Shown: positions 1 to 64,000 of the stretch, piece after piece
Position numbering within the stretch: the first letter of the stretch is position 1
Layout of the letters: each line of letters starts with the position of its first letter
The notes under the pieces: model-generated
What the model saw: only the letters and a program-made list of their open reading frames with translations
The model's database searches: none
What the model was told of the DNA's origin: nothing
Translations under genes and position numbers: made by a program
IMG/VR virus record: IMGVR_UViG_3300045970_000046
Span: 1-64,000 of that record
Length of the DNA stretch: 64,000 bases
Strand: one strand, 5' to 3'
Source of the DNA: a virus

Positions 1-64
1 GGGTCCGGGTCTACCTCTGCCCCAAGCATCGAGACCGCCCCACCCCGCCCACGAAGGGAGCACC

Positions 65-325
65 GTGACTATCCCCGAACTAGAAGCGGAGATTAATCGG
101 TTATCTGCACTCCAGCAGGAGGGTGTGCACCTTACACTCTATTGGAGGGCGGAGGCTACCGAGCAGCGGGATAGGGCTATACTGGCCGAGGTTGAGCGGG
201 ATACCCTTAAGCTCTGCAACAAAGATCTCGTCCATAGGAATAAGTCTGGATCCGAACAGGTTGCCTATATGAAGGAGTATATCGCGCGTTTGGAAAAGCG
301 TATCAAGGAAGGAACCAATGCTTAA
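65..325 (+). CDS. hypothetical coiled-coil protein
   Basis: ORF with GGGAG RBS; overlaps next gene. Confidence 0.65.
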   Translation: MTIPELEAEINRLSALQQEGVHLTLYWRAEATEQRDRAILAEVERDTLKLCNKDLVHRNKSGSEQVAYMKEYIARLEKRIKEGTNA

Positions 326-593
326 TCCACTTGTTGAGGTCGTGAAAAACTACGCGATTCAGAACTACGAGAAAAGCTTCGGATGGTCTGAGGTCGTTGA
401 GTGTTACTCAGATACCGATATCGCCGATATTATCGGTACGGCCCAGACGTCAGAGGAAGCCATTCAGCTAGTGAACAACATTGTAAACGTTCGGGATGAG
501 CGCTACAGTGAGGCAATTGGTCCGCTGATCGAGTGTCCTGAGTGTGGTACCAAGTTCGGTGAGAACACCGCTTGTCCTAAATGCCGTTACTAG
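318..593 (+). CDS. hypothetical protein, C-terminal zinc ribbon
   Basis: CPEC...CPKC; AAGGA RBS. Confidence 0.75.
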   Translation: MLNPLVEVVKNYAIQNYEKSFGWSEVVECYSDTDIADIIGTAQTSEEAIQLVNNIVNVRDERYSEAIGPLIECPECGTKFGENTACPKCRY

Positions 594-602
594 GAGGCAA
601 CA

Positions 603-899
603 ATGTTCGATCCTTCCGTTGAGTTGAAAATCAATAACAAGCGAGTTGCGGCTATCTGGCGAGCGAAGGATACAGGAGAGGATACGTGTGGTATTCGCCT
701 AGGGCACCTGTATATGGACACACCGGTCCGCCCGTTCCGATTCACGGATAGGCTATTCTTTGTCTGCTGGGGAGGTAAGAACCCGTGGCGTTTCTGGTTG
801 CGTCCCTTCCACTTCTCACTTAAGTTCGAGTCTTCAAAGTGGATCTACCGAAACCGGGCTCCTTGGGGACGCAAGTTCATCAAGTATGTGGAGGAGTAA
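603..899 (+). CDS. hypothetical protein
   Basis: GGAGG RBS, operon packing. Confidence 0.7.
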   Translation: MFDPSVELKINNKRVAAIWRAKDTGEDTCGIRLGHLYMDTPVRPFRFTDRLFFVCWGGKNPWRFWLRPFHFSLKFESSKWIYRNRAPWGRKFIKYVEE

Positions 900-1135
900 T
901 GTCTAGCCTTAGCGGAAACACCTATTGTCTTGGATACGTCCACCTCTACACAGACTCCGACGTTCAGACCTTCCGTGATTTAATGCTTACGGCGGGTATT
1001 GAGTCTTACGACGATGACGATGAGACTACCGCTGGAAAGCGGTTCTGCGGTAACTGCGGTTGTGAGGTTCGTGACCATCACGACAACGGTGACTGTCCTG
1101 TAGACGATTCACAGGACGGTCCTCCAGGAACCTAG
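899..1135 (+). CDS. hypothetical protein (CxxC...H...C)
   Basis: TAATG coupling and GGAGGAG RBS; start moved from 839. Confidence 0.65.
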   Translation: MSSLSGNTYCLGYVHLYTDSDVQTFRDLMLTAGIESYDDDDETTAGKRFCGNCGCEVRDHHDNGDCPVDDSQDGPPGT

Positions 1136-1185
1136 GCTCATAATTTAATTTTGTAGTATACTACTTCCTGTAGTATACGTAGGTT

Positions 1186-1629
1186 ATGACCTCGAAAAGA
1201 TGCCATAAGTGCGGTGTAACTAAGCCTGTCTCTGAATTCCATAAGCGCCGAATGTCGAAAGATGGGCTTAGTTACATCTGTATTGAATGTAATAAGAAGA
1301 AAGTAAAGGAGTATTATCAATTAGATAAGGTTAACCATAAAAAGAGAGTTAAAGCTAATAAAGAACGTACGATAATTTTAAATCGAAGCTTAATGTTAAA
1401 ATACCTTGCAAGTCATCCTTGTATAGATTGTGGTGAAACAGATATAAGAGTATTAGAATTCGATCATGTAAGAGGAAAGACCCATAATATAGCTAATATG
1501 ATGTACGACTATACATGGTCTAGTATTTTAGAAGAAATAGCTAAATGTGAAGTACGGTGCGCTAATGATCATAAGCGCCGTACTTATGTAGATTCTTATC
1601 GAGATTTAGACCTGTCGCCTAATGGTTAA
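1186..1629 (+). CDS. HNH endonuclease (homing-type)
   Basis: CxxC pairs, LEFDHV...KCEVRCANDH; AT-rich relative to flanks. Confidence 0.85.
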   Translation: MTSKRCHKCGVTKPVSEFHKRRMSKDGLSYICIECNKKKVKEYYQLDKVNHKKRVKANKERTIILNRSLMLKYLASHPCIDCGETDIRVLEFDHVRGKTHNIANMMYDYTWSSILEEIAKCEVRCANDHKRRTYVDSYRDLDLSPNG

Positions 1630-1679
1630 GGCCCTCGACTTATAATCGTTTGATTTGGGTTCGACTCCCAACAGGTCTA
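1608..1679 (+). tRNA. tRNA-Ile (anticodon TAT)
   Basis: Acceptor AGACCTG/CAGGTCT, D arm GCCT/AGGC, loop CT-TAT-AA, T arm TTGGG-TTCGACT-CCCAA; two mismatches in anticodon stem; no encoded CCA. Confidence 0.85.
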
Positions 1680-1757
1680 TTTGGATCCAATGTACGTAGA
1701 GCATGGTATAGTAGATCCGTGTAGGGTGCTGTACCCTCAAAGTGTGGGAGGTATCAC

Positions 1758-1919
1758 ATGAAGCAACTGAGCGTTAGGTTAGTGTTCTTCAACGCTGTAC
1801 GGCTGATGCTAGTCCGTTCCCCTAGATGCCACAAATATATGGAGGTATCCACTTGGATCTTCCGTAGGTTACAGAACCGACCGATTGTGTGGCTATACAC
1901 GGAGAATATCCATGACTAA
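1758..1919 (+). CDS. small hypothetical protein (53 aa, not in ORF track)
   Basis: GGAGG RBS, MKQLSVRL...NIHD*, overlaps next start. Confidence 0.5.
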   Translation: MKQLSVRLVFFNAVRLMLVRSPRCHKYMEVSTWIFRRLQNRPIVWLYTENIHD

Positions 1920-2217
1920 TCCAGAAGTTTATCCGCTGACCGCAGAGTTAGAAGTCTTTCTGAATGACCGGCTACAACAGAATAATCTACGTGGCCTAGA
2001 TTATATGGCCGCGGAGAAGCTGGTCCATACTCTTACGCATACATTTGGTGAGTATGAGCACGGTACGGCGGAAGCCATCAACTGCATGCCCGATGAGTTT
2101 ATCGAGCGTTTCAAAGACGATACGGAGCTCGGTACTCTAGTAGCCCTTAAGACCCTCAAGGCGGTGTACGAGGATATTTTCCTCTGTCACATTCTTGATA
2201 TGTCGGGGGTGGACTAA
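1912..2217 (+). CDS. hypothetical protein
   Basis: GGAG RBS before ATG 1912. Confidence 0.7.
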   Translation: MTNPEVYPLTAELEVFLNDRLQQNNLRGLDYMAAEKLVHTLTHTFGEYEHGTAEAINCMPDEFIERFKDDTELGTLVALKTLKAVYEDIFLCHILDMSGVD

Positions 2218-2492
2218 TGTATAAATTCATAGGAGGTTCTCTCTTTGGTGCTACGTTGGGCTGTCTCACGACGGCCCTTGTACTTTCCGGACTAGCCCAG
2301 ACAACCGCAGAACGTGTAAGGCGCCTTCCGATGGATAGTGCGCTTTTGAAAAGAATGGACGAGCTCGAGGTAAAGCTGGTAGCTAAAGCTAAGCCCAACT
2401 GCTTCGTCGTGGATAAGTTCGATATAGCTATCTACCCTATCGAGAACCTCGGTAAGCACAGGGTTGAAAAGCCCGAACTAGTCCGTAATTAA
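2217..2492 (+). CDS. hypothetical membrane/exported protein
   Basis: N-terminal hydrophobic segment; TAATG coupling. Confidence 0.65.
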   Translation: MYKFIGGSLFGATLGCLTTALVLSGLAQTTAERVRRLPMDSALLKRMDELEVKLVAKAKPNCFVVDKFDIAIYPIENLGKHRVEKPELVRN

Positions 2493-2505
2493 TCAATACC
2501 TACAA

Positions 2506-2565
2506 GGCCGAAATCCCCCGTATTTGCGGGGGATCTACCCGTTTATGCGGGTACTGACGAGGGCC
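2506..2565 (+). ncRNA. type II hammerhead ribozyme
   Basis: GGCC-GAAA-[TCCCCCG/CGGGGGA]-TC-[TACCCG/CGGGTA]-CTGACGA-G-GGCC; predicted cut after AUC at 2535. Confidence 0.85.
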
Positions 2566-2592
2566 AGAAGATCCCCGTGGAAAGGACACGAG

Positions 2593-2994
2593 ATGGACAA
2601 CGATCAGGAACGAGATACACAGGAAGAGCAGTATTGGAAGAACCACTGCAGTGAATGCGACTGCTCACCCTGTACCTGTGCAAGCGAGGAGAAGAGCTTT
2701 TTCTGTGTAGCTATTTATCTACACGATAAAGAGTTTGGTGGTCCGGAGGAGGGTGGCTGGTGGTATTCAACCTACGAGCCGGTTAAGTCCTACGCCCATA
2801 TGACCCGGGTATATAAAACTCATAACGAGGCTGTACTGTATCAATTTAAACTTAAGAAAGAGATTATCCTACTGGGACTGAACGACGACCGTCGTTCGGT
2901 AGACTCAGTTCTTTCAGACGGTGAGGTTGTAGCTTACATCACGGAGAACGAGTATCCGTGTCATCTCCCAAAGGAGCGCCCTTACTATGAGTAA
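2593..2994 (+). CDS. hypothetical phage protein
   Basis: AAAGGA RBS; FGGPEEGGWWY motif; start moved from 2524. Confidence 0.75.
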   Translation: MDNDQERDTQEEQYWKNHCSECDCSPCTCASEEKSFFCVAIYLHDKEFGGPEEGGWWYSTYEPVKSYAHMTRVYKTHNEAVLYQFKLKKEIILLGLNDDRRSVDSVLSDGEVVAYITENEYPCHLPKERPYYE

Positions 2995-3178
2995 GACTGT
3001 ACCATGCGGTGAGTGTCCTAGTTGTGAGCAAGGACATACCTATAGGTGCTCCAGTCCTGTCGGTGTATGCGAATGCGGACACCCTATGGTTATCGAGCCA
3101 CCGAATTGTGCCCCGATTCCCCACTGTGAACTCTGCCATACGTGGCATTACAAAGGGCATCCATGCAAGCCATTGTAA
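2987..3178 (+). CDS. small Cys/His-rich protein
   Basis: multiple CxxC; overlaps both neighbours in operon. Confidence 0.6.
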   Translation: MSKTVPCGECPSCEQGHTYRCSSPVGVCECGHPMVIEPPNCAPIPHCELCHTWHYKGHPCKPL

Positions 3179-3414
3179 CGAGGTTCATGCCTCCTACTAA
3201 TCACCGAAACCCGCGTATCAAAGTTGAAGCGGCAGCTGGGAAGATGATTGTTAACTGGGTGGATCAGTTAAGTATAGAAGAGAATCACCGTAGTGCGGCT
3301 ATGAAGTTTGTCGTGAAGTTTGATTGGCCTAGGAATGACTGGTATCAGGGAACGATGCCGGATGGAACGGGTGATGTATTCGTGTGTATTCCACGCAAAG
3401 GGAGCTATCGGTGA
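3163..3414 (+). CDS. hypothetical phage protein
   Basis: MQAIVTRFMPPTNHRNPRIKV start typical of a recurrent phage family. Confidence 0.75.
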   Translation: MQAIVTRFMPPTNHRNPRIKVEAAAGKMIVNWVDQLSIEENHRSAAMKFVVKFDWPRNDWYQGTMPDGTGDVFVCIPRKGSYR

Positions 3415-3683
3415 AAATCACAGACACGTTCAAGGGTTATCCTCTTATCGCTTGGTGCAACACCGAAGTCCAAAGTGATAATAAGAAATGCGGCTTTTTT
3501 CTTGTTCAGACAAGAGAGACAACGGGTCCAAGCTATGGTCAGCAGGCCGAGTGGTGCGTCGCCTTCTATCGAGATGGTGACCACGAGTGGACTACTGGTT
3601 ACTACACGCAGTCTCTGAAGGATGCGTACGAGAATTTCATCAAGCGTACTATCGGAATGATGAGGCGTCCAAATGAGGACTAA
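3411..3683 (+). CDS. hypothetical protein
   Basis: GTGA coupling, GGGAG RBS. Confidence 0.65.
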   Translation: MKITDTFKGYPLIAWCNTEVQSDNKKCGFFLVQTRETTGPSYGQQAEWCVAFYRDGDHEWTTGYYTQSLKDAYENFIKRTIGMMRRPNED

Positions 3684-4092
3684 CTTCGACGGGGATAGTG
3701 ACTACGGTGACAATGAAGATGTTGGAATGGACCACGGTCCAGATGGTGAGGACGATGAGGTACCACACACGTTCCGTCGGGGATGTCCACACTGCAGTAA
3801 GCCTTCGAGTCGGTGTGGTTGTGAGCTCGACGGACCGGACGATATCGATGGCGTTGGGTTTGCAGATCCGGGTGGAGGTTCGGCTTTGCGAGCGGCTACG
3901 TGCTTCAATCCGCGGGATAGGCCGTGCCCTAGCTGTCATCGGGCCGGAATGCTGACACGAATTGACGTACAGCGTGGTTATCAGTGTGACTACTGCGCTA
4001 ATGCGGCAGAGCGTGGAGACGATAGTAACGAGTACGACTGTGGTGGTGCTGCGGGTGGATGTCAGATCTGCAAGGAAAACGAGGAGAACTAA
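3673..4092 (+). CDS. acidic, Cys-rich hypothetical protein
   Basis: several CxxC motifs. Confidence 0.7.
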   Translation: MRTNFDGDSDYGDNEDVGMDHGPDGEDDEVPHTFRRGCPHCSKPSSRCGCELDGPDDIDGVGFADPGGGSALRAATCFNPRDRPCPSCHRAGMLTRIDVQRGYQCDYCANAAERGDDSNEYDCGGAAGGCQICKENEEN

Positions 4093-4379
4093 TGAAAGCC
4101 GTTATTCCGTCTGAGGTAGGAATCGCAACAGCTACAAATCGTCCGCAATTCCTTAGTATTCTAAAGCAGCGTATCCTAGCTGGTGATAAGGTCCTTTCTC
4201 CAGAAGAGGGGTTAGGACTACTCGAGTCTCTCTCCGAGTGTATGGAGCTACTCGAGGGACAGCGCCGTATCGTAAGGGGCTACGAGGCCCAGATCGACAC
4301 GGTACGTTTTCTACATGATGAGTATACGACGAAGCACGCGGAACTGAGCGTGGCTCTTAGCGATCTTTTCAAGAATTAA
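4092..4379 (+). CDS. hypothetical coiled-coil protein
   Basis: TAATG coupling, GAGGAG RBS. Confidence 0.7.
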   Translation: MKAVIPSEVGIATATNRPQFLSILKQRILAGDKVLSPEEGLGLLESLSECMELLEGQRRIVRGYEAQIDTVRFLHDEYTTKHAELSVALSDLFKN

Positions 4380-4430
4380 AACTCTCGATCACATGAAGCG
4401 GAGGGATCCAAATAGTAAGGATGGATCACA

Positions 4431-4459
4431 TTGACACGGTACGTCGTACGAAGTATGTT
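4431..4459 (+). promoter_or_regulatory. sigma70-type promoter
   Basis: TTGACA-17 bp-TATGTT in intergenic gap upstream of 4536. Confidence 0.7.
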
Positions 4460-4535
4460 CCCCCTGTAGTTAACGCGGTTCAAAAATGACGAGGACCGCT
4501 TCACCTAAACCGTAGCTTCATATAAGAGGAAAATC

Positions 4536-4952
4536 ATGTCTGAGACCCCTGTTGTTGAGACCACGAAGAACGAGTCTGTTTCCCCTACCGCGGCGGCCGA
4601 GGCTGCTTCGGTTCCTGCCGTTGTGGCCGAGAAGGTCAAGAAGGTTAAGGAGCCGAAGGCCCCCCGCGTGACCCTCGCCAAGCAGAACGGCGTTACCCGT
4701 CCGGGTGGCGGGCTGACTGGTAAGGTCTGGGAGTGCGCTGATCGGATCTCGGCGGCCGTTGGTGCCCCGGCCCCGCGTAAGCAGGTGATGGAGGAGCTGG
4801 TGGCCGCTGGCGTCAATCAGGCGACCATCGCTACCCAGTACGGCCGGTGGCGCAAGTTCAACGGCCTTGGCAAGGAGAAGGCCCCTGTCGCTGACGCCGC
4901 CGCGGCTCCTGCTGCCGGTGGTGACACGACTGTAGAGACCCCTAAGGCGTAA
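4536..4952 (+). CDS. putative DNA-binding (HTH-like) protein, paralog of 6237
   Basis: TGKVWECAD...RKQV..E...GVNQATIATQYGRW; Ala/Lys-rich flanks. Confidence 0.7.
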   Translation: MSETPVVETTKNESVSPTAAAEAASVPAVVAEKVKKVKEPKAPRVTLAKQNGVTRPGGGLTGKVWECADRISAAVGAPAPRKQVMEELVAAGVNQATIATQYGRWRKFNGLGKEKAPVADAAAAPAAGGDTTVETPKA

Positions 4953-4990
4953 TTCGCCCACGCCCGCCTAGTTACGCTTAGGTGAGTCGG

Positions 4991-5026
4991 AGGAGCCCTT
5001 TCAGAAATGGAGGGGCTCCTTTTTTA
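4991..5026 (+). terminator. intrinsic terminator
   Basis: AGGAGCCCTT...AGGGGCTCCT followed by T run. Confidence 0.8.
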
Positions 5027-5028
5027 TT

Positions 5029-5099
5029 GGCCCCATCGTCTATCGGTAGGACGCCACCCTTTCAAGGTGAGAAGCCGGGTTCGACTCCCGGTGGGGTCA
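5029..5099 (+). tRNA. tRNA-Glu (TTC)
   Basis: GGCCCCA/TGGGGTC acceptor, CT-TTC-AA loop, CCGGG-TTCGACT-CCCGG. Confidence 0.95.
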
Positions 5100-5102
5100 T
5101 TC

Positions 5103-5184
5103 GGATGAGTGGCGGAATTGGCAGACGCTCGAGACTTAGGATCTCGTGACGAAAGTCGTGAGGGTTCGATTCCCTCCTCATCCA
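5103..5184 (+). tRNA. tRNA-Leu (TAG)
   Basis: GGATGAG/CTCATCC, CT-TAG-GA loop, long variable arm. Confidence 0.95.
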
Positions 5185-5186
5185 TT

Positions 5187-5293
5187 CGGGGGTACCCACG
5201 GCGCAAGCTATTCCCTCGTCAGGCGAGTACGTTAGCATCGAGGCCCGTAATTAAGCCACCTCGAAACGGGGCTTTCGCCTTCTCCCCCGTCCA
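5187..5293 (+). ncRNA. unassigned structured RNA between tRNAs
   Basis: CGGGGG/CCCCCG closing stem then TCCA; GGCG-C-AAGC/GCTT-T-CGCC; further internal helices. Confidence 0.45.
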
Positions 5294-5352
5294 CTCCATT
5301 AACGTATAAGCCGAATAATAGTCCCTAGAATAAGCTAGGGCTGTGGTCTTTC

Positions 5353-5423
5353 TGGGGTATCGTCTAATGGCAGGACGTCAGATTTTGGATCTGACTATGG
5401 AGGTTCGACCCCTTCTACCCCAA
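5353..5423 (+). tRNA. tRNA-Gln (TTG)
   Basis: TGGGGTA/TACCCCA, TCAGA-TT-TTG-GA-TCTGA, T arm. Confidence 0.95.
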
Positions 5424-5452
5424 TGCAGTTCACAATGTGGAAAGGAGCACAT

Positions 5453-5656
5453 ATGACACAAGAGGAGAAACTAGTCTACCTCCGTAGCCAGATTGTTTGT
5501 ATGGAAGCGGAGATAAAAGGTATGGAGGTAGAAAACCTAGAGCGTGAGCGTAACGGTTATGCTCCAGCTTACGACGGTAAGGCGTTCTACGAGCTAAGCT
5601 CCAAGTATGGCCTTAATCATAACCAAGTAATCGGTTATCTTACAGATAGGAGGTAG
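5453..5656 (+). CDS. hypothetical protein
   Basis: AAGGAG RBS before ATG 5453. Confidence 0.7.
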   Translation: MTQEEKLVYLRSQIVCMEAEIKGMEVENLERERNGYAPAYDGKAFYELSSKYGLNHNQVIGYLTDRR

Positions 5657-5657
5657 T

Positions 5658-6086
5658 GTGGGCGTCCGAACTGTAGGCATGTGGAATAATAGCTACTCCA
5701 TCGACGGCCTCTCTGATATCCGTTGGTTAGTGACTTGGGTCGGAGGCCATATAGCTGTTATCGAGGATACCTATGTAGTTAGTAAGGAGCCATTCACACA
5801 AGAGGAAGCGAACCAGTCGTACAACGAGTGGTTACGTGAAATGGACGCCGCTGTTCCCGAGGAACCCGCAGTGTGGCTATTCAACGACGTTATTTACCGT
5901 GTCGTTGAAGGCAAAGATAAGAACGCCAAAGAGTTCTTCTGCCAAAACCTAGCCGACGCTGATTTAGACTGGGAAACGTATGACGAGTATGAAAGGGCTC
6001 GTGATTTGAAGTTAGGGGAACAGTTCCAGAGTGAAGACGGTCACCTCTGGATTACGCGTATTCTAACGCCGTTTCCGGATGAGTAA
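5658..6086 (+). CDS. hypothetical acidic protein
   Basis: AGGAGG RBS, ORF. Confidence 0.7.
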   Translation: MGVRTVGMWNNSYSIDGLSDIRWLVTWVGGHIAVIEDTYVVSKEPFTQEEANQSYNEWLREMDAAVPEEPAVWLFNDVIYRVVEGKDKNAKEFFCQNLADADLDWETYDEYERARDLKLGEQFQSEDGHLWITRILTPFPDE

Positions 6087-6127
6087 GCCCCATTCAGTAG
6101 TTTTTTGATCCCAGTGCAAATTCTCCC

Positions 6128-6156
6128 TTGCAACACAATACGGGGTATAATATCCT
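6128..6156 (+). promoter_or_regulatory. probable promoter
   Basis: TTGCAA at 6128, TATAAT at 6146 and TATCCT at 17-bp spacing; register ambiguous. Confidence 0.5.
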
Positions 6157-6236
6157 GGGACGCATCAAAGGCATCTATAGGTCGTGCACGTAGTGGGCGC
6201 AACAATATGGACCCCTATTACAGGAGGGCGTAGCTA

Positions 6237-6923
6237 ATGATCGAAGAGACCAAGCCGAGGCGCGAAGGTAAGGTTTACGAGCTGAAAAAGTCCGCTGTTC
6301 GTGCTGCTAGGGAGGACGGACTCGAAGAGGGTCAGTTCACCGTTAAGCAGACGAATAAGGGTTTTGCTTACGAGAAGAGTGGTAGTAAGAAGAACGGTGA
6401 GGAGAAGGTAAAGGCCGCTCCCCCTAAGCCGAAGGTTGAGGATAAGCCAAAGGCTGAAGTTAAGAAGTCCGTCAAGAAGAAGGACCCCATTCAGGAACAG
6501 CTTGATAAGGACCTAACCGAGGCTAGTGAGGCTCGTAAGGCTGAACGGGCCCGTATCGCGGCAGAAACTCCCCCAATTCCGGAAGTCACTACCAAGGTTC
6601 CGGTCCCGGAGGTTCGGACTAAGTCGGCCACGTCAACGGAGGGTGGGCCTCCTCCGATGCGTACAGCCGTTGCTGAACGTGTTAAGGTTGTGAACGACGG
6701 TAAGTTGCACAAGTCCCTCCTCGAGTCTCCGACCAAGCGTGTTTGGTCTATAGCCGAAGAGCTTGTGGCTGCTAATCCAGCTATTACCCGTAAGCAGGTT
6801 ATAGCTGAGTGTGAGAGGCTTGGTATCGCCTATTACACCGCCCGTACTCAGTATCAGCAGTGGTTGACGACTCTCCGTGAGTCTAAGGCTAATGCCGGTA
6901 AGGTTCACGTGAAGGAGAAGTAG
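6237..6923 (+). CDS. Lys/Glu-rich protein with C-terminal HTH-like domain, paralog of 4536
   Basis: TKRVWSIAE...RKQVIAE...GIAYYTARTQYQQW. Confidence 0.75.
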   Translation: MIEETKPRREGKVYELKKSAVRAAREDGLEEGQFTVKQTNKGFAYEKSGSKKNGEEKVKAAPPKPKVEDKPKAEVKKSVKKKDPIQEQLDKDLTEASEARKAERARIAAETPPIPEVTTKVPVPEVRTKSATSTEGGPPPMRTAVAERVKVVNDGKLHKSLLESPTKRVWSIAEELVAANPAITRKQVIAECERLGIAYYTARTQYQQWLTTLRESKANAGKVHVKEK

Positions 6924-6950
6924 TTGCACCGGGGTCGTAAGACCCCGTCT

Positions 6951-7033
6951 GGGGCCGTGGTGGAATGGTAGACGCAGGGGACTTAAAATCCCCAGATCGC
7001 GAGATCGTCCCGGTTCGAGTCCGGGCGGCCCTA
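6951..7033 (+). tRNA. tRNA-Leu (TAA)
   Basis: GGGGCCG/CGGCCCT, GGGGA-CT-TAA-AA-TCCCC, variable arm. Confidence 0.95.
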
Positions 7034-7049
7034 ATGCAGTAGAAGTGTC

Positions 7050-7344
7050 GGGCCTGAACTGGTTTCGACAGGGAACCGAAAGTAGTAGATGCGTGCCGTG
7101 GTTGGTCAGCAGGCCACGTAAAAAGCAGACCAAACAGAGAAGCGAACGAGCCCATGGCTCTGCTAGCTGTAGCGTAAGTTACACTAGCCGTTGTACCGGA
7201 AGGACCTCGAGTACCGGATACAACGTCATACACGAGGATCGTAGTTAGTACCGTATCAAAGATGTACCGGCTCCGGTAGAGCTACGCACGTAGTATCTGC
7301 TATACTAGATTTTCTGGACCGGGGTTCGATTCCCCGCAGGTCCA
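7050..7344 (+). ncRNA. ssrA: tmRNA
   Basis: 5' GGGCCTG-AACTGGTTTCGAC; 3' GACCGGGG-TTCGATT-CCCCG-CAGGTCC-A with G3.U wobble; pk1; tag ORF 7142-7177 ANEPMALLAVA*. Confidence 0.93.
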
Positions 7345-7353
7345 TGTTGTTCG

Positions 7354-7398
7354 CGTGGGTAGGGGACCTCCGGTGAGTGCCGGGGGTCCTTTACTCGT
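7354..7398 (+). terminator. strong hairpin after tmRNA (terminator or processing site)
   Basis: GGGTAGGGGACCTCCGG/CCGGGGGTCCTTTACTC. Confidence 0.5.
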
Positions 7399-7464
7399 TT
7401 AAGAAACGCTATGGCAATCCTGTCATGGCGTTTTGTCGTTTAAATACCAAGTGAGAGGTTCCAC

Positions 7465-7794
7465 ATGGGAAAGTCGCAGGTTGTCGTCAAACGTTCTAAG
7501 CAGGTAATGGAGAGGTTTAGGGACTCAATCTACGAAGCGACAACCGGTAGAAATTACGAGTCCCTTCTAGTGTCCTCCGCTAGGGCTCGTTATAAGATTA
7601 AGAAGCTTAAAGAGCCCACGCCTCGTCAGGCACGGGCTCTTCGTTTTGTGTGGATGAGAAAACTAACCTTCGAAGACTGTATCGGGATTAACTGGGTAGA
7701 TCTTGGTGGTCTGTTCTGCCGTGGTTATCTCACTTGGGACGGTGATAAACTTGTCGTCATCAAAGACGCCGAAAAGTTCTTTCTCGATCGGTAA
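7465..7794 (+). CDS. hypothetical basic protein
   Basis: GAGG RBS, ORF. Confidence 0.7.
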   Translation: MGKSQVVVKRSKQVMERFRDSIYEATTGRNYESLLVSSARARYKIKKLKEPTPRQARALRFVWMRKLTFEDCIGINWVDLGGLFCRGYLTWDGDKLVVIKDAEKFFLDR

Positions 7795-7945
7795 TACGAT
7801 TCCAGAGAATATTCCTAGTGGAAAAAAGTGGGTCTGCCAGTCATGTGGTTTTCAATGGAATAGTGTTCAGCGTATTAGGTGTAGGAAGTGTGCTAAACGT
7901 AAAACCACTGATGTGACTACCTGGAACTATACTAGAAAGGATTAG
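7703..7945 (+). CDS. small zinc-ribbon protein (true start uncertain, probably near 7790)
   Basis: CQSC...CRKC fills gap between neighbours. Confidence 0.4.
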   Translation: MVVCSAVVISLGTVINLSSSKTPKSSFSIGNTIPENIPSGKKWVCQSCGFQWNSVQRIRCRKCAKRKTTDVTTWNYTRKD

Positions 7946-7946
7946 A

Positions 7947-8207
7947 ATGGATCTCTCTAAGGTGCGCCGTTACGGAAAGTATGGACCACTCTCCCTTATG
8001 AAAGCTAAGGGCTCCGAGTTAGTTGCAGGTGATGTTTTCTGTCACGGAAAAGAGATGGCCGTTGTTCTCCGTTCCTATCCTCTGGATCATATGAAGAAGC
8101 AGAACCTAACCCTCGAGGTTGGTGACCCAGAGGTAAGTCCACTTCACGCTATGGTTTCATCTACCGAAGACTTCATCATCTACCGGGCGGAGGGTAAAGA
8201 TGACTAA
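7947..8207 (+). CDS. hypothetical protein
   Basis: AAGGA RBS. Confidence 0.65.
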   Translation: MDLSKVRRYGKYGPLSLMKAKGSELVAGDVFCHGKEMAVVLRSYPLDHMKKQNLTLEVGDPEVSPLHAMVSSTEDFIIYRAEGKDD

Positions 8208-8598
8208 GCTGGTTAAGCACGAGTATATATTTGAGATGTGTTCCCCGGACGGAAAGGCCATTGAGTATACAATGGTTATCTCCTTCACTCCGGGGATACC
8301 CGCCAATATTACAGCCCGAATGGAAGACAGCTACCCGGCTGAGGGTGCGGAGCTTGATAGTGTAGAGGTCTACTATCGTAACTCTACGCCCTGTAAGGCC
8401 ACCACCCACGGTCCAGACCACACCGGTATCGGCGAAGGCGGCCTGTGTCCATTCTGTAAGGGTATGAAGTATATCAAGGTTAACGAGAGGCGTAAGGAGC
8501 TAGACGATATTCTTACAGACGAACAGCTCTATGCCATTATCGACGAGGTTGAACCCGAAGAGTCGGACGAGCCGGACCTCGAGCGCGACGATGACTGA
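8200..8598 (+). CDS. hypothetical protein
   Basis: GGAGG RBS; CPFC; acidic tail. Confidence 0.7.
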   Translation: MTKLVKHEYIFEMCSPDGKAIEYTMVISFTPGIPANITARMEDSYPAEGAELDSVEVYYRNSTPCKATTHGPDHTGIGEGGLCPFCKGMKYIKVNERRKELDDILTDEQLYAIIDEVEPEESDEPDLERDDD

Positions 8599-8815
8599 AA
8601 AGAAGCGGTCGATCCGTATAGAGCACGGTTGGATCCGATGTAGTTGTTCGGATAAGACCCCCGATCATGCTTCGGATAAAGAGCGGGCTCAGTCCGTTAA
8701 GTTCGAGCTCTTTGTTTCGTCCGATAGCCACAAATGGGCGGTCTGCCAGAATTGTAGCTACGAACACAAGTTGTCGTTCATCTTTAACGAAATGAACGAC
8801 TACACGGCGGACTAA
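8591..8815 (+). CDS. small zinc-finger protein
   Basis: CSC...CQNC; overlaps neighbours. Confidence 0.6.
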   Translation: MTEKKRSIRIEHGWIRCSCSDKTPDHASDKERAQSVKFELFVSSDSHKWAVCQNCSYEHKLSFIFNEMNDYTAD

Positions 8816-9258
8816 TGAGTTTCATCGGCCCCTGCATGTGTCGCGGAGTTGTTTCAGTCTGGGAAGACTGGAATAAAGAGTATCCGTGTTGCGAACAGGG
8901 CGTTATGCACTCTCCGGTAGGGTGTATCCGGCGTGATCTCTCTATAGGGCAACTAAGAGCGCTCTATAGAGAGATGTCCGGGTACATCTTCCCGGATAGC
9001 TCTAAAGCTGTTCTATTCCAGGCTGTAATGTCTCAGTTTAAGATAAATCCTGAAATAGCACAGAAATACCCTGTAGTCCTTACCCCCGTAGCCACCGTTT
9101 CTACCATTTTCAACGTAGAAGAAACCCCGCCTCTAAAACGAAAACGTGTAGGCGGTACGGTGGACGGGGTGGGATCAACCGTTACACCGGCGAAGTTACA
9201 AAAGAAGCCCGATGTCGTAGTAAATCCCGGTCCGATCAAACCTCCGTGGGTGAAATAA
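8815..9258 (+). CDS. hypothetical protein ending KPPWVK
   Basis: TAATG coupling. Confidence 0.7.
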   Translation: MSFIGPCMCRGVVSVWEDWNKEYPCCEQGVMHSPVGCIRRDLSIGQLRALYREMSGYIFPDSSKAVLFQAVMSQFKINPEIAQKYPVVLTPVATVSTIFNVEETPPLKRKRVGGTVDGVGSTVTPAKLQKKPDVVVNPGPIKPPWVK

Positions 9259-9470
9259 TGGCAGATCAGGTTTTAGTCGTAGAACCATATACAAGAAAGA
9301 TTCTGAATTTAGAGTCTATGGACAAGAAAGTCCTAAGGCAATACGCCAGAAAGGCTGACGCGAAATTTCCCGAACTGCAGAAGCAGGTACTGGACTTTCT
9401 AGGAACAGATATCGGTCCAGCCCCTATTGTGACCGGTGAACAGAACTTCAAGCCACCTTGGGTGAAATAA
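9258..9470 (+). CDS. hypothetical protein ending KPPWVK
   Basis: TAATG coupling. Confidence 0.7.
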   Translation: MADQVLVVEPYTRKILNLESMDKKVLRQYARKADAKFPELQKQVLDFLGTDIGPAPIVTGEQNFKPPWVK

Positions 9471-9673
9471 TGAAACTCGTCTATAAAGAAGAGCCTACTA
9501 GGGAAGTTAAGCTGGGTGACGCAGTTAAAGACTTCAGAGGTCATCCCGGTATTATCGAAAACGTCTATGCCCCAGGAACTTCCGGCGGTGGTCGCGGTGG
9601 TAAGATCAAGCTAAAGGACCGGGTAGGCCTGTTCTTCCCTAGTGTTATCGGAACGGAGTTTGTAGATGAGTGA
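9470..9673 (+). CDS. hypothetical small beta-barrel-like protein
   Basis: TAATG coupling. Confidence 0.65.
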   Translation: MKLVYKEEPTREVKLGDAVKDFRGHPGIIENVYAPGTSGGGRGGKIKLKDRVGLFFPSVIGTEFVDE

Positions 9674-9866
9674 TACCTATACCATTAAGAGGCTTTTTCA
9701 AGATTCAACTAAAGTAGCTGAAACTATCAAGACAGGTCTTACGCTAGAGGAGGCACAGAGACATTGTAACGATCCTGAAACGTCAAGCCGTACCTGTCGT
9801 AAGCGGGAAAATACTAGACGTACACAGCAGTTTGGAAAGTGGTTCGACGCTTACGTAGAGGAGTGA
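9666..9866 (+). CDS. hypothetical phage protein
   Basis: IKTGLTLEEAQxHCxDPETSS motif recurrent in phages. Confidence 0.75.
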   Translation: MSDTYTIKRLFQDSTKVAETIKTGLTLEEAQRHCNDPETSSRTCRKRENTRRTQQFGKWFDAYVEE

Positions 9867-9868
9867 TT

Positions 9869-10171
9869 ATGATTCAAAAGTGTCCGGAGACGCAGCCGTT
9901 TGTAGAGGATAAGGCTAGAGCCGATGACGAACCGGCTTGGTGGTCTTTATCCTATCCACCGCCACCTATCGGTACACCTGTTAAGATTACAGCATGGGAG
10001 ACTCTAGACGAAGGTACGTATCGAACGGGTACGGTTGTCGGATATACAATTAGTCATGGCTGGTTGATGATTAACGTTAGGCCTGATTCTAGGCCTCTTT
10101 GGCATCTTGTTCAAAATCCAGAGAGATCGATTTGTCTTTTTGCCGGAAGAGAGCTAGACTGGGTTCGTTAG
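9869..10171 (+). CDS. hypothetical protein
   Basis: GAGGAG RBS. Confidence 0.65.
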   Translation: MIQKCPETQPFVEDKARADDEPAWWSLSYPPPPIGTPVKITAWETLDEGTYRTGTVVGYTISHGWLMINVRPDSRPLWHLVQNPERSICLFAGRELDWVR

Positions 10172-10282
10172 ATGTTTATCATCCAGCTTATTGTCTGTAT
10201 CATGCTACTCCCTTTCGCCTTAGTGAAAGGTGCATGGGAGCTACACGTATATAATGAGTTAAAGCGAAGAGGAGAACTATGA
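10172..10282 (+). CDS. 36-aa single-TM protein (not in ORF track)
   Basis: MFIIQLIVCIMLLPFALVKG...; abuts previous stop, ATGA overlap with next gene. Confidence 0.5.
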   Translation: MFIIQLIVCIMLLPFALVKGAWELHVYNELKRRGEL

Positions 10283-10470
10283 CAGTAGAACAAAAAGCAT
10301 GGATTGATAAGTCGGCCTACGACGAACTCTTACAGAGGTGGAAGTTCGCCCCTCCCGGTGACCCAATGTTCATGGGAGACATTGGAAAATACTACATGAA
10401 GGTAATGGACGAGAAAAGGCATACCGATCCAGAAGGTGTAGCAAGGGCCCGTGCGAAGATGGGTGGCTAA
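10279..10470 (+). CDS. hypothetical protein
   Basis: GAGGAG RBS. Confidence 0.7.
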   Translation: MTVEQKAWIDKSAYDELLQRWKFAPPGDPMFMGDIGKYYMKVMDEKRHTDPEGVARARAKMGG

Positions 10471-10740
10471 ATGCGTACATTCACAAAAGATCAGTTAAAG
10501 GAAGCCTACGAGCAATATATTCATTTCTACCAGGACGGGATGTATGATACAAGTTCCCTGCTGGAAGATGTGGAATACGACCTTCCTAGCCTACGTAGTA
10601 ATCAGGAACTACTCAACCCGGAAGAGCAACACAGAGAGGAGATAGCCATTATTGAATGGAAGCTTAATTTTATGAAGGCTGTACTCGAAGATTTCATCGA
10701 GTGTACCTTCGAAGGTTTAAATGGGACCACGACTAAGTAG
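10471..10740 (+). CDS. hypothetical acidic protein
   Basis: abuts previous gene. Confidence 0.65.
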   Translation: MRTFTKDQLKEAYEQYIHFYQDGMYDTSSLLEDVEYDLPSLRSNQELLNPEEQHREEIAIIEWKLNFMKAVLEDFIECTFEGLNGTTTK

Positions 10741-10960
10741 CTACTGCCGTTGTGGATTCCAACGTACAGCCATCCACGAAATGGGTGAATGTCCGGCTCT
10801 ATTAGCGTACCTCGAAACTCTAAGGTCTGGAAAGAGAGAAAAACCATGCCAATCCCCGGTTACACCTTCGAAGATCCAAACGAACCAAAGCCCTCGAGCT
10901 GCTCCTGCGGTGGTAACTGTTCACGGGGAAAAGAAGTTCAAGCCCCCGTGGGAGAAGTAA
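10721..10960 (+). CDS. hypothetical protein ending FKPPWEK
   Basis: shares C-terminal motif with 8815 and 9258; overlaps next ORF. Confidence 0.5.
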   Translation: MGPRLSSYCRCGFQRTAIHEMGECPALLAYLETLRSGKREKPCQSPVTPSKIQTNQSPRAAPAVVTVHGEKKFKPPWEK

Positions 10961-11142
10961 GGCCAGAAGACGCGGTACATACCATCACGACTGTTGTTAA
11001 GTGGGCTAAGTGCACAGCGTGTGGTCAATCGGGTGTAGTCTGCTGTAGCGAGCGTTGTTCGGGTGAACAGGATAAGCCTGGAATGTCAGGTTGGTCTGTA
11101 GAGCCCTATTGTATCAAGTGCTGTGAACACAAATGGAGCTAA
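10846..11142 (+). CDS. Cys-rich hypothetical protein
   Basis: many Cys pairs; start uncertain. Confidence 0.5.
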   Translation: MPIPGYTFEDPNEPKPSSCSCGGNCSRGKEVQAPVGEVRPEDAVHTITTVVKWAKCTACGQSGVVCCSERCSGEQDKPGMSGWSVEPYCIKCCEHKWS

Positions 11143-11549
11143 CCATGGAAATCGTTCAGGATATTCCCCTAAGCCGTTTCGCAGATCTTCTCGTTTCTGC
11201 TTTTGAGGGAGGTTCGAACTACTGGTATAATATCGAGAGCTTTAAGAAGCCTGAGAAGTTCACAGAGTTGTGTGGTCACGAAACCGCGGAAGAGGCTGCG
11301 ATGTACAGGCATATGTCCTATGCCGTTAATCCCGGAGGTGCGATTGTTGTAAGTGATCGTGTCGGTTGTGAGGAGGGTGATACTGTCACAAAGGCCGAAC
11401 TTAATCTATCCGTTATCCGGGTAGGGGCCATACTCATGGCAAAGCAGTATCCTCTTCACTGGGCTAACTTTGTCAGTGGGAATGACGACGCGGAGACTGG
11501 GGATGTATTCCTGCAGTGCTGCGTATTTGGGAAGATTATCTATGGGTAA
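11133..11549 (+). CDS. hypothetical phage protein
   Basis: AFEGGSNYW...DAETGDVFLQ...FGKIIYG recurrent phage family. Confidence 0.8.
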   Translation: MELTMEIVQDIPLSRFADLLVSAFEGGSNYWYNIESFKKPEKFTELCGHETAEEAAMYRHMSYAVNPGGAIVVSDRVGCEEGDTVTKAELNLSVIRVGAILMAKQYPLHWANFVSGNDDAETGDVFLQCCVFGKIIYG

Positions 11550-11748
11550 ACGACAAGCGAAGATTAGGCACGAGAGGGTAGGCTTCTCCTGCGCGGACTG
11601 CGAAGGCCCCCTCGAACCATACTGGAATAATCAGGAAGGGCTAATGAAGATTAACCGAATGAATGAACCAGTCGAGGACAATGGGCGCTACACCTACTGC
11701 CCGCATTGTGGCCACAAAAATTGGTATCCGGTTCTCTTTGTGAGGTGA
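11542..11748 (+). CDS. zinc-ribbon protein
   Basis: CADC...CPHC. Confidence 0.65.
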   Translation: MGKRQAKIRHERVGFSCADCEGPLEPYWNNQEGLMKINRMNEPVEDNGRYTYCPHCGHKNWYPVLFVR

Positions 11749-11750
11749 TC

Positions 11751-11960
11751 ATGTTAGATTTAGAGTACGACGGTGAGAGTGTTAGACGTATAACCGATAC
11801 TAGTAATCCTAGAGTCGGATGGACCGAGTATCTTTGCCCGACCTGTAAGAAATGGAATGAATCCGATGATGTAATTTGGTACGACGAGACAATCGACGCC
11901 TACGTAATGGATACAGCTAACGCGAGGCCTTACTGTCAGGGTTGTGAACCCTCCGAATAA
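11751..11960 (+). CDS. zinc-ribbon protein
   Basis: CPTC...CQGC; GAGG RBS. Confidence 0.65.
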   Translation: MLDLEYDGESVRRITDTSNPRVGWTEYLCPTCKKWNESDDVIWYDETIDAYVMDTANARPYCQGCEPSE

Positions 11961-11978
11961 GTGAAAGGTTAGACTCCT

Positions 11979-12224
11979 ATGAATCCTCCTGATACGGAAA
12001 CTAAAGCCGAAGAGCTTGTGGGTACAAACATCCCAGAGTTCTTCGCCGCTGTAAGAGAGGCTGTTTCGCTAGCCCACGGCTACTACTGGAAGCCGATGAC
12101 GATCTGGCGTAGTAGGTCGAATAAGCGGCGCTTCGTAGTGGTTAGAAAAGACTACGTAAATGTGGATAAGACGGAGTGGGAACGTATCACTACTATCACT
12201 CCACATGGAGGATTTTCTCGATGA
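11979..12224 (+). CDS. hypothetical protein
   Basis: ORF, AAAGG RBS. Confidence 0.65.
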   Translation: MNPPDTETKAEELVGTNIPEFFAAVREAVSLAHGYYWKPMTIWRSRSNKRRFVVVRKDYVNVDKTEWERITTITPHGGFSR

Positions 12225-12445
12225 GTTACCATCGGTTCAGATCTTCCGAAGGGGATGAGTATGGATCCTTCGAAGTCTTCTATGAAGATGGTTCGAACTC
12301 CGACTTTAGAGATGAGGAAGATCAGGCCCTACCTCCCGGCTGGTATTGGTGGCCGTGTTCTGTAGGATGTATGCCAGAATCTATGGCCTTCGGACCATTT
12401 GATTCAGAAGAACTAGCCCTAAACGATGCTCATAAGGATACCTAA
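12221..12445 (+). CDS. hypothetical acidic protein
   Basis: GWYWW..GCMP...GPF motif; ATGA coupling. Confidence 0.7.
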   Translation: MSYHRFRSSEGDEYGSFEVFYEDGSNSDFRDEEDQALPPGWYWWPCSVGCMPESMAFGPFDSEELALNDAHKDT

Positions 12446-12696
12446 TGCCTATCCGTCCAAGGTATGTTAAGAATCCAAAGAAACTGTTTACCGGCTCGTG
12501 CCATGCAGCCTTAGTCGAACTAAATATAGCTCTTAATAAGAGTAGCTACAATAACCCCATCAACGAACCGGAGATACGTAAAGTCCTCAAGGCGACATTT
12601 GGTTCAGAAGCCAAGGGGTTTGGTACTATCGTAGCTCTTCGTAACGCCCTACACGCCCTAGAGAAGGAACTTGTCAATGAACGACTTAAGTGGTAA
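12445..12696 (+). CDS. hypothetical protein
   Basis: TAATG coupling. Confidence 0.65.
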   Translation: MPIRPRYVKNPKKLFTGSCHAALVELNIALNKSSYNNPINEPEIRKVLKATFGSEAKGFGTIVALRNALHALEKELVNERLKW

Positions 12697-12949
12697 GGAC
12701 GCAGCTTACGCTCTAGAGAATTTTATCAATAAGGCGTCTAAGGAAGACCTGGAAGAATTTACGTTATATATCGTAGATACTATGCACCGCACTCTTCAAC
12801 AGAAATTGATGAGGGTGCTTGTAGTCTTAATTCGTCGCTGGGGTAAGATGCCGCCGGGTGGGTATGACCTTAGAAACGAATCGACTATTAAGCTTTGCCA
12901 GCGTCTTACCCTAACCTTAGCCGAGTCTAGCTATCTACCGTTTATCTAG
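12677..12949 (+). CDS. hypothetical protein
   Basis: HRTLQQ motif; AAGGA RBS. Confidence 0.7.
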   Translation: MNDLSGKDAAYALENFINKASKEDLEEFTLYIVDTMHRTLQQKLMRVLVVLIRRWGKMPPGGYDLRNESTIKLCQRLTLTLAESSYLPFI

Positions 12950-12957
12950 GAGATATC

Positions 12958-13161
12958 ATGAGTGTTATTCCGAAAAAGGTTTCGAAGGACGATCAGCTTG
13001 AAATGAATCAGATTACGGCTCGTATCCGTAAGCTGGTTAAGAAGCTTAAGGCGGAGGCTTACACGGGTGAGTTGAGTAAGGATGGAAAGTTTAGTGGAAA
13101 GATTAGATGGGCTACGCCGGTCATCACAGCTCAAGCCCTACCGGAAGTAGAGGACGATTAA
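12958..13161 (+). CDS. hypothetical protein
   Basis: AGGAG RBS. Confidence 0.65.
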   Translation: MSVIPKKVSKDDQLEMNQITARIRKLVKKLKAEAYTGELSKDGKFSGKIRWATPVITAQALPEVEDD

Positions 13162-13562
13162 TGCGTTGCCCTGACTGTAACAAGTTCGTTTCAATGGATC
13201 TGGCGGATCCAGAAGTCGACGAATTTGAATTTAGTGTTGATGAGAAAGGTGTCCACATTGGTTGCGCGGTCCGTATCGTCCGGGTATGCTCCGACTGTGG
13301 CGTCGAGATGAAAGAAGCCAACGAGGAGGAGGGTATAGACCTCACTTGGGCGGATATGAAGTTACCCGGTAAGCCCGAGGGTGAGGAAGAAATCACCATC
13401 GAAGAGGATAGTGTAGACCAACTCGAGGAAAGTGGGGGTCGCTTCAAGAAGTCGTACTTTGGAGCAACCGTCAACTATAGCATCAAGCACGGTGACACGG
13501 TACTTCACACCGGGCAAATCGAGCTAAAGGTAGCTGCTGGGGATATGGAAGAAATCGGTTAA
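13161..13562 (+). CDS. acidic zinc-binding hypothetical protein
   Basis: CPDC...CSDC; TAATG coupling. Confidence 0.7.
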   Translation: MRCPDCNKFVSMDLADPEVDEFEFSVDEKGVHIGCAVRIVRVCSDCGVEMKEANEEEGIDLTWADMKLPGKPEGEEEITIEEDSVDQLEESGGRFKKSYFGATVNYSIKHGDTVLHTGQIELKVAAGDMEEIG

Positions 13563-13606
13563 AGAAAGCGGAGTTGGCACGAGTTGCACGCCAACTCCGC
13601 TTTTTT
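13561..13606. terminator. bidirectional terminator between convergent operons
   Basis: AAAGCGGAGTTGGC/GCCAACTCCGCTTT with A- and T-rich flanks. Confidence 0.85.
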
Positions 13607-13640
13607 AATGCCCACAATTTCCGGCTGAATGCAAGCTTTG

Positions 13641-13868
13641 CTAGAACGGGACGATAACCATCCAGTGCTCGCAGGCGTGTACAAGCACATCGGGTGGCGG
13701 TACTACATTGAATTTGTGACACTTTTGTATCTTCATCTCTTGCCGTTCACAGCTATTATCTCCCCAATGTTCGCAATTTAGACAGCACTTCCAGTACGAG
13801 GTCTTAACCAAACCCTGCTGGAGTACACGCTGGAGATCGTTTATAGTAGAATTAGCTTTCAAACTCAT
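13641..13868 (-). CDS. small Cys-rich protein downstream of helicase
   Basis: CLNC...C...C...C. Confidence 0.7.
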   Translation of the reverse strand: MSLKANSTINDLQRVLQQGLVKTSYWKCCLNCEHWGDNSCERQEMKIQKCHKFNVVPPPDVLVHACEHWMVIVPF

Positions 13869-15621
13869 GGCCGGTTATCTCCGGATGGGGCCTATTTGTA
13901 TGGATAAGAATCGAACTGGGTATGTTTATCTCACCATGACGACTAATAGCTTCTTCAACTGTCTCCGGGATACGTAACCCGTGTTTGACGTTAGGATCTT
14001 CTATACTGACCCCAGCCTGTAACTGTCCATGAGCCCATGTATAGGCCTTAGACATCTTCTTCCACCACTCCCTCGCCTTACGGCCCGGGAACCCTTCGTG
14101 TTCTAGACAAATCCATTCGTCAAAAGTACGTAATCCACAAAGATATGTCACACGTAGGACAGGGGGCCGATCTTCGATCGGAACCATCCCACCAGAATCC
14201 TTATCGAACCGCTGCTTACGATGTTCCCGGAATGTAACCCGGGATACCTTCATCTTTTCGATCTTTGGAACATTCGTTTTAATGAGTTCATCAGTCGACG
14301 CAGTTTGCTGGAGTTTGACATGGATAGGGAACTCGACACGGCAATAGACACAGAATCTGACACTGGCGTGATTGTAGCATCCGCATGCTTCACATAGCTT
14401 GACAGGGGCAGCCCCACCGCCTCCGGCTCCTTTAGGTCTTGGTAGGACGGGGTCGTTGATTGGACCAAGTCGCCTAGTGTTCCCGGCGAAGTCCAAGACG
14501 AGGCAGTTCTTTTTAGGTCCGGCTTGCTGCGCGCCAATTCTTCCTGTAGCTGTTTCGAGATCGAATCCTTCGGCATATACGGGCCTCGTTCCTCTGCCGA
14601 GCATCTGCACCCACAAACCGGGTGAATTAGTCGGCCGTAGCATTACGATTAGATCGATTTCGGGAAAATCGAAACCTGTCGTTAAGATACCATTATTGAC
14701 CATAGCCTTGTATCTACCAGCCTTAAAATCAGCTATGTTCTTATCCCGTTCCTTATCTGGCATCTTAGAATGTACACACGTCGCTGTAATTCCAAGTTCG
14801 TTAAGAGCGTCAGTGATATGAAGTACGTGGTTGATACCCGAACCAAAGACCAACCAATGTTCGCGGTCAGTGGCGAGTTCTACCGCTTCCCGTAGCGTAG
14901 CACTTGTAATCTCGTTTTTATCAACGGCTTCTTGTAGGTCCGACTGTACGTACTCCCCACCTTGGATCCTCACCCCTTCGACGGGTAATTCAGTGGATGT
15001 ACGCTTAGGTATTAGGGGACTAAGGTACCCTTCTGTGAGTAACCAGTTAAAGGAATCTAGTCTAGTAAGGTCGAAACATAGACCATCGAAAATACCTTCG
15101 CCTTCAGTTAACAAACCCTGACCAACACGATAATGCGTCGCGGTAAAACCTACGACTCGTAGATAAGGATTAATATCTTTAAGGTCGCCCAAAAAGCTCT
15201 GGTACATAGTACCCTGCTTCGGCGACAGTAGGTGGGCTTCATCGATGAGTACAATATCTATATGACCAAAGATACGGGCCTGTTTATAGACCGACGCTAT
15301 ACCCGCGAACGTTACAGGAAAACAAGCTTGTTTCTTACCTAAACCAGCTGAGTAGATACCAGCGGGGGCGTTAGGCCAAATCTTACGAAGAGTCTTATGG
15401 TTCTGTGCGATTAGTTCTTTAACGTGAGTTAACTTAATGATACGCTGACCCGGATAGGTTGTATAGGCCCGACGTATGAACTCACTTAAGACTAATGATT
15501 TACCTGTACCGGTAGGCATCCCAACAAGCGGATTTCCACCCGGTCGACCATCCTTACCCCCGTGGGCGAAGTAATCGAAGATAGACTGTACCGCGGCGTT
15601 TTGATAATCTCTAAGTTTCAT
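13852..15621 (-). CDS. SF2 DNA helicase (RadD/YejH-like) with zinc finger
   Basis: PTGTGKS, DEAH, TAT, LTTGFD, QMLGRGTR, CEAC...CVYC. Confidence 0.92.
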   Translation of the reverse strand: MKLRDYQNAAVQSIFDYFAHGGKDGRPGGNPLVGMPTGTGKSLVLSEFIRRAYTTYPGQRIIKLTHVKELIAQNHKTLRKIWPNAPAGIYSAGLGKKQACFPVTFAGIASVYKQARIFGHIDIVLIDEAHLLSPKQGTMYQSFLGDLKDINPYLRVVGFTATHYRVGQGLLTEGEGIFDGLCFDLTRLDSFNWLLTEGYLSPLIPKRTSTELPVEGVRIQGGEYVQSDLQEAVDKNEITSATLREAVELATDREHWLVFGSGINHVLHITDALNELGITATCVHSKMPDKERDKNIADFKAGRYKAMVNNGILTTGFDFPEIDLIVMLRPTNSPGLWVQMLGRGTRPVYAEGFDLETATGRIGAQQAGPKKNCLVLDFAGNTRRLGPINDPVLPRPKGAGGGGAAPVKLCEACGCYNHASVRFCVYCRVEFPIHVKLQQTASTDELIKTNVPKIEKMKVSRVTFREHRKQRFDKDSGGMVPIEDRPPVLRVTYLCGLRTFDEWICLEHEGFPGRKAREWWKKMSKAYTWAHGQLQAGVSIEDPNVKHGLRIPETVEEAISRHGEINIPSSILIHTNRPHPEITGHEFES

Positions 15622-15623
15622 AG

Positions 15624-16535
15624 TTACATCGGAATACCGATATAATCAGGGCAACCTTTAAGCTGGTCGGACTTAGTTAGAACGTTCTTATACAGTGAAC
15701 AGGTCCACGTACCTCCACCGGTAGGAGACGAATACTGACACGTCCTACAATTCATCTGAGGCTTCTCGTTGTAGTGACACACCTTCTGAAAGTCGCAGAA
15801 GCGACACTTCCACCAGCCCGGACTATCGCTAACCTTGGGCGGGGCCTCTGTGGCCAATACGACCAACTGTGCGCGCTGACGATATTTATCTACCTGCTCT
15901 TTTTCGTAATAGATTATCTCACCGTATAGCTCATCGTCGTTCTTGTTTACGGCGAGGTATAGGGCAGCGGGTAGCTTATATCCATCCATGTATAACTGCA
16001 TCTGGATGAAATGTTCATACTTAGAAGAACGAACCCCCTCTTTGACTAACTTCGTAAAGGATTTATCGCCATGTGTCTTAAACTCACCCAGTATGGCCAC
16101 ATTGGGGTCGAAGTCTGGGCACCCGCGTAAGACGGCGTCGAGAGAACCACCGAAGTGTCCGTCCGCCCCAGTGATTCTGAATTGGTTACCCTTTTCGTCA
16201 TGTTGCCATACCTTACAACCAATCATCCTTAGTAGGGCGACAAACCTCGGTTCCTCGAGGTGTCCGCGGTTGAAGAGGCGTAGTAGTCTCCCGTGAGCAC
16301 GTTTGGTGGTTGCCCATCTAAAGATGTACCAAAGCTCTCGGACACAGTCCCGACCTATCTGGGACGCCCCGAGGTGTGTACGCTCGGAGTTAGTTTCTTG
16401 CCTATAAGCGTCTTCCGCGAGGGGCATAGCCTCCCGTAGATAGTTCCTATAGAGGTTACCTTGATCTTGCTCTAGTAGGGCGTTTATACGAGCAATCGTA
16501 TTAACCGCTAATCTAGGCTTTGTAAGAGTAAACAT
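15624..16535 (-). CDS. Cas4-like PD-(D/E)XK exonuclease
   Basis: LGASQIG..C, GSLD, EFKT, QMQLY, C-terminal Cys cluster. Confidence 0.85.
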   Translation of the reverse strand: MFTLTKPRLAVNTIARINALLEQDQGNLYRNYLREAMPLAEDAYRQETNSERTHLGASQIGRDCVRELWYIFRWATTKRAHGRLLRLFNRGHLEEPRFVALLRMIGCKVWQHDEKGNQFRITGADGHFGGSLDAVLRGCPDFDPNVAILGEFKTHGDKSFTKLVKEGVRSSKYEHFIQMQLYMDGYKLPAALYLAVNKNDDELYGEIIYYEKEQVDKYRQRAQLVVLATEAPPKVSDSPGWWKCRFCDFQKVCHYNEKPQMNCRTCQYSSPTGGGTWTCSLYKNVLTKSDQLKGCPDYIGIPM

Positions 16536-16921
16536 TAAGCCGCCAGTACCCGAATAACCTCAGCCATAGTTTCTACATGAGTTAAGGGTAGGTGGTAGAA
16601 GATATTCTTCATATGTCCGGTAATATCACGGGCACCTACGATAATGACAGGAATACCATATCCAAGGGCTGCACCAAATTCAGTTGCCATACCACGACCC
16701 CTATCGTCGTGAAGTACAATTACGACCTCGGCGGTACGCACACCGTTCAGGTCTTTACGGGCAGCGTTAGCTAGATATAACGTTAGTTCGTTACCGGTAC
16801 GATCTCCCGCGTCTTCGGGGGTCCAATCCATTGTAATAGTATGACCAGCCTTCTGTAGGAGGAACATAGCGCTACGGACTTGGTCTTTATTATGGAAGCT
16901 GGACGCTACGTAGACGCGCAT
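16535..16921 (-). CDS. nucleoside 2-deoxyribosyltransferase-family protein
   Basis: VYVASSF, DLNGV..AEVV, GMATEFGAA...GIPV. Confidence 0.8.
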   Translation of the reverse strand: MRVYVASSFHNKDQVRSAMFLLQKAGHTITMDWTPEDAGDRTGNELTLYLANAARKDLNGVRTAEVVIVLHDDRGRGMATEFGAALGYGIPVIIVGARDITGHMKNIFYHLPLTHVETMAEVIRVLAA

Positions 16922-16936
16922 TTATAACTCCGGATG

Positions 16937-16970
16937 AAAAGGGGTGGGACCAAGAATCGATCCCACCCCT
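16937..16970 (-). terminator. intrinsic terminator after SSB
   Basis: AGGGGTGGGA/TCCCACCCCT plus T tract on - strand. Confidence 0.7.
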
Positions 16971-16992
16971 CTATTTACTATTTGATTAACGA

Positions 16993-17757
16993 TTACCCTG
17001 CAGGACGAGCCCACGGCGGAACAGCGCTACCGGCCGGAGCGTCCGGAACACCCGGAGGCGGCGGGGGAGCAGCGGGAGCCGGGGGAGCCGGCGGAGGAGC
17101 TGCCGGAACCGGAACCCATGCACCACCAGTCAGCCGGTGACCGTTAACGACGTCACCCTCCTTGTACGAAGGGGGAGCCGCCGGCGCCTGTACAACAGGG
17201 GGAGCAACGGGGGCCGCGACCGGTGTAGGGGCGGGAGCAGCGGTGGTCTGAGCCGCCGCACTAGCCCACGGCGGAGCCGCCGGAGTAGCGGACGGGGCCT
17301 GGGTCGGAGCGTGACCCGGAGCCGCCACCGGGGCCGGACCCTTCCCATCAACAGCCTTGAAACCCTTCACCTCGTTCGACGGATCGTACGGCTGACCCGT
17401 AGTCGGATTGATCTGCCCAGACTTAATGCTGAGGCGAACCTGGAGGGGAAGACCGTGGAGCTGCTGGCTATCTTGAACCTGGATAACACCAATGGCGTGG
17501 CAGATAGCGGACAGCTGCTTCTGTGCGATCTCCACGGCCACGGGATTAGCGTTCTGAAGGTTCAGGTTGGTGAAAATCTTCCGGTTACGGTACTGGCCGT
17601 CGATAACCTCTAGGGTCAGCTTGAGGTACTGACCGTCGTTGTTCTTAGTCGCCTCCATAGACGACTCTTTGATCATTGCATTGTACCACCCGGCCGGTAG
17701 CGGTTCAAATGCATCGGCAGGCTGGACATTCGTCGCGTCGAAATTCAGATTAGCCAT
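16993..17757 (-). CDS. single-stranded DNA-binding protein (DUF669-like)
   Basis: FEPLPAGWY, NLNL.N.N..AVEIA, NEVKGF; Pro/Ala tail ending PPW. Confidence 0.85.
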   Translation of the reverse strand: MANLNFDATNVQPADAFEPLPAGWYNAMIKESSMEATKNNDGQYLKLTLEVIDGQYRNRKIFTNLNLQNANPVAVEIAQKQLSAICHAIGVIQVQDSQQLHGLPLQVRLSIKSGQINPTTGQPYDPSNEVKGFKAVDGKGPAPVAAPGHAPTQAPSATPAAPPWASAAAQTTAAPAPTPVAAPVAPPVVQAPAAPPSYKEGDVVNGHRLTGGAWVPVPAAPPPAPPAPAAPPPPPGVPDAPAGSAVPPWARPAG

Positions 17758-17766
17758 TACTACTCC

Positions 17767-18450
17767 TTACGGGGTGAGGATTTTGTTGAACAGCACTGTG
17801 AGGTTGGGTTCTTCTATCGGGTTCAGCGCACCACTACGGTCTTTGGATACATACTGAATATCCGGTTGAGTCTGGAGATAACGATACGTCTGATTACCAC
17901 TACCTCCAATACGAAGGGCGAATACTTCGTCGAAGAAATACGGAAGGGCTGGACCAAGCTTAGCCCCCGGCATCGATGGTCCATACTGAATTACTCCCGT
18001 CATCTCGTCTTTGGCTGTCTCCATCTTAGCCGTAACACAGACGTGCTTACCGGGTAGGTCACGGAAGGCCCGAATTAACTCGGACATCTGAGGAATAATC
18101 TCCCCATACGCCTTTCGTGGATCCTTAGCACCAACTGTCTTAACTAGATTGGACAAGACCACCTCGGCCATCTCCGTAATAGAGTCGAGGCAGATAGTCC
18201 AGAACTGCTGTGCTTCCTTTGAAGACACACACCACTGATAGGCTTCGTACAGTTCGGTCAGTGTACGAATTTCGATCGCCGCAACCTTCTGTTTACGGAG
18301 TGAAAGTAACCCCTTTTCAGCTGATAGGATTACCGGGTTAGGTGCTGTAGAACAAAGAAACGTCTTACCGACACCGGAGCCTCCGAACACTAGACATTTA
18401 ACACCACTAGAAGAAGAAACCTGATCGGTCGAAGTGAGCTTAATGGTCAT
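17767..18450 (-). CDS. AAA_24/Sak4-like NTPase (recombination)
   Basis: GGSGVGKT, LDSITE, KDRSG. Confidence 0.85.
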   Translation of the reverse strand: MTIKLTSTDQVSSSSGVKCLVFGGSGVGKTFLCSTAPNPVILSAEKGLLSLRKQKVAAIEIRTLTELYEAYQWCVSSKEAQQFWTICLDSITEMAEVVLSNLVKTVGAKDPRKAYGEIIPQMSELIRAFRDLPGKHVCVTAKMETAKDEMTGVIQYGPSMPGAKLGPALPYFFDEVFALRIGGSGNQTYRYLQTQPDIQYVSKDRSGALNPIEEPNLTVLFNKILTP

Positions 18451-18465
18451 TTGGAGTACCGTATA

Positions 18466-18879
18466 CTACTTCACTTTGGGGGCGACTATCTCCAACGTTG
18501 GTGCTCCGTTTCGGATGATGAGGCACTGATCGAAGATTAACCGAGCAGCGTCAGATAACTCGCGGTAGGCCTTTATGTTCACTTCAGGTACTTCGCGGAT
18601 TAGTCCTTCCGTATTGAACAACTGCTTCTGCATAGCCTCGATAACGGCTTGACGTGCAGCGGGATCAACCTTACGGTCTAACTTGTGTGTATACTTGAGG
18701 GTGTAACCTAGCGGCAAAGTAGTCTTATTGACACCTTCTTCCGGCTTAGGCCAGAAGGTAGAAGCTACCAGACGGCGTAACTCCATCTCCTGAGCAACAA
18801 GTGGCTCCATAGCCTGTTTCATAGCATCTAGGTCATTTCGGGCCGCGTACCACATATTCAATAGTTCATCATTCGTCAT
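18466..18879 (-). CDS. hypothetical replication-module protein
   Basis: ORF; position upstream of AAA/SSB. Confidence 0.75.
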   Translation of the reverse strand: MTNDELLNMWYAARNDLDAMKQAMEPLVAQEMELRRLVASTFWPKPEEGVNKTTLPLGYTLKYTHKLDRKVDPAARQAVIEAMQKQLFNTEGLIREVPEVNIKAYRELSDAARLIFDQCLIIRNGAPTLEIVAPKVK

Positions 18880-19260
18880 TTACTTCTCCAGATAAGCTAT
18901 AGCTAGGCGTAAGATTGCGTGGTCTTCCTTGAAGAGCCCTAATCCACTATTGCAAGAATAACACAGAATGCCACGTATAGCCCCTGTTTTATGATTATGG
19001 TCTACACAAGTTTTTATTGTCGTGGAAATATCTTTTAAACAAAGGGCACATTTACTATCTTGTTGTATAATCATTCTTTCAACATCTTCAAGACTAATTC
19101 CGTAATTATACTTCAAGGCGTGACGTTTATGACGTTCTTTATTCTTAATAACCCATGATAGAGCCGCACACTTACCCGGGCAATATACGATATTGGACTT
19201 AGCCGCTTCAAATACCTCTTTACAGACAGGACACGTCTTTTTATAAATCTTCTTAACCAT
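18880..19260 (-). CDS. endonuclease VII-family nuclease (possibly homing)
   Basis: YGI...QDSKCALC...VDHNH.TG.IRGILC..CN.GLG; start moved from 19401. Confidence 0.88.
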   Translation of the reverse strand: MVKKIYKKTCPVCKEVFEAAKSNIVYCPGKCAALSWVIKNKERHKRHALKYNYGISLEDVERMIIQQDSKCALCLKDISTTIKTCVDHNHKTGAIRGILCYSCNSGLGLFKEDHAILRLAIAYLEK

Positions 19261-19364
19261 TAGAAGCCCTATATTACTACAGCCGATTTTCTGTACAAGT
19301 GATATTTTGTGCGCCTTTGGATCCCCGTATTGTGGGTAACTGATCCGGGGGTTCACCTTTTCAC

Positions 19365-19392
19365 TTGTAAGTAAATAGGGGTGACGTATAAT
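19365..19392 (+). promoter_or_regulatory. promoter for modification/replication operon
   Basis: TTGTAA-16 bp-TATAAT in divergent intergenic region. Confidence 0.6.
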
Positions 19393-19424
19393 GGGCTTCA
19401 CTCTTCATAGGGAGCTTACGTTTT

Positions 19425-19661
19425 ATGGCCAGTAAAATCGGAACATTAATGGAGGAGACAATCAGTCTTCTTCGTGAGAGAACAAAAGCCTTTCCGCATA
19501 TTGCACAGGAGACTGGTATCTCGTTCTATTGGTTGCGTAAATTCGCATACCATGAGATCGATAATCCAAGCGTAAATACCGTTCAGCAACTGTACGAGTA
19601 CCTAGCCGAGCGGAAGTTGGATGTCAAGGTGGAACGTACAGGACCACGGTATGCTGAATAA
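19425..19661 (+). CDS. XRE/Cro-like HTH protein
   Basis: IAQETGISFYWL...NPSVNTVQQL. Confidence 0.8.
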   Translation: MASKIGTLMEETISLLRERTKAFPHIAQETGISFYWLRKFAYHEIDNPSVNTVQQLYEYLAERKLDVKVERTGPRYAE

Positions 19662-20349
19662 TCAAAATCCTGAAAAGGTAACTAAGGATGAAGAGGGTCG
19701 GCTAGATGTACATAGTATCTTTTACACTATACAGGGCGAGGGTCCGTTTGCTGGAACACCTTCGATCTTTGTTCGGTTAGCTGGATGTAATCTTCAGTGC
19801 CCTAAATGTGATACAGAGTATACGGATAACCGTAAGTTAATGGCTATAGAAGCTATAGGCGCCCGGCTAAACGAACTGTGGCCGCGTAGGGCCGGACAGC
19901 TTATCGTCATTACTGGCGGTGAACCATTTAGGCAGACTAATTTAGGTAACTTTGTTACATATCTACGTTCGTTAGAGTATACTGTCCAGATTGAAACTAA
20001 CGGGACACTCTATGTACCGGGTCCTTGGTCTGAAACAACTATCGTCTGTAGTCCTAAGACTTCAAAGATAAACGAGTTCCTTGGTAGGTATATCAAAGCT
20101 CTTAAGTATGTTGTAGATGTAGGTGGTATAGACTCTAGAGATGGTCTACCGTTACAGGTTATGGGTCACGATAGATTACAACCTGTAGCTCGTCCACCGG
20201 CGGGGTACACAGGATTAATCTATCTACAACCTCTTGACGAACAAGACGAAGGCCGTAATCAGCGTAACAAAGAAATAGCTATCAAGAGCTGTCTCCTATA
20301 TGGTCACAGGTTGTGTCTCCAACTCCATAAAATGCTGGATTTACCGTAG
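19651..20349 (+). CDS. queE: 7-carboxy-7-deazaguanine synthase (radical SAM)
   Basis: IFYTIQGEG, RLAGCNLQCPKCDT, TGGEP, IETNG, LQLHK. Confidence 0.95.
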   Translation: MLNNQNPEKVTKDEEGRLDVHSIFYTIQGEGPFAGTPSIFVRLAGCNLQCPKCDTEYTDNRKLMAIEAIGARLNELWPRRAGQLIVITGGEPFRQTNLGNFVTYLRSLEYTVQIETNGTLYVPGPWSETTIVCSPKTSKINEFLGRYIKALKYVVDVGGIDSRDGLPLQVMGHDRLQPVARPPAGYTGLIYLQPLDEQDEGRNQRNKEIAIKSCLLYGHRLCLQLHKMLDLP

Positions 20350-20362
20350 CGAGGTTAGATTA

Positions 20363-20536
20363 ATGGACAGAGAAATGCTTGTAAAGTTTCTTGAGTTACT
20401 TGTTGACAAGGAGCGCCGTCTAGAGAAGGGCGCCAAAGACGGATTTGTGGATACTATGACGCACGGGGACCTAATGGAGATCCGGCGCTTTAAGTATCAA
20501 GTTGAAGACCTTCTTTCAGGGCGTAGGGTGGCTTAA
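20363..20536 (+). CDS. small hypothetical protein
   Basis: GAGG RBS; coupled to queC. Confidence 0.55.
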   Translation: MDREMLVKFLELLVDKERRLEKGAKDGFVDTMTHGDLMEIRRFKYQVEDLLSGRRVA

Positions 20537-20574
20537 TGGATAACGAACGTTCTAGGACACGGGAGCACGGTGAA

Positions 20575-21396
20575 ATGCGCGCGGTAGTCGTTCTTTCTGG
20601 TGGACAGGATTCTACAACGTGCCTTTTCTGGGCGTTAGAAAATGGGATCGATAAGGTCTACCCTGTAACCTTCGACTATAACCAACGGCATAGCCGAGAG
20701 ATCGACTCAGCGCGTACAATTGTTGATCTCGCTCGTAGGTGGTACGGCTACAATAGGGTTATGGAACATGAAGTTGTAACTCTCGGTCCTGTCCTGAAGG
20801 GAGCGTCACCCCTTGTTTCTCAGAGTAATCTCGAGCAGTACAAAGATCCAGACTCTCTACCGGGTGGACTCGAAAAGACATTCGTTCCAATGCGTAACCA
20901 GTTATTCCTCACGTTGGCAGCCAATCGTGCTGCGGTACATGGCTGTGAGGCATTGGTTACTGGCGTATGTGAAGAGGATTATGGCGGTTATCCCGACTGT
21001 CGACAAACGTTTATCCATGCACTGCAGCATGCATGCAACTTGGGTACGTTCACTGGAGAAGACGGTGCACCACAGTCACTCGCCATTCTTACGCCGCTGA
21101 TGAAACTCTCTAAGGCAGCTACCGTAGCCTTAGCTATGAATCTGAACGGGTGTTACGCAGCCTTAGCCTATAGCCACACCTCGTACGATGGTCAGTATCC
21201 CCCTACAGGTCACGACCACGCAACCCTACTCCGTGAAAAGGGTTTCCGTGACGCTAATGTACCCGATCCTCTTGTCCTGCGGGCATATCTCGAAGGTTTG
21301 ATGGACCTTCCGGAGTGGTATAGGAAGATCGCTAACCTACGGAATTTCTTCGCTATGGCAAACCTTGACTACACTACTGTAGCGGAGAAACTCTAA
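20575..21396 (+). CDS. queC: 7-cyano-7-deazaguanine synthase
   Basis: VLSGGQDSTTC, FDYNQRH, FVPMRN, GYPDCR, TPLM; alternative start 20536. Confidence 0.93.
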   Translation: MRAVVVLSGGQDSTTCLFWALENGIDKVYPVTFDYNQRHSREIDSARTIVDLARRWYGYNRVMEHEVVTLGPVLKGASPLVSQSNLEQYKDPDSLPGGLEKTFVPMRNQLFLTLAANRAAVHGCEALVTGVCEEDYGGYPDCRQTFIHALQHACNLGTFTGEDGAPQSLAILTPLMKLSKAATVALAMNLNGCYAALAYSHTSYDGQYPPTGHDHATLLREKGFRDANVPDPLVLRAYLEGLMDLPEWYRKIANLRNFFAMANLDYTTVAEKL

Positions 21397-21845
21397 TGGA
21401 GCCGACGTTCGTTTACGGTGGTTATCATACGGCTACGAGGTACCATGACATTTCGTGCGGACACAGAGTCGTCGGCCATGAAGGCAAGTGCCGGTTCCTA
21501 CATGGTCATAATTATCGCGTGCATTTTACTTGCCGCGCTAGAAATCTGGACAGCGTTGGCCGGGTAGTAGACTTCGGTGTTATCAAAGAAGCCTTATGCA
21601 TGTGGCTAGAGGTGCATTGGGACCATAAGATGTTACTATGGGACCAAGACCAAATGTGTGCTGCGTTCGAAGTTGAGGATGTAGACTATGTTCCGGTACC
21701 GTTTAATCCAACCGCCGAGAATATGGCCGAGTATTTAGTTCGGAACGTAGCACCCGCGCAGCTTGGCGACCTAGATGTAGAATGCTTCCGCGTTACTATC
21801 GAAGAAACCTCTAAGTGCTCCGCTACCTACGAGATTCAAAAATGA
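21396..21845 (+). CDS. queD: 6-carboxytetrahydropterin synthase
   Basis: GH...C..LHGHNY, VDFG.IK, DH, PTAEN, EET. Confidence 0.95.
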   Translation: MEPTFVYGGYHTATRYHDISCGHRVVGHEGKCRFLHGHNYRVHFTCRARNLDSVGRVVDFGVIKEALCMWLEVHWDHKMLLWDQDQMCAAFEVEDVDYVPVPFNPTAENMAEYLVRNVAPAQLGDLDVECFRVTIEETSKCSATYEIQK

Positions 21846-22723
21846 TCCGGAAGATTACCAACAGCGAAGTAAATCAATTTGCCTTTATGACGGCTGTAGA
21901 CATTGGCCTTAATCATACAGCCCCAAAGGTCTACCCTATTCCTCGTGGTGGTATTCCGGCAGCCTATGCGGTTAAGACGCATATGTCAGGTATGACGGTT
22001 GTAGATAGTCCTGAAGAGGCCACTATCTTTATCGACGACCTTATCGACTCTGGGGCTACGCAGGATAAGTACGCCGCGCAGTATCCGGGTAAGCCATTCT
22101 ACGCATTACTAGATAAACGAACACCGTCATGGAAGCAGGTGTGGATTGTCTGGCCTTGGGAAGAGACGGCTGAGTCTTCAATTGAGGATAATATTCTCCG
22201 ACTACTTGAGTATGTTGGAGAGGACGTTAGTCGTGAAGGTCTTAAGGAGACTCCTAAACGTGTTGCTAAGGCGTGGAGGGAGTGGTGCTCTGGTTACTTC
22301 CAGAAGCCGGAAGATATCTTAAAAACCTTTATCGACGGAGCTGATGGTTGTGACGAGATGGTAATTCAGAAGGACATTCCCTTCTACTCGCACTGTGAAC
22401 ACCATCTAGCTCCGTTCTTCGGAACCGTAACTATCGCCTATATCCCGAGCGGTAAGATCGTAGGTCTGTCTAAGCTGGCTAGGTTGTCTGACATCTACGC
22501 CAAGCGGTTACAGGTTCAGGAACGGTATACCAATCAGATCGCCAACGCCCTAATGGATAATCTACAGCCTAAGGGTGTCGGAGTAGTCGTTAGGGCGCGC
22601 CACCTCTGCATCGAGTCCCGAGGTGTGGACAAGCAGGGTCACTACACAGTCACCAGTGCGTTACGCGGAGTAATGCGTAGCCTTCCGGAGGCTAGGGCCG
22701 AGTTTCTCTCCCTAGCGAGATAG
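21842..22723 (+). CDS. folE: type I phosphoribosyltransferase - GTP cyclohydrolase I fusion
   Basis: N-term PRGG, FIDDLIDSGAT, WIVWPWE; C-term REGL.ETP.R, CEHH, GLSKL.R, RLQVQER, HLC...RG. Confidence 0.92.
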   Translation: MIRKITNSEVNQFAFMTAVDIGLNHTAPKVYPIPRGGIPAAYAVKTHMSGMTVVDSPEEATIFIDDLIDSGATQDKYAAQYPGKPFYALLDKRTPSWKQVWIVWPWEETAESSIEDNILRLLEYVGEDVSREGLKETPKRVAKAWREWCSGYFQKPEDILKTFIDGADGCDEMVIQKDIPFYSHCEHHLAPFFGTVTIAYIPSGKIVGLSKLARLSDIYAKRLQVQERYTNQIANALMDNLQPKGVGVVVRARHLCIESRGVDKQGHYTVTSALRGVMRSLPEARAEFLSLAR

Positions 22724-23730
22724 TGCGCCTATTCCTAGCTGCTTGTTATACTTCGAACTTCGGTAAAGTCGGTACGATTTATTCGAAGCTTACGGACGGT
22801 GAGAAGTATCACCGTGACATCTATAAGAATATCCTCGAGTCGTATCACTATATCCACAAAGAGAGTTACGTCGAAAAGATTAAGACCGATAAGCAAACCG
22901 TGTTCCTAGACTCTGGTGCGTTCTCCGCCTTTACTAAGGGTGTCGAGATCGATATACCTGAGTATTGCGACTATGTAAAACGGAACAAGGATATTATCGA
23001 GGAGGTACCTGTAGACTTTCACGGGTGGAAGGGTAATGTTCAGCTCTTCTCCGTACTCGACTGTATTGGTGACAAAGAGAAGGGTGCCGGTACTCTCCGT
23101 AATCAACAGAAGATGGAGAAGCTCGGAGTATTCCCCCTACCCTGCTTCCACTACGGAGAAGATGAAAAGTATCTAGAACATTATATTAGAAACTATCCGT
23201 ATATCACGTTAGGAGGTATGGTTCCTATCACAACTAAACAGCTCTATCACTGGCTGGATAGGATGTGGGATAAGTACCTTACAGATGAGAACGGCGTTCC
23301 GAAGGTCAAGGTGCATGGGTTCGGCTTAACAACACTAGAACTAATGACGAGGTACCCTTGGTACTCCGTGGACTCGTCGTCGTGGGTACAGATAGCGGTT
23401 CACGGTAACATACTGATCCCCGACGGTCACCTAGACGGTGTACAGATTAACCCCAACGAGATCCACACACCCGGCGACAAAATTCTCGCGATATCGTCGG
23501 ATAGTCCCCGCACCAAAGAACAATGGGCACATTACGATACCTTACCCGAACAGATGCAACAGGCTGTTCTTAAGTGTATCAATAAGACTGGTTTCGAAGT
23601 TAACAGACTACGGACCAGTGCTTATTCCAGATGGGCGTGGAACTTCTTCGCCTTTAGAGAAATCGAAAAGCGGGTTAACGCTCACGATACTATTCATTTT
23701 AAACCCGAACAGAGATTACTTTTCGGATGA
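22723..23730 (+). CDS. dpdA: TGT-fold DNA-guanine transglycosylase
   Basis: FLDSGAFS, LD.IGD, P.FH.GE, LGG.V, VHGFG, SVDSSSW; located in que operon. Confidence 0.85.
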   Translation: MRLFLAACYTSNFGKVGTIYSKLTDGEKYHRDIYKNILESYHYIHKESYVEKIKTDKQTVFLDSGAFSAFTKGVEIDIPEYCDYVKRNKDIIEEVPVDFHGWKGNVQLFSVLDCIGDKEKGAGTLRNQQKMEKLGVFPLPCFHYGEDEKYLEHYIRNYPYITLGGMVPITTKQLYHWLDRMWDKYLTDENGVPKVKVHGFGLTTLELMTRYPWYSVDSSSWVQIAVHGNILIPDGHLDGVQINPNEIHTPGDKILAISSDSPRTKEQWAHYDTLPEQMQQAVLKCINKTGFEVNRLRTSAYSRWAWNFFAFREIEKRVNAHDTIHFKPEQRLLFG

Positions 23731-24251
23731 TATCTTGGGACTACGAAGGTTCTGAAGGTATAGGTCCTGGTCAACAGGCTTTTTGTGCTATTCCATACTG
23801 TACACGGGCAACCGAACAGCGTGGTTTATGTAACTCATGCTTTCAGGCGTGGTACCGCTATGGAATGATTGGTTTGGAAAGACGGGCTCGTCGTGTAGAG
23901 TTAGGCCTCGGTACCCGAATTATCGTTCCACTACAATTAGAGCCAGCCTTAGAGTTACTAACATCGACGTATGAAAAACTACTAGAATCTGAAGAAAACG
24001 ATAGTGAATACCAGAAGATAAGACAGTGCCTTATCAGGATATGTAAGGCAATTGGGACCATAGAACTTCGTAAAGAATATCGTCGCCAACAGAACCGTCG
24101 TAAACTTGAATATATCGCACGTTATGGTCGAAAGGCATGGTTAAAGAAACAGAGTGATAGTCAACTAGCCTATAGGCAACGTAAGATAGCTAAGGGTTGG
24201 AAAAGAACAACAGTCGACGGTCGTCAAACTTGGATAAAAGCTAATGAATAA
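23727..24251 (+). CDS. hypothetical basic protein with N-terminal Cys motif
   Basis: CAIPYC...GLCNSC; ATGA coupling. Confidence 0.6.
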   Translation: MISWDYEGSEGIGPGQQAFCAIPYCTRATEQRGLCNSCFQAWYRYGMIGLERRARRVELGLGTRIIVPLQLEPALELLTSTYEKLLESEENDSEYQKIRQCLIRICKAIGTIELRKEYRRQQNRRKLEYIARYGRKAWLKKQSDSQLAYRQRKIAKGWKRTTVDGRQTWIKANE

Positions 24252-24705
24252 CGATAGGCCTACATACTATTCTCGTAATCGAGAAAGATTACTAAAACAA
24301 CAAAAAGAACACTACCATAGTGAGCAGGGTCAAGCCGTAAGAAAGGCTTATGTATCTAGTGATGACTTTAGGAAAAAAGACTCAGCTTACCATAAACTTT
24401 ATCTGAAGACACCAAAAGGTAAGCTAATCGCTTATAAACGTGGGGCTAAATCTAGAGAACTTAGTTTTCTATTGACAGTAGAACAATTTAATAATCTGAT
24501 AAGCCAGTCTTGCCATTACTGCGGTGGAGAGGGAGGTGGAATCGATAGATTACATAGACATTTAGGCTATGAACTACGGAATTGTGTTCCAGCATGCTAT
24601 AGATGTAATTTAAGTAAGCATACAATGAACGAACAAGAATTTATGGAATGGATTACAAGAGTATATACACATATGGTAAGTAGTGGTAAGGTAAGGGTAG
24701 GTTAA
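24244..24705 (+). CDS. HNH endonuclease
   Basis: CHYCG...GIDR...GY...NCVPAC..CN..K. Confidence 0.85.
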   Translation: MNNDRPTYYSRNRERLLKQQKEHYHSEQGQAVRKAYVSSDDFRKKDSAYHKLYLKTPKGKLIAYKRGAKSRELSFLLTVEQFNNLISQSCHYCGGEGGGIDRLHRHLGYELRNCVPACYRCNLSKHTMNEQEFMEWITRVYTHMVSSGKVRVG

Positions 24706-24711
24706 TACTGT

Positions 24712-25707
24712 ATGAATTTAGAGGCCCTTACCTTTGCCCAAGGTGGCGTATCACGCAAAGATTTTGTTCCCTCTTTGCAGTTCTTTAACATAGCTGATGG
24801 CCGTATTCTTGGATTTAACGGTAATATCGCAATGAGTAGCCCTATCGACGTAGGGATCTCTTGTAATCCAAAAGCCATCCAGTTCATTAAAGCTATTAAG
24901 ACTTGTCGCGACCCTCAAGTTTCTATCTGGGTAACCGCGGGTAATCGCCTCGCTATTAAGAGTGGTGGGTTCACAGGATTTGTGGACTGTATCGAAGAAC
25001 ACGACTTTCCCGGTATCAAACCCGAAGGTCAGATAATCGATTTACCTACTGACGAGAACGGTCAGGGTACGTTACTTAAATCTCTTGCTATACTAGCCCC
25101 CTTTATCGCAGCAGATGCTTCACGTTCATGGGCCCGTGGTATTCTATTTCGTGGTCGCTCTGCGTACGCGACCAACAATATTATCTTAATCGAACGCTGG
25201 TTAGATGTACCCTTCCCGGTCGAGATTAACATACCGGAAGATACGGTCTACGAATTACTCCGTATCCGTGAAGAGCCGATCAAGTTACAAATTTGTGAGA
25301 ACTCGGCTACATTCCACTATAGGAACGATAGGTGGCTGCGGACCTGTCTGTACGCTACATCTTGGCCTAACCTAACACCTATTCTGGATAAACCCTGTAA
25401 TCCGACACCGATACCGTCTGGTATGCCGTATGCACTAGACGACCTTACAATCTTTACCGATGATCTACAACGTATTTACTTTCAGAAGAACAAGATGTCC
25501 ACAAAGCCGGTCGTAACTGATACGGGGGCCTTTTTCGAAGTTGAAGGTACACCTGACACCGGTTGCTACAATCTTTCTCAGTTGAAGTTACTAATGCAAG
25601 TTGCCCATACCGTAGATTGGACGTTATTCCCTGACTCTCCTTGCTTATTCTTTGGTGACCAACTTAGAGGCGCAATCGTTGGAATGCGTGAAGCTAATGA
25701 GCTGTAA
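24712..25707 (+). CDS. DNA polymerase III beta (sliding clamp)-like protein
   Basis: 331 aa, clamp-like pattern (FP, ATN, WP, P.LF.G...G.I.GMR); position beside polymerase as in 7-deazaguanine siphoviruses. Confidence 0.7.
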   Translation: MNLEALTFAQGGVSRKDFVPSLQFFNIADGRILGFNGNIAMSSPIDVGISCNPKAIQFIKAIKTCRDPQVSIWVTAGNRLAIKSGGFTGFVDCIEEHDFPGIKPEGQIIDLPTDENGQGTLLKSLAILAPFIAADASRSWARGILFRGRSAYATNNIILIERWLDVPFPVEINIPEDTVYELLRIREEPIKLQICENSATFHYRNDRWLRTCLYATSWPNLTPILDKPCNPTPIPSGMPYALDDLTIFTDDLQRIYFQKNKMSTKPVVTDTGAFFEVEGTPDTGCYNLSQLKLLMQVAHTVDWTLFPDSPCLFFGDQLRGAIVGMREANEL

Positions 25708-25787
25708 ATTCGGGCATATAAGCGGAAAAGCCCAGAATGGCGTACAATGGTGGAATGGTTAGACCTCAAACACAAGTTAGGAATCTA

Positions 25788-26012
25788 ATGATTAACGTTA
25801 ATGATGCACAGCCACCGCCTACTGGAACAGGTAAGCCTGTCTGGCCTATTGTCGTAGCCGATATGATCGAACGTAATCAAATCGGTACGAAGAAGTACGG
25901 TACTCCACTCCGAGCCTATAATGGTCGAGACGCACTTATGGACGCCTATCAGGAAGCCTTAGATCTTGTTGTGTATCTCCGGCAGTCTATTTATGAGAGG
26001 GATGGAAAGTGA
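25788..26012 (+). CDS. small all-alpha NTP-pyrophosphatase-like protein
   Basis: R...G.KKYG...DAYQEALDL.VYL. Confidence 0.5.
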   Translation: MINVNDAQPPPTGTGKPVWPIVVADMIERNQIGTKKYGTPLRAYNGRDALMDAYQEALDLVVYLRQSIYERDGK

Positions 26013-26329
26013 GCACACTTAACGAGCTAGCTACAGCTATTAGGACCAACGCTATCAAGAAGGGGTTCTGGGACAAGGACCGTAACTTCGGTGAGATGAT
26101 TGCACTAATTCACAGTGAGGCCTCGGAAGCCCTCGAGGAACACCGTGCCGGTAAGCCGGCACTATACGTAGGTGATCATGGTAAGCCTGAAGGTTGGGCT
26201 ATCGAGATTATCGACGTTATGATTCGGTGTTTAGACACGATTGGTCCTGGTCACGACATCGACACCCTAATGCGGGCTAAGATGGAGTACAATGCCACTC
26301 GACCCAAGATGCACGGTAAAGCCTACTAA
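26009..26329 (+). CDS. MazG-like nucleotide pyrophosphohydrolase
   Basis: LIHSEASEALE...EIID..IR.LD...K..YN..R. Confidence 0.85.
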   Translation: MSTLNELATAIRTNAIKKGFWDKDRNFGEMIALIHSEASEALEEHRAGKPALYVGDHGKPEGWAIEIIDVMIRCLDTIGPGHDIDTLMRAKMEYNATRPKMHGKAY

Positions 26330-26492
26330 TCGTAAGAAGCTCTATGTAGCCCATATCGGCTACACTATACCAGACCATATCTTATACATTGGGGCTTACT
26401 CTAGAAAACAGGCTTGGGTCTTAGCCCCTAAGTATAGTTCTAATATGAACGTATTTTCGATTGAAGAAAAAGGCCCTCTGGTAGAACCATAG
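26292..26492 (+). CDS. small hypothetical protein
   Basis: fills gap; start uncertain. Confidence 0.4.
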   Translation: MPLDPRCTVKPTNRKKLYVAHIGYTIPDHILYIGAYSRKQAWVLAPKYSSNMNVFSIEEKGPLVEP

Positions 26493-26500
26493 GAGTATCT

Positions 26501-28612
26501 TTGTCCCGTTTCGATAGCATTGGGATGTTCTGGGAAGATGTTCGTGTCCGTAAACGTGGAGAAAGGGCCCCAAGACAGCTAGCAGAGATTCCTACAACGA
26601 ACTGGAAGCATCCCACCGAATTTCCCAATCTATCGGCAGCGCCTGCTATTTCGTTTGACTTGGAGACTTATGACCCGGAGCTACAAGATCATGGGCCCGG
26701 ATGGGGTAGAGGAAGAGGTCACATCGTCGGGTTTTCTGTCGCTGTCGAAGGTGGACATCGATGGTACTACCCTATTCGACACACAGTTAGGCCGGAAGAA
26801 AATCACCCAAATCCAGAAGGATGCCTCCTCTGGTTACGAGATACACTCGGTCGCGCGTCTCAACCGAAGATTGGGGCGAACCTTCTCTACGACGTTGGTT
26901 GGTGCCGTCAAGAGGGTATTGAGGTCGCTGGTGACCTTGTGGACATCCAATTTGGGGAAGCGCTCTTAGACGATAGGGCCCGCGTTAACTTAGATGCGAT
27001 GGCGGGTAAGTGGCTCGGTGAGTCTAAGCAGACCGATCTACTTAAGAAGTGGATCATGGACTCGTACGCACCACCTAAGGACGAGTGGCGTGGTTGTATC
27101 CACAAATCGCCACCGTCGTTGACTGGTCCTTACGGCGAAATGGACGCTGATCTACCCCTACGGATTGCACCTAAGCTTTACGACGCCCTCTGGCGCCACG
27201 GTCTGATTAATCTCTTTAGGATTGAATGTGGTCTAATTCGTATCCTAGTTGAGATGAGGTTCCGTGGTGTCTCGGTAGATGTAAACAAGGCCCAGGAGCT
27301 AAACGATAAACTCGGTATTCGTATCTTGGATGAAACCGCACAGTTACGCGAAGCTACAGGTGTTGATGTCAACGTAAATGCTTCGGCTAGTATAGCTAAG
27401 GTCTTTGATAAGTTAGGTCTTAAGTATCCTAGAACAGCATCTTCGAAACAACACCCGAAGGGTCAACCAAGCTTCCGTAAAGAGTTCTTAGAAACAGTAG
27501 ACCATCCGTCTATTGCCCTGATCCGTAACATCCGCCGTCTACATAAACTCAAAGATACTTTCATCGAGGGGTACATACTCAATGGACACGTCAACGGTAA
27601 GCTTTATTGTTCATTTCATCCTCTCCGAGGAGAGGGTGGAGGTACTATCGTTGGACGGTTCTCGTCCTCCGACCCTAATCTGCAAAATATCCCAATTAGG
27701 GATAAAGAACTTGGTAAACCGATACGTTCGATCTTTAAACCGGACGAAGGTCACAAGCAGTGGCGCAAATACGACTACTCGCAATTCCAGTTTAGGGCGC
27801 TCGTCCACTACGCCCAAGGCCCGGGGGCGGAAGAAGCGCGGATGAAGTATCGTAACGATCCCACAACCGACTATCACAACATGGTTAAGGCGACAGTCGA
27901 CGCCATGACCGGTCAGACGTGGGATCGTAGACCTATCAAGAATCTTAACTTCGGTCTAGCCTTCGGAATGGGTAACGAGAAGGCTGGTCGTTCGACAGGC
28001 CTATCAGGTAAGAAGCTTGTAGAGTTTATTGCCGCGTACCACAAAGCTGTTCCATTCTCTAAACAGACAATGCGTTGGGTCATGGAACTAGCTGAAACCG
28101 ATGGAATGGTTCCAACCATCTTAGGTCGCCAGGCTAAATATGACTTATGGGAGAAAGATGTACCGTGGGGTCAAGGAGAAGAGCTTAATCCCAAGACAGG
28201 GAAGCCTTATCCTCCTCTACCTTACGATTTGGCTATTCGCTCTTATGGGCGCGTTCGCCGAGCTTATCTTCACACGGCCCTAGCCAAACTACTCCAGGGT
28301 ACGGAAGGAGATACAATTAAGTCGGCTATGTATAAGTGCTGGACAGAAGGTGTCTACGCCTATACGGGTGTCCCACGACTAATTGTACACGACGAAGAAG
28401 ACTTCTCCGACCCGGGCGACATTCCAGAAGATGCTTGGTCTCATATGAGGCATATCATGGAAACAGCCCTACCGTTGAAAGTTCCCGTGATGTGTGGGTG
28501 TGACATCGGACCTAACTGGGGTACGACCAAAGAAACGTGCCATACCTGTGGCCACTTCTTAGCGGACGGTGAAGAATTCTTCTGTGTGAACTGTAAACCC
28601 ACGAAACAGTAA
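26501..28612 (+). CDS. polA: family A DNA polymerase with 3'-5' exonuclease
   Basis: DLET, N..YD, Y...D; GRFSSSDPNLQNIP; motif A DYSQFQFR; motif B K..NFG..FG; motif C VHDE. Confidence 0.95.
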   Translation: MSRFDSIGMFWEDVRVRKRGERAPRQLAEIPTTNWKHPTEFPNLSAAPAISFDLETYDPELQDHGPGWGRGRGHIVGFSVAVEGGHRWYYPIRHTVRPEENHPNPEGCLLWLRDTLGRASQPKIGANLLYDVGWCRQEGIEVAGDLVDIQFGEALLDDRARVNLDAMAGKWLGESKQTDLLKKWIMDSYAPPKDEWRGCIHKSPPSLTGPYGEMDADLPLRIAPKLYDALWRHGLINLFRIECGLIRILVEMRFRGVSVDVNKAQELNDKLGIRILDETAQLREATGVDVNVNASASIAKVFDKLGLKYPRTASSKQHPKGQPSFRKEFLETVDHPSIALIRNIRRLHKLKDTFIEGYILNGHVNGKLYCSFHPLRGEGGGTIVGRFSSSDPNLQNIPIRDKELGKPIRSIFKPDEGHKQWRKYDYSQFQFRALVHYAQGPGAEEARMKYRNDPTTDYHNMVKATVDAMTGQTWDRRPIKNLNFGLAFGMGNEKAGRSTGLSGKKLVEFIAAYHKAVPFSKQTMRWVMELAETDGMVPTILGRQAKYDLWEKDVPWGQGEELNPKTGKPYPPLPYDLAIRSYGRVRRAYLHTALAKLLQGTEGDTIKSAMYKCWTEGVYAYTGVPRLIVHDEEDFSDPGDIPEDAWSHMRHIMETALPLKVPVMCGCDIGPNWGTTKETCHTCGHFLADGEEFFCVNCKPTKQ

Positions 28613-28655
28613 CTTAGACACTAAAAACACAACGCGCCGTCGTTTGCCAAACGGT

Positions 28656-29066
28656 TTAATTTAAAGCACTTGTACCAATATAGGGGGTGGATCTTTGGTG
28701 AGGTTCCCAGAAGATCCTTCCCTCAGTTGGAAGTAGGGCCATATAGGCCATAATTAGATTACGGGCTTGTACTTTCGTGCAGCATTTCAGGTATAACCAA
28801 CTTGCAAGATAGCCCGAACATTCTTCTAGGCTGTCCCCCATGGCCACAGATACGGCGTAGGCCTCGGCTTCGGCCTGGAATCGCGCTTCAGGACTAAACA
28901 AATAGCGGAGGCGAAAACGCCATCCGCCATATTGTACTTGATCTAAATGAACCTTTTCGTGCTCTAGTACCCAACTCGGTAGACCGTCTTTCAACCATAT
29001 ATGATTTTTGGTTAAGAACGTACTACCGGCCATTGGCATCCATTCTGGAAGCTTATGTAGTTTCAT
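28656..29066 (-). CDS. HExxH zinc-metallopeptidase-like protein
   Basis: LEHEKVH..Q ... EAEAY. Confidence 0.6.
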   Translation of the reverse strand: MKLHKLPEWMPMAGSTFLTKNHIWLKDGLPSWVLEHEKVHLDQVQYGGWRFRLRYLFSPEARFQAEAEAYAVSVAMGDSLEECSGYLASWLYLKCCTKVQARNLIMAYMALLPTEGRIFWEPHQRSTPYIGTSALN

Positions 29067-29082
29067 TAGGATCCCCCGACCC

Positions 29083-29583
29083 TTACCTAAGTGAACCAAG
29101 TCTATCCCCGATACGTGCACGCCAAGTTTCTAGATCTTTAGTAATAGCTTCCAGACGCTTCAGAGTATCTTCTATAGCTACAAGGCGCGGCCCACGTTCG
29201 GCCATAATCGCATGTAATTCTTTTAGCGAAGCGTTTACGGTCTCGTAGAGAGCTCCAACACCTTCTATTTGAAATAAGGCTACTTCCAAGTTCTTCTTAC
29301 TTTGAAACATCAGTGAACTACCTAATTCCAACCTATCGGCACGTTCTACGTGTTCATGTTTAATAAAGCGCCGTGCCATAGTCCATTCGATAAAAGCTAG
29401 GACTATAAAAGTAATGGCCAAGGCGAGAATAACATCGGTATGTTCGTTTTCTCTACCTAGAAAGACGGCCCCGAAAAGAATGCTACCGGTACTACCCATG
29501 ATAACAGCTACGGGACCACCTAGAGCTAGAATCTTTAATGTACTCAGAGGTACAGCGGCTATAGCCTCTAGATTATACTTCAT
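29083..29583 (-). CDS. membrane protein (2 TM + coiled coil)
   Basis: two hydrophobic segments. Confidence 0.7.
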   Translation of the reverse strand: MKYNLEAIAAVPLSTLKILALGGPVAVIMGSTGSILFGAVFLGRENEHTDVILALAITFIVLAFIEWTMARRFIKHEHVERADRLELGSSLMFQSKKNLEVALFQIEGVGALYETVNASLKELHAIMAERGPRLVAIEDTLKRLEAITKDLETWRARIGDRLGSLR

Positions 29584-29969
29584 TTCTTTAGTTCCTTAAC
29601 GACGGGCTTATCTTCGGGTAACGGGGCACCGATACGTGTGATTAGGATCGTAAGGGCGGTATGCGTATCCTCCGACGTTTCCTGAAGCTTTTCACTAAGT
29701 CTTTCGGTGACGGCTACCTGTTTAGCGAGTGTAACGTTAAACGCCGTAGCCTGCTTGTCCATGACATCTATACTGTAGTTGACAATACGGTAGATGCCGT
29801 ACATTAGGAATAGGGCGAAAAATGTAGGAAGACCAAACCGATCTAGTGTACGATACCAGAGGGGAACGTCATTCCAACGTTTCCACTTACGCTCGTTCGG
29901 TGGCTTCGCCGCGTTAGACAAAAGTTCATACCTTCCGGTTGTAGCCCCTTGCGGTTGCTCGTCGGCCAT
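29580..29969 (-). CDS. single-TM membrane protein (holin/antiholin-like)
   Basis: FGLPTFFALFLMYGIY; GGAGG RBS. Confidence 0.65.
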   Translation of the reverse strand: MADEQPQGATTGRYELLSNAAKPPNERKWKRWNDVPLWYRTLDRFGLPTFFALFLMYGIYRIVNYSIDVMDKQATAFNVTLAKQVAVTERLSEKLQETSEDTHTALTILITRIGAPLPEDKPVVKELKK

Positions 29970-30086
29970 AGCCTTCACCTCCAGGGGATCAAATTAAGTC
30001 AAAAAAAGGGGGGACTAAGACAACCAGTATAACCTCAAGCAGCGACACCCCTAGCGTAATAAAAGATACAATTTAGAGGCTGGGTC

Positions 30087-30317
30087 TTATTTTACCGGCT
30101 CTGGGTTAACAACACTCGGTGGAGCTAACCACCATCCCCTCGAGGCCCGGATTTTACATCTCGTCCAAGAAACATCTTCAGGACCGTGGCACCAGATTTC
30201 TAAGTCGGCATCGCTAGCTATCTGGTGGACCTGACCTTCATCCGGGAGGACGATCCTTTTCGGGCAACCCACGGATAGCAGCACCAACCCGAGCAAACCG
30301 AGCTTTTTGATCTTCAT
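30087..30317 (-). CDS. outer-membrane lipoprotein, o-spanin candidate
   Basis: MKIKK-hydrophobic-LSVGC lipobox in lysis cassette. Confidence 0.7.
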   Translation of the reverse strand: MKIKKLGLLGLVLLSVGCPKRIVLPDEGQVHQIASDADLEIWCHGPEDVSWTRCKIRASRGWWLAPPSVVNPEPVK

Positions 30318-30414
30318 CGGGACGTAACTCCCTTGTTGCAGATTCGTACCTTGCTCGAGTCGTCCAGTAGGCGACCCAAAACGACTCGAACAAGGCAGCG
30401 AAAAATTCGGTCAC
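30238..30414 (-). CDS. 58-aa i-spanin candidate (not in ORF track)
   Basis: GTGA-coupled to holin; hydrophobic N-terminus; overlaps lipoprotein gene. Confidence 0.5.
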   Translation of the reverse strand: MTEFFAALFESFWVAYWTTRARYESATRELRPDEDQKARFARVGAAIRGLPEKDRPPG

Positions 30415-30635
30415 GGGGCAGGGGGAGCAGGAACCTTATTCTGTTCCTTGTAGAACATCAGTAGGCCGCCAACGATAGTGGCCACAGTGCTGATGATCTT
30501 ATTCGGCGACGGGGCATAGACTTCGACGAAGTAGCCCACCACCATAACAACTAATCCGATGAGGGACGACTTGTAAGAGAGGATAATGCGCTGCCAGAGG
30601 GTAAGCATGATGCCTTTGAAACCGGTGTTTTCCAT
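30411..30635 (-). CDS. holin candidate (2 TM)
   Basis: two TM helices; directly follows endolysin. Confidence 0.65.
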   Translation of the reverse strand: MENTGFKGIMLTLWQRIILSYKSSLIGLVVMVVGYFVEVYAPSPNKIISTVATIVGGLLMFYKEQNKVPAPPAP

Positions 30636-30643
30636 GAGGCCTC

Positions 30644-31012
30644 CTATTTAGGGTCAAACTCAATATGGATATGAGGCCCAGTAGACTTACTGGACGGATT
30701 ACGGCTGGGCCGTTCATCAACAACGTCGTATTGTCCACCTCCCGACTTTCCAAGTACAGCATTTATTTGAGCATAGATGACATCTACATCGCGATCCGGT
30801 AGGAGGGATCCATGTAATGTCCTTACGGAAAGATCTATTGCGCAACCTGTACCATGGAGTAGAACTTCATCCCATGTACCATTTCGCACAGCCGAAGTAA
30901 GAATACAGTCATAACCTAACGTCCCATAGGCTGTATCTGCTACCATAAGGGCTACAATCATTTGAGGTTGTATACCCTTAAGATTAACTCCCGGCATGAT
31001 ATGTATACCCAT
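30644..31012 (-). CDS. endolysin, peptidase M15-like
   Basis: LTS..R...H..G.AID...HIHIE. Confidence 0.8.
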   Translation of the reverse strand: MGIHIMPGVNLKGIQPQMIVALMVADTAYGTLGYDCILTSAVRNGTWDEVLLHGTGCAIDLSVRTLHGSLLPDRDVDVIYAQINAVLGKSGGGQYDVVDERPSRNPSSKSTGPHIHIEFDPK

Positions 31013-31036
31013 TGTACTCCTTAGCTTGAAATTAAA

Positions 31037-34000
31037 TTAGGGAAGATCACCAGTATCTACACGCTTGGCGTTGTGACTCAATAGACCATTTGTCTGGTAG
31101 GTTGAGGCTGTTTCAACGGTAATACGGACTACCGGAATTTCACCTACAGATTGTACGCTCGCAACAACGCCCGGTCTGTCGCCATCGATACGCGCCCCCG
31201 GGATCAGATTCTGCACCTCTACCCATCCACCGTCGCTAAACACACGATGGTTACTAGACATCTCTAGTATCCGACCATCTACCAAGGTTAGGCGTGAGGC
31301 TACGTTGGTTTCGTTACTGACGGCGGACACCCGGTTGAACGTACCACCATCTTGTGTTAACCCGTCTGAAAGCTCACGCCAGGTCCAAACAAAGTCACCC
31401 ACCTTAATATCACCCGCGGGTTTATCGTAATGTAGTGGCGAAACGTGAGGTACACCCACGGAGATGGGTACCCACGGGGCAGGGCAGTTACCGCCACCAA
31501 TGGCGCCGCTACCGCCGCCGGGATCAGGAGCAGGAGGCGAATTGTTCCATGAACCGGGAAAACTAGTTCCATCAGTAGCCATTGTCTCGTAATCATCAGC
31601 TGGTCTGTATGAGGAGGTAAGTTGACTCCATATCAACTGAGTATAGTAGCACCCCATAGCTGACTGTCCGAAGGCATTATGTAACGTGACAGTAAGCGCT
31701 GGGTAGCCACCGGTCACATACGGACAGAAGATGGTGAAGTCGGCGATAACATGGTTATTTCCGGAATTATCTGTGTAAGGATCCACAAATTTCCTATCCG
31801 GTAGCGTGACGAAAGCCGATTCCTGCCATTGCAGTGCGGCCTGGGCACCTATACCAGCCGCCGACTGCTGGTATAGGGTGAGAGCGGCGTAACGCATAGC
31901 CTCATAGTTGTCTGACACAGCATTAACCATGAGAACTAAGTATCCTGAGAACATCTTTCTACTAGAGTCCCAGCGGCGACGAGCAATACTTAGATTATAG
32001 ATGTTAGGGGCACCGTTCCGGGCTGCACTCGATAAATCGATATTACCTTTATACCAAACTCGATTGGTACCTCCACCTTCGACGGAGGTACCCCACAAGG
32101 CGTTGATACTACGGAAGAACGAATCGCGTATAGTGTAAGCCCCGATCTTTAAGTTATTCGCCGCAACCTTAATGGCATCGCCCTCCGTAGCGAGCTTAGC
32201 TCCAAAGATGGGATCTCCAACGGCGTACTCGGGGTGCGCGGCGACGTAGGCTGAGTTGGCTTCTTGGTATCCTGTGGTCTTGATTGTATCAGTGGTTATC
32301 ATCCCACCGTTAATCGTAGTCTTTCCGGCCGATAGATATGTCGCCTTATCTAGTGACTTTCCGGCTATAACCTGTAAATCCCCATCAGAAATAGTACCGA
32401 AAACACCAACAGCTATCCAATCTACGTAGATAACGGCTAACATGGAATTACATAGGTCTAACCGTAGACCCTGAATGGTACCACCTGAGATATAATCCGT
32501 ACCGCTAGTAAGAGAGCGCATATCCCAAACGACTGTCACCCATTCGCCGATAGGTGGAGCTGCTACAGTCTTCTGGTTTGTCTCTGTAAAGGTATGCCCT
32601 GCATTTGCAAAGTAGCACGTACCCTGCCATGCACCTGACACAAGCTTTAGTCTAGCTGCCACAATATGGTTGGATGCCGGACTTAGGCTTAGACCCTGTA
32701 GAGTTAGTATCGGATCGGTTGTAAAAGCCGTAAATCGCGTATACGTATTATCGATTGTGGCTATAGCGTTATTACTAGATACCCACCCAGCCGGCAACGT
32801 GGCTGTTGTAAAATCATAGAAACTAGTAGGTTTTACAGTCTGGGAGGCTAGTTGCTGGGCAACTAAAACAGCAGCAGCAGCTCTATCTATAGACGCCTGG
32901 ACTGATTCTTTTGTACGTGGATCTACACTATCGTTTGTAAACTCCGTATTTCCGTCGATACTAATCTTATCTCCGGTTATACGCATACCTTCGGTACTAG
33001 CCTTAATCGAAGCTATAACCTTACCTTCTAGTGGTCCAGTAGAACTAGATGTTACAGGATAGAAATCGAGTTGGTATGTACCGATAGAACCTTCAACGAG
33101 TAAATTACCATCCATCATACGGCGGACATATAAAGCATCCGCGTAGAACGAGGCTCTAGCACTAAGGAGTACGGACTGTATCTCCAATGTAAAGTGAGCC
33201 GTTACAGCACCGCTAGGGGCCGTGGCATGTAGCTGGCGTAGATTCCATCCAGCCTCTGTTAAGGCTAGAATCTCATATGAAACTGTTCCGTTATTAATAA
33301 CTGAATTATCTTTGTCTTTGAAACGGATTGTTAGATTACCGGTACCATTCGTATCTAACCTATAAATTTGAGCCGCGAAATAATAGATCTCACCGGGAGA
33401 GCATGGAATTTTAAGCTCAGGGAAGTCGGACTGTATGTAGACGTTACCGGCGCTTCTAGACATCCATATAGAGCGGACCCAGTTACCAGAGAAAGAAGCC
33501 GCGTCCGCTTTATATCTGGCAGACCACTGAGGCTCCTCGCTTGTCGGTGTATACTCAGAGGGTGGTAGATCTTCACTATTAGCGTTTGGCCACAGGTTAT
33601 CGAAATTGACCAGTGTAAGCTGCTTCGCTGTAATAGAGCCGGCTACAATCTTAGAAGCCGTTATAGAACCATCAACAATAAGACTAGCACCGATACGCCG
33701 TCTAACTAGGATATTCCTAAAGTAAGCTGTTCCAAAACCTCCGGAGGCGTTAATCTGTGTCCAAATGCGGGCATATGTAACGCCAAGTGGAACAACTAAG
33801 CGGCCTGTTAGAAGCTGCTTACCCGTTATAGAAGGGCTACCGGATATACCGCTCCATATACACGAATTATCGGCTACCTTTTCATCGTGGAAGATAAATC
33901 CGACTTGTATTGGATTAGGACAATCTCTGGTATAACCGACGTAATCGATCCAGAACTCATCGCCAGGCTTTACAGAGAACCATTCACCAAGATAGTTATC

Positions 34001-36319
34001 CCGAACCGACTGAGCTATAGCCCAACTACCCGTGGGTAATGAGTTATCTACTAGTGTTTGGGCGTCTACGGCCGTGGCGGCTGTAGAGCTACTTACGGCA
34101 TACGTTGAAGTATCGTGTAGTTCGCCGTTAGGATCGAGGCATAAATTCGTAAAATCTGTTAAGACAAGTTCCCGTGTTGTAATAGAACGGGCTACAAGTT
34201 TTTCTCCTGTAATGGTATCGGCCGCGATACGATCCGCCCCTAGATAACCGGTTGTAATCTGTTCTGCAGCTAGCGTACCTATGTAGCCTACTTGGGCCCC
34301 GAGTGTACCTGTTGTAAGCTTGGAGGCATCAATCGTACCGGCTGTAAAGCTATCGGCATGTAATCTATCCGCGTGAATATACCCGGCTGTAATCTGAGAC
34401 GCGGTTATAGAACCGATATAGGCGACCAAAGCCCCAAGTGAACCGGTGACAATCTTACCAGCATCGATAAGACCGGCCGTTATAGAGGCGGCATTTAGAC
34501 GAGCAGCATCTAGTACACCGACTGTAATATGGGCTGCATCTAAACCGTCTACATTAACCTGAGCGGCCGTAAGGGTGTTCGTGTAGATATAGTCAGAGGC
34601 TATCTGTTCAGCTGTTATCGTATGTGCGGCTAGGTGTCCTGCCGTTACGGTACCTGCCGCAATCAGATTAATCCAACCAGTACCATTCCAAGCCCGGATA
34701 ACTGTAGGACTAACACTAGTATCGTTCCAGATATCACCGCCTGTAGGATTAGACGGTGCTGTAATGCCGGTTGTAATCTTGTTCTCGTTTTGTGTAATCC
34801 ACCCTGTACCGTTCCAAACTTTGAAAAGATTACTACCTCCGGTAGTATCACACCAAATATCACCGTTTTTAGGCGTAGACGGCGCGGTTATACCGGTCGT
34901 AACACCGACACCGGGGGTAACGGCAGGGGTAACCGAGATCCAACCTGTTCCAGATTCGTAACGGTAACAACGGCTATTCTCACTGGCCACAAAGCAGAGG
35001 TCACCGGTAGCTAGACCGGTTAAGGCATCGCGGGCCGTAATGTCTGCGGCGTAGAATGTCTTAGAACCACTAGTTGCGGTACTCGTGGCATTTACCCAAC
35101 GTGAACCAGAAGCCTGTGTACTATCAAAACGATATACTCGGTAGTTATCGTTAGTATCGAACCAGAGGTCACCTGTTAAACGACCAGTTTCACTAGGGGC
35201 ACTATCCTGGTAGAACGTAGATAGACCGCTAACGGTAGTCGTAACATCTACCCATCTAGAACCGGGAGCCTGCAGGGCGTCGAATCTATAAAGACGATTA
35301 TTATTGTCTACATCGAACCAGAGGTCCCCGGTAATACGGCCTTCTTCCGAAGGGGCTGTAGCCGTATAGAAGGTGCTGTTACCCCCGGATGCCGATGTAC
35401 CTGTGGCTAGAACCCACTTAGAACCATCAGGCTGTGTAGCGTCAAAACGGTAGAGTTTGTAGTTATCGTCGGTATCAAACCAGAGATCACCAGTAACACG
35501 GCCAATCTCACTTGGTGCGTCTGGTTGAAAATATGTCCCCGCCTTAGCCGCTGTAAGATTACCGAGAGCTTGAATATCTATACCAGCCTGAGTAGCTTTA
35601 TGATCCGCCTCTTCGGCTAGGAGGGCCGCGTCCTCTGCGGCCTGCTGGGCTAGGCCCGCCAGATTAACGGCGTTAAGTCCAAGGGCATAGGCTAAGGCGG
35701 CATTATTAATCGCTAGGTCCGCTAGGATTTTAGCTTTTTCATAAATAGCGGTAAGTAGGATTTGACGTGTATCGTAAACCGCTGCGAAACGAGCTTCGAA
35801 GGTACTGGCGACAATAATGGTCCGACCAAGTGTAGAATCCCAATTAGTCGGTGAAGTAAGTGTCGCTAGGTAGCTTGTTAGATCGGCTATAGCGGTCTGA
35901 TAGTTAGCTGTTTGGATGGTAAGATTATACGAATTACCTTGAATAAGTAAGCGAGTTTGTTCTCCAATTAACGTATTATAATCTCGGATTACAATCCGTT
36001 TCTCTAGAGGTACTAAAATACCGTCGGCAGCTATAGCTCCTAGTTCATCCTGGGCTAAGGCGGCCTGCTCTGCGGCGTCTATAGCGGCCTGATGGGCTAA
36101 TTGGGCCTTACTTAAAGCTTCAGAGGCATTGCCTAGAGCTAGACCGATATCCCCTACACGAGCAGACATACCGCTAATAGCATGGGCTAACGTCTCGATG
36201 GTACGGCCTGTCCTGGTAGTGACTATACTACCAAGACCAGACTCAGGACCATTGACAACATCGGCTAGGGATTGAGCATCCAACCCCGCGATTTCAAAAG
36301 TATCAGCGGATATAGTCAT
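31037..36319 (-). CDS. tail fibre / receptor-binding protein with C-terminal Hint domain
   Basis: N-term VVNGP...VTTRTGRT.TL anchor; GDLWFD repeats; I.A..I..G.L.A repeats; C-terminal C...HN Hint. Confidence 0.85.
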   Translation of the reverse strand: MTISADTFEIAGLDAQSLADVVNGPESGLGSIVTTRTGRTIETLAHAISGMSARVGDIGLALGNASEALSKAQLAHQAAIDAAEQAALAQDELGAIAADGILVPLEKRIVIRDYNTLIGEQTRLLIQGNSYNLTIQTANYQTAIADLTSYLATLTSPTNWDSTLGRTIIVASTFEARFAAVYDTRQILLTAIYEKAKILADLAINNAALAYALGLNAVNLAGLAQQAAEDAALLAEEADHKATQAGIDIQALGNLTAAKAGTYFQPDAPSEIGRVTGDLWFDTDDNYKLYRFDATQPDGSKWVLATGTSASGGNSTFYTATAPSEEGRITGDLWFDVDNNNRLYRFDALQAPGSRWVDVTTTVSGLSTFYQDSAPSETGRLTGDLWFDTNDNYRVYRFDSTQASGSRWVNATSTATSGSKTFYAADITARDALTGLATGDLCFVASENSRCYRYESGTGWISVTPAVTPGVGVTTGITAPSTPKNGDIWCDTTGGSNLFKVWNGTGWITQNENKITTGITAPSNPTGGDIWNDTSVSPTVIRAWNGTGWINLIAAGTVTAGHLAAHTITAEQIASDYIYTNTLTAAQVNVDGLDAAHITVGVLDAARLNAASITAGLIDAGKIVTGSLGALVAYIGSITASQITAGYIHADRLHADSFTAGTIDASKLTTGTLGAQVGYIGTLAAEQITTGYLGADRIAADTITGEKLVARSITTRELVLTDFTNLCLDPNGELHDTSTYAVSSSTAATAVDAQTLVDNSLPTGSWAIAQSVRDNYLGEWFSVKPGDEFWIDYVGYTRDCPNPIQVGFIFHDEKVADNSCIWSGISGSPSITGKQLLTGRLVVPLGVTYARIWTQINASGGFGTAYFRNILVRRRIGASLIVDGSITASKIVAGSITAKQLTLVNFDNLWPNANSEDLPPSEYTPTSEEPQWSARYKADAASFSGNWVRSIWMSRSAGNVYIQSDFPELKIPCSPGEIYYFAAQIYRLDTNGTGNLTIRFKDKDNSVINNGTVSYEILALTEAGWNLRQLHATAPSGAVTAHFTLEIQSVLLSARASFYADALYVRRMMDGNLLVEGSIGTYQLDFYPVTSSSTGPLEGKVIASIKASTEGMRITGDKISIDGNTEFTNDSVDPRTKESVQASIDRAAAAVLVAQQLASQTVKPTSFYDFTTATLPAGWVSSNNAIATIDNTYTRFTAFTTDPILTLQGLSLSPASNHIVAARLKLVSGAWQGTCYFANAGHTFTETNQKTVAAPPIGEWVTVVWDMRSLTSGTDYISGGTIQGLRLDLCNSMLAVIYVDWIAVGVFGTISDGDLQVIAGKSLDKATYLSAGKTTINGGMITTDTIKTTGYQEANSAYVAAHPEYAVGDPIFGAKLATEGDAIKVAANNLKIGAYTIRDSFFRSINALWGTSVEGGGTNRVWYKGNIDLSSAARNGAPNIYNLSIARRRWDSSRKMFSGYLVLMVNAVSDNYEAMRYAALTLYQQSAAGIGAQAALQWQESAFVTLPDRKFVDPYTDNSGNNHVIADFTIFCPYVTGGYPALTVTLHNAFGQSAMGCYYTQLIWSQLTSSYRPADDYETMATDGTSFPGSWNNSPPAPDPGGGSGAIGGGNCPAPWVPISVGVPHVSPLHYDKPAGDIKVGDFVWTWRELSDGLTQDGGTFNRVSAVSNETNVASRLTLVDGRILEMSSNHRVFSDGGWVEVQNLIPGARIDGDRPGVVASVQSVGEIPVVRITVETASTYQTNGLLSHNAKRVDTGDLP

Positions 36320-36321
36320 AG

Positions 36322-39243
36322 TTAGACAAGCTCACCATATTCGTCTACGACGTTATTTAGATGATCGCTGTCGTTCCGGTAGTAACGATCATCATAGTTT
36401 ACAGCACGTAAGGTCGTCGTGTAATTATCTTTTGGATCCTTTTCCGAAACCAAGAAGGCTTTTTCACGTGAACTAATATTGTCTACGATATGATAGACAG
36501 CCCTAGCATATAGGTCTTGATTTAAAGCTAGCGGTAACCGAGGAGCATGGTCTAGAAATACACTGCTTTCGGTCGAACCGTTACTAGCAACGAAACTCTC
36601 AATAGAACCATCGATATGTTGGATAAAGATTGTATACGTATGACCCGCAAGTAGCGTTACGGTCTGGGATAATTCTACTTCTAGTACGTTCTGGCCGATA
36701 ACCTCACCGTCCTGTGTTCCAGTACGAGTATTATCGGCTACGAGGATTCTATCTTGTACAACAAGGATCTCGGCTTCTTGTGTAGCTTCAAATTCAACGG
36801 AAACGTTTTGGTATTGGATCCTATTCCAGGCCCTTCTAGCAAGAAGATAAGCATGTAATTTACTGCGGATACCAAGACCTTCGATCTTACGTGGATTTAT
36901 AGAGCCGTATTGTGGAATACGGTATGTTAGAGGGGCCTCATCCTCAGGATCAACATAAGTTAGTTCAACACCGTCATAATTCTCGAGTGTACCGAAAGAT
37001 ATAGTCCGTGTTTCTGAACCAGGAAGCTTATTACGGTGGTTGAATAGTAGGATACTATCGTTTGTCTGTTTTTCAAACGATAGCATTATTAAGCTACCTC
37101 TCCGGTAAGCCATACAGAATACTGCCGTGGCTATAACCGTTATCATCTCTTCAAAAGACTCATTATCCTGATCGAACGCATGACCGAATTCAGATGCGTG
37201 GTATGTACCGAAATAAGGCTCAATTAGAGCTATAGTCTCGTATATATTCGATACATCTAGTTCACTTATAGCCCTACGACCAATATGCAGATCTAAACAG
37301 GCAGCACAGATCATATCTGCTACATTCTGTGTAGGAGATAGGGTAGTTGTGAAAGTATTCGTTGATCCTATACGAGTAGGTAGCTTCCTCGTAGTTAACA
37401 TATTGATCTTACGCTCTTTAACACTCGTTGCCGAAAGAGTCGCGTATGTTGACACATAGGCTGTAGTCACATCCCCAAAATCTACCGTAGCTGGAACTTC
37501 AACCAACGAATAAAGATCACGCCATTTAACCGTATCTACGACAGAAGTAGATCCCGTCGTTATCCGTTCATGGGCCGTATCGTTAACTGTAGTACGCCTA
37601 ACACGAATTTGAACCCTATGTCCAAAGAGCGAAGTTCCTACAATAGGGATATACATCGAAATAGCACATTGGGATCTTGTAGAGGCCGAACCAATTAATG
37701 TTGAAGTACGGAGAATAGTATCCGTAAGGATTGGTTCGTCGGCGTTATCTAAAGGTGTAAGCTCTACTTCGACATCTACCGCTAAACGTCGTTGATGATT
37801 CTCTCTATTCGTATAATATATACCGGATGGAGCAATAAAGTTTAACTGATAGGCTGTGGCTGTTTTATCATCGATAGTCACCGCCTTTATCCAGTTTGGT
37901 CCTACAGAACTGATAACTGGACTAAGGTAACCAGTCTTACCGGGAATACTAGCCCAACCTGGATTAATTGAATTAGGTGAATCTAGAACTATAGAGTCAT
38001 AACTAACGGCTAGAATCGTATAGGTACCGTTTAGATTTATACCTCCTGATCCAATAGTCGTGTTAAAGCATTCAAGTACACCGTTAGATCCTATGGTCGT
38101 CTGTAAACTAACTTCATCGTATTCGTAATAGTTAGTCTGGAGTAGAGTTTCAAAAGCTCCACTAATTACCGGATAATCTTGAGTATTATAGGGGTAGCTA
38201 CAGATAATAGCGTTAGGCGTACGGGCTAGTACCGTATATCCATAATCGAAGCACACGAAGCTCCGAACGTTACTAAACGCCGCACTAATCTGTAGTATGT
38301 CGCCCCCGTTAAGTGGAGGAGCGTCGTTATTTGGGAAGTGGACTGTAATAGGCCAATCCATAAAATCCGCCGTAAAATAGATATACGTGCCGGCTGTCGG
38401 TGGATTGATAATCACGTTTGATATATAAACCGACTGGCCAGCTACAAAGAGAGCGGCGAAATCTTCTTCCGGAGCCCCTATTAAATCTAGTTGTCCGGCT
38501 GCAGAAAATTGGACGTTAGCTATACCTCTAAAGACATTCGAGTTCTCAACTACTAGTTCCTGACCGTTAACAGACGAGTAGCGTTGTGTTGTATAGAGTG
38601 GTTCACCGATTAAGGACCCGGTTAATTGGTCTGGTTCAGAGCTATTAGGCTGCTTACCCGGACCGTAGATTTCAGCGGACAGACCTGTTATATCCGTGAT
38701 TAATGTACTACCGTCTTTAATATCACCAATCTCGTAAGAACCACGACCGATACATAGGTACGAAAATTCTACTTCCTGGTTATTAATAAATCTAGAACGC
38801 GGTACAGATATTAAATCTGGAGTACACCGTACAGTACCTAAGATATCCGGTATACGACCGTAAAGGCGCTCTCTATTCTGTCTACCCGATAGATCGTTTG
38901 TTGAAGAACGAGGGATCCTTTCCTTGTCCGGTTTAAATAGAATAGCCATCGTAATAACGGCTGCGATAGCTATGATAGATATGACAAGGGCGGTCACACC
39001 CATGTCGGCCGGATAGATAACAACGATAAACGAACCTTCTAGTGTCTTCAGGTGCTCTGTAGAGGCTTCGTCCTTGGGAGTAACATCATGGGTATTGGCC
39101 ACATGGTTATGGTAGATCCGGCCACCCTTTGGAAAAGACTCGTAATGCTCTTGTAAAAAATCTACAAGACTTTCATGTTCGTATGCAATCCACGAACTAG
39201 GTTCAAACGGATTCTCCGCTAATAGGATAGTTTTTAAGGACAT
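36322..39243 (-). CDS. tail tip / hub protein (J-like)
   Basis: LSGRQN..R...RIPDI.G.V...PDL; AVNYDDRYY; position. Confidence 0.85.
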   Translation of the reverse strand: MSLKTILLAENPFEPSSWIAYEHESLVDFLQEHYESFPKGGRIYHNHVANTHDVTPKDEASTEHLKTLEGSFIVVIYPADMGVTALVISIIAIAAVITMAILFKPDKERIPRSSTNDLSGRQNRERLYGRIPDILGTVRCTPDLISVPRSRFINNQEVEFSYLCIGRGSYEIGDIKDGSTLITDITGLSAEIYGPGKQPNSSEPDQLTGSLIGEPLYTTQRYSSVNGQELVVENSNVFRGIANVQFSAAGQLDLIGAPEEDFAALFVAGQSVYISNVIINPPTAGTYIYFTADFMDWPITVHFPNNDAPPLNGGDILQISAAFSNVRSFVCFDYGYTVLARTPNAIICSYPYNTQDYPVISGAFETLLQTNYYEYDEVSLQTTIGSNGVLECFNTTIGSGGINLNGTYTILAVSYDSIVLDSPNSINPGWASIPGKTGYLSPVISSVGPNWIKAVTIDDKTATAYQLNFIAPSGIYYTNRENHQRRLAVDVEVELTPLDNADEPILTDTILRTSTLIGSASTRSQCAISMYIPIVGTSLFGHRVQIRVRRTTVNDTAHERITTGSTSVVDTVKWRDLYSLVEVPATVDFGDVTTAYVSTYATLSATSVKERKINMLTTRKLPTRIGSTNTFTTTLSPTQNVADMICAACLDLHIGRRAISELDVSNIYETIALIEPYFGTYHASEFGHAFDQDNESFEEMITVIATAVFCMAYRRGSLIMLSFEKQTNDSILLFNHRNKLPGSETRTISFGTLENYDGVELTYVDPEDEAPLTYRIPQYGSINPRKIEGLGIRSKLHAYLLARRAWNRIQYQNVSVEFEATQEAEILVVQDRILVADNTRTGTQDGEVIGQNVLEVELSQTVTLLAGHTYTIFIQHIDGSIESFVASNGSTESSVFLDHAPRLPLALNQDLYARAVYHIVDNISSREKAFLVSEKDPKDNYTTTLRAVNYDDRYYRNDSDHLNNVVDEYGELV

Positions 39244-39590
39244 ATGTAGAACCTAATGTCGGGATAAATTCCGCGAAGTGTATCTAAGGACTCGTACTTA
39301 GCACCTGTTCCGGTAAGATGCAAGACGCGCCTACGGAGATAGACGCCCATATGTGGAGTGTCGCTCTTATTTCGCATAAGTACAAAGCACGGATCCACAG
39401 GTTGGGGTACACGGCTAAACTTTTTCACCGTATTTTTAGTAAGAAGTCCGTGTTTTGGGGGTAGGATCTCGGTAAACACGGGGGTCACGTTAGTCCCGGT
39501 AAGATCCTCCCAAACGTCACAAGCGAAATGTAGGCAGGTATAGGAGTTAATTTCATAGATACGCGAAAGATAGGGATCTACAGAGGTCAT
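39234..39590 (-). CDS. NlpC/P60-like tail assembly protein
   Basis: Y.C.HF...W ... H.GVY...VLHL. Confidence 0.8.
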   Translation of the reverse strand: MTSVDPYLSRIYEINSYTCLHFACDVWEDLTGTNVTPVFTEILPPKHGLLTKNTVKKFSRVPQPVDPCFVLMRNKSDTPHMGVYLRRRVLHLTGTGAKYESLDTLRGIYPDIRFYICP

Positions 39591-40123
39591 AAGAAACCCC
39601 TTAACATAGGGAATCTATCAACCGTATAGTATTCCCCGATACGATTAACGTTTAGTCTAGGTAGGCGGGCTTCGAAAGAAGAGCCTTCCCTTTTAAAGTT
39701 GAAACTATCTACCTCTAGGTTAATAGGACCGAGAATACGTTCTAGAGTATCCGAACGATATATCCTATAAACTACGCGGGGCTTTTCAGCGTATCCACTA
39801 CCAGGAGTCTGAGTTTCTGAGTCACGCGGAACCTGAGGAGAAGAAGCTATAGCGTCTAGTTCCTTCGGAAGAACCTCGCCAAGATCCCCTAGATCGATCT
39901 GGAAACCACCATCCAGATCGGCCTTAGATTTAATAGGCGTAATCCTAAGTGGATAGTAGTCAAAATGAAAGGTAGTAGCATCCTCTAGGACGACGGTTAT
40001 ACCTTCTATAGCGTTACGAACTATACGATAGGTACGAGTAAAGTTCGGATGACTAATCTCTAGTAGCTCTAGGGCTACTACATCTGATTGTGAATTTAAG
40101 AAAAATTCAGTATATAGACTCAT
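39587..40123 (-). CDS. tail tip protein (DUF1833/L-like)
   Basis: LEISHP.F...RIVRN ... GE.Y...RFPML. Confidence 0.8.
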   Translation of the reverse strand: MSLYTEFFLNSQSDVVALELLEISHPNFTRTYRIVRNAIEGITVVLEDATTFHFDYYPLRITPIKSKADLDGGFQIDLGDLGEVLPKELDAIASSPQVPRDSETQTPGSGYAEKPRVVYRIYRSDTLERILGPINLEVDSFNFKREGSSFEARLPRLNVNRIGEYYTVDRFPMLRGFL

Positions 40124-40124
40124 A

Positions 40125-41441
40125 TTAACCCGGGAGTAAACCAGGAAGCTGATTATTAATCAGGAAGTTCAAGGCGTCAATAGTAGCTTGGTCTGTAGTA
40201 CCATTCAGGACTATAGCAGCGTATTCGCTAATAGCCTTACGTGTCTGGAAAACTTCCATTGTTGCCTGAATCGTAATATACTGCCCTATCTTACTTGCAA
40301 CCTGAACACTCCCTGGAAGGAAACGAGCCGTACATTCAGAAGGAGTGGAAGAATCTAGTATTAGATCAACCTGGAACGGTAGAGAACAATCTCGAAGTCT
40401 ACCGTAGAGTAACCAGAAAATTTTATAGTCTGTGGGATTTAGCTTCCATTTAGCCGTTACAATAGACGAGGAATTTTGGATACCGGGACTATACCGACTT
40501 AGACCAATTCCATATTCGATACTGATAACTTCGTCGTCTTTATCGGTAACGGTATATCCGTCCTGCAGTGGAACAAGGTATAGCTTCCGTGCCGGAGAAT
40601 CCGTAGCTACTGAAGCATGACCCGAAGCTGAACCACCTAGACCAACAGGCCCGTAGGTTCGAATATCGTCTTTAGTGGAAGCATGACCCGCGGCTGTACC
40701 TGTAAGGTCTACGGTACGAGATGTATGAGGTAAGGCCGTAGCTCCGGCATGACCTCCGGCGGTACCTCCCAAAGGAACAGGACCGGTAGTCTCTCCGGTT
40801 ACATCCGCATGTCCGCCAGACGTACCCCCTAGTAGAACGTCGGTCTGTAGCCCTGTGGCCACAGCACCCGCGTGACCAGAAGCTACCCCTGAAAGTGGAA
40901 TACTGCTTGGGTTCGTCCCGAAATAACCGGTAGGTACAATTTGAATGGCAGCTGTACCTCCGTCTGTACCTACGAAGTGGATAGGTGCTAGTTTAAGTGA
41001 AACCGTTGAATTATCAGTGCTAGTAAACGAGAGTAATGTACCAGAGGTATCTAGTACATCGGCCGTAGCCGTTATATCTACTACTGTACTATGACCGGAG
41101 GCTGTACCGGATAGCCGTGTAGGTACAGTATACGAGAGTACGGACGTTAAAGCACCGCGACCACCAGCGGTACCGGCTAGTGAAGTAGGCCCTGTACTCG
41201 TCACACCGGCTGTTCCGGAACCATGACCGGCAGACACACCACCTAATGACGTCGCTGTTGGAAGTTGAGTTGTTACCGTAGGACTAGATACAGTCGCCTG
41301 TCCGGAAGCGGTCCCGGAAAGCGGTATACGTATAGATTCTACCGTCACGTCATTAACAGTAATGGCTCCAGATCCGGGTACTACCCGTAAGGATAGAGTT
41401 GCATTACCTAGCGGTAACGTGAGGGTAGTTATAACCTTCAT
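40125..41441 (-). CDS. Gly/Thr/Ser-repeat stalk fused to distal-tail-like domain
   Basis: L.G.A.GHA repeats; C-terminal ~150 aa aligns by eye with 48919..49281. Confidence 0.75.
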   Translation of the reverse strand: MKVITTLTLPLGNATLSLRVVPGSGAITVNDVTVESIRIPLSGTASGQATVSSPTVTTQLPTATSLGGVSAGHGSGTAGVTSTGPTSLAGTAGGRGALTSVLSYTVPTRLSGTASGHSTVVDITATADVLDTSGTLLSFTSTDNSTVSLKLAPIHFVGTDGGTAAIQIVPTGYFGTNPSSIPLSGVASGHAGAVATGLQTDVLLGGTSGGHADVTGETTGPVPLGGTAGGHAGATALPHTSRTVDLTGTAAGHASTKDDIRTYGPVGLGGSASGHASVATDSPARKLYLVPLQDGYTVTDKDDEVISIEYGIGLSRYSPGIQNSSSIVTAKWKLNPTDYKIFWLLYGRLRDCSLPFQVDLILDSSTPSECTARFLPGSVQVASKIGQYITIQATMEVFQTRKAISEYAAIVLNGTTDQATIDALNFLINNQLPGLLPG

Positions 41442-43060
41442 GGAGTAGCCGGAAGTGTAAGTGTATCTACTACAACACCGTTAACTAGAACTTCCACCTG
41501 ACCACCTGTCGGAGAAGTGGCGTCAAGCTGCAACTGTAGGGGACGAGTCAGAGAATTCACAGTTTGAATATCCAGACCGGTGTCAGGGTTTAACGGTGCA
41601 TTCAATGATATGGTACCACCGTCTACCACAATACAATGCTGATTTGAAACCACCCCTACCTGAGAATCAACATCGGCCAGGTAGTCTCTAGTTCCAACCA
41701 GACCACCTACAGTTCTGGCTACTACGCGTACCTGCCAGTAATCGTCACCCCATGAGGTTAATTGATAGGCGTTATCGGTCCATCTGGAAACAGGTGGACC
41801 CTGATATACGCGTGTACCGTTAAGCCATAGCTCCACTTGGTTTACTGTATCGGAAGAACAGAAAGCTCCGAGGTCAACACTTACAGTACCACGAACTTTT
41901 ATATGAAGCAACCCTTCGGAATGCGTATCTTCGATCCCAATATCGTTATGAGCAACATTGTACCAGTCATCTGTATGCGTCTCCCCACGCCCCTTGAGGC
42001 GTAGATACGGAAAGACTTTATTGCTATTTCCTGGGAGCGTTGATTCAGCCTTCAGTACGGCGAGTTCTGCGTCAACTACACCGACCCCTGCGGCAGTATT
42101 GTAAAACATATCTACTTTCCATCCCTTTTTAGGTCTGGTAGCTGTCGAGATTAGTATATTTCTAACCTGTTCATTTGTTAGTGAGGGATTTTTCGCCCAC
42201 ACAAGTTGAGCAACACCACCAACCACAGAGGCGATATTAATCAGATTTGGGTTCCAAAAACCTACTGTTCCAGGAAAGGGAAACTTACCGTTTTCGTGAA
42301 TAGCCGAAATTCCCATATGGATCTGAGAGGCCAGTATGTCTACACGAGGTCCGTACTGGCCTCGGTAGGTGGATCCGGGATGCAGCATACTAAAGACACA
42401 CCGGGCCTCATCGTCAATCCTAACTCCTCCAACACATAGAACGTGCGGGGCATCACTAGGGCTGTAGGCGGTAGCTGTTGGATTAGCTATAAATGTTTCA
42501 TCGTCTCCAATATAAGAAACGACTAGGCATCCAGCCGACCACGCATTGGCAACGGCAAGGGCTACAGCCGAGCCGGTAACGGTAGGACCAGCCGGGGCTG
42601 TTGGATGGACGGTGACGATTACACGAGCGCCTGATGCAACGAGAAAATCTATCCCAGCTGCCATCGCCGAGGCACTTACACCCATGGCGAGCTGAATCCC
42701 ATCTACTGCCGTCGCTAGAGTAGCTTCCGGGGCAACACCGTATAACCGTCCGGTTCCACCCTTACCTACAAGAGTAACAGCCGGATTGATAGAGTAGCTA
42801 CCTCCACCACGGCCACTATTGATATTAGTCCCGCCGGTGGAGATATTCCGAGCAGCTATAACCTTACCTGTTAGTTCAGGGGTGTTGGGAAAGAAGTTAG
42901 GGTAGGATCCAGCCTCGCCAGGATATTCAGCACATATAAGTCCAATAGGAAAGGTTGCCGCTCCCGTACCTATTGTCCACGCCTCGTATACATGGGACCG
43001 CTGGAACGTATGCTGCCTACCAAACAAGGTGCTCTGATATGGGAGCTTATACCGGATCAT
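41438..43060 (-). CDS. S8 subtilase-like pseudoprotease
   Basis: YGVAPEA, YGPRVDILA, V.GVA.LVWA.NP.LT..QV..IL..TA, but no DSG/HGT/GTS motifs; GAAGGAGGAG RBS. Confidence 0.8.
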   Translation of the reverse strand: MIRYKLPYQSTLFGRQHTFQRSHVYEAWTIGTGAATFPIGLICAEYPGEAGSYPNFFPNTPELTGKVIAARNISTGGTNINSGRGGGSYSINPAVTLVGKGGTGRLYGVAPEATLATAVDGIQLAMGVSASAMAAGIDFLVASGARVIVTVHPTAPAGPTVTGSAVALAVANAWSAGCLVVSYIGDDETFIANPTATAYSPSDAPHVLCVGGVRIDDEARCVFSMLHPGSTYRGQYGPRVDILASQIHMGISAIHENGKFPFPGTVGFWNPNLINIASVVGGVAQLVWAKNPSLTNEQVRNILISTATRPKKGWKVDMFYNTAAGVGVVDAELAVLKAESTLPGNSNKVFPYLRLKGRGETHTDDWYNVAHNDIGIEDTHSEGLLHIKVRGTVSVDLGAFCSSDTVNQVELWLNGTRVYQGPPVSRWTDNAYQLTSWGDDYWQVRVVARTVGGLVGTRDYLADVDSQVGVVSNQHCIVVDGGTISLNAPLNPDTGLDIQTVNSLTRPLQLQLDATSPTGGQVEVLVNGVVVDTLTLPATP

Positions 43061-45473
43061 AAACTCCTCCTTCAATGTTACCGGAGATATCAATCCCGTA
43101 GAATTGTAGCTTTCCCGACTGGGGCGTAAGCGGAGCAAGATACGTGCTCCACGCTCCAGAACCCCACCGGTACCTAATTGTTACAGGAGCATTCTCACTA
43201 ACAGACGACAGTATGATAGTACCACGGGTGGCGGTAGGCCACGAAACCGTGGTAAGTGGAGCAGCAGCTGCAGAGGTGTGACCAATAACGTCGACATACT
43301 CCTGCTCGACGGTAAGCGTAGAGGTTCTAGCAACTAATTTTAGAAGATTCCCAGCTAGAAGTCCGGAGTTCAAAGGGATTAGCGAGTCCCATGTAGTTCT
43401 AGCCCCTCCTTGGTAAACCATTGTAGATCCGGCCCATAATTCCAAGGAGGTAATAGGATCCGAAGAATAGGCTATGAGCTCTACATATATAGTTCCATGG
43501 AGATGAACGGTAGGAACCCCCGAGCTCCAAACTACAGCATCACTGATAAGAATGGGAATATACCGCCCCATGATATCTCTTTTAAAGAAATTGCAGTAAG
43601 GAAAGATATGTCCTGCAAACTCCGGGACTAATGACAGCGCCTTGCTAACGGCCTTTCCTGCATTCCAAATACCCGGTAACTCAGGAAATAATGTTGTAAA
43701 ATCTGGATTCTGAGGCTTATCCCAAGTATCTTTAGCTATCTGACAGATCTGAAGCCCCGTTAAATCCATGTTAGCTGAACCGATTAGGGCACAAATTCCC
43801 ACTGAAAAGGGGGTAGCAGAAGACGTACCGTTAAAATAGGTGTAGTCCACTAGAGCGTTGTTTGGATTAGAAGGAGTGAACCACTCGAAATCGCTATCTA
43901 TAGCTCCGGACGTTGCGATCCCAGTTCCAGCCTGGTGGTAGACAGAGGCTAGAATCTGATGTCCATGAGCCACCGCATTAACCTTAGGACCGTAATTTGA
44001 ATAGCAAGCACGCTCGTCAAGCCGGGTGGTCTCTAGACATCCAACAGACAAAAATCCATATTCCTTACAAAGATTTCCGGGACTTCCCGACATGCCCGTA
44101 GAGTAATTACACGCGGCAAATAGGGCTGCGTCGCCGCGATCTCGGAGCAGGTCGAATGTTGTCCTATACTCCGCCAATAATCCACCGGTAGAAGTGTACG
44201 CAGAGCCCCAGGAATTATTCGAAATTTTAGCCCCCAACAGGGAACCCATTATCAGGCCCTCTGTTAGAGCCACAATGGTGACATAAGTTTCTCCCGGGGC
44301 TAGTTCCGTCCGCCAAGAGAAACCATTACAGCTAAACAAGGAGCATTCAGGAGCGACGCCAACAGGCCCGGCCTTTAGAGGTGAGGATCCTACGTAGTCC
44401 GGTTTGTTAGCGTTAGCCAAAATGACACCGGAGCAGCAGGTCCCGTGAGTTGCGGATCCAGCCGAATTATCCGTGCTGGGCCCGAATACCCCCTTACCGG
44501 GATTAAAACGGATTACTTTCTTTCCGGCAAACGCAGGCCACTGCTCTGCCGCAGTTGGGTAAAGGGGGCCTCCAGGGACTCCTAGGGTCGGATCACTAGC
44601 GGGACCCGTAAATGTAGAGTTAATTATTAATCCAGAATCATTTACCGTGACTAAGAAATCCGGGTGCCCCATCGTATACTTCCACGCCGAAAAGACATCC
44701 GACCGTAAGTGAGAATACTGTCTGGGAAGAGCCGCATCGCTGGCCCCATGGTATTTGCGTTTGGAAGTTTGATAGTTAGGGAGCCTAACATTAGTCGTAG
44801 TAGCCGAAGCGTGGGCTGTATCTACAGATGTTCTTGGCCCAGAGGAGGAAGCCCGCAGCGAAATATAACGGCCTTGTTTGGTACCTTCTACAGAAATTGT
44901 AGATGAGGGAACAGGCCCTGCACTCGGTTGCACCATACTCCATATACCTAACCCGTGGTTGAGTGCGTCAGGTCCTAACAAAATATCTGTAGATAGCGGA
45001 GGACCTACAGGCGTAGTCCACCACGTACTCAGAGTATCATAGTCATAACTAAACTCGTAATTATGGGCTAATAACAGAACAAGGCTGTTCTGCCCTAAAG
45101 TCGTAATTGAAGGAACAACTAGATCCGTGTATACAGTGATGTCGGGACTTGTGGCCGTAGCGAGCGAACCCACAACCTCTATCGGGGCTGTGGGATCACA
45201 ATCTCTATAGGCCGCCATAATAATATAGCCTGTACTATGGGCTATGTCGACGTTTTCATCAGTTAATACTTTGTAGCAAATAGCGAAGAAAGTTGAAGTT
45301 CCTCCCGCAGAATTTGAAGCTCCTGGGACTAGGGTCCAACCTGTAGGAGCCGAGCTAGTTCCGGTGATGAAGGCTATAACTACATCACCAGCTTCGAGAC
45401 CCGAGGGTACACCTTCCTTAGTGGGATCATCCCCACGGTACTTCCCTGTACTTACAAGATATGGGATTCTCAT
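43047..45473 (-). CDS. S8 (subtilisin-family) serine protease with extra N- and C-terminal domains
   Basis: VNDSG (D279), HGTCCSG (H343), NNSWG, AACN, NGTSSATP (S551). Confidence 0.92.
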   Translation of the reverse strand: MRIPYLVSTGKYRGDDPTKEGVPSGLEAGDVVIAFITGTSSAPTGWTLVPGASNSAGGTSTFFAICYKVLTDENVDIAHSTGYIIMAAYRDCDPTAPIEVVGSLATATSPDITVYTDLVVPSITTLGQNSLVLLLAHNYEFSYDYDTLSTWWTTPVGPPLSTDILLGPDALNHGLGIWSMVQPSAGPVPSSTISVEGTKQGRYISLRASSSGPRTSVDTAHASATTTNVRLPNYQTSKRKYHGASDAALPRQYSHLRSDVFSAWKYTMGHPDFLVTVNDSGLIINSTFTGPASDPTLGVPGGPLYPTAAEQWPAFAGKKVIRFNPGKGVFGPSTDNSAGSATHGTCCSGVILANANKPDYVGSSPLKAGPVGVAPECSLFSCNGFSWRTELAPGETYVTIVALTEGLIMGSLLGAKISNNSWGSAYTSTGGLLAEYRTTFDLLRDRGDAALFAACNYSTGMSGSPGNLCKEYGFLSVGCLETTRLDERACYSNYGPKVNAVAHGHQILASVYHQAGTGIATSGAIDSDFEWFTPSNPNNALVDYTYFNGTSSATPFSVGICALIGSANMDLTGLQICQIAKDTWDKPQNPDFTTLFPELPGIWNAGKAVSKALSLVPEFAGHIFPYCNFFKRDIMGRYIPILISDAVVWSSGVPTVHLHGTIYVELIAYSSDPITSLELWAGSTMVYQGGARTTWDSLIPLNSGLLAGNLLKLVARTSTLTVEQEYVDVIGHTSAAAAPLTTVSWPTATRGTIILSSVSENAPVTIRYRWGSGAWSTYLAPLTPQSGKLQFYGIDISGNIEGGVYDPV

Positions 45474-45871
45474 TAGGTGAACCGAAAAGACGGATTAGAT
45501 ACTCGTAAGATATCTCCAGTATCACTCATCAGCCTTGTCTTATGGCCTAGTTCTAAAATGGCGATTAAGGCTCCGGAGGTTCCGGAGGCAACCGTGACAA
45601 GTCCGATATACCGGATAGGTACGGCGGCTGTAAATCCAGTAAATTCAAAGTTCCCCGAGCACGTAAACTGGCCTGCAACAACAGTCATATTCAACTGTGG
45701 ACAATTAATTCGAGAGTATGTCCCAGTTACGGCAGTAACTTCCGCCATATTCGCCAACGTGGTAGTATCGGATCTATCCGTTAGAGCCGCTAAATAAATA
45801 CCGCCCGGCAAGGACGCGATAAGTGCAAGACTTAGGGCCTGAGAACCCTCGATAGGAATTACAACGGCCAT
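45473..45871 (-). CDS. small virion beta-sandwich protein (paralog of 48319 and 62170)
   Basis: YLAAL...AEV....Y.R...F.G...GL...G.L. Confidence 0.7.
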   Translation of the reverse strand: MAVVIPIEGSQALSLALIASLPGGIYLAALTDRSDTTTLANMAEVTAVTGTYSRINCPQLNMTVVAGQFTCSGNFEFTGFTAAVPIRYIGLVTVASGTSGALIAILELGHKTRLMSDTGDILRVSNPSFRFT

Positions 45872-46110
45872 TATTGTGTCTCCACTAATGACTCGAACCA
45901 GACATTGGCCACAGCAGGGTGGGCTTCATAACGAAGGATTGCCGTGGATACGTTTGCGGTACCGACAAAAACCTCTAACACCATCGCGTTCGGATACATA
46001 TTTAGCGTACGTCCCCCACACTCCTGAACTACACATAGACCTAGATCCTGGTCCCAATACTTCAGTCGTACCATCAATCTATCTAGTAGTATAGGGAGGG
46101 CCATATCCAT
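45871..46110 (-). CDS. stand-alone S8 pro-domain / inhibitor I9-like protein
   Basis: DRLMVRLK...GG...VLEV...AILRYEAHPAVANVWFE resembles subtilase propeptide pattern. Confidence 0.55.
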   Translation of the reverse strand: MDMALPILLDRLMVRLKYWDQDLGLCVVQECGGRTLNMYPNAMVLEVFVGTANVSTAILRYEAHPAVANVWFESLVETQ

Positions 46111-46112
46111 AC

Positions 46113-47108
46113 CTAGTATGATAAGCCACCTAGTTTAATGTCGTAAATTAGTCCGGATCCGAAGAGGTATAAGAACGTGCTCGCCGGAGTAGGCCAAGCA
46201 CCAGCCGTATTTAAGGTTACGTTTTGAATCCCATCTATGAAAGATAAAGTAGCACTCGTTCCCAGTCGGAATTCTATCCTGTATAGTTTATTTACCAACG
46301 GAGTTGGAACTAGATTAATTTGTTCTAAACCACCAGCTACACTAATACCAGACCAAGTCCCTAGCTCAGAGTCGTACCCAGCAGAGAATCCGTTTGTATT
46401 GGATAATAGAGTCTGCAAGCTTGCGGCGGTAGTATAAGTGCTTCCAGACAGCAAGGAAAATAGTCCGGAGCCATTGATACTATTCGTGGTCCTAGCGGCG
46501 CACCTAAATTCGAGATACCAAGGAGCGTCCTGCATTCCGGTAATACTAGCCTTAATAACGTCCGCGCCAGCCATGGTGACTATACCAGCCGAAACCGTAG
46601 GGGCACCTGCTACAATAGAGAACTGACCTAGAGTATTGGATGCAAAATCTTCATAGAGGACAACGCTGGGAGTGGTTTGAATAGTTAGAGTACGAGGACT
46701 CGCGAATAAGGCCGAAATATTACCAGCCGCGTCTTTGGCCCATGGGTAGAACGTTACGGATCCACGACCCTCCGCAATCCAGGAAGTTGGCACAGTAGCT
46801 ACCCACTTAGGATCTGCGGGGGACGGTTTAGTAGCGGATTCTGTAATTAAGTATCCTGCTATACCGCCAGCATGCGTTGCGTTAAGATTGTTAATCAGAA
46901 TACGAGCCCCGAGATGGGCTGTGTCATTGGCGTAGAGATTAAACGCATTCATTGAGGGAAGAGTATCTTCCACCGTAAAGGACCTACCGGAGACTACCAC
47001 CGTACCGTTTACTTTCATATCAACAGACTGAGCACCCCCGGCCATAGCTACATCCGGAATGGACCAATTTCCTGCCCCGTCAGCCGTAGTGGACCCAAGT
47101 AAAGCCAT
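46113..47108 (-). CDS. Ig-like + lectin-like domain protein
   Basis: GYLITES..P...W...P........YPWAKDAAGN.S; N-terminal half Ig domain. Confidence 0.75.
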   Translation of the reverse strand: MALLGSTTADGAGNWSIPDVAMAGGAQSVDMKVNGTVVVSGRSFTVEDTLPSMNAFNLYANDTAHLGARILINNLNATHAGGIAGYLITESATKPSPADPKWVATVPTSWIAEGRGSVTFYPWAKDAAGNISALFASPRTLTIQTTPSVVLYEDFASNTLGQFSIVAGAPTVSAGIVTMAGADVIKASITGMQDAPWYLEFRCAARTTNSINGSGLFSLLSGSTYTTAASLQTLLSNTNGFSAGYDSELGTWSGISVAGGLEQINLVPTPLVNKLYRIEFRLGTSATLSFIDGIQNVTLNTAGAWPTPASTFLYLFGSGLIYDIKLGGLSY

Positions 47109-47110
47109 AG

Positions 47111-48112
47111 CTATGTCCCCGTATCGTAAATAGTAACAGTTGATCCGGCCGCCGCGGTACCCGAGAACGTAACGGAGGCCGATGTAGTCTGACCAGCGGT
47201 CGGTGTTGCAAGTGTGTTCGAAACCGAACCACCTGAAATACTGACGGTTGAGGTTGCCCCCGCAATCCCAGCTCCGCTTCCCGCGATAGGCGCCGGAGCC
47301 CCCGTCTGGGTTCCGCTGCCACCAGAGCCAAGGCCTCCAGCCGAACCACCAAGAGATACTGTAGTAGCTGGTGCACTGGTAGTATCGGCCTGACCACCGG
47401 CAGCCCCGGAGAGGGCCGAGTCTACGATAACCGCACCGGCCGAATGTATCTCAATCGTCGCGTTAGGAACGACGACGCCGCTGAATGTAACCAAGGCCCC
47501 AACAGTAGACCCTTCAACCGGGAATTCCATAGACGCATCGGAGCCCGTCGATAGAGTCCCAAAAGATCCAGCCTGACCAGCGGCGGTACCACCCTGTGGA
47601 CCAGAAGTTGCCGCGGTTCCCTGTCCACCGGCGTGCCCCACGGAGGTCCCAGAGAGAGGAACAACCTGAGACAACGGGGCCGTAGCACCGGCCCGACCAC
47701 CAGCCGTAGCTTGTAACGGAGTTTGACCCGGTGTTGTTGTAGATATCGGACCTAGTTCGTTACCGTGGCCACCCGCTGTACCACCTAGGCCAGTAGAAAC
47801 ACCAAGAGCGGCGGTGGTTCCCCCTAAACCACCTGCCGCGCCTGTTGTTTTCCGTTCAGTGGATAGAATCCCACTTACATCTGCGTGACCCGACGTTGTT
47901 CCACCAGCTCCACCAGTGTCTAGTTGAGCACTAACGGTGGCCCTACCCGCAGCCGTTGCTTCTAGTATAAGTCCGAAGGGTAAAGGTGATTCCCAATAAC
48001 CTGAACTGTTGGCCTGAACAGGAGTAAGAGCCTGGCCGGCGACGGTAGGCGTCACAAAAGCGTTTGGAGTGGTTGAACCCCAAACCTTTACTCCACCAAT
48101 CTGAACAGGCAC
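47111..48112 (-). CDS. Gly/Ala/Thr-repeat protein with Ig-like segments
   Basis: L.GT.GG.A repeats; VTFSG motifs; GGAGG RBS. Confidence 0.75.
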   Translation of the reverse strand: MPVQIGGVKVWGSTTPNAFVTPTVAGQALTPVQANSSGYWESPLPFGLILEATAAGRATVSAQLDTGGAGGTTSGHADVSGILSTERKTTGAAGGLGGTTAALGVSTGLGGTAGGHGNELGPISTTTPGQTPLQATAGGRAGATAPLSQVVPLSGTSVGHAGGQGTAATSGPQGGTAAGQAGSFGTLSTGSDASMEFPVEGSTVGALVTFSGVVVPNATIEIHSAGAVIVDSALSGAAGGQADTTSAPATTVSLGGSAGGLGSGGSGTQTGAPAPIAGSGAGIAGATSTVSISGGSVSNTLATPTAGQTTSASVTFSGTAAAGSTVTIYDTGT

Positions 48113-48127
48113 GAAAACCTCCGGAAA

Positions 48128-48307
48128 CTACTTCGTACCGGTAGAACTAGCCGCGCGGGCCGTACCAGATAACGGAGTAACTTTTCCGGTAGTCTTCTCC
48201 TTCTGACCTGCGTTACTGGCCCCCTTAGCATCACCGCTTAACTTAGTGGGAGGAGTTTGAACACATGAACAAAGGACGACTACTAGAGCCACTAGAAGGA
48301 TCTTCAT
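48128..48307 (-). CDS. 59-aa lipoprotein-like ORF (not in ORF track)
   Basis: MKILLVALVVVLCSC; carries LSG.A.G/LSGTA repeat; fills gap. Confidence 0.6.
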   Translation of the reverse strand: MKILLVALVVVLCSCVQTPPTKLSGDAKGASNAGQKEKTTGKVTPLSGTARAASSTGTK

Positions 48308-48318
48308 AGTGGCACCGA

Positions 48319-48891
48319 TTACTGCTCTGTAACGTGAAGCGCCCCTGCCGTAAACGACGCCGTCGAGTTCTGCGTAACGGCTACAGGGGCGTTATTCACA
48401 GCACCCCAGTAGAGTAGGTTACCGGCGGTAGCTGCATCGTAAATCCCAAAGCACTGAACGGACCACGAAGTACCGCTGCTGTTAGTCCAGGCGGCGCTAC
48501 CGGAAATGGAACCGGCATTAACGTACTCGTCGGTATTCGTGTAGGTATTGCAGTTACCGGTACCGGAACCAGTGCAGCAGGTAAACGGCGCCTGGCTAGT
48601 GGTGCACGCACCGTTGGTCGCGTGTGTCCAACCGGTACCATTAGCGATAGCCGCCGAACGAGTAGTATATCCGGGTTGCGAACCGCTATTAAATTCAACT
48701 CCGGCGGTACCAGCCGCAGGGCACGTCGAGAATAACCCGACATAGGTATTGACCGGAGCCGAGAACGCCGTATTACCGAAAATCTCACCAAGCACCTTAG
48801 CCGAAAGATACGAATACTTCCCACCGGCCACGGCTAACAGCGGAAGAACTAGGGCGAGGGCAACAACTGCGAACTTCTTATTAAACTTCAT
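48319..48891 (-). CDS. virion-type beta-sandwich protein with signal peptide and Cys-rich insert
   Basis: MKFNKK-hydrophobic-AVA; YVGLF..P...G.E...GY; GIYDAATAGNLL; GAAGGAG RBS. Confidence 0.75.
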   Translation of the reverse strand: MKFNKKFAVVALALVLPLLAVAGGKYSYLSAKVLGEIFGNTAFSAPVNTYVGLFSTCPAAGTAGVEFNSGSQPGYTTRSAAIANGTGWTHATNGACTTSQAPFTCCTGSGTGNCNTYTNTDEYVNAGSISGSAAWTNSSGTSWSVQCFGIYDAATAGNLLYWGAVNNAPVAVTQNSTASFTAGALHVTEQ

Positions 48892-48918
48892 CGGATACTC
48901 CTTCAAGCGGTGGAACAG

Positions 48919-49281
48919 TTAGGAAACGATAGCTAAAGTAGCCTTAACAAGATACTGATCTCCGTGAATCTCCGCCAACTTCATCGTACCTTTTACGAAT
49001 TGTACAGTATGCTCAGATATTGTAGGATCGTCTACCAATAAATTGATCCGAAAAGCTGATGCCGTAAACTGGACTAACCTATAAAACGCACGAATATAAT
49101 CGTATTCTTGAGCATTACAATACCATGTAACGTCAATATGAGGCAATGTTTTATTTATAGGCTTAATTGAAGCCCTCCGGAATTTAGAGAAGCCTCCTTC
49201 AACAGCGAACTTTATTACATCAGCCTCAAATGTAATCCTATAACCTGATTCTTCCGGTGTAAGGTCTAGGGCTATAGACAT
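48919..49281 (-). CDS. distal tail (Dit/M-like) protein
   Basis: directly after tape measure gene; P...GY...V....GG.S.F...V.W...Y...FY. Confidence 0.75.
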   Translation of the reverse strand: MSIALDLTPEESGYRITFEADVIKFAVEGGFSKFRRASIKPINKTLPHIDVTWYCNAQEYDYIRAFYRLVQFTASAFRINLLVDDPTISEHTVQFVKGTMKLAEIHGDQYLVKATLAIVS

Positions 49282-52200
49282 TAGCGCTTCCGTCCAGTCG
49301 TAGTATGCGACGAGAGGGCCTTACTGACTCGACTATTAGCGTTTATAATATCTCTGGCCACAATGCTAGGTGTATGCGTCTGGACGGCGGCCAGGGCCTC
49401 TTCGCGGGCGATAATCCGAATATCGTTCCCATTACGTTCAACACTGATATTGGAAGGTGTGTAATTCTCAATTTTCACGTTAACTTGGGTTCCGCTGGCG
49501 CCCGCCTTACCGGGGGATCCCCCACCACCCGCACCAGAGGACCCCCTATTTAGAGCCTCTAGCATTGGACGGTAGCGCCGGGTAGCCTCGGCATTAACAA
49601 CATACTCCTGCCCATGGACTAGTCCAGCTACTTCACCTGTAGGACCATCACCGGTGTAGCCACCGACCATATAACCGGTAGAGATAAGATCACGCTTTAC
49701 CGTAGAAGTTGTATCTAGAGCTTGGTAAGTAGACTTATTCTGGAATGTCGAATTAGTAGACGAGCTATACGACCTGAACATCTCGGGTGTAATGGTCTTG
49801 CCCTTGTTTAGATCTTCTAAGAGAGGGCGGTTCTTTTTAGTAGCGGTGGCGTTAAGTACATACTCCTGACCGTGATAGAAGCCCGCTACACTATTAACGG
49901 GACTATCACCGGTGTAACCGCCAGACTTCATTCCAGCCCCACCGATAGCTGCTGCGATAGCCGCGGTAGAGAGCATCGATGCGTCAGCCGCTAGACCAGC
50001 CGCGCCGAAGGTCGCGATACTCACAAGAGCTGCCGGTCCTGCCCACATGGCCCCCGTTTCGGCGGCCATGGTAGCTCCGGCTGCCGTTGCGGTCGCCATA
50101 CCCATAGTGGCTATAGCCCTGTTAACGAGGAATTGTAGGCCAATCTTAATTAAGGAGCTAAGTAATTCGGCTAGGATATTACGAGATATATCACCTAACG
50201 TCTTTTCTAGGTTTTCACCGAATACAATAGCTCTTGCGAACGCCGTACCAATACCATCTATTAACTGTGTGACGGGTTTCGCAAAGGTGGAGCCTAACTG
50301 ACGGGCGAAGTCAGTGGTACGTCGGCTAAGTAGGTCGATCTGTTTAAGCATACCGTCGAAGAAGGTACCTTCTCCGGACTGTATATTAGCTTCCGCTTGT
50401 AAATCGCGGAGGTCCATCTTAACACTCTGTATCCCAGATTCCACCGCTCCCCAATCCGTTTGACCAAAGATTGGAGTAGCATACGTATTTCCGGTTTCCC
50501 AGTCGCTAACCGGATTCACGTGACCAATTACAGGGGTGTTATCTTTAATCAACTGAGCTGTAGACTTCTCTAACACTTCTTTGTTAACCTGTTCTTGGAC
50601 CTTAGGCTTTTCGGCACGACGATTAATCGTACTATAGAGACGGTCTACTTCCTGTGCTATACGCTTATACTCGGCCCTCTCTTCCTGTAGTTTATTAATA
50701 CGAGACTGGGCTGCAAGCTCATTAGTTGTAGGTACGTGGCCAAGCTCCCGTTTAAGTTTAAGCTCATCCTCCATAGCTTGAAGTAAGCCCTTACGGGCTG
50801 CGGAGGACCCCTTGTAAATACTAATCTCGCGTTCAAGAGCGGCTTCTAATGTCTCAAGTGGGAATAGGGCTTCCTTAGAATGTTCCACATAAGCGGCGAG
50901 TAACCTGTTACGCTCTGCCATCGTAATAAGCGTCTCTTGTGTAACAGTACCGTCAGGTTGCACAACAGGGGCGGCGACCGGCAGGGCTGCAGAGGCGTCT
51001 AATAATCCCTTAGCTTGGTCTAGGCGGATCTGAGCTGCAAAGACAGGACTCATCTGTTTCTGAATCTCTTCTAGGCCGCGCTTGTATTCTTCAATCTTGC
51101 CTTTGTCTAAAGCAAAGATGGGTTTCTTGGCATCTTTACTGATATCGTCCTTAGTCCCCTTATTAGCGGCGTCTGTACGGGCTTTAGCCGTCTCCCGGAA
51201 CTTAGAAATAAGCCCATCTAACTGGGACATTACGCCATCGGTCCAATCCCCAATACGATCACCACTGAAGGACCAAGTCTTTAACTTCTCCATATCAGCT
51301 AAGAGTTTATCGAACGAACCCTTAGCATTATTTTCTACTTCAAACTTAACTGGAGTAATGGTTGCCGTAGTGCCAAAGAGTTTCTTAAAGATAGCACTTT
51401 GGGCTACAGAGTTTAGCCCATCTATAAGTGTATTTATGATAGGAGCGGCTAACTGGGCTAGGCCGCTAAGAGCTTGTGAGAAGATATCCGTGAGTACACT
51501 AGGTATGCTACGGAGTAGTAGAGGAATAAGATTAGCTACATAGTCTACACTACCCAGAATACCATTCAGGATCCCCTTAAAGATTGTTATCGTCGCCTTT
51601 GTAATCCATTCAAAGAGGCTATAAATCTTACGTTCAATAAAGACGAGTAGTTTATCCCAACCGCTCAAGGCCTCTATAGGATCGATACCCTGAGGCTTAT
51701 GCGACGACATACTAGATGTTACAGAAGAGGCCTGAGGAGAAGAGGCTAGTGAAGCTCCGCTGCCCGGGGCCTGTCCTTGGACTAGAGTAGATTGTACCGT
51801 CTTAGCTATTGTATTCTGAAGAGTAGAACCGCTCGTAGGACTAGTATTATCCTTGAAAACGTCAGTCTTATAACCGGCCCTCTTATTTAGATCGCGTGTA
51901 ATTAAGGCGATATAAAGCTTAGTTTCATCGGCTAATTGATCGAAGACGGTAGTTAGATCCTTAGTCTTATCTAAGAGTTTTCCACCGTTAACTTTATCGG
52001 CCCGGTTAGGTCCGCCGTTATAACCAGCTAGGGCTTTCTCTACACTACCATCGAATTTATTTAATAGCTCACGGAGGTAAGACGTACCTCCTTCGATATT
52101 ATTCTTTGGAACATTTGGGTTAACACCCAAATCCGCAGCAGTCTTTGGCATCAGCTGCATTAAGCCAATCGCTCCAACAGGTGAAAGAGCGTTTGGATTA

Positions 52201-55200
52201 TTATTAGACTCCTGCTTCATTACGGCCGCTATAAGATGTACGCTTACATCGAACTGCTTAGCCGCATCGATAATATCCTTACCGTAAGGATGACTCGTCA
52301 TCGAGGCGTCGTCTTTAGGATTATAGCCCCAAGCTACTCCCTCTTCAGAACGCGGAACAACCGACGGTACCTGTAACGCGGTGGCCACAGGCTCCGGGGC
52401 GCCGAATCCGAGCTTCTGTAAGAAGGGGAACGTATCGGATACAATCTTACCGAGTGTCCTAAATACGTCACCTAGTGTAATCCCGGCTACTTCGATATTA
52501 TCCCTAAAGAGGTATAGACCTGCGGTCAAAGCCGCTAAAGCAGCTACACTAACACCTAGCGGGTTAGCGGACATAAAGCCAAGCATACCGGAACCGACGG
52601 CTCCACCGGCTGCAGCCCCCACCGCCCCTCTAGTCGCGACTCCACCAGCCGCTGTAAGCGGTGTAACGCCCCATGCCGGTAGAGCAGAAACGGCAGCACC
52701 CTGCGCTGTTTGACCAATCAGTTTAGATATACCAGAAAGGGCCGCGGGAATGGCTAATGCGGCTAGTGCGGCGGCTACCGTACCTAGACTGGCCGCTAGT
52801 TTATCGAGGTTACCGCCTAACCAATCGATCATCGTATTAAACTTATCGGAAATCTTATAAGCTTCGTTAATCTCTCCTACGAATTTAGTAACATTCGTAG
52901 ATAGGTTGTTAAAGCCTTGAGCGAACGATCTCTGAACGGTGTCGACTTCTTTATCAAGTTGACTTGTATCTGCCAAGAAAGCCTTAAACACTACCGACGA
53001 ATCGATAGTTTCTTCTTCCTTACCCTTAATAAGCTGCTTCCAGTTTAGACCACCACCACGACGATTCTGTTCTTCTACGGCCTTACGAAACATCACAATA
53101 GACTTACTACCACCCTGTAGATGATCGGCTATACCCTTTAAGATTCTAGGTGTATTTTCTGAAATCGAGTTAAACTCCTGCATACGAATCTTACCCATAC
53201 CTAGCATCTGACCTAACTGTAAGAGGGAACCTCTCGCAGCGTCAGCACTGGTACCTTGAATGAGTAAGGCTTTACCGACGTTCTCTACAAATTGGATGGC
53301 CGTAGCTTGTGAAGCGCCAACGGTTAGGGAGGCCATAGAGATACGACGGTAGAGTGTAACGACGTCGTCAAACGGTTGACGAGTACGTAAAGCGACTTGG
53401 ACTAGTTCTTCCTGGACAGCCGTAGCCTCTTTAACACTTGAGGTTGAAAGTCGGACGCTGTTACTGGCGTTAATCCAACCGTCAGCCGATTGCTTTAACT
53501 CACGAATCATTAGGAAGCCCGCAAACATTTCGGCCGCCATCCGGATATACCAGAGTTGGCGAACGAAATGAGCGGCAGAACTAGTGGCCTGCTGGGCGGC
53601 CCTGGCATGAGAGTTGTATCCGGCAGTCGTCGAAGCTAATGCCCGGCCTGTTCCGTAGATCGCGTTATTATACTGCTGGGCTGTGATTGTACCTTCCCGG
53701 TATAGACGGTTAGCGGCTTCCTGGCGAGCCGTACTAACTCCCGGCGCCGGAGAATTGTACAACGAGTTCAACTTAGCCATCTCGGCATTTAAGGCTACAA
53801 CGGCCTGTCGCTCTTCGACACGGCTCCTAACAAGTTCCCGATTAGTATTGTTGAGAGGTTGAACTGCCTGACCCGGGGCTGTTGTAGCTTCAGCGACACG
53901 GGTATAAGCCCCTTCCATCTGGACACTACGTTGATATTCCTTATGGGAGGCTACCCCCTTAGCTAGAGCGTCACCTTCCTTATTCAAGGCGGCTACTTCA
54001 CGATCTAGTTGAGCAATGTAAGCGTCGATAGAGGTAGTCGTCGCCTGTATCTCGTTTGAAAGCTTACCAGTACCGCTCATTGTAGCTTGTCCGAGTTTAC
54101 CAGCCGCCGTACCAGCCCTATCGAAATCAAGGGTTAGTTGGCCTACACCAGCAGAGGCTAGTTTGGCCGCGGTAGAGATAGTCTTAACTTCGGTGGCCAC
54201 AGTACCGGCGCGAGAAGCGGCCTCTTGTAGGAAACGTTCCTGCCGGGCGGAGTCTTCCAACCATGTTACGCCGGTCGACTTATCTGTAAAGTCAAGTTGA
54301 CGGGTAGTAAGTTCTTCTTTAGTCTGACCCTTCAAAGCTTGCTTATCAGCACCGGGAGCCGTCAGATTAAGACTCATCTGGGCTTTAGTTTGCGCCGCGG
54401 CTAGTTCTTCAGTAGCCTTCGTCTTCTCACGTAAGGCCCGAGCTTCCGCTAGGATACGTTGTTCCTCGATCGGAGAACCGGCAAACGCCCTACGACCAAC
54501 ATCACGGGAAGCTAGTTCGTCCTTAATCTCCTGATTTACATCTTTGGGCTTAGTTCCAGGGATCGTCGGAGTAGTGGGTGCGAGTCTACCACCTTGTAGA
54601 TTCAACGTAAGTTGTTGAATGTTCTCGGCAGCTTCTTTAGCCTTAAGGGCAGTACCTCCTAATTGAGCTTCCATTAGAGGCATGAAGCCTAGAGACTGTT
54701 GACCTACAGTTCCAAGCTGACGCAGCTTAACCGAAAGTATCTCAGCCTCGTCCGTCATCCGCTTAATAGCGAAGCCACGGGAATTACGGTCTACCTCTTC
54801 GTTCCAAGGAACACCACCCGTAGCGAATTCACGCTGGGGTGGGCGCATGGCGTTAGTTGTGGCTAATTCAACTTCACGTTGCCTAACAACATCTTGATAG
54901 TGTGCTTTTGTATCCGGAGGATGAACTACTTCGGGCCGGGCAAACATATCCATTTGCCCAGTAGTACCTAAATCTTTATTAGCGACCTTTAACTGTGCCA
55001 GTAGGTCTAACTGCTTCTTAGTCTTATCCCCAAGCTGGACTAACTGGTTAGAGCACTCAGTAATAAGTGTCCTTGGTTCAACCTTAAGTAATTCCGCACG
55101 GATCTGATTTATCTTAGCTTCGTACTCCGCCATTCCTTTGTCTTTAGGAATAGGCGGAGGCTCGTCCCAAGGATCGGGAAGCTTAGGCCGAGGAACATTC

Positions 55201-55661
55201 GGTAGGGGTAGTTGAACAGGCGGTGGTACAATGACCGGGGCAGGCGCCATCTTAGCACCGAACATCTCACCCTGTTCACCCACAGCCCCCTTAAGAGTAG
55301 GGGCGGCCATCGAAGCCAGCACAGATTTAAACTGTGTGGCTAACCCCATCACACTTTCAAATTCTTTCGCCAGGCCTTCCAGGTCCTTAGTGATCTCTCC
55401 GGGGGCCTTACCCCGTAGGGAATTTAATTGATCCCGTAGTTTTCCAACCGCCGTCGAACTGGTACCTACTTGACTTGTAAGGTCGGTAAACTGTTTTCCC
55501 AGTTCCGAACCGGGCTTAAACGAAAGGTTTTTTAGATCTCCCTGCAACTCCGATATAACCGACTGGGCCTTTTCGGCAGACTTAGCCACATCCTCGAAAC
55601 TCCGCGCAACTACACGCGAACCAGTTTCGGATATGGATATAAGAATTGTTTCGTCGGCCAT
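49281..55661 (-). CDS. tape measure protein with lytic transglycosylase domain
   Basis: LLQLGQ...EFNSI.EN tape domain; QES...A.S..GA.GLMQLMP.TA...AGYN.G; 2126 aa. Confidence 0.95.
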   Translation of the reverse strand: MADETILISISETGSRVVARSFEDVAKSAEKAQSVISELQGDLKNLSFKPGSELGKQFTDLTSQVGTSSTAVGKLRDQLNSLRGKAPGEITKDLEGLAKEFESVMGLATQFKSVLASMAAPTLKGAVGEQGEMFGAKMAPAPVIVPPPVQLPLPNVPRPKLPDPWDEPPPIPKDKGMAEYEAKINQIRAELLKVEPRTLITECSNQLVQLGDKTKKQLDLLAQLKVANKDLGTTGQMDMFARPEVVHPPDTKAHYQDVVRQREVELATTNAMRPPQREFATGGVPWNEEVDRNSRGFAIKRMTDEAEILSVKLRQLGTVGQQSLGFMPLMEAQLGGTALKAKEAAENIQQLTLNLQGGRLAPTTPTIPGTKPKDVNQEIKDELASRDVGRRAFAGSPIEEQRILAEARALREKTKATEELAAAQTKAQMSLNLTAPGADKQALKGQTKEELTTRQLDFTDKSTGVTWLEDSARQERFLQEAASRAGTVATEVKTISTAAKLASAGVGQLTLDFDRAGTAAGKLGQATMSGTGKLSNEIQATTTSIDAYIAQLDREVAALNKEGDALAKGVASHKEYQRSVQMEGAYTRVAEATTAPGQAVQPLNNTNRELVRSRVEERQAVVALNAEMAKLNSLYNSPAPGVSTARQEAANRLYREGTITAQQYNNAIYGTGRALASTTAGYNSHARAAQQATSSAAHFVRQLWYIRMAAEMFAGFLMIRELKQSADGWINASNSVRLSTSSVKEATAVQEELVQVALRTRQPFDDVVTLYRRISMASLTVGASQATAIQFVENVGKALLIQGTSADAARGSLLQLGQMLGMGKIRMQEFNSISENTPRILKGIADHLQGGSKSIVMFRKAVEEQNRRGGGLNWKQLIKGKEEETIDSSVVFKAFLADTSQLDKEVDTVQRSFAQGFNNLSTNVTKFVGEINEAYKISDKFNTMIDWLGGNLDKLAASLGTVAAALAALAIPAALSGISKLIGQTAQGAAVSALPAWGVTPLTAAGGVATRGAVGAAAGGAVGSGMLGFMSANPLGVSVAALAALTAGLYLFRDNIEVAGITLGDVFRTLGKIVSDTFPFLQKLGFGAPEPVATALQVPSVVPRSEEGVAWGYNPKDDASMTSHPYGKDIIDAAKQFDVSVHLIAAVMKQESNNNPNALSPVGAIGLMQLMPKTAADLGVNPNVPKNNIEGGTSYLRELLNKFDGSVEKALAGYNGGPNRADKVNGGKLLDKTKDLTTVFDQLADETKLYIALITRDLNKRAGYKTDVFKDNTSPTSGSTLQNTIAKTVQSTLVQGQAPGSGASLASSPQASSVTSSMSSHKPQGIDPIEALSGWDKLLVFIERKIYSLFEWITKATITIFKGILNGILGSVDYVANLIPLLLRSIPSVLTDIFSQALSGLAQLAAPIINTLIDGLNSVAQSAIFKKLFGTTATITPVKFEVENNAKGSFDKLLADMEKLKTWSFSGDRIGDWTDGVMSQLDGLISKFRETAKARTDAANKGTKDDISKDAKKPIFALDKGKIEEYKRGLEEIQKQMSPVFAAQIRLDQAKGLLDASAALPVAAPVVQPDGTVTQETLITMAERNRLLAAYVEHSKEALFPLETLEAALEREISIYKGSSAARKGLLQAMEDELKLKRELGHVPTTNELAAQSRINKLQEERAEYKRIAQEVDRLYSTINRRAEKPKVQEQVNKEVLEKSTAQLIKDNTPVIGHVNPVSDWETGNTYATPIFGQTDWGAVESGIQSVKMDLRDLQAEANIQSGEGTFFDGMLKQIDLLSRRTTDFARQLGSTFAKPVTQLIDGIGTAFARAIVFGENLEKTLGDISRNILAELLSSLIKIGLQFLVNRAIATMGMATATAAGATMAAETGAMWAGPAALVSIATFGAAGLAADASMLSTAAIAAAIGGAGMKSGGYTGDSPVNSVAGFYHGQEYVLNATATKKNRPLLEDLNKGKTITPEMFRSYSSSTNSTFQNKSTYQALDTTSTVKRDLISTGYMVGGYTGDGPTGEVAGLVHGQEYVVNAEATRRYRPMLEALNRGSSGAGGGGSPGKAGASGTQVNVKIENYTPSNISVERNGNDIRIIAREEALAAVQTHTPSIVARDIINANSRVSKALSSHTTTGRKR

Positions 55662-55671
55662 TCAAACTCCC

Positions 55672-56220
55672 TTAACGGCGGCCGCGTTTGCGGCTCGATG
55701 CTTTCGTCGGAGGCTTTAAGCCGAGGGCTTGGATAGGCGCGTCAGCTCCAAGACGTTCCGCACCGACACCCATGATCAAACTGCTCTGGCCCTTCTTACG
55801 ACTACGAATAGCTTCACGGGCGTTCATCATCGCCGATTCTATGAAACCTGGAGGAGCTTGTGCTGAAGGTCTATTCGTATTAAGGTATTTGATATAGGGA
55901 GCATTATTCGTAATATAGAGTATACCGAAGCCTACGTATTTCGCAATGGTGCTATAACCCTCACTTAGAGCCTCAGAACCTCCCGCAGAACGAGAAGCTG
56001 GCTTTAAGGGCTTAGGATATTTATACTGAGTCGGTATACTACCGAGACCAACCTGCCAGTTAGATTTAGCTCGGCTGGTGTCAACCGGTGTAGCCGTGAC
56101 TAGTGTTGTAAGAACAGTTCGAGCTACGTCCTTGGTAACAGAGTCACCAAAGCGCTCGGCCCCCTTAGCATACATACGGAGCTTCTTTGCATAGTCACCA
56201 AAAGTTAGCTTATTAGCCAT
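55672..56220 (-). CDS. HK97 gp10-like tail completion protein
   Basis: TPVDT.RA..NW ... I.NN.PY...LN...S.QAP.GF. Confidence 0.85.
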   Translation of the reverse strand: MANKLTFGDYAKKLRMYAKGAERFGDSVTKDVARTVLTTLVTATPVDTSRAKSNWQVGLGSIPTQYKYPKPLKPASRSAGGSEALSEGYSTIAKYVGFGILYITNNAPYIKYLNTNRPSAQAPPGFIESAMMNAREAIRSRKKGQSSLIMGVGAERLGADAPIQALGLKPPTKASSRKRGRR

Positions 56221-56223
56221 GAC

Positions 56224-56975
56224 CTATGCTTTAGACTCCGTCTGCTGATTCTGCCACTCGAGGTATACACCGTCTAAATGCTGGACATGAAAACTTAGAT
56301 CCGCTAACTGGTCTAAATCTATATCGTAGACTTCAGCGTAACGTACGACAGCTAGCCACGGGATTGGTCCCATTCCAAACCCAATGCTACGGCAAGAAGA
56401 AAGCTCCAAGAAGGCCGTGTAGAAAAACTCTAAGCCTTCAAGGAGCTCTGGTGCATTTTTAATTCTGTCGGGTATAGGCTGCCGTGACCTATAGCACTGA
56501 TCTAGTATTACTTTTTCTCTAGGTCCTAACTCAAGGGAGTAAAGGAGGACCTCGGCTAGTTTTTTGCGTCAGCCTCGAGGGCGTCAGCACGGAACAGGGC
56601 GACCTTAGCCGCACACTCGCGGATATCGGTAAATAGGTCAGGTAGATCGGTTAAGACCTTGATAATGTTCTCTTCCGTAAAGGGAAGAGCCACATTCTTA
56701 CTATCCTCAACGTTTTCCCAAGCGAGGATAATAGACTTAGCGTACACCCGGCGTTGAATAGCCTGGCCAGTCTCCTCATCTAGAGTCTCCGTTTGAATCT
56801 GACGACGGAAAGCCTTAGTCTCCTTCTCGAGCACCTTAGAGAACCTGGCATTGGAACCACCGGCCCGTGCAATCTTAATACGGATCGGAAGACCCTTGCT
56901 GTTCTTACCGTACTCGAGGAAGATACCGTCCTTCTCCTGATTCTCACTGGTAGCGAATTGCTTATACAGCGACAT
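56224..56975 (-). CDS. tail assembly chaperone GT (-1 frameshift product)
   Basis: -1 frame open from slippery site to 56224: KLAEVLLY...PELLEGLEFFYTAFLEL..CR..G.GMGPIPW. Confidence 0.8.
56556..56975 (-). CDS. tail assembly chaperone G
   Basis: SLYK.F.T....E.DG...IARAGGSN..F ... LPDLF; follows tail tube gene. Confidence 0.85.
   Translation of the reverse strand: MSLYKQFATSENQEKDGIFLEYGKNSKGLPIRIKIARAGGSNARFSKVLEKETKAFRRQIQTETLDEETGQAIQRRVYAKSIILAWENVEDSKNVALPFTEENIIKVLTDLPDLFTDIRECAAKVALFRADALEADAKN
56559..56565 (-). promoter_or_regulatory. -1 programmed frameshift slippery site
   Basis: A AAA AAC immediately before the TAG of chaperone G. Confidence 0.85.
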
Positions 56976-57028
56976 TATAGTAACCGTCCGATCTCGTCAA
57001 GGTTTAGGGTGGGACTACAGTGCAGCTT

Positions 57029-57063
57029 GAAAATAGGGAGGCCCATTACCCGGGGCCTCCTTC
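57029..57063 (-). terminator. terminator after tail tube gene
   Basis: GGAGGCCC/GGGCCTCC plus TATTTT on - strand. Confidence 0.7.
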
Positions 57064-57078
57064 GGGTTCGTACGTGTA

Positions 57079-58596
57079 CTAGCCGGCCACAGACGGAAGA
57101 TACGCGAACGAAGTCATTAGGAACGTGTGGAGCAGCACGGGGTGCTGAGCCGCAGTCATGTCCAGGGGCAGTTCGATCGGCTTGTCCTGAACAACCTGCA
57201 GTTCACCGTTACCTAGAGAAATCAGCGGTAAGTCGAACACATAACCGGCGTTCTTCTTAACCATGCAGATATCGAGGGTCACGTCGGCGTTGTTACGAAC
57301 CGCCTGTACACCGGCGACATCCGCGAAGTAGGCGGTAATCTTACCGTCTACAACGAAGTTACCAGCCACGGTATCGAAACCACCTAGAGTACCGATAGCC
57401 TTAACATCCGTCACGCTGTTCGAGAGCTTGATGCTAATGTCCGTTGCGTACGCGAACAGCGCCGTAGGTGCCGGGTCGGTCGAGCTAACAAGGGCCATCT
57501 TGATACGGCTGAAGTCGCTCGAAGTGTTGAACGGATCGCTACCGCTCAGGGGCGGCCGGATACCGACCTTGATACCAGTCGTACCGTTACGCTGCTCGTT
57601 ATCGAGGGCCACAAAGGCCATCTCGGCGGTCACCTTATCGGCGGTCTTAACGTTTAGGGTGAATTCGTTAGCGCAGGCCCCGATGAGGTATTCCGACATG
57701 ACGCCAATGGCGTCCGCGCCTAGGGTACGTTCGATCTGGTAGGTACGACGCTTGATTAGGTTCGGATCCGCTTCGTTCTTAACAGTCGTTCCGAAGTAAA
57801 GCTGGATGGTCTTACCGGTACCGGCATCGCCAGTCGCAACCCAGTCGGTCTTATCTAATTCAAGGTACGCCGCGGTAATATTACGGATACGGGCGAAGCC
57901 ACCACCGCTCGAGAAAGTGGTCGAGGCAATATCACCACCGATGTAGATCCACTCCCCAACAGTCAGCCGTAGATTCGACATCGTGACCGAAGCGCTAGTG
58001 ACACGCGGAAGACCACCGGCCATGACAATGCTTAGGTCCCCGCTAACGAACTGGTGACCGACACACGTAACCTTAGCAGCAGCAGGAGCGTCAGCCTCGT
58101 CCGAAAGTCCGGCCGAAACAGTAAGTAGACCACTCGCTACCGCGGTTACCGAGTGTAGACCATTATTACCGGCCACACTGAAGCCTTCGAAGAATACAAG
58201 GTCCCCAACAGTAAAGACATCAAGACCGGACGAAGCGGCTACGGTGTGAGCGGCCCCGTTGATGGAACCTAAGTCCACGGCCGTAGTATTCAGCGGCATC
58301 GTGGTGGCCTTCTCATGGGCATCCGCGAACAGGAAGCCCTGCATAAGGCGCAGCGTGTTCAGCTGGGTAAGGTCCTGCTCGAAAGCGCCAGAAGCCGTAA
58401 GGTCGGTCACAGTACCCTTTTGCTGCTGGCGGGACTGGGAGATCGGCTTACGGGCGATGGTGGTCAACTTACCACCGAAGTTAGTGTACTTGTTCGGCTC
58501 GAGCGGGAACCAGACAGGCGACCCGGGCAGAACCTTTAAGGTAGATTCTTCGGCGTACCGAAGACCTGTAACGTTTGAATCGATTTTGACGGCCAT
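57079..58596 (-). CDS. major tail tube protein
   Basis: KIDSN.TGLR.AEE...W..LEPN.Y..FGG; position. Confidence 0.88.
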   Translation of the reverse strand: MAVKIDSNVTGLRYAEESTLKVLPGSPVWFPLEPNKYTNFGGKLTTIARKPISQSRQQQKGTVTDLTASGAFEQDLTQLNTLRLMQGFLFADAHEKATTMPLNTTAVDLGSINGAAHTVAASSGLDVFTVGDLVFFEGFSVAGNNGLHSVTAVASGLLTVSAGLSDEADAPAAAKVTCVGHQFVSGDLSIVMAGGLPRVTSASVTMSNLRLTVGEWIYIGGDIASTTFSSGGGFARIRNITAAYLELDKTDWVATGDAGTGKTIQLYFGTTVKNEADPNLIKRRTYQIERTLGADAIGVMSEYLIGACANEFTLNVKTADKVTAEMAFVALDNEQRNGTTGIKVGIRPPLSGSDPFNTSSDFSRIKMALVSSTDPAPTALFAYATDISIKLSNSVTDVKAIGTLGGFDTVAGNFVVDGKITAYFADVAGVQAVRNNADVTLDICMVKKNAGYVFDLPLISLGNGELQVVQDKPIELPLDMTAAQHPVLLHTFLMTSFAYLPSVAG

Positions 58597-58597
58597 G

Positions 58598-59050
58598 TTA
58601 TTTCACCTCTGAGTAGGAAAAACCGGCTTCCGCATTCATCTGAAACCAACCATTTTCTGGACCTATCTCTACGACGTGACAATTACGGAACCAGATGCCA
58701 TTTGGTGAAGCCTTTCCTTCAAAGGCATCTTTGGCTATAGTAGCTAAACCTTCAGCAATTGTCAAACTTTTTCCGCTCCCTGATGGACCGAAACACTGCA
58801 CATAAAGGATCCCTTGATATTCGTAAAGTCGGCTACCAACCGGTCCTAACGCAACCTGCCTACCAGACGTATGAATCAGTAGAGCTTTCGCGTAGGGGAT
58901 ACCAGCCGGTGGAGTATTGGTATATTCTACACCCTGCCAGTAGATCTCGGGAGCAATAGATTGATGCGGTAGGTTAAACGGTGGGGCATATAGCTCCCAG
59001 TCTAACTTAAGCATCGTAAAGATTTCGTCACGGGCCTCAGCCGACGTCAT
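58598..59050 (-). CDS. tail terminator protein
   Basis: ARDEI ... G...VQ.F.P ... AFEG....G.WFR ... WFQ.N. Confidence 0.8.
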   Translation of the reverse strand: MTSAEARDEIFTMLKLDWELYAPPFNLPHQSIAPEIYWQGVEYTNTPPAGIPYAKALLIHTSGRQVALGPVGSRLYEYQGILYVQCFGPSGSGKSLTIAEGLATIAKDAFEGKASPNGIWFRNCHVVEIGPENGWFQMNAEAGFSYSEVK

Positions 59051-61200
59051 TGCCGTACCTGTAGAATATAGATAATAGCGTTACCGTCAGGGGCTACTTC
59101 CTGAATCGAAACAATAGTCCAAATAGATTCGGCCGATTCTCTAATCTGGGCTTGAATATTAGGTGTGGCCGTTAAACCCTGGGCCGCGATTAATAGGCGC
59201 TTTTCTTTGGTTGGTAGAAGTTCATTAAAATCAGGCTGCCTATAATCGGCTGCTCCACCGTCTTTATTCTTACGGGAAGTAAGCCAGACACCCTTCACAG
59301 TCTGACTCATCGTACCGATACTTTCGATACGCCAAGGCCTAGCGACTTCAGCTAGTTGATCTACAAAGACAACGAGCTCGATATTGGCCCCAAATTTCGC
59401 GATAAGGCGTTTAGCTGTCTGCATAGCCTTTTCTATTACTTCACTAGGTATCTGAAGATAACCGAGGTGCGGCGCGGTTCCGCTGGCTGTAGATAGTAGA
59501 CTTAGGCTTACAAGATCATAAGCTAAACCTACTACAGAACGTTCACCGGTAGCCGCTGCAACACTAGAAGCTAAACCTAGTATAACATCGCCTGTTACAT
59601 CGCGTAACCCTTCTAATACACCATATGTTGAAGCTGAAGTTATTCCCTCAGCTGGGCCTAAAGCTTCTATAGTTTCCGTACCGGTTAGTAGTCCTAGGGC
59701 TGATCCCGACGCTATACCTAAGACTTCACCGCTTACATTACGTACTCCCAGTACGAGAGTACAAGCGGAACCCTCCGAGATACCACTAGGCGTACCAGAT
59801 ACACTTCTATACCCACTTAAGCTAGTAGTTCCAGAACTTGAAACTAAAGAAGATACACTAGTGGATATACTTCTCGTACCTACTAGAGTTAGGGCTGTAG
59901 TAGATACAAGACTAGAAGCCGTTCCCGGTACCGCCCTACTCGCAAGAGGTATACCGAGTGTAGAGGAGGACGTAGTAGCTAGACCCGAGCCAGATCTTAC
60001 CTCTAGACTGTAGGAACTACCTGTAGCAGCCCCTACACTTGATGTAGAAACTAAGCCCGGGACTACCGCTGTGATCGCTCTAGTACCCGTAGAACCGGAT
60101 AAGACCGACACCGAGGTAACTGTGGCCACAGAGCTTACGTTTCGAGCTCCAGTGCCGGTACCTAAAGCGGATGTAGAAGTTACGCTACCGACCGTGGTTG
60201 TTAAGGAACGTGAGCCAGTCGATGTAAGGGTAGAGGTAGAAGTAAGAGTAGCTACCGCGGAGCTGACCGAGCGTGTGCCTGTAGCTACTGAAATAGCTGA
60301 TGTAGACGGATAGGTAAGTGTATCCGTGATATTACGTGAACCTGTACCGGTACCTATGCTCGATGTAGAACTTATACTTCCGGCCGTGGTTGTTATTCCA
60401 CGAGTACCAGTGCTAACCTCAGTGCTAGTAGAGGAGATACTACCGGCTGTAGTGACTATGGCCCTTGTGCCGGTTGGTGCACCTAGGCTAGATACAGAAC
60501 TACATGCCAAACCCGTACCAGAAGCAGCCACAGAGGCGGATCCGGTAGCTATACCAAGGGCTGAGGTAGATTGTACGCTAGCGGGCGTCGCCGTTACAGC
60601 CCGCGTACCTGTAGAGGCTGTAATAGTCGAACTAGAACTGAGACTAGTAGAACTAGCTACATCACGGGAGCCTGTAGAGTTACCCGCCGTCGATGACGAC
60701 GACGTAGCCAGTGCTGTATTAGTCCCCTGCCGTGTATTGGTAGTAGAACCTAGAACAGAAGTAGAAGAGAGTCCACCGGCGGTAGAACTAATACTACGAG
60801 AACCTGTACTAGAACCGAGGGACGAAGAAGAAGAGACATCTACCCCAGTTCCACTTCTAGATTCGCTAACGGTAGCGAAACCGGTAGAGACTGAATAGGC
60901 GCTAGACGATGTAAGAGCGCCAGCCGCTACAGATACAGCTCTAGCCCCGGTAGAATTATTAAGAGCGGAACTAGAGCTTGCGGTAGAGCCTGTACCTGTA
61001 GCATTACGGGAACCAGTAGAAGAACCTAAAGCGGAAGTTGAAGAGATCCCACTAGGTACAGAGCTAACACTACGTGTGCCGGTACTAGTACCGATGGTCG
61101 ATGTAGACGAAGTGTCTACCCCGGTACCACTTCGGGCTTCACCCGTAGCTCCAGCGTCGAAAACGCCGGTGTCGAAGATATTAGGGTCGAAGACCGCCAC
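59047..61200 (-). CDS. head-closure protein with ~580-aa Ser/Thr repeat extension
   Basis: C-term A.RLI.KFG...PW...W.IV....P.G..I.Y.LQVR; ~22-aa TG.R repeats. Confidence 0.75.
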   Translation of the reverse strand: MAVFDPNIFDTGVFDAGATGEARSGTGVDTSSTSTIGTSTGTRSVSSVPSGISSTSALGSSTGSRNATGTGSTASSSSALNNSTGARAVSVAAGALTSSSAYSVSTGFATVSESRSGTGVDVSSSSSLGSSTGSRSISSTAGGLSSTSVLGSTTNTRQGTNTALATSSSSTAGNSTGSRDVASSTSLSSSSTITASTGTRAVTATPASVQSTSALGIATGSASVAASGTGLACSSVSSLGAPTGTRAIVTTAGSISSTSTEVSTGTRGITTTAGSISSTSSIGTGTGSRNITDTLTYPSTSAISVATGTRSVSSAVATLTSTSTLTSTGSRSLTTTVGSVTSTSALGTGTGARNVSSVATVTSVSVLSGSTGTRAITAVVPGLVSTSSVGAATGSSYSLEVRSGSGLATTSSSTLGIPLASRAVPGTASSLVSTTALTLVGTRSISTSVSSLVSSSGTTSLSGYRSVSGTPSGISEGSACTLVLGVRNVSGEVLGIASGSALGLLTGTETIEALGPAEGITSASTYGVLEGLRDVTGDVILGLASSVAAATGERSVVGLAYDLVSLSLLSTASGTAPHLGYLQIPSEVIEKAMQTAKRLIAKFGANIELVVFVDQLAEVARPWRIESIGTMSQTVKGVWLTSRKNKDGGAADYRQPDFNELLPTKEKRLLIAAQGLTATPNIQAQIRESAESIWTIVSIQEVAPDGNAIIYILQVRQ

Positions 61201-61220
61201 GGGCTAACCCCCTAGAACGG

Positions 61221-62156
61221 TCAGAAATCGCTTTCGACGTACAACCGAACCATAGCCATATTATGAGCTGCGGCTAGTGCACCGTTACGGACTTGAAAGC
61301 GAGGTCCGAGTAATGTCGTAGCCGCCGGGACGTTAGTCGTATAGCTAGTGTTGAGCAGGTCCGTTCCAACACCGCTGTTAGCGATCTGCTGCACGCGCAC
61401 GAACAACTCCGTAGTGCCCGGCTTCACATACATCGTCAGGTCGAAGACTTGTTCGGCAGCCGCAGCTACCAACGCGGAAGACCGGGTTGCAGCCGCCGTA
61501 CCGGCGCGGACGCAGAAGTACCAAGAAGCGTCCGCGGCGTTTAGGTGCATTCCACAGAAGTCGTTGATTGTGCTGGAGGGGTCACCGGCCAGAGCAACGA
61601 TGGTGCTACCCACCCCCACGCACTTCTGGACCCCTGTAGTGTGGAGCGTGCCCTGCGTGAAGCGGCAGTAGAAGAACCAGCCGCCGGGGGTGTTGGCGCT
61701 GCCACCAAACATCGAGGCACGAGGGGCCCACGCCCCTGCTGCGTTACCTGCCGTGGTGCTAGTAGCGAACTGTACCTTGTCGAGCGACGTACTCAGGTTC
61801 GTCAGAGCATTGGTGGGGTGCGAGAGCGTAGCGCCCGTGGTAGGCGTCATACCCTGCGAACCCATAGCGGTGGCCGTACCCGGCCCCCAAAGAATGACGC
61901 GATTCGTAAATAGCGACGTCTGGAGCATCGAATCTACTCCAGAGGGACCCTTAATCTTCGGCATAGCCCGGCCGGCGATAAGCTTAGCGTATAGGCTCAT
62001 CTTACCGGCGGCCGGTGTAGCCGGGTCGGTGGTACCCGCGGTCATTAAGATACCATCGGCGTCTGGAACGTGGTCAGCGTTCCATTCGTCTTTACTAGCC
62101 ACAGTACCGTCGGCGCCCTGTGCCTTGGCGCTAACGAAGGTATGCTTGAGCGCCAT
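61221..62156 (-). CDS. virion accessory (lectin-like) protein
   Basis: H.FVSAK..G.D....EWNA.H N-terminus; beta-rich. Confidence 0.7.
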   Translation of the reverse strand: MALKHTFVSAKAQGADGTVASKDEWNADHVPDADGILMTAGTTDPATPAAGKMSLYAKLIAGRAMPKIKGPSGVDSMLQTSLFTNRVILWGPGTATAMGSQGMTPTTGATLSHPTNALTNLSTSLDKVQFATSTTAGNAAGAWAPRASMFGGSANTPGGWFFYCRFTQGTLHTTGVQKCVGVGSTIVALAGDPSSTINDFCGMHLNAADASWYFCVRAGTAAATRSSALVAAAAEQVFDLTMYVKPGTTELFVRVQQIANSGVGTDLLNTSYTTNVPAATTLLGPRFQVRNGALAAAHNMAMVRLYVESDF

Positions 62157-62169
62157 GTTTAAGCCGGAC

Positions 62170-62553
62170 TTACGTGATGGAGATAGTTAGGGCGCTGACC
62201 GTGTAAGTGCCGTTAGAGCCGTAAGCACCTTCAGCCGCCGAAAGAGCTCCAGAGCCACAGAAGTCGGCGGCTACACCAGCCGCAGCGATACGCCACAGGC
62301 CGTAATGACTGAAGGCGTCACCGGCCTGGACGGAGATAACGGCACTTGCCCCAAGACCCTTGCTACCAGCCGCAGCCGCAGCCATATTTAACTGGACGCG
62401 GGCATACGGGGCTCCGGACATCTCGTTAGCCGACGCTGTCGCGAACACACCGGCCGGATCGGCACTGTGTAACGAGATATAGGTACCGGAGGAAGCACCC
62501 GTACCATAGCGCTGATCGAGTTCGTAGTTACGGGCATCTACTGACTGGGGCAT
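62170..62553 (-). CDS. small virion beta-sandwich protein (paralog of 48319 and 45473)
   Basis: YISLHSADP...ANE.SG..YAR...HYGLW. Confidence 0.75.
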   Translation of the reverse strand: MPQSVDARNYELDQRYGTGASSGTYISLHSADPAGVFATASANEMSGAPYARVQLNMAAAAAGSKGLGASAVISVQAGDAFSHYGLWRIAAAGVAADFCGSGALSAAEGAYGSNGTYTVSALTISIT

Positions 62554-62561
62554 AAGTTCTC

Positions 62562-63395
62562 CTAGATACGAATAAGTTGCAGTCGGTTACCGAACCGGAA
62601 AAGTGGAGTAAGTAGAGCTTCTACTTTTGTGAGTTTGGGTAAGGGTGAATAGGTACCTTCGCCTACAGCGTACTCTGTTTCAATAACGTCTACCTTCTCC
62701 TTTTTAACAGGAGAGGCTAAACGTGTAGGGAGTAGATCATCGGTTGTAAGTAATTCAATAGCTAACTGGCACTGGGCGTCTTTTAATAGCTGAGGAATTA
62801 CATCTATAGCTATATCAAAAGAGTCTACCTGTACGTCTATCCTAGGCCATTGAAGGGCTTGTGTACCGGAAACTTTGGTACCACGATAACGATCCCGAAC
62901 CTGCTCGAGATAATCAATAGCCTTAGTAAGTAGTATCTCGAGGGCGGGTTCATTCACGCCGGCGTCAATACCACCCGTAAACAAGATAGGTGACGACCAG
63001 GCCATATCCGCGGTCAGTATCCGGGACGATGTACCCGGAGTAACTATATTAAACTCGGCTGTGAGGGCGTTATCTACATCGGCTACTGTAGAAACATCTA
63101 CCTCATAATGAACTTGTACAGCATTCGCAAGAATAGTAACAGTAACGCCAGCTGCAGGAACTGAATCACCGCTAAGTTGAAGGCTGGTTTCGTTTCCATT
63201 GAGACCGGCCACTTTTGCTTCAAGAATACTGTTATAACCAGAAGGAAGACCAGAAAGTGTAGCTCGGCTAGCAGGATAGGATGTTCCAGAAACGAAAGTA
63301 ACACCTCGCTTAGCGGCATAGGTCCTAGCCTCCCCTGTCGTTACGTAGGAGTTGGCCCCCGCCACGAGTGTACCATCTTCGATGACGAGGGCCAT
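62562..63395 (-). CDS. head-tail adaptor (DnaT-like family) with inserted domain
   Basis: L.IEDGT.V.GANSYV ... A.DYLE...G.....QAL.WPR ... KV..IE.EY. Confidence 0.8.
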   Translation of the reverse strand: MALVIEDGTLVAGANSYVTTGEARTYAAKRGVTFVSGTSYPASRATLSGLPSGYNSILEAKVAGLNGNETSLQLSGDSVPAAGVTVTILANAVQVHYEVDVSTVADVDNALTAEFNIVTPGTSSRILTADMAWSSPILFTGGIDAGVNEPALEILLTKAIDYLEQVRDRYRGTKVSGTQALQWPRIDVQVDSFDIAIDVIPQLLKDAQCQLAIELLTTDDLLPTRLASPVKKEKVDVIETEYAVGEGTYSPLPKLTKVEALLTPLFRFGNRLQLIRI

Positions 63396-63407
63396 TCCTA
63401 GTTCTCC

Positions 63408-63617
63408 TTACGTGGTAGCGATCGAGCGCCAGGCCGTACCGTTCCAGACAGACAGAACGTTAGTGCCGACTAAGAGGCACATAAAGCCAGACGGCGGAGT
63501 ACCATTAGCCGTGACCCAAGCGGTACGGGCAGTAGCATCGGCAACAGAGAGAATCTTAATAGCCCCGGGATCCTTGTAACCAGACGAATCGTGACCCGGG
63601 AATGAATTCTTAGCCAT
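63408..63617 (-). CDS. small virion protein
   Basis: AAGGAG RBS; WNGTAW motif. Confidence 0.65.
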   Translation of the reverse strand: MAKNSFPGHDSSGYKDPGAIKILSVADATARTAWVTANGTPPSGFMCLLVGTNVLSVWNGTAWRSIATT

Positions 63618-63620
63618 GGC

Positions 63621-63929
63621 TTACTTCTCCTTAGCGGCAGGGGCTGCAGGGGGAGGCGGAGGTACGGCCTTAGGAGGAGCAACCACTTCGGCCGGCGGAG
63701 CAGGTAGGGCACGCTTCTGCACGGCCTTAACAATCTCCTTATACTTCTCAACGTACGCGGCAGGTGGGTCGCCGGCAACACCATCGCAATGCTCGATAGA
63801 GTCACCGTCGCCGAAGTGCTGCTTGTTACGGAACATAGAGGTACCGAGATCCCAGGCCTCGTCAATTTGGGCCTGAGTTGGAACAGGACCGTCGATAAAG
63901 TAGAGGATTTTCCGCTTTGAGGTCTGCAT
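63621..63929 (-). CDS. conserved small head-associated protein
   Basis: KILYF..G..PT...FRN...E.CDGVAG..P; AAGGAG RBS. Confidence 0.7.
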   Translation of the reverse strand: MQTSKRKILYFIDGPVPTQAQIDEAWDLGTSMFRNKQHFGDGDSIEHCDGVAGDPPAAYVEKYKEIVKAVQKRALPAPPAEVVAPPKAVPPPPPAAPAAKEK

Positions 63930-63952
63930 TATTTCTCCTTGGTAGTTTTAGG

Positions 63953-63983
63953 AAGAACGAGGGGAGTCTAACCCCTCGTTCTT
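63953..63983 (-). terminator. hairpin, probable terminator of upstream (capsid?) gene
   Basis: AAGAACGAGGGG/CCCCTCGTTCTT. Confidence 0.55.
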
Positions 63984-64000
63984 AGCCCGTGGAACCTTGA

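Follow-up and report, generated by a model that had tools for sequence, protein, structure and literature searches.

The tail tip of an uncultured 75-kb siphophage from a pond metagenome may be equipped with side fibres of the beads-on-a-rope kind that carry a subtilase. We give this reading, which concerns a block of coupled tail-tip genes, a probability of about one half. The block was found in a 64,000-nt stretch of the phage genome, referred to here as the window. Its protease, G, is best read as virion-borne, on the sequence evidence of relatives that are fused to a fibre bead or to rope-like repeats, and of an N-terminal domain that G shares with a baseplate protein. The initial annotation had proposed a protease-bearing appendage of an undescribed kind. 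These fusions and the shared domain support a virion-borne subtilase. The appendage is not of an undescribed kind, as its scaffold matches the chain-like fibres of phages GP4, VP1, A1002 and Bas63 (PMC13730344, PMC12609058) and S8 genes among tail and baseplate genes are already on record. What has emerged as new from the sequences is a putative detached prodomain, E, together with fusions in relatives that appear to tie a G-type protease to a fibre.

Organisation of the tail-tip block

Nine tightly coupled ORFs (A to I) and a tenth ORF of 59 aa, all on the minus strand, lie between the tape measure gene on one side and L-, K- and J-like tip genes on the other (Table 1). From their coordinates, the ORFs of the block are spaced by -14 to +12 nt. 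The nine coupled tip-module genes described initially are thus confirmed by ORF coordinates, strand and borders, with the tenth ORF added, and gene position and coupling support the membership of the protease block in the tail-tip operon. Promoter-like and terminator-like sites in the block showed no excess over shuffled sequence.

The lambda-type order of tape measure, M-like, L-like, K-like and J-like genes is present, with the M-like gene duplicated and the two copies apart. In Acinetobacter phage HD01, a relative, the tip genes follow the tape measure gene contiguously and in the same order, which agrees with the earlier statement that tip genes of siphoviruses are normally contiguous. Positions 45400-48950 recur without difference in two contigs that were assembled independently from two pond-metagenome runs; these contigs may originate in the source sample itself. 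The use of TAG as a sense codon was ruled out, since TAG terminates the tube, chaperone, C and D genes and one other gene, and long ORFs are uninterrupted.

Table 1. Features of the tail-tip block and its borders, in order from the tape measure gene to the J-like gene
Feature	Coordinates	Strand	Length	Assignment	Basis
Tape measure	49281..55661	-	2126 aa	Tape measure protein with SLT lytic transglycosylase domain; upstream border	Pfam TMP_3 1.2e-40, SLT 1.1e-24
A	48919..49281	-	120 aa	First copy of post-tape-measure tip ring protein (lambda gpM/Dit position)	phrog_384 5e-9
B	48319..48906	-	190 aa from likely start ATG 48891	Gp80-fold fibre bead with Sec-like hydrophobic leader	Pfam, PDB match
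59-aa ORF	48128..48307	-	59 aa	Previously unlisted; lipoprotein-type leader (VLCSC), one or two rope-like repeats	Three-frame translation
C	47111..48112	-	333 aa	Rope candidate; ~8 LxGTAxGHA-type repeats (period 20 aa) between partial Ig-like segments	BLASTP, motif positions
D	46113..47108	-	331 aa	Completes the terminal Ig-like domain of C, then second Ig/Fn3-like domain, then ConA-like (LamG/DUF1080-like) domain	Atlas leads
E	45871..46110	-	79 aa	Predicted separate subtilisin-type prodomain	phmmer, alignment, model, Foldseek
F	45473..45871	-	132 aa	Second bead-type protein, translationally coupled to G	Match to P0004
G	43047..45473	-	808 aa	N-terminal domain 1-233, S8 catalytic domain ~240-620, two C-terminal beta-sandwich domains	Pfam, alignment, AlphaFold2
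H	41438..43060	-	540 aa from ATG at 43060	S8 paralogue with strong Shine-Dalgarno and G-type C-terminal beta domains, without the N-terminal domain	Alignment, Pfam
I	40125..41441	-	438 aa	Nine 22-aa rope repeats (~38-285, break at 120-180) and second tip ring domain (287-397)	phrog_384, repeats
L-like	39587..40123	-		Minor tail protein (DUF1833); downstream border	phrog_396 5e-32; PF08875 26.8 bits
K-like	39234..39590	-		Minor tail protein	phrog_329 2.9e-5
J-like	36322..39243	-	973 aa	Tip/hub protein	phrog_469 5e-185; 36% identity to Acinetobacter phage HD01

A subtilase, a dead paralogue and a separately encoded prodomain

Judged by its profile match, catalytic residues and modelled fold, G is a true S8 subtilase. 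It scored 68.7 bits against Pfam Peptidase_S8 (PF00082; cut-off 21.8) and 70 bits in the genome scan. The catalytic residues D279, H343 and S551, in Asp-His-Ser order, and the oxyanion-hole Asn, N456, were conserved in at least 90% of 11 aligned sequences, the sole exception being the dead paralogue; H343 and S551 also align with mirolase. The AlphaFold2 model had pLDDT values above 85 over most of residues 240-808 and, in a Foldseek comparison with thermitase (1thm), reached a target TM of 0.87 (E 1.6e-17). The intact protease and triad claimed at the outset are therefore borne out by Pfam score, alignment and the thermitase-like model. The N-terminal domain was modelled at pLDDT below 50 and had no PHROG or Pfam match, and an Atlas search returned weak viral leads only. 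The domain recurs at residues 136-308 of the Mu Gp48-like baseplate protein P0067.

H is 28% identical to G and gave a partial match to PF00082 (32.4 bits). In the alignment with G, the region of the catalytic Asp is deleted, the His is replaced by Tyr and the Ser by Asn. All three catalytic residues being gone, the earlier description of H as a dead paralogue stands, and by sequence H is a pseudo-enzyme of the subtilase family fold.

E had been grouped with small beta proteins of the virion, and this assignment was abandoned: by sequence and predicted fold, E is an alpha/beta subtilisin prodomain. E itself matched no Pfam family at E <= 1. In phmmer searches it matched the N-termini of metagenomic relatives of G, with E-values of 8e-10 (P0006), 5e-8 (P0002) and others up to 1e-3, and it could be aligned over its full length with the prodomains of these relatives. 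Their N-termini in turn match PF22148 (Fervidolysin_NPro-like; P0008 scored 21.7 bits against a cut-off of 21). The model of E (pLDDT 89.3) had a beta-alpha-beta-beta-alpha-beta order, and its best Foldseek matches were pro-subtilisin E (3whi, E 3.6e-4) and the BPN' prosegment (1spb_P, target TM 0.80, rmsd 2.1). The E gene lies two genes upstream of the catalytic gene. The aligned relatives of G begin straight with the prodomain and lack a signal peptide, as expected of enzymes that are made by a phage rather than secreted.

G and E share their catalytic fold, triad and prodomain fold with pro-subtilisins and fervidolysin (MEROPS S8; I9- or fervidolysin-type prodomain; 1spb, 3whi, 1r6v), and extra beta-sandwich domains follow the catalytic domain in fervidolysin as well. 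In contrast to pro-subtilisins, the prodomain here has its own gene, a signal peptide is absent, and the N-terminus of G instead carries the domain shared with the phage baseplate protein. The C-terminal S74 intramolecular chaperone proteases of tail fibres (endosialidase, T5 pb1) likewise bring a serine protease domain to a phage fibre, but they differ in fold and clan and remove themselves, whereas G belongs to S8 and has a prodomain of its own. None of the nine block proteins had a Pfam match to Peptidase_S74.

The loss of the triad in H bears on another reading, in which G and H are receptor-binding heads whose subtilase cleft grips a host protein or peptide and catalysis is irrelevant. 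The triad-less H has been kept as an intact gene that, with its strong Shine-Dalgarno, looks well expressed, and a tail-fibre protein of the archaeal virus HFTV1 is weakly CspB-subtilase-like with no shown activity (PMC12494034). We nevertheless regard this reading as improbable: G and each of the nine close relatives aligned retain the Asp, His, Ser and oxyanion Asn, and a dedicated prodomain gene is preserved. Together, the conserved residues and the retained prodomain gene indicate selection for catalysis.

Candidate beads and their leaders

B matched the Pfam Gp80 family (PF23140) with 62.6 bits against a cut-off of 27, and matched the GP4 gp80 chain 8jou_a with an E-value of 6.7e-7. The alignment with gp80 begins at residue 32 of B. 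The likely start ATG is preceded by a GAAGGAG Shine-Dalgarno. F itself had no Pfam or PDB match. Over residues 5-111 of P0004 it shows 47% identity (5e-29); this relative of G joins an S8 domain to an N-terminus that matches Pfam Gp80 (26.8 bits, E 7e-6). Assigned through P0004, F is a candidate Gp80-type bead and a candidate adaptor that may place G on the rope.

B begins with a leader of 25-30 aa that is without counterpart in GP4 gp80. This would suit a subtilase that acts as a morphogenetic enzyme, trimming the B leader, the rope proteins or the tape measure during assembly, with the host not its target. The map of A1002 lacks some 30 N-terminal residues of the longer bead, a loss that its authors tentatively put down to proteolysis (PMC13730344). 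The head module of the present phage has a scaffold gene, a prohead protease gene was not seen in it, and no other protease was seen in the genome. On the other hand, no S8 gene was seen beside the Gp80 beads of GP4, of phages of the Rollin/A1002 type and of many mycobacteriophages, and the 171-aa long bead of phage Rollin, which is of the A1002 type, has no hydrophobic N-terminus. A prodomain-dependent subtilase with two extra beta-sandwiches and with bead and rope fusions among its relatives also looks like a stable, extracellular, particle-borne enzyme, and we consider the morphogenetic role unlikely. A role of the S8 protein as head maturation protease is unlikely from its gene position, even though a prohead protease gene was not seen.

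The 59-aa ORF is in frame with C, from which a single TAG separates it, and its sequence is the same in the two contigs. It matched an HMM built from the repeats of I weakly (E 0.064), ranking second of 422 ORFs. The export-type leaders of B and of this ORF fit poorly with cytoplasmic assembly of virions. The Sec-type leader of the one and the lipobox-like leader of the other would be accounted for if part of the block were exported, so that B, the 59-aa lipoprotein and perhaps the protease worked at the host envelope during infection, whether to exclude superinfecting phages, to mask receptors or to aid release. Proteins C to I lack a leader, though, and the Gp80 fold, rope repeats and ring-domain fusions are virion parts in every solved case, which makes export of this kind quite improbable.

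Candidate ropes, a candidate lectin-like head and ring proteins

The subtilase-bearing fibre that we prefer calls for ropes, for which C and I are the candidates. The two proteins matched each other in BLASTP (5e-5). The repeat autocorrelation of C peaks at 20, and 8 of 11 matched stretches of C scored positive against the HMM built from I. C had no Pfam, PHROG or PDB match. The 20-22 aa period also occurs in GP4 gp79, whose gene adjoins gp80, and in the phage's own neck protein, encoded two genes from a third Gp80-like gene. GP4 gp79 was discarded as a proven rope, its sequence being absent from the PDB. C and I share this period with gp79, itself a candidate rope, and gave no sequence match to any solved rope chain. 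Of the Gly/Thr repeat stalks proposed initially, the repeats are thus retained in C and I, while ropes that dock bead dimers fit better than stalks.

Direct reading of the junction between C and D gave TAG, 2 nt and ATG; the Ig-like domain is not continued when the TAG ending C is read through. In the Atlas, features of D fell to Big_7/Big_13 clusters (0.88-0.90) and structure rows for residues 145-331 to 3keto-disac_hyd/Laminin_G_3 (TM 0.44-0.60), values that we treat as leads only. To the extent of these leads, the Ig-like and lectin-like modules of the initial annotation are retained as Ig-like and ConA-like parts of D, and D is a candidate ligand-binding head.

The block is bracketed by two paralogous tip ring proteins, A and I. 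A is homologous to the product of the gene that follows the tape measure gene in HD01 (8e-16) and paralogous to residues 287-397 of I (3e-10). I matched phrog_384 over residues 288-433 (1e-10) and the same HD01 homologue (5e-14), making it a candidate for the anchor of the fibre on the tail tip. Compared with the lambda tip (gpM-gpL-gpK-gpI-gpJ), the order is kept, but the ring gene is duplicated, with eight to nine genes between the copies. The 'evolved' Dit proteins of lactococcal phages carry extra binding modules. Like these, I is an extended ring protein, with a putative N-terminal rope here and an inserted sugar-binding module there.

Relatives of the protease and comparison with known fibres

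A megablast search of the block against 50,697 phage records returned no match. With G, tblastn found nothing at E <= 1e-5 and three weak S8 matches (E 0.1-0.5) at E <= 1, and a word-index protein search returned none for G, none for the ring domain of I and a self-match only for E. An exhaustive HMMER search with G recovered 285 relatives, ten of which fell below 1e-30. No locus was confirmed when viral, metagenome and genome contigs were scanned with G, the J-like protein, the family alignment, P0018 and P0004. Two of the relatives suggest that the protease is tied to a fibre: in P0004 the S8 domain is fused to the Gp80 bead, and in P0018 to rope-like repeats.

Public phage records hold further S8 genes among tail and baseplate genes. 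That of Synechococcus phage S-H38 lies between baseplate wedge genes, the S8 protein of S-SCSM1 is annotated 'baseplate wedge subunit', and several such entries are found in BFVD, including uncultured Caudovirales proteins of 683 and 689 aa. All share with G the position of a subtilase among tail or baseplate genes; G matched none of them at E <= 1e-5, and none is known to have a bead, a rope or a split prodomain encoded nearby. A characterised tail-borne S8 protease was not found in the open-access literature.

Chain-like fibres have been solved in the podophages GP4 (fibre I, gp80 dimers on a rope, PDB 8JOU), VP1 and A1002, where gp40/gp41 dimers sit on the nozzle-rope gp39 (PMC13730344), and as the collar whiskers of Bas63 and Sf14, of which Bas63 is a myophage (PMC12609058). 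The ropes in these structures, whether separate or fused to a ring protein, bind bead dimers via beta-augmentation (PMC13730344, PMC12609058). The block has Gp80-fold beads in common with GP4, VP1, A1002 and Bas63, B lying above the Pfam cut-off, and it has two distinct bead genes, as does A1002. As in the known chain-like fibres, small-residue periodic proteins are encoded beside the beads, and as in the Bas63 collar, a rope, here a candidate one, is fused to a ring-forming virion protein, here the phrog_384 domain of I. The block differs from the solved fibres in its place at a siphophage tail tip, where the putative rope is fused to a duplicated protein of the gpM/Dit position, and it alone has a subtilase, a pseudo-subtilase and a lectin-like head.

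Proposed assembly and action

In the proposed fibre, I would be held within or next to the post-tape-measure ring by its C-terminal domain, computed to be a paralogue of A, and its nine 22-aa repeats would project N-terminally as a rope. A second rope, C, would end in half of an Ig-like domain, which D would complete while adding its lectin-like head. Dimers of B and F would dock on the rope repeats via beta-strand addition, as in GP4, A1002 and Bas63. G would be attached through F and/or through its own N-terminal domain, the bead-protease fusion of P0004 being a precedent. G would be made without a covalent prodomain, and E would supply one in trans, aiding the folding of the catalytic domain and inhibiting G within the infected cell. 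Loss or degradation of E would end this inhibition. The mature virion would then present an active serine protease, G, beside H, which is probably a binding or scaffold partner, and during adsorption the enzyme would cleave some protein of the host surface.

Subtilase fibres with a separately encoded prodomain suggest that the phage may cut a surface protein of its host and not a sugar. We tentatively propose, at less than even odds, that the fibre-borne subtilase, silenced in the cell by its separate prodomain, cuts a host protein barrier such as an S-layer, pili or flagella, or an outer-membrane or matrix protein, while the dead paralogue holds the substrate. Within this proposal, we infer digestion of an S-layer, pilus or matrix protein.

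The virion enzymes known to give access to the cell nearly all cut glycan or peptidoglycan. If the proposal is true, a virion protease would do for protein what the depolymerases do for sugar. It would bring a new class of tool for entering hosts and removing biofilms, and host range would gain a new determinant. With its prodomain split off, the zymogen would be a natural case of prodomain control in trans, and would show a way for a phage to make the N-terminus of a subtilase available to a docking domain. Beads-on-a-rope fibres would be extended from the necks and nozzles of podophages and myophages to the siphophage tail tip, where they may serve as enzyme carriers. At least 492 phage records, including 412 of mycobacteriophages, have Gp80-like genes, and so the fibre architecture may be common and under-annotated.

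Genome context and layout of the block

The window belongs to a 75,119-bp virus record from pond metagenomes that is rated complete by CheckV. All late genes are on the minus strand. Among cultured phages, the J-like protein is closest to that of Acinetobacter phage HD01 (36% identity), in which the tape measure gene is followed without interruption by genes for a 167-aa protein and for L-like, K-like and J-like proteins. The tape measure protein of the present phage is very long and carries a lytic transglycosylase (SLT) domain. In the tube protein the Phage_tube_2 domain covers residues 264-480 only, behind ~260 additional N-terminal residues. No prohead protease gene was recognised in the head module beside terS, terL, portal, scaffold and major head protein.

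Late genes and features of the tail-tip block, in late gene order (window positions unless marked)
Feature	Position	Strand	Comment
terS, terL, portal, scaffold, major head protein (head module)	genome 64015-69497	minus	first in late order
Head-tail adaptor		minus	after head genes
Gp80-like gene, 127 aa	62170-62553	minus	after head-tail adaptor; 23.9 bits, under cut-off
Gene of 311 aa		minus	between Gp80-like and head-closure genes
Head-closure (Hc1) protein, 717 aa	59047-61200	minus	long repeat N-terminus
Tail terminator		minus	after head-closure gene
Tail tube protein, 505 aa	57079-58596	minus	then chaperones
Tape measure protein, 2126 aa	49281-55661	minus	SLT domain at residues 1130-1225
Protease/fibre block A to I	40125-49281	minus	directly after tape measure gene
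Leader of B	48816-48891		Sec-like
59-aa ORF	48128-48307		tenth ORF in block
C/D junction	47059-47219		split Ig-like domain
L-like (DUF1833), K-like and J-like genes, then 1760-aa fibre		minus	after block

Within the block, ORFs A to I are spaced by -14 to +12 nt, and promoter-like or terminator-like sites are not enriched across it over shuffled sequence. The 808-aa product of G is a subtilase by profile (68.7 bits against PF00082), residues and fold. D279, H343, N456 and S551 are conserved in an alignment of G with nine relatives, and the predicted model matches thermitase at TM 0.87 and also fervidolysin. H, at 28% identity to G, retains none of the three catalytic residues. The initial annotation, which described a nine-gene block with an intact S8 triad and a dead paralogue, was thus right in its sequence facts.

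A predicted pro-subtilase is encoded in pieces

An exhaustive HMMER search of 1.84 billion representatives revealed that G belongs to a small family, with 10 relatives below 1e-30, mostly of about 600 aa and from metagenome contigs of at most 64 kb; the contigs with P0004, P0009 and P0018 measure 22.6, 55 and 64 kb. Their usual layout is a prodomain, the S8 domain and two beta domains, and no signal peptide was found on the N-termini inspected. The N-terminal domains of these relatives match Pfam Fervidolysin_NPro-like and align with the 79-aa protein E over its full length (phmmer E-values down to 8e-10). The model of E, folded with an alignment of relatives, has a pLDDT of 89 and a beta-alpha-beta-beta-alpha-beta topology, and in the PDB it is matched best by the subtilisin E and BPN' prosegments and by the propeptide of Tk-subtilisin. 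E ends at the point where the relatives run on into a linker and the catalytic domain, so the predicted pro-subtilase is encoded in pieces, split over the prodomain E, the bead-type protein F and the enzyme G, which has a different N-terminal domain. A word-index protein search, of limited reach, found no second stand-alone prodomain of the E family. Subtilisin prosegments act both as foldases and as tight inhibitors and are also active in trans. Because they behave in this way, we infer that E would fold G and then hold it silent until the particle exits the cell.

Three of the relatives carry domains that link the protease to fibres. P0004 has a Gp80 domain, 47% identical to F, in the place of the prodomain; in the block, the F gene overlaps the start of the G gene. 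In P0018 the beta domains are followed by GTLPS-type repeats of about 20 aa, which look like a rope. In P0067, a Mu Gp48 baseplate domain is followed by a counterpart of the N-terminal domain of G, a part of G modelled at pLDDT below 50. Since the relatives show bead, rope-like and baseplate-domain fusions, these sequence variants argue that the protease is a fibre component.

The block resembles a chain-like fibre

B scores 62.6 bits against Pfam Gp80 and also matches the gp80 chain of GP4 in PDB 8JOU. Proteins of the Gp80 fold dimerise, and the dimers are threaded bead-like on a "rope" (PMC13730344, PMC12609058). The fibre of podophage GP4 has a rope protein of its own. In podophage A1002 the rope belongs to the nozzle protein and carries 11 dimers, made by two different bead proteins (PMC13730344); in myophage Bas63 the collar ring protein is extended at its N-terminus to form the rope (PMC12609058). 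In the present block, LxGTAxGHA-type repeats make up most of C (about eight copies, period 20) and of residues 1-285 of I (nine copies, period 22). The same repeat period is found in GP4 gp79, which is encoded next to gp80, and in the phage's own neck protein. No sequence homology was detected between the C and I repeats and any solved rope, and GP4 gp79 is absent from the PDB by sequence.

The C-terminal domain of I (287-397) is a paralogue of A; HD01 has a single post-tape-measure protein, to which the two are homologous. Therefore, a duplicated ring-protein gene brackets the block, and one of the two copies, I, carries rope-type repeats. We read the scaffold of the block as a tail-tip version of a chain-like fibre. 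Observed features are the Gp80 fold of the bead, the repeats and their fusion to a ring domain; the repeat proteins would be the ropes and would contact the beads.

In the neck Hc1 protein, ~590 residues at the N-terminus consist of 22-aa Ser/Thr/Gly repeats, and a third Gp80-like gene lies two genes upstream, which looks like a second rope-and-bead set in the same phage. Gp80 relatives are present in at least 492 phage records, of which 412 are mycobacteriophages. Mycobacterium phage P3MA (locus 5816-7378) has a Gp80 relative as the last gene of its minor tail block, following a Gly-rich minor tail protein. Many siphophages may have bead-type fibres that are not annotated as such.

Split reading frames, leaders and proposed function of the protease

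A single bacterial Ig-like domain can be read across the junction of C with D, a candidate ligand-binding head; a TAG, 2 nt and an ATG interrupt it, and D is in another frame. Atlas leads suggest that an Ig/Fn3-like part and then a ConA-like part make up the rest of D. In the 59-aa ORF, a lipoprotein-like leader (VLCSC) is combined with a rope-like motif; this ORF is in frame with C, from which one TAG separates it. Both the C/D split and this TAG are identical in two pond-metagenome contigs assembled independently from two runs (depths 132 and 16), which may themselves be the source sample, and so are not obvious assembly errors. The 59-aa ORF may represent a former N-terminus of C that was truncated, or else encode a small exported protein of its own. 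The likely start codon of B is an ATG preceded by a strong Shine-Dalgarno sequence (GAAGGAG), and its leader consists of MKFNKK followed by 15 hydrophobic residues. A Sec-like leader would not be expected on a virion protein such as a Gp80-type bead.

A stable extracellular enzyme borne on the particle would fit the conserved catalytic residues, the conserved prodomain gene, the extra beta-sandwich domains, as in fervidolysin, and the fusions of relatives to fibre parts. The export-type leaders of B and the 59-aa ORF feed rival readings. As less likely alternatives, G may have a morphogenetic role, G and H may form a non-catalytic adhesin, or products of the block may act on the envelope of infected cells. 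We consider cleavage of a host surface protein during adsorption the most likely use of the predicted protease, with H and D serving as its putative binding partners.

Chain-like fibres have been described, but none is known from a siphophage tail tip, and none is known to carry an enzyme. S8 genes have already been annotated in tail or baseplate modules of other phages; no characterised tail-module S8 protein was found in the open-access literature. The T4-like cyanophage Synechococcus phage S-H38 has a gene for a 550-aa 'subtilisin-like serine protease' between baseplate wedge genes (locus 4843-6495), and BFVD has more S8 proteins from cyanophages, including one with the name baseplate wedge subunit.

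Follow-up and report, generated by a model that had tools for sequence, protein, structure and literature searches.

A possible jelly-roll domain divided between two overlapping tail genes of an uncultured pond phage

In chaperone-usher pili such as Fim, Pap and Caf1, an incomplete beta-sandwich is completed by strands of the next subunit, which gives a very stable non-covalent joint. For phage tails, the literature that we searched held no direct precedent for split domains or donor strands and no description of assembly by fragment complementation. In laboratory lambda, a frameshift in stf prevents the side-fibre synthesis seen in Ur-lambda, according to a passage of PMC12617516 that cites Hendrix and Duda 1992, and lambda gpM is a hexameric distal tail protein (PMC12617516).

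Here we describe two adjacent genes, ORF1 and ORF2, on a metagenome-derived virus contig from an uncultured pond phage. The boundary between them may lie inside a CBM6/35/36-like jelly roll whose halves would co-fold as a joint between the two chains, a reading to which we give a probability of about 0.5. The window is the whole stretch of DNA analysed, 64,000 nt in length, and the features discussed are listed in Table 1.

Table 1. Features at and around the two gene boundaries, with positions in the window
Feature	Position	Strand	Content or basis
ORF1	41438..43060	minus	540 aa from ATG 43060 (566 aa if TTG 43138); S8, Big_7-like domain, start of putative split domain
Big_7-like Ig domain of ORF1 (VELWLNGTRVYQGPP...)	41654..41926	minus	Pfam Big_7 E=0.0085, below cut-off
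Predicted CBM6/35-like jelly roll, N-terminal part (~60 aa), end of ORF1	41441..41623	minus	AlphaFold2 read-through residues 60-119
ATGA overlap, ORF1 stop TGA and ORF2 start ATG	41438..41441	minus	sequence reading
Predicted jelly roll, C-terminal part (~37 aa, ~three strands), start of ORF2 (MKVITTLTLPLGNATLSLRVVPGSGAITVNDVTVE)	41331..41441	minus	AlphaFold2 residues 120-156, pLDDT 60-74
ORF2	40125..41441	minus	438 aa; putative split-domain piece, repeat stalk interrupted by one beta domain, C-terminal gpM-position domain
Stalk repeat L-x-G-x-A-x-G-(H/Q/R)-A, nine copies of ~20-22 residues	40614..41321	minus	regex count
C-terminal phrog_384 domain of ORF2, gpM / distal-tail position	40143..40580	minus	phrog_384 E=1e-10 to 1e-11
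Other split, end of 333-aa ORF and start of 331-aa ORF	46959..47263	minus	read-through P0025
120-aa phrog_384 protein, canonical gpM-position gene	48919..49281	minus	directly after tape measure

The two genes and the DNA between them

ORF1 consists of a degenerate S8 subtilase, a Big_7-like domain and what would be the N-terminal ~60% of the split domain. Its start is most likely the ATG, which is preceded by the Shine-Dalgarno sequence GAAGGAGGAG, and not the TTG. The match to Pfam Peptidase_S8 (PF00082) reaches 32.4 bits, above the cut-off of 21.8. In an alignment, the Asp position reads ICAE in ORF1 but D(S/T/D)G in ORF0 and the active relatives, the HG of their HGT is missing from ORF1, and their GTS corresponds to GTVGF. 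Judged from this alignment, ORF1 is a pseudoenzyme that lacks the Asp-His-Ser catalytic triad, and the S8-like pseudoprotease of the earlier note is thereby borne out.

The minus-strand sequence of ORF1 ends with ...ACT CCA TGA, the peptide closing on ...TLTLPATP before the TGA stop. ORF2 opens with ATG AAG GTT..., its ATG lying one base ahead of that stop in a 4-nt overlap, with ORF2 in the -1 (= +2) frame relative to ORF1. This is the overlap and frame that had been noted earlier, and the peptide ends quoted then are exact. The ATGA overlap is by itself unremarkable since genes of this module usually overlap through ATGA or TAATG. It is also the sole restart signal at the junction: a Shine-Dalgarno sequence is absent from the 20 nt upstream of the ORF2 ATG, while most neighbouring genes have one. 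The earlier argument that proper restart signals speak against random error is weaker than it was put, because no Shine-Dalgarno sequence precedes 41441 and because one deleted base would make both the stop and the start. CCA-TGA-AGG is one base removed from CCA-NTG-AAG, which reads P-(M/L/V)-K in a single frame, and a single deletion could have created TGA and ATG together.

Between the C-terminal domain of ORF2 and its paralogue, the 120-aa ORF next after the tape measure, identity is 25% (E=3e-10). The ORF2 domain was matched by tblastn to phage minor tail and virion structural proteins, and a PDB sequence search with it gave no match. The gene directly downstream of ORF2 is DUF1833/phrog_396, and the canonical gene order of the 120-aa phrog_384 gene is found in Klebsiella phage Kmi2C. 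Homology and the position ahead of a gpL-like gene support a gpM/Dit-position domain at this end of ORF2. The Dit-like C-terminus proposed earlier is upheld in that form, through phrog_384, paralogy and gene order.

The domain predicted across the boundary

Reading through the junction, AlphaFold2 run from a single sequence gave a model of moderate confidence (P0002, with the ORF1/ORF2 junction at 119/120) in which residues 62-155 form beta structure as one jelly roll with a pLDDT of 56-80. Per ten residues from residue 61, the values were 56, 56, 57, 79, 80, 76, 60, 71 and 74, and residues 1-11 of ORF2 lay outside any strand (pLDDT 60). In a control model of the ORF1 segment without the ORF2 residues, pLDDT was 36, 29, 32, 44, 51 and 49 over residues 61-120, the strands at 62-95 were gone, and most strands of the ORF1 tail were lost. 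One fold is predicted across the junction, with the tail of ORF1 dependent on the head of ORF2.

Against 48,161 PDB representatives, VIA-align placed residues 60-156 of the model with CBM6E 8j3x (Z 10.4, rmsd 2.5 A, 100 residues aligned), CBM36 7ay3 (Z 10.2), XynJ 2dcj (Z 9.9) and CBM35 entries (Z 9.5-8.7); the CBM6/36/35 matches overall had Z 10.4-8.5 over 92-100 residues at an rmsd of 2.2-2.8 A, values to be read against the best Z of 7-8 typically reached by models with no clear match. The best Foldseek matches were CBMs as well, with E values of 4e-4 to 5e-3 (8wc1, 4e-4; 8j3x, 8e-4). At the profile level, Pfam matched the read-through P0003 (junction at 42/43) to the TcfC E-set with E=2.8e-4 over residues 14-67, at 20.8 bits against a gathering cut-off of 29.4. 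It also matched CBM_35 (PF16990) with E=0.094, residues 13-77 aligning across the junction to positions 52-119 of 121, at 13.5 bits against a gathering cut-off of 28. Neither match was obtained in Pfam with the ORF1 half or the ORF2 half alone, five control read-throughs of other module junctions had no Pfam match even at E<=10, and the read-through domain had no match among PDB sequences.

Profile search and structure prediction on the joined termini, both proposed in the earlier note, gave weak junction-spanning matches below the cut-offs and a single jelly roll, respectively. The CBM6/35-like module that the note had seen bridging the two ORFs stands as a fold: the predicted model, both structure aligners and the collapse of the isolated tail support a beta-jelly-roll of the CBM6/35 clan. 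Membership of the CBM6 or CBM35 family is not supported because the Pfam score lies below its cut-off. A second copy of the Big_7-like domain of ORF1 was considered for the junction domain and dropped because the local alignment score (33) was no better than that of shuffles (mean 28.6), and phmmer --max found no contiguous paralogue of the junction domain within the window.

We also predicted ORF1 490-566 and ORF2 1-60 as two separate chains, with three unrelated-partner controls. Of 78 solved complexes, 51 score above the pass mark of this method, and of 108 mismatched pairs, 2 do. The true pair scored 0.38, which is weak support (best of the three controls, 0.01), in a range where most passes are false unless the prior is high: scores of 0.60 or less account for just 5 of the 78 solved complexes, yet for all 4 passing mismatches (of 180). 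At least 67% of the contacts agreed between runs, with a partner pLDDT of at least 48. The end of ORF1 had a pLDDT of 53-60 with its true partner versus 38-41 with unrelated ones, and the start of ORF2, as partner chain, had 48-53 versus 33.

Relatives of the two proteins differ in how they are put together. Searched exhaustively with HMMER, the C-terminal 220 residues of ORF1 had 18 relatives, none aligned past query position 168; the Big_7-like domain is the last portion of ORF1 with detectable relatives, and none was found in that search for the final ~55-70 residues. In the metagenomic protein P0012, a single chain combines an S8 head with the Big_7-like domain and three stalk repeats, and P0001, P0023 and P0024, also metagenomic, carry other heads on the ORF2-type repeat, again in one chain each. 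Head plus stalk in a single chain is thus shown for these relatives. P0001, P0023 and P0024 have a whole beta domain ahead of the repeat, whereas ORF2 has only ~37 residues there, its first repeat beginning at residue 41, directly after the putative split-domain piece. Single-protein scans of viral contigs with ORF1 and ORF2 found no relatives; a word-index protein search had no match for ORF1 and one, to the repeat only, for ORF2; and a search for longer forms gave two repeat-only matches and no fused ORF1-ORF2 form. In phage GenBank (tblastn), ORF1 had no match and ORF2 matched through its C-terminal domain only. P0009, P0012, P0024, the J-like protein and alignments A2 and A3 had no matches in viral, metagenome and genome contigs.

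A second split in the same cassette, which the earlier note had also pointed to, lies at 47108/47111, and its read-through behaves alike. The 333-aa ORF ends ...TVTIYDTGT followed by TAG, and the 331-aa ORF opens 2 nt later with MALLGSTTADGAGNW; the sequence is ACA TAG CT ATG, also in the +2 frame, and a GGGGA Shine-Dalgarno sequence is present. The read-through, in which the junction falls at 50/51, gave two matches that span it, to Big_6 over residues 20-69 (E=3.4e-4) and to Big_13 (E=0.0067), and neither ORF alone had a Big-family match. A Hint-like C-terminus guessed by eye in the 1760-aa fibre was not detected by Pfam.

Proposed joint and competing readings

In the arrangement that we favour, the end of ORF1 would supply the first ~60 residues of the jelly roll and the start of ORF2 the last ~37, about three strands, which run straight into the nine-repeat stalk and the gpM/distal-tail-position domain. 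With translation coupled through ATGA and no Shine-Dalgarno sequence before ORF2, both chains would come from one mRNA. The fragments may then co-fold into a single domain by fragment complementation, and the pseudoprotease head would thereby be held, non-covalently, by a stalk whose anchor lies at the tail tip. The simplest origin would be fission of a former single head-stalk-anchor gene, possibly by deletion of one base. Binding in trans, location in the virion, stoichiometry and any sugar binding are what we infer here, and the reassembled halves would tether the pseudoprotease to the gpM/Dit-position domain. Taking both splits together, a tail-tip appendage built of separate gene products joined by complemented beta-sandwiches, CBM-like at 41441 and Ig-like at 47108, is conceivable at somewhat less than even odds. 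Within this two-joint reading we would likewise only tentatively suggest that the joints serve as plug-and-socket mounts for the exchange of enzyme-like heads on a Dit-anchored repeat stalk.

The two frames lie one base apart and the record is a metagenome-derived contig, as would be expected if a sequencing or assembly indel had divided what is really one gene. The site has no homopolymer, however, and Logan contigs assembled separately from two pond-metagenome runs (word depth 132 and 16) reproduce 40900-42000 with 0 differences and 0 gaps, so the junction is real DNA, as the earlier note had expected. Because the runs may be the source samples, the control is only partly independent; it excludes an assembler artefact and not a genuine mutation, and we regard the indel as scarcely credible. 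Very improbable as well is programmed -1/+2 recoding at the overlap as the source of a fused ORF1-ORF2 protein. Upstream of the ORF2 ATG, the ORF2 frame contains no stop for 16 codons, and ribosomes that changed frame anywhere within the final 16 codons of ORF1 would make a fusion; relatives do have head and stalk in a single chain. Against this, the last 25 codons of ORF1 hold neither a slippery X XXY YYZ heptamer nor a homopolymer run, RNA structure at the junction is not beyond that of shuffles (z = -0.89), and an ATG is placed exactly at the stop.

A recent one-base frameshift in an accessory head-stalk-anchor gene, with no reassembly, would leave the half-domains as unfolded leftovers; ORF2 would still be made by re-initiation, and ORF1 would be lost from the virion or decaying. 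This would fit a junction that appears one base short of continuous CCA-NTG-AAG, the second split in the same +2 frame, the lack of a Shine-Dalgarno sequence ahead of ORF2 and an ORF1 that is already catalytically dead. The essential gpM role could fall to the other phrog_384 protein, encoded directly after the tape measure, and laboratory lambda, in which side-fibre synthesis is prevented relative to Ur-lambda, offers a precedent (PMC12617516). We nevertheless consider it unlikely: both breaks have an ATG at the new stop or within 2 nt of it, the second with a GGGGA Shine-Dalgarno sequence, and by a rough estimate two random deletions would seldom give such ATGs unless downstream expression was selected. 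The variant-free sequence dominates both samples, at depths of 132 and 16, and the predictions favour co-folding over disorder. Similarly doubtful is that there is no shared domain, ORF1 and ORF2 being two ordinary coupled tail genes and the jelly roll a mere likeness that arises on artificially joining their beta-rich ends. The Pfam matches are sub-threshold, AlphaFold2 confidence from the single sequence is moderate, Z 10 is little above the VIA-align background of 7-8, the two-chain score is in the weak range, and ATGA overlaps are common in the module. On the other hand, two aligners give one clan (CBM6/35/36) over 92-100 residues spanning the junction, the ORF1 tail collapses once the ORF2 residues are removed, and the five control junctions are without a Pfam match. 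The ~37 residues ahead of the ORF2 repeat, compared with the whole beta domain in P0001, P0023 and P0024, also argue for a shared domain.

Should the two halves reassemble, a gene boundary within a domain would act as a functional joint and would not be an annotation problem or a pseudogene. Such joints would explain how large accessory heads (proteases, depolymerases) are mounted on the tail tip, the heads could be swapped through recombination at the cut, and natural split-domain pairs would become usable in protein engineering. If the junction is a frameshift scar only, it represents ordinary gene decay in an accessory cassette. For annotation, domain searches run per ORF return no match at these ends.

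Comparison with known systems

The junction domain resembles CBM6, CBM35 and CBM36 modules (8j3x CBM6E; 7ay3 and 1ux7 CBM36; 4qb1 and 2w46 CBM35) in its predicted jelly-roll fold, and its C-terminal pattern ...VNG....L.LP......L.LG.ATL.L......ITVNDVTV resembles positions 52-119 of the CBM_35 profile. It differs in length, ~97 residues where CBM modules have 120-140, in a Pfam score far below the cut-off, and in its coding, cut ~60/37 between two genes where the known modules are one chain. As in donor-strand complementation, different gene products would be joined in the proposed ORF1/ORF2 joint. Pilins, however, lack and receive one strand, whereas ORF2 would donate about three jelly-roll strands, and pili use a chaperone and usher, whereas ORF1 and ORF2 are unrelated phage tail proteins made in the cytoplasm with neither.

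Closer in composition are the single-chain proteins: P0012 has an S8-like head and Big_7-like domain like ORF1, and P0012, P0023, P0024 and P0001 share the ~20-residue repeat of ORF2. They differ in being one polypeptide, in having no detectable junction-domain homologue and in anchors unlike the phrog_384 domain of ORF2. Lambda stf is an accessory tail-appendage gene divided into two ORFs by a frameshift, as ORF1/ORF2 may be. The laboratory strain has lost its fibres, whereas in the pond phage an ATG is coupled to the break, both environmental samples show this form only, and one cassette contains two such breaks.

The pond phage gene order, phrog_384, DUF1833/phrog_396, K-like and J-like (phrog_469, E=5e-185), is that of relatives such as Klebsiella phage Kmi2C and resembles the lambda-type tail tip (gpM, gpL, gpK, gpJ), the likeness to gpM being one of gene position and phrog_384. 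Unlike in the lambda-type tip, phrog_384 is duplicated here, with eight extra genes between the copies, and the second copy forms the end of the 438-aa stalk protein.

A predicted jelly roll across the ORF1/ORF2 junction

An earlier note had proposed that a CBM6/35-like domain is split between ORF1, a degenerate S8 subtilase, and ORF2, a stalk-like tail protein. The most likely reading of our predictions, with a probability of about 0.75, is that a single CBM6/35/36-like jelly roll spans the junction. The evidence comes from a read-through built from both frames, in which only the last Pro of ORF1 was dropped, and is prediction from single sequences throughout. Pfam placed TcfC E-set (E=2.8e-4, residues 14-67, junction 42/43) and CBM_35 (E=0.094, residues 13-77 against profile positions 52-119 of 121) on the read-through, both below their gathering scores. 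Neither was matched when the junction halves were scanned separately, and five control read-throughs of other module junctions gave no Pfam family even at E<=10.

AlphaFold2 without an alignment predicted a beta domain at residues 62-155 of a 156-residue read-through (pLDDT per ten residues from 61: 56, 56, 57, 79, 80, 76, 60, 71, 74). Model residues 60-156, spanning the junction at 119/120, were aligned by VIA-align against 48,161 PDB representatives and matched CBM6E 8j3x (Z 10.4, rmsd 2.5 Å, 100 residues), CBM36 7ay3 (Z 10.2), 2dcj (Z 9.9), 1ux7 (Z 9.8), the phage depolymerase Kp32gp38 (Z 9.8), CBM35 (3zm8, 4qb1 and 2w46, Z 9.5-8.8) and lambda gpJ (Z 7.9). Foldseek, independent of VIA-align, ranked CBMs first (E 4e-4 to 5e-3). 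The combined evidence thus supports the proposed bridging jelly roll as a predicted fold: the joined termini model as one CBM-like domain, and the family claim holds for the fold but not for Pfam membership.

In prediction, the ORF1 part was less well structured by itself: with the 37 ORF2 residues left out, pLDDT of the same segment fell to 36, 29, 32, 44, 51 and 49 over 61-120, and strands 62-95 were lost. A two-chain prediction of ORF1 490-566 with ORF2 1-60 lent weak support (score 0.38; best of three controls, 0.01), on a scale where 51/78 solved complexes and 2/108 mismatched pairs met the mark and where scores at 0.60 or under comprised 5/78 solved complexes and all four passing mismatches (of 180). 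The runs agreed in at least 67% of contacts with partner pLDDT at least 48, and chain pLDDT was 53-60 with the true partner versus 38-41 without it (48-53 versus 33 for the other chain).

The break in the DNA and its alternative explanations

The most likely start of ORF1 is ATG 43060, which follows a strong Shine-Dalgarno sequence, and the ORF ends in ...GVVVDTLTLPATP-TGA; the peptide ends quoted in the earlier note were exact. The ORF2 ATG overlaps this stop as ATGA in the -1/+2 frame. Before that ATG, the reading frame of ORF2 stays open for just 16 codons. No Shine-Dalgarno sequence precedes ORF2, so the overlap, of a type common in the tail module, is the sole restart signal there. At the other split of the cassette, the 331-aa ORF starts 2 nt after the stop of the 333-aa ORF, with MALLGSTTADGAGNW and a GGGGA Shine-Dalgarno sequence upstream. 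The case built on proper restart signals at both splits is weaker than had been claimed. This second split behaves as the first does: Big_6 (E=3.4e-4) and Big_13 (E=0.0067) match across the junction on read-through, and neither ORF alone matches a Big family.

The earlier note had argued against a random sequencing error, and this was borne out. In two pond-metagenome runs from different samples and studies (word depth 132 and 16; possibly the source samples of the record), Logan contigs match 40900-42000 with 0 differing letters and 0 gaps. This excludes an assembler artefact and makes a read-level error very unlikely, but is compatible with a real mutation. The junction contains no homopolymer. 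A recent frameshift scar, a one-base deletion in CCA-NTG-AAG with no reassembly, could be such a mutation, since a single deleted base would make TGA and ATG together, and it can be likened to the lambda stf frameshift (PMC12617516). However, both breaks of the cassette have an ATG at the break, the other also has a Shine-Dalgarno sequence, and no variant was found in the two samples. Fusion of ORF1 and ORF2 by programmed frameshifting is unlikely: the junction has neither a slippery heptamer nor an RNA structure beyond that of shuffled sequences (z = -0.89). Chance resemblance of the joined ends to a jelly roll is possible because every score is moderate. A domain split between ORF1 and ORF2 is a moderately supported prediction.

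Head, stalk and the inserted cassette

ORF1 scores above the Pfam S8 cut-off, but when aligned with 12 metagenomic relatives and the active paralogue ORF0 it shows none of the triad residues Asp, His and Ser. Its Big_7-like domain, C-terminal to the S8-like part, is the last stretch with detected relatives; for the end beyond it, none turned up among 1.84 billion representatives searched exhaustively, and 0/18 relatives of the ORF1 tail (220-residue query) align past query position 168. Metagenomes repeatedly contain short ORF1-like forms without the N-terminal part (P0006, P0008, P0009, P0015, P0022), and the ORF0 N-terminal domain resembles that of P0001 by eye.

ORF2 begins with ~37 residues, followed by nine ~20-22-residue L-x-G-x-A-x-G-(H/Q/R)-A repeats with one beta domain inserted and a C-terminal phrog_384 domain that shares 25% identity (E=3e-10) with the 120-aa protein following the tape measure. 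In lambda, that position belongs to gpM, the hexameric distal tail protein (PMC12617516). The repeat, which matched no Pfam family, is shared by metagenomic proteins whose heads differ. P0012 (759 aa) joins in one chain an S8 head that includes a prodomain, the Big_7-like domain also present in ORF1, and three repeats; P0023/P0024 have a weakly pectate-lyase-like head and P0001 another one, with 6-11 copies. ORF1 and ORF2 are collinear with these single-chain proteins, which fits an origin by fission of one gene. In these proteins, a complete small beta domain immediately precedes the first repeat, where ORF2 has only its ~37 residues.

The parent record is an IMG/VR virus of 75,119 bp, and the minus strand of the window carries a lambda-type siphophage tail module with a very long tape measure. 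The nearest cultured relatives, e.g. Klebsiella phage Kmi2C, have J-like proteins 35-41% identical and the gene order tape measure, phrog_384 protein, minor tail protein, K-like, J-like with nothing between, which marks the eight-gene block as an insertion. The two phrog_384 domains flank this cassette. One cassette protein matches Pfam Gp80 (podophage GP4 fibre I protein, E=6e-17), a fibre component unexpected in a siphophage tail module.

Features of the tail module and cassette
Feature	Position	Strand	Details
Tail assembly chaperone and tail-completion protein		minus	tail module
Tape measure	49281-55661	minus	2126 aa; TMP_3 and SLT (lytic transglycosylase, E=1e-24) domains
phrog_384 protein	48919-49281	minus	120 aa; after tape measure
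Eight further genes		minus	between 120-aa phrog_384 protein and DUF1833/phrog_396 gene
Gp80-matching protein	48319-48891	minus	190 aa
333-aa ORF, three stalk repeats	47111-48112	minus	ends ...GSTVTIYDTGT-TAG
Other split	46959-47263	minus	junction 47108/47111
ORF0, S8 subtilase	43047-45473	minus	intact triad, ~230-residue N-terminal domain; tandem with ORF1
ORF1	41438-43060	minus	triad-less paralogue of ORF0
ORF1/ORF2 junction	41438-41441	minus	ATGA
ORF2	40125-41441	minus	stalk-like
ORF2 stalk repeats	40614-41321	minus	nine copies
ORF2 phrog_384 domain	40143-40580	minus	gpM-position domain
DUF1833/phrog_396 minor tail protein		minus	tail module
K-like protein		minus	118 aa
J-like protein		minus	973 aa; phrog_469, E=5e-185
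Fibre		minus	1760 aa

A model for the proposed split domain and known systems

Most likely, ORF1 and ORF2 would be made from a single mRNA, with translation ending and restarting at ATGA, and the unfolded ORF1 tail and the first three ORF2 strands would co-fold into one jelly roll. The pseudoprotease head would so be held on the repeat stalk, whose C-terminal gpM-position domain may sit at the tail tip, beside the DUF1833 protein. In the literature searched, no case was found of a CBM-like domain divided between two phage tail genes with coupled translation; gene fission, fragment complementation and donor-strand complementation are all known kinds of arrangement.

Follow-up and report, generated by a model that had tools for sequence, protein, structure and literature searches.

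An Ig-like domain divided between two adjacent genes of a rope-fibre operon in an uncultured pond phage: a candidate non-covalent fibre joint

How does a single Ig-like domain come to be encoded on both sides of a gene border, and do its two parts meet again after translation? The question is raised by two consecutive genes in the structural operon of an uncultured phage from a pond metagenome. The window, i.e., the whole stretch of DNA analyzed here, is 64 kb long and forms the first part of a 75,119-bp IMG/VR virus record rated complete by CheckV. Its minus-strand structural operon contains a 2126-aa tape-measure-like gene followed by genes for a 120-aa Dit-like protein and a 195-aa gp80-like protein, a 59-aa lipoprotein-like ORF, ORF1 (47111-48112), ORF2 (46113-47108) and two small ORFs, after which come two S8 subtilase paralogues and a 438-aa protein having a Dit-like end. 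On the minus strand, the border between ORF1 and ORF2 reads ACG GGG ACA TAG CT ATG, with ORF2 in the -1 frame and a spacer of 2 nt, exactly as described in the initial annotation.

The border is present in independently assembled DNA. Logan contigs from two pond-metagenome runs, belonging to two studies, each span the site in one piece at mean word depths of 132 and 16; they are identical over it, with zero differing letters and zero indels, although the record itself may derive from these two runs and minority alleles are hidden in contigs. An indel error, which the initial annotation had envisaged, is thus unlikely: the agreement rules out a random error and is compatible with heterogeneity of the site. 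A codon-usage score trained on the long genes of the phage follows the frame of ORF1 down to about position 47110 and the frame of ORF2 beyond it. Recoding of the stop codon, or amber suppression, was considered and rejected because stop-codon use in this phage is ordinary (TAA 59, TAG 28, TGA 20) and a suppressor is absent from its five tRNAs.

The sequence on both sides of the border can be read as one domain. The tail of ORF1 ends in ...VTFSGTAAAGSTVTIYDTGT followed by TAG, and the head of ORF2 starts with MALLGSTTADGAGNWSIP from the ATG at 47108. When the two are joined, the read-through is matched by the Pfam families Big_6 (PF17936; E 1e-4, residues 16-65, across the break at 45/46) and Big_13 (PF19077; E 2.7e-3, residues 16-81, corresponding to profile positions 18-84 of 102); either half searched alone against Pfam gives zero matches. 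The scores of the joined domain are below the gathering cut-offs (22.9 vs 27.6 bits for Big_6; 18.6 vs 27 bits for Big_13), and the domain was therefore tested independently with an HMM of tandem-Ig repeats. The reference is a 1309-aa protein with twelve intact repeats, found by an exhaustive HMMER search with ORF1. By BLASTP, residues 4-94 of the joined sequence align end to end with an intact repeat (38% identity, E 1e-8). The HMM built from the 12 repeats has 94 positions, among which 9-41 are matched by the ORF1 tail (25.3 bits), 46-76 by the ORF2 head (4.8 bits) and 9-76 by the joined form (36 bits). The positions covered by neither half, 42-45, have the consensus D-G-N-E and make up the turn between two strands. 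The break is thus located in a D/G/N-rich turn, with one surplus residue from the cut on the ORF1 side and two on the ORF2 side. No further C-terminal half of a domain of this type is found in the six-frame translation of the genome, and a PDB sequence search with the joined domain and with ORF1 returned zero matches. Since Pfam, BLASTP and the repeat HMM all span the junction, the proposal that the joined halves form one bacterial Ig-like domain is borne out, and the ORF1 tail and the ORF2 head encode the halves of one Big_13/Big_6-type Ig-like domain.

ORF1 encodes a putative rope-type fibre protein of 333 aa, with a GTG start behind GGAGG and a TAG stop. From N- to C-terminus, it displays a beta domain, Gly/Thr/Ala-rich rope repeats of the form L-[SG]-G-T-x-x-G-[HQR]-[AG], an internal Ig N-half, further rope repeats and the C-terminal Ig N-half described above (residues ~299-333; 47114-47218, minus strand). 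Regarding the internal N-half (residues 194-233; 47414-47533, minus strand), the initial annotation had already pointed to such an orphan segment. A match of 12 bits (i-E 0.017), confined to HMM positions 10-49 and directly followed by a rope repeat at residue 234, lends the segment weak support.

ORF2, likewise on the minus strand, encodes a protein of 331 aa, the putative distal part of the fibre. It starts with the Ig C-half (residues 1 to ~48; 46965-47108), continues with a middle domain (residues ~50-146; 46671-46961; motif GYLITES...YPWAKDAAGN) that belongs to a widespread Ig-like repeat frequent in bacterial surface proteins, and ends with a ConA-like domain (residues 146-331; 46116-46670). 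The ESM Atlas model of this C-terminal domain resembles the jelly rolls of ConA-like, LamG and 3-keto-disaccharide-hydrolase proteins (TM 0.68-0.78 by query), and no sequence relatives of the domain were found in a search of 5.8 billion proteins. Taking the structural likeness as a lead, the domain is likely a candidate sugar- or receptor-binding tip. Single-sequence AlphaFold2 models were of low confidence and unusable (pLDDT of 40 for ORF1 and 32 for ORF2).

The surroundings of the two genes are those of a rope fibre. The 195-aa protein (48319-48906, minus strand) is similar to the bead protein gp80 of phage GP4 (Pfam PF23140, E 6.2e-17; PDB 8JOU chain a, E 6.7e-7) and bears an N-terminal hydrophobic leader. 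In the six-frame translation, the rope motif G-[TSVG]-[AST]-x-G-[HQR]-[AGS], with a period of ~20-22 residues, occurs 13 times and is restricted to ORF1 and the 438-aa protein (40125-41441, minus strand), a paralogous rope protein in which nine rope repeats are counted and the C-terminal domain is Dit-like. Although a PDB sequence search revealed no likeness of ORF1 to solved ropes, the two proteins are read as the putative ropes of a GP4-like beads-on-a-rope cassette. Visual inspection suggested a resemblance of the split domain to the central part of the 438-aa rope, but this was rejected as not significant (z about 0).

The second rope gene starts at an overlapping border. In the sequence ATGA (41438-41441), its first codon shares bases with the stop codon of the preceding gene, which encodes a 566-aa dead-protease paralogue. 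Read through this border, the sequence matches the E-set domain PF16967 across it (E 6.5e-4; a single match, below threshold), the halves alone give zero matches, and the border has no slip site. Hence a second beta-sandwich seems to be split there, next to the other putative rope, in what is predicted to be a repetition of the pattern.

Comparison with relatives was attempted in several collections. BLAST searches of phage DNA and proteins returned zero usable relatives, and scans of IMG/VR with ORF2, the 132-aa protein, the 120-aa protein and the bead protein gave no usable relative either; in the sole IMG/VR locus found, the Dit-like relative is distant and the tailspike that comes after it is unrelated. 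In the JGI metagenomes, only relatives of the ORF2 middle domain were found. The search of 5.8 billion proteins with ORF2, at near and at longer lengths, yielded no relative of the ORF2 ends, the exhaustive HMMER search with ORF1 yielded three weak matches, all tandem-Ig proteins, and a query with the C-terminal portion of the 566-aa protein retrieved no relatives. None of the collections searched contains a relative of ORF1, or of either end of ORF2, near enough for the split to be compared.

ORF2 has the features of a separately started gene. Its ATG lies 2 nt past the stop codon of ORF1, an arrangement resembling other coupled borders in the operon. The initial annotation had attributed to ORF2 a Shine-Dalgarno sequence (SD) of its own, and this holds: the pairing energy of GGGG(A) with the anti-SD is -5.7 kcal/mol, compared with a median of -5.8 kcal/mol for 51 genes of the genome. 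In a simulation of 28,428 single-base deletions across 14 long genes of the phage, a stop within two codons, a start within three codons and an equally good or better SD came together in 0.48% of cases; this fraction was 0.19% when starts were restricted to ATG. A fission this clean reads as a survivor of selection for separate downstream expression, unlike a typical dead lesion.

The junction itself retains marks of its formation. Within GGGGACATAGCTATG (47106-47120, minus strand), the G run (47117-47120), which also serves as the SD-like site and is the one place where slippage would be possible, precedes the TAG (47111-47113) and the ATG (47106-47108). The junction contains a perfect 10-nt palindrome, CATAGCTATG, which occurs once in the genome. 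It also overlaps one copy of a 15-nt direct repeat (47104-47118, minus strand), bearing the stop and the start. The other copy (47041-47055, minus strand; 13/15 identical) lies 63 nt, i.e., 21 codons, downstream in the Ig C-half, where it encodes DVAMA. The 10-mer shared by the two copies, TAGCTATGGC, is found in the 75 kb at these two sites only, and the two occurrences agree in orientation and in ORF2 frame. The junction copy reads DIAMA in the frame of ORF2 and supplies TAG in the frame of ORF1, plus the ATG. When 14 nt of this copy are deleted, a single frame is obtained (...TIYDTG-LLGSTTAD...), and this form scores equally, with Pfam and with the 94-position HMM, to the form joined by a -1 shift. 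A 14-nt templated duplication could have delivered stop and start in one step; equally possible is an in-frame 15-nt duplication, after which a run of five Gs was shortened by one. Under either history the cut is, as judged from the repeat pair, a small frame-shifting mutation in the hairpin turn. Such an origin from a local repeat marks the cut as a mutation, possibly recent and merely tolerated, and in this respect speaks against a working split domain.

Considering these observations together, it can be proposed that the coupled genes ORF1 and ORF2 yield two proteins which come together again by complementing each other's part of the Ig fold, with the lectin-tipped ORF2 held on the ORF1 rope. 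The two proteins would be made separately, from genes translated by coupling, as pieces of one fibre in which ORF1 is the rope and ORF2 the distal part. The ORF2 head (~48 residues) and the ORF1 tail (~33 residues) would fold into one beta-sandwich whose two sheets both mix strands of the two chains, and this composite would keep ORF2 on the fibre. The reading is favored because the start of ORF2 is an ordinary coupled one, the cut falls cleanly in a turn, solved precedents exist and the second border of the operon is similar. For the same reasons, fold complementation, which the initial annotation had put forward as one of two explanations, is the better fit, and is what we infer from the sequence. 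It is given a probability of roughly 0.45.

The alternative that survives best is a broken single fibre gene. In such a case, ORF1 would still serve as a rope, while ORF2, whether or not it is still produced, would be off the virion and decaying, the cut being a recent or tolerated lesion. The local near-duplicate that holds both stop and start is a mark of mutation, the cassette is without relatives and hence without a sign of long-term maintenance, and host binding is possible for the further tail proteins encoded downstream. However, random single-base deletions would produce a cut this clean, equipped with an ATG and SD, in only ~0.5% of cases. Moreover, the frame of ORF2 is fully open with normal codon usage, both half-domains still match the family consensus well, and the same allele was assembled in two runs at good depth. 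A lesion is therefore considered rather unlikely, at odds that still deserve attention.

A programmed or otherwise useful -1 slippage was the second explanation of the initial annotation. Here, tRNA-Gly on GGG would move back one base on G_GGG and a fused, working fibre would result, reading ...TIYDTG-DIAMALLG... with the junction peptide ...IYDTGDIAMALLG.... The site is a perfect one for re-pairing and stands exactly where the frame change is required, the frame of ORF2 is open for more than 100 codons upstream, and the Ig domain of the -1 product scores equal to any other join. Frameshifting is a frequent route to phage Ig-like domains, and slippage on runs of G, even at a low level, can compensate for indels (PMC5009743). 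Against this, G_GGG is all that the site offers: an X_XXY_YYZ heptamer is absent, the A-site codon ACA is unable to re-pair in the -1 frame, the downstream folds (63-141 nt) do not exceed shuffled sequence in stability (z +0.98 to +1.63), and no Rfam element was found. In addition, known shifts precede a whole Ig domain whereas this one would occur inside the domain, the ATG and SD of ORF2 would be superfluous, the long open -1 frame probably reflects a Gly/Ala/Thr-rich composition, and the second split border is devoid of any slip site. A programmed shift is thus poorly supported and slippage as the main route is doubtful. Low-level slippage may nevertheless yield some fused protein.

A more elaborate form of complementation can also be imagined, in which the fibre is built on a plug-and-socket principle. 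The C-half of ORF2 would act as a plug filling both N-half sockets of ORF1, the C-terminal and the internal one, and generate a rope that branches into two lectin-tipped arms; the same trick would be used at the 566-aa/438-aa border, and the fission would have occurred at once, by the 14-nt templated duplication placing a stop and a start in a hairpin turn, which would be an easy way of dividing a gene. This combination as a whole is a long shot. Finally, the view that sequencing or assembly error has interrupted a single continuous gene, which could be suggested by a break touching a short G run and by the indels that metagenome-assembled contigs can carry, is very improbable since k-mer contigs built independently from two runs match letter for letter, four Gs are a short run, and the extra 14 nt, if they are the cause, could arise from no read error.

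If the two halves reassemble as proposed, a long-tailed phage would possess a new type of rope fibre whose non-covalent joint is a natural split Ig-like domain, adding to the few solved examples known from Tuc2009 and A1002. The case would also advise against "correcting" gene borders inside beta-sandwich domains as frameshifts in phage annotation. The 15-nt local repeat offers a concrete picture of gene fission in a single mutational step. Were the cut instead a tolerated lesion, the finding would be an ordinary one.

Outside phages, the closest parallel is found in chaperone-usher pili, where a donor strand from the next subunit completes an Ig-like fold and makes a very stable non-covalent joint. 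These pili are bacterial, donate one strand and need a chaperone, whereas about three strands would be contributed in the joint proposed here, for which there is no known chaperone.

Among phages, the baseplate tripod of Lactococcus phage Tuc2009 provides a solved case. Its composite titin-like Ig arises when the C-terminal beta-hairpin of BppU fills in one sheet in domain 2 of BppA, and this joint holds the carbohydrate-binding accessory protein on the virion (PMC4742702). As in Tuc2009, two separately encoded tail proteins would here share one composite Ig-like beta-sandwich as a putative joint. The ORF1 and ORF2 proteins are unrelated to BppU and BppA, and the division differs: in Tuc2009, a 25-residue hairpin completes a mostly whole domain, as established by crystallography, whereas the present cut is near the middle (~33 + ~48 residues).

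Rope fibres have been described in GP4, VP1 and A1002, where bead dimers sit on the rope via beta-sheet augmentation; the rope of A1002 has a terminal Ig-like domain, and in the split nozzle of this phage a beta-propeller is common to gp39 and gp42 through strand complementation (PMC13730344). As in these podophages (PDB 8JOU), a gp80-like bead adjoins Gly-rich repeat proteins, the putative ropes, in the pond phage. Unlike them, the latter carries tape-measure and Dit-like genes, as in a long-tailed phage, and, in contrast with the beta-propeller of A1002, the divided domain is of the Ig type and sits at the distal terminus of the putative rope.

Virion proteins in which an Ig-like domain is added by programmed frameshifting are known from T3 gene 10, Lactobacillus phage A2 and the Listeria phages A118, A500 and PSA (PMC5009743). 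The resemblance lies in a virion protein whose Ig-like domain straddles a change of frame. In those phages, however, a recognizable shift site stands upstream of a complete domain and the downstream frame is without a start of its own, whereas ORF2 has one. In view of these systems, the type of joint is already known in a few phages; what would be new here is the near-middle cut of a Big_13-type domain, its position in a rope fibre and its visible mutational origin.

At the junction of ORF1, the rope-type fibre gene whose product ends in the N-terminal half of the split Ig-like domain, and ORF2, which starts with the C-terminal half, a perfect 10-nt palindrome, CATAGCTATG (47106-47115), contains the stop codon of ORF1 as well as the start codon of ORF2, and occurs only once in the genome. 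A 10-bp stem could form between this palindrome and its near-copy 63 nt downstream, the second copy of a 15-nt direct repeat lying inside the Ig C-half, and the ORF2 start would then be covered. The overall fold stability of the junction region is no higher than that of shuffled sequences.

A second beta-sandwich seems, from the sequence, to be cut at a gene border in the same manner as at ORF1/ORF2, namely where the 566-aa dead-protease paralogue meets the 438-aa rope protein in an ATGA overlap (41438-41441, flanks 41289-41575, minus strand). When the read-through sequence is searched, a match to PF16967 (E-set) spans this border (E 6.5e-4); each half of the read-through searched separately gives no match. 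A TLTLP motif can be found on either side.

The border upstream of ORF1 could mark a further old break in what was once a single gene, or else its features may be due to chance. A lipoprotein-like ORF of 59 aa (48113-48307 region, minus strand), which ends in the rope-like stretch PLSGTARAA and a TAG stop, shares its frame with ORF1, and only 15 nt separate the TAG from the ORF1 GTG start. The linking codons read FPEVF and resemble the opening residues of ORF1's first beta domain. As regards decoding of this TAG, no suppressor tRNA is encoded by the phage, whose five tRNA genes (Ile-TAT, Glu-TTC, Leu-TAG, Gln-TTG and Leu-TAA) lie within 1607-7344 on the plus strand. A putative tmRNA with an unusual tag peptide, called there by ARAGORN (7050-7344, plus strand), may be a false call.

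Apart from the common S8, surface-protein repeat and Dit domains, nothing in the cassette running from the 120-aa Dit-like protein to the Dit-like C-terminal domain of the 438-aa protein (40125-49281, minus strand) has a sequence relative in collections of phages, viral contigs, metagenomes or proteins. Within this cassette, the gp80-like bead protein (48319-48906, minus strand) begins with a hydrophobic leader, MKFNKKFAVVALALVLPLLAVAGG, an unusual feature in a virion component whose assembly takes place in the cytoplasm. A Gly-rich motif that recurs about every 20-22 residues, G-[TSVG]-[AST]-x-G-[HQR]-[AGS], is present 13 times when the whole genome is translated in six frames, and all of these copies lie in the 438-aa gene (40125-41441) or in ORF1 (47111-48112), both on the minus strand. 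Judging from sequence, the gp80-like bead probably docks on these repeats, in what would be a GP4-like "beads on a rope" fibre.
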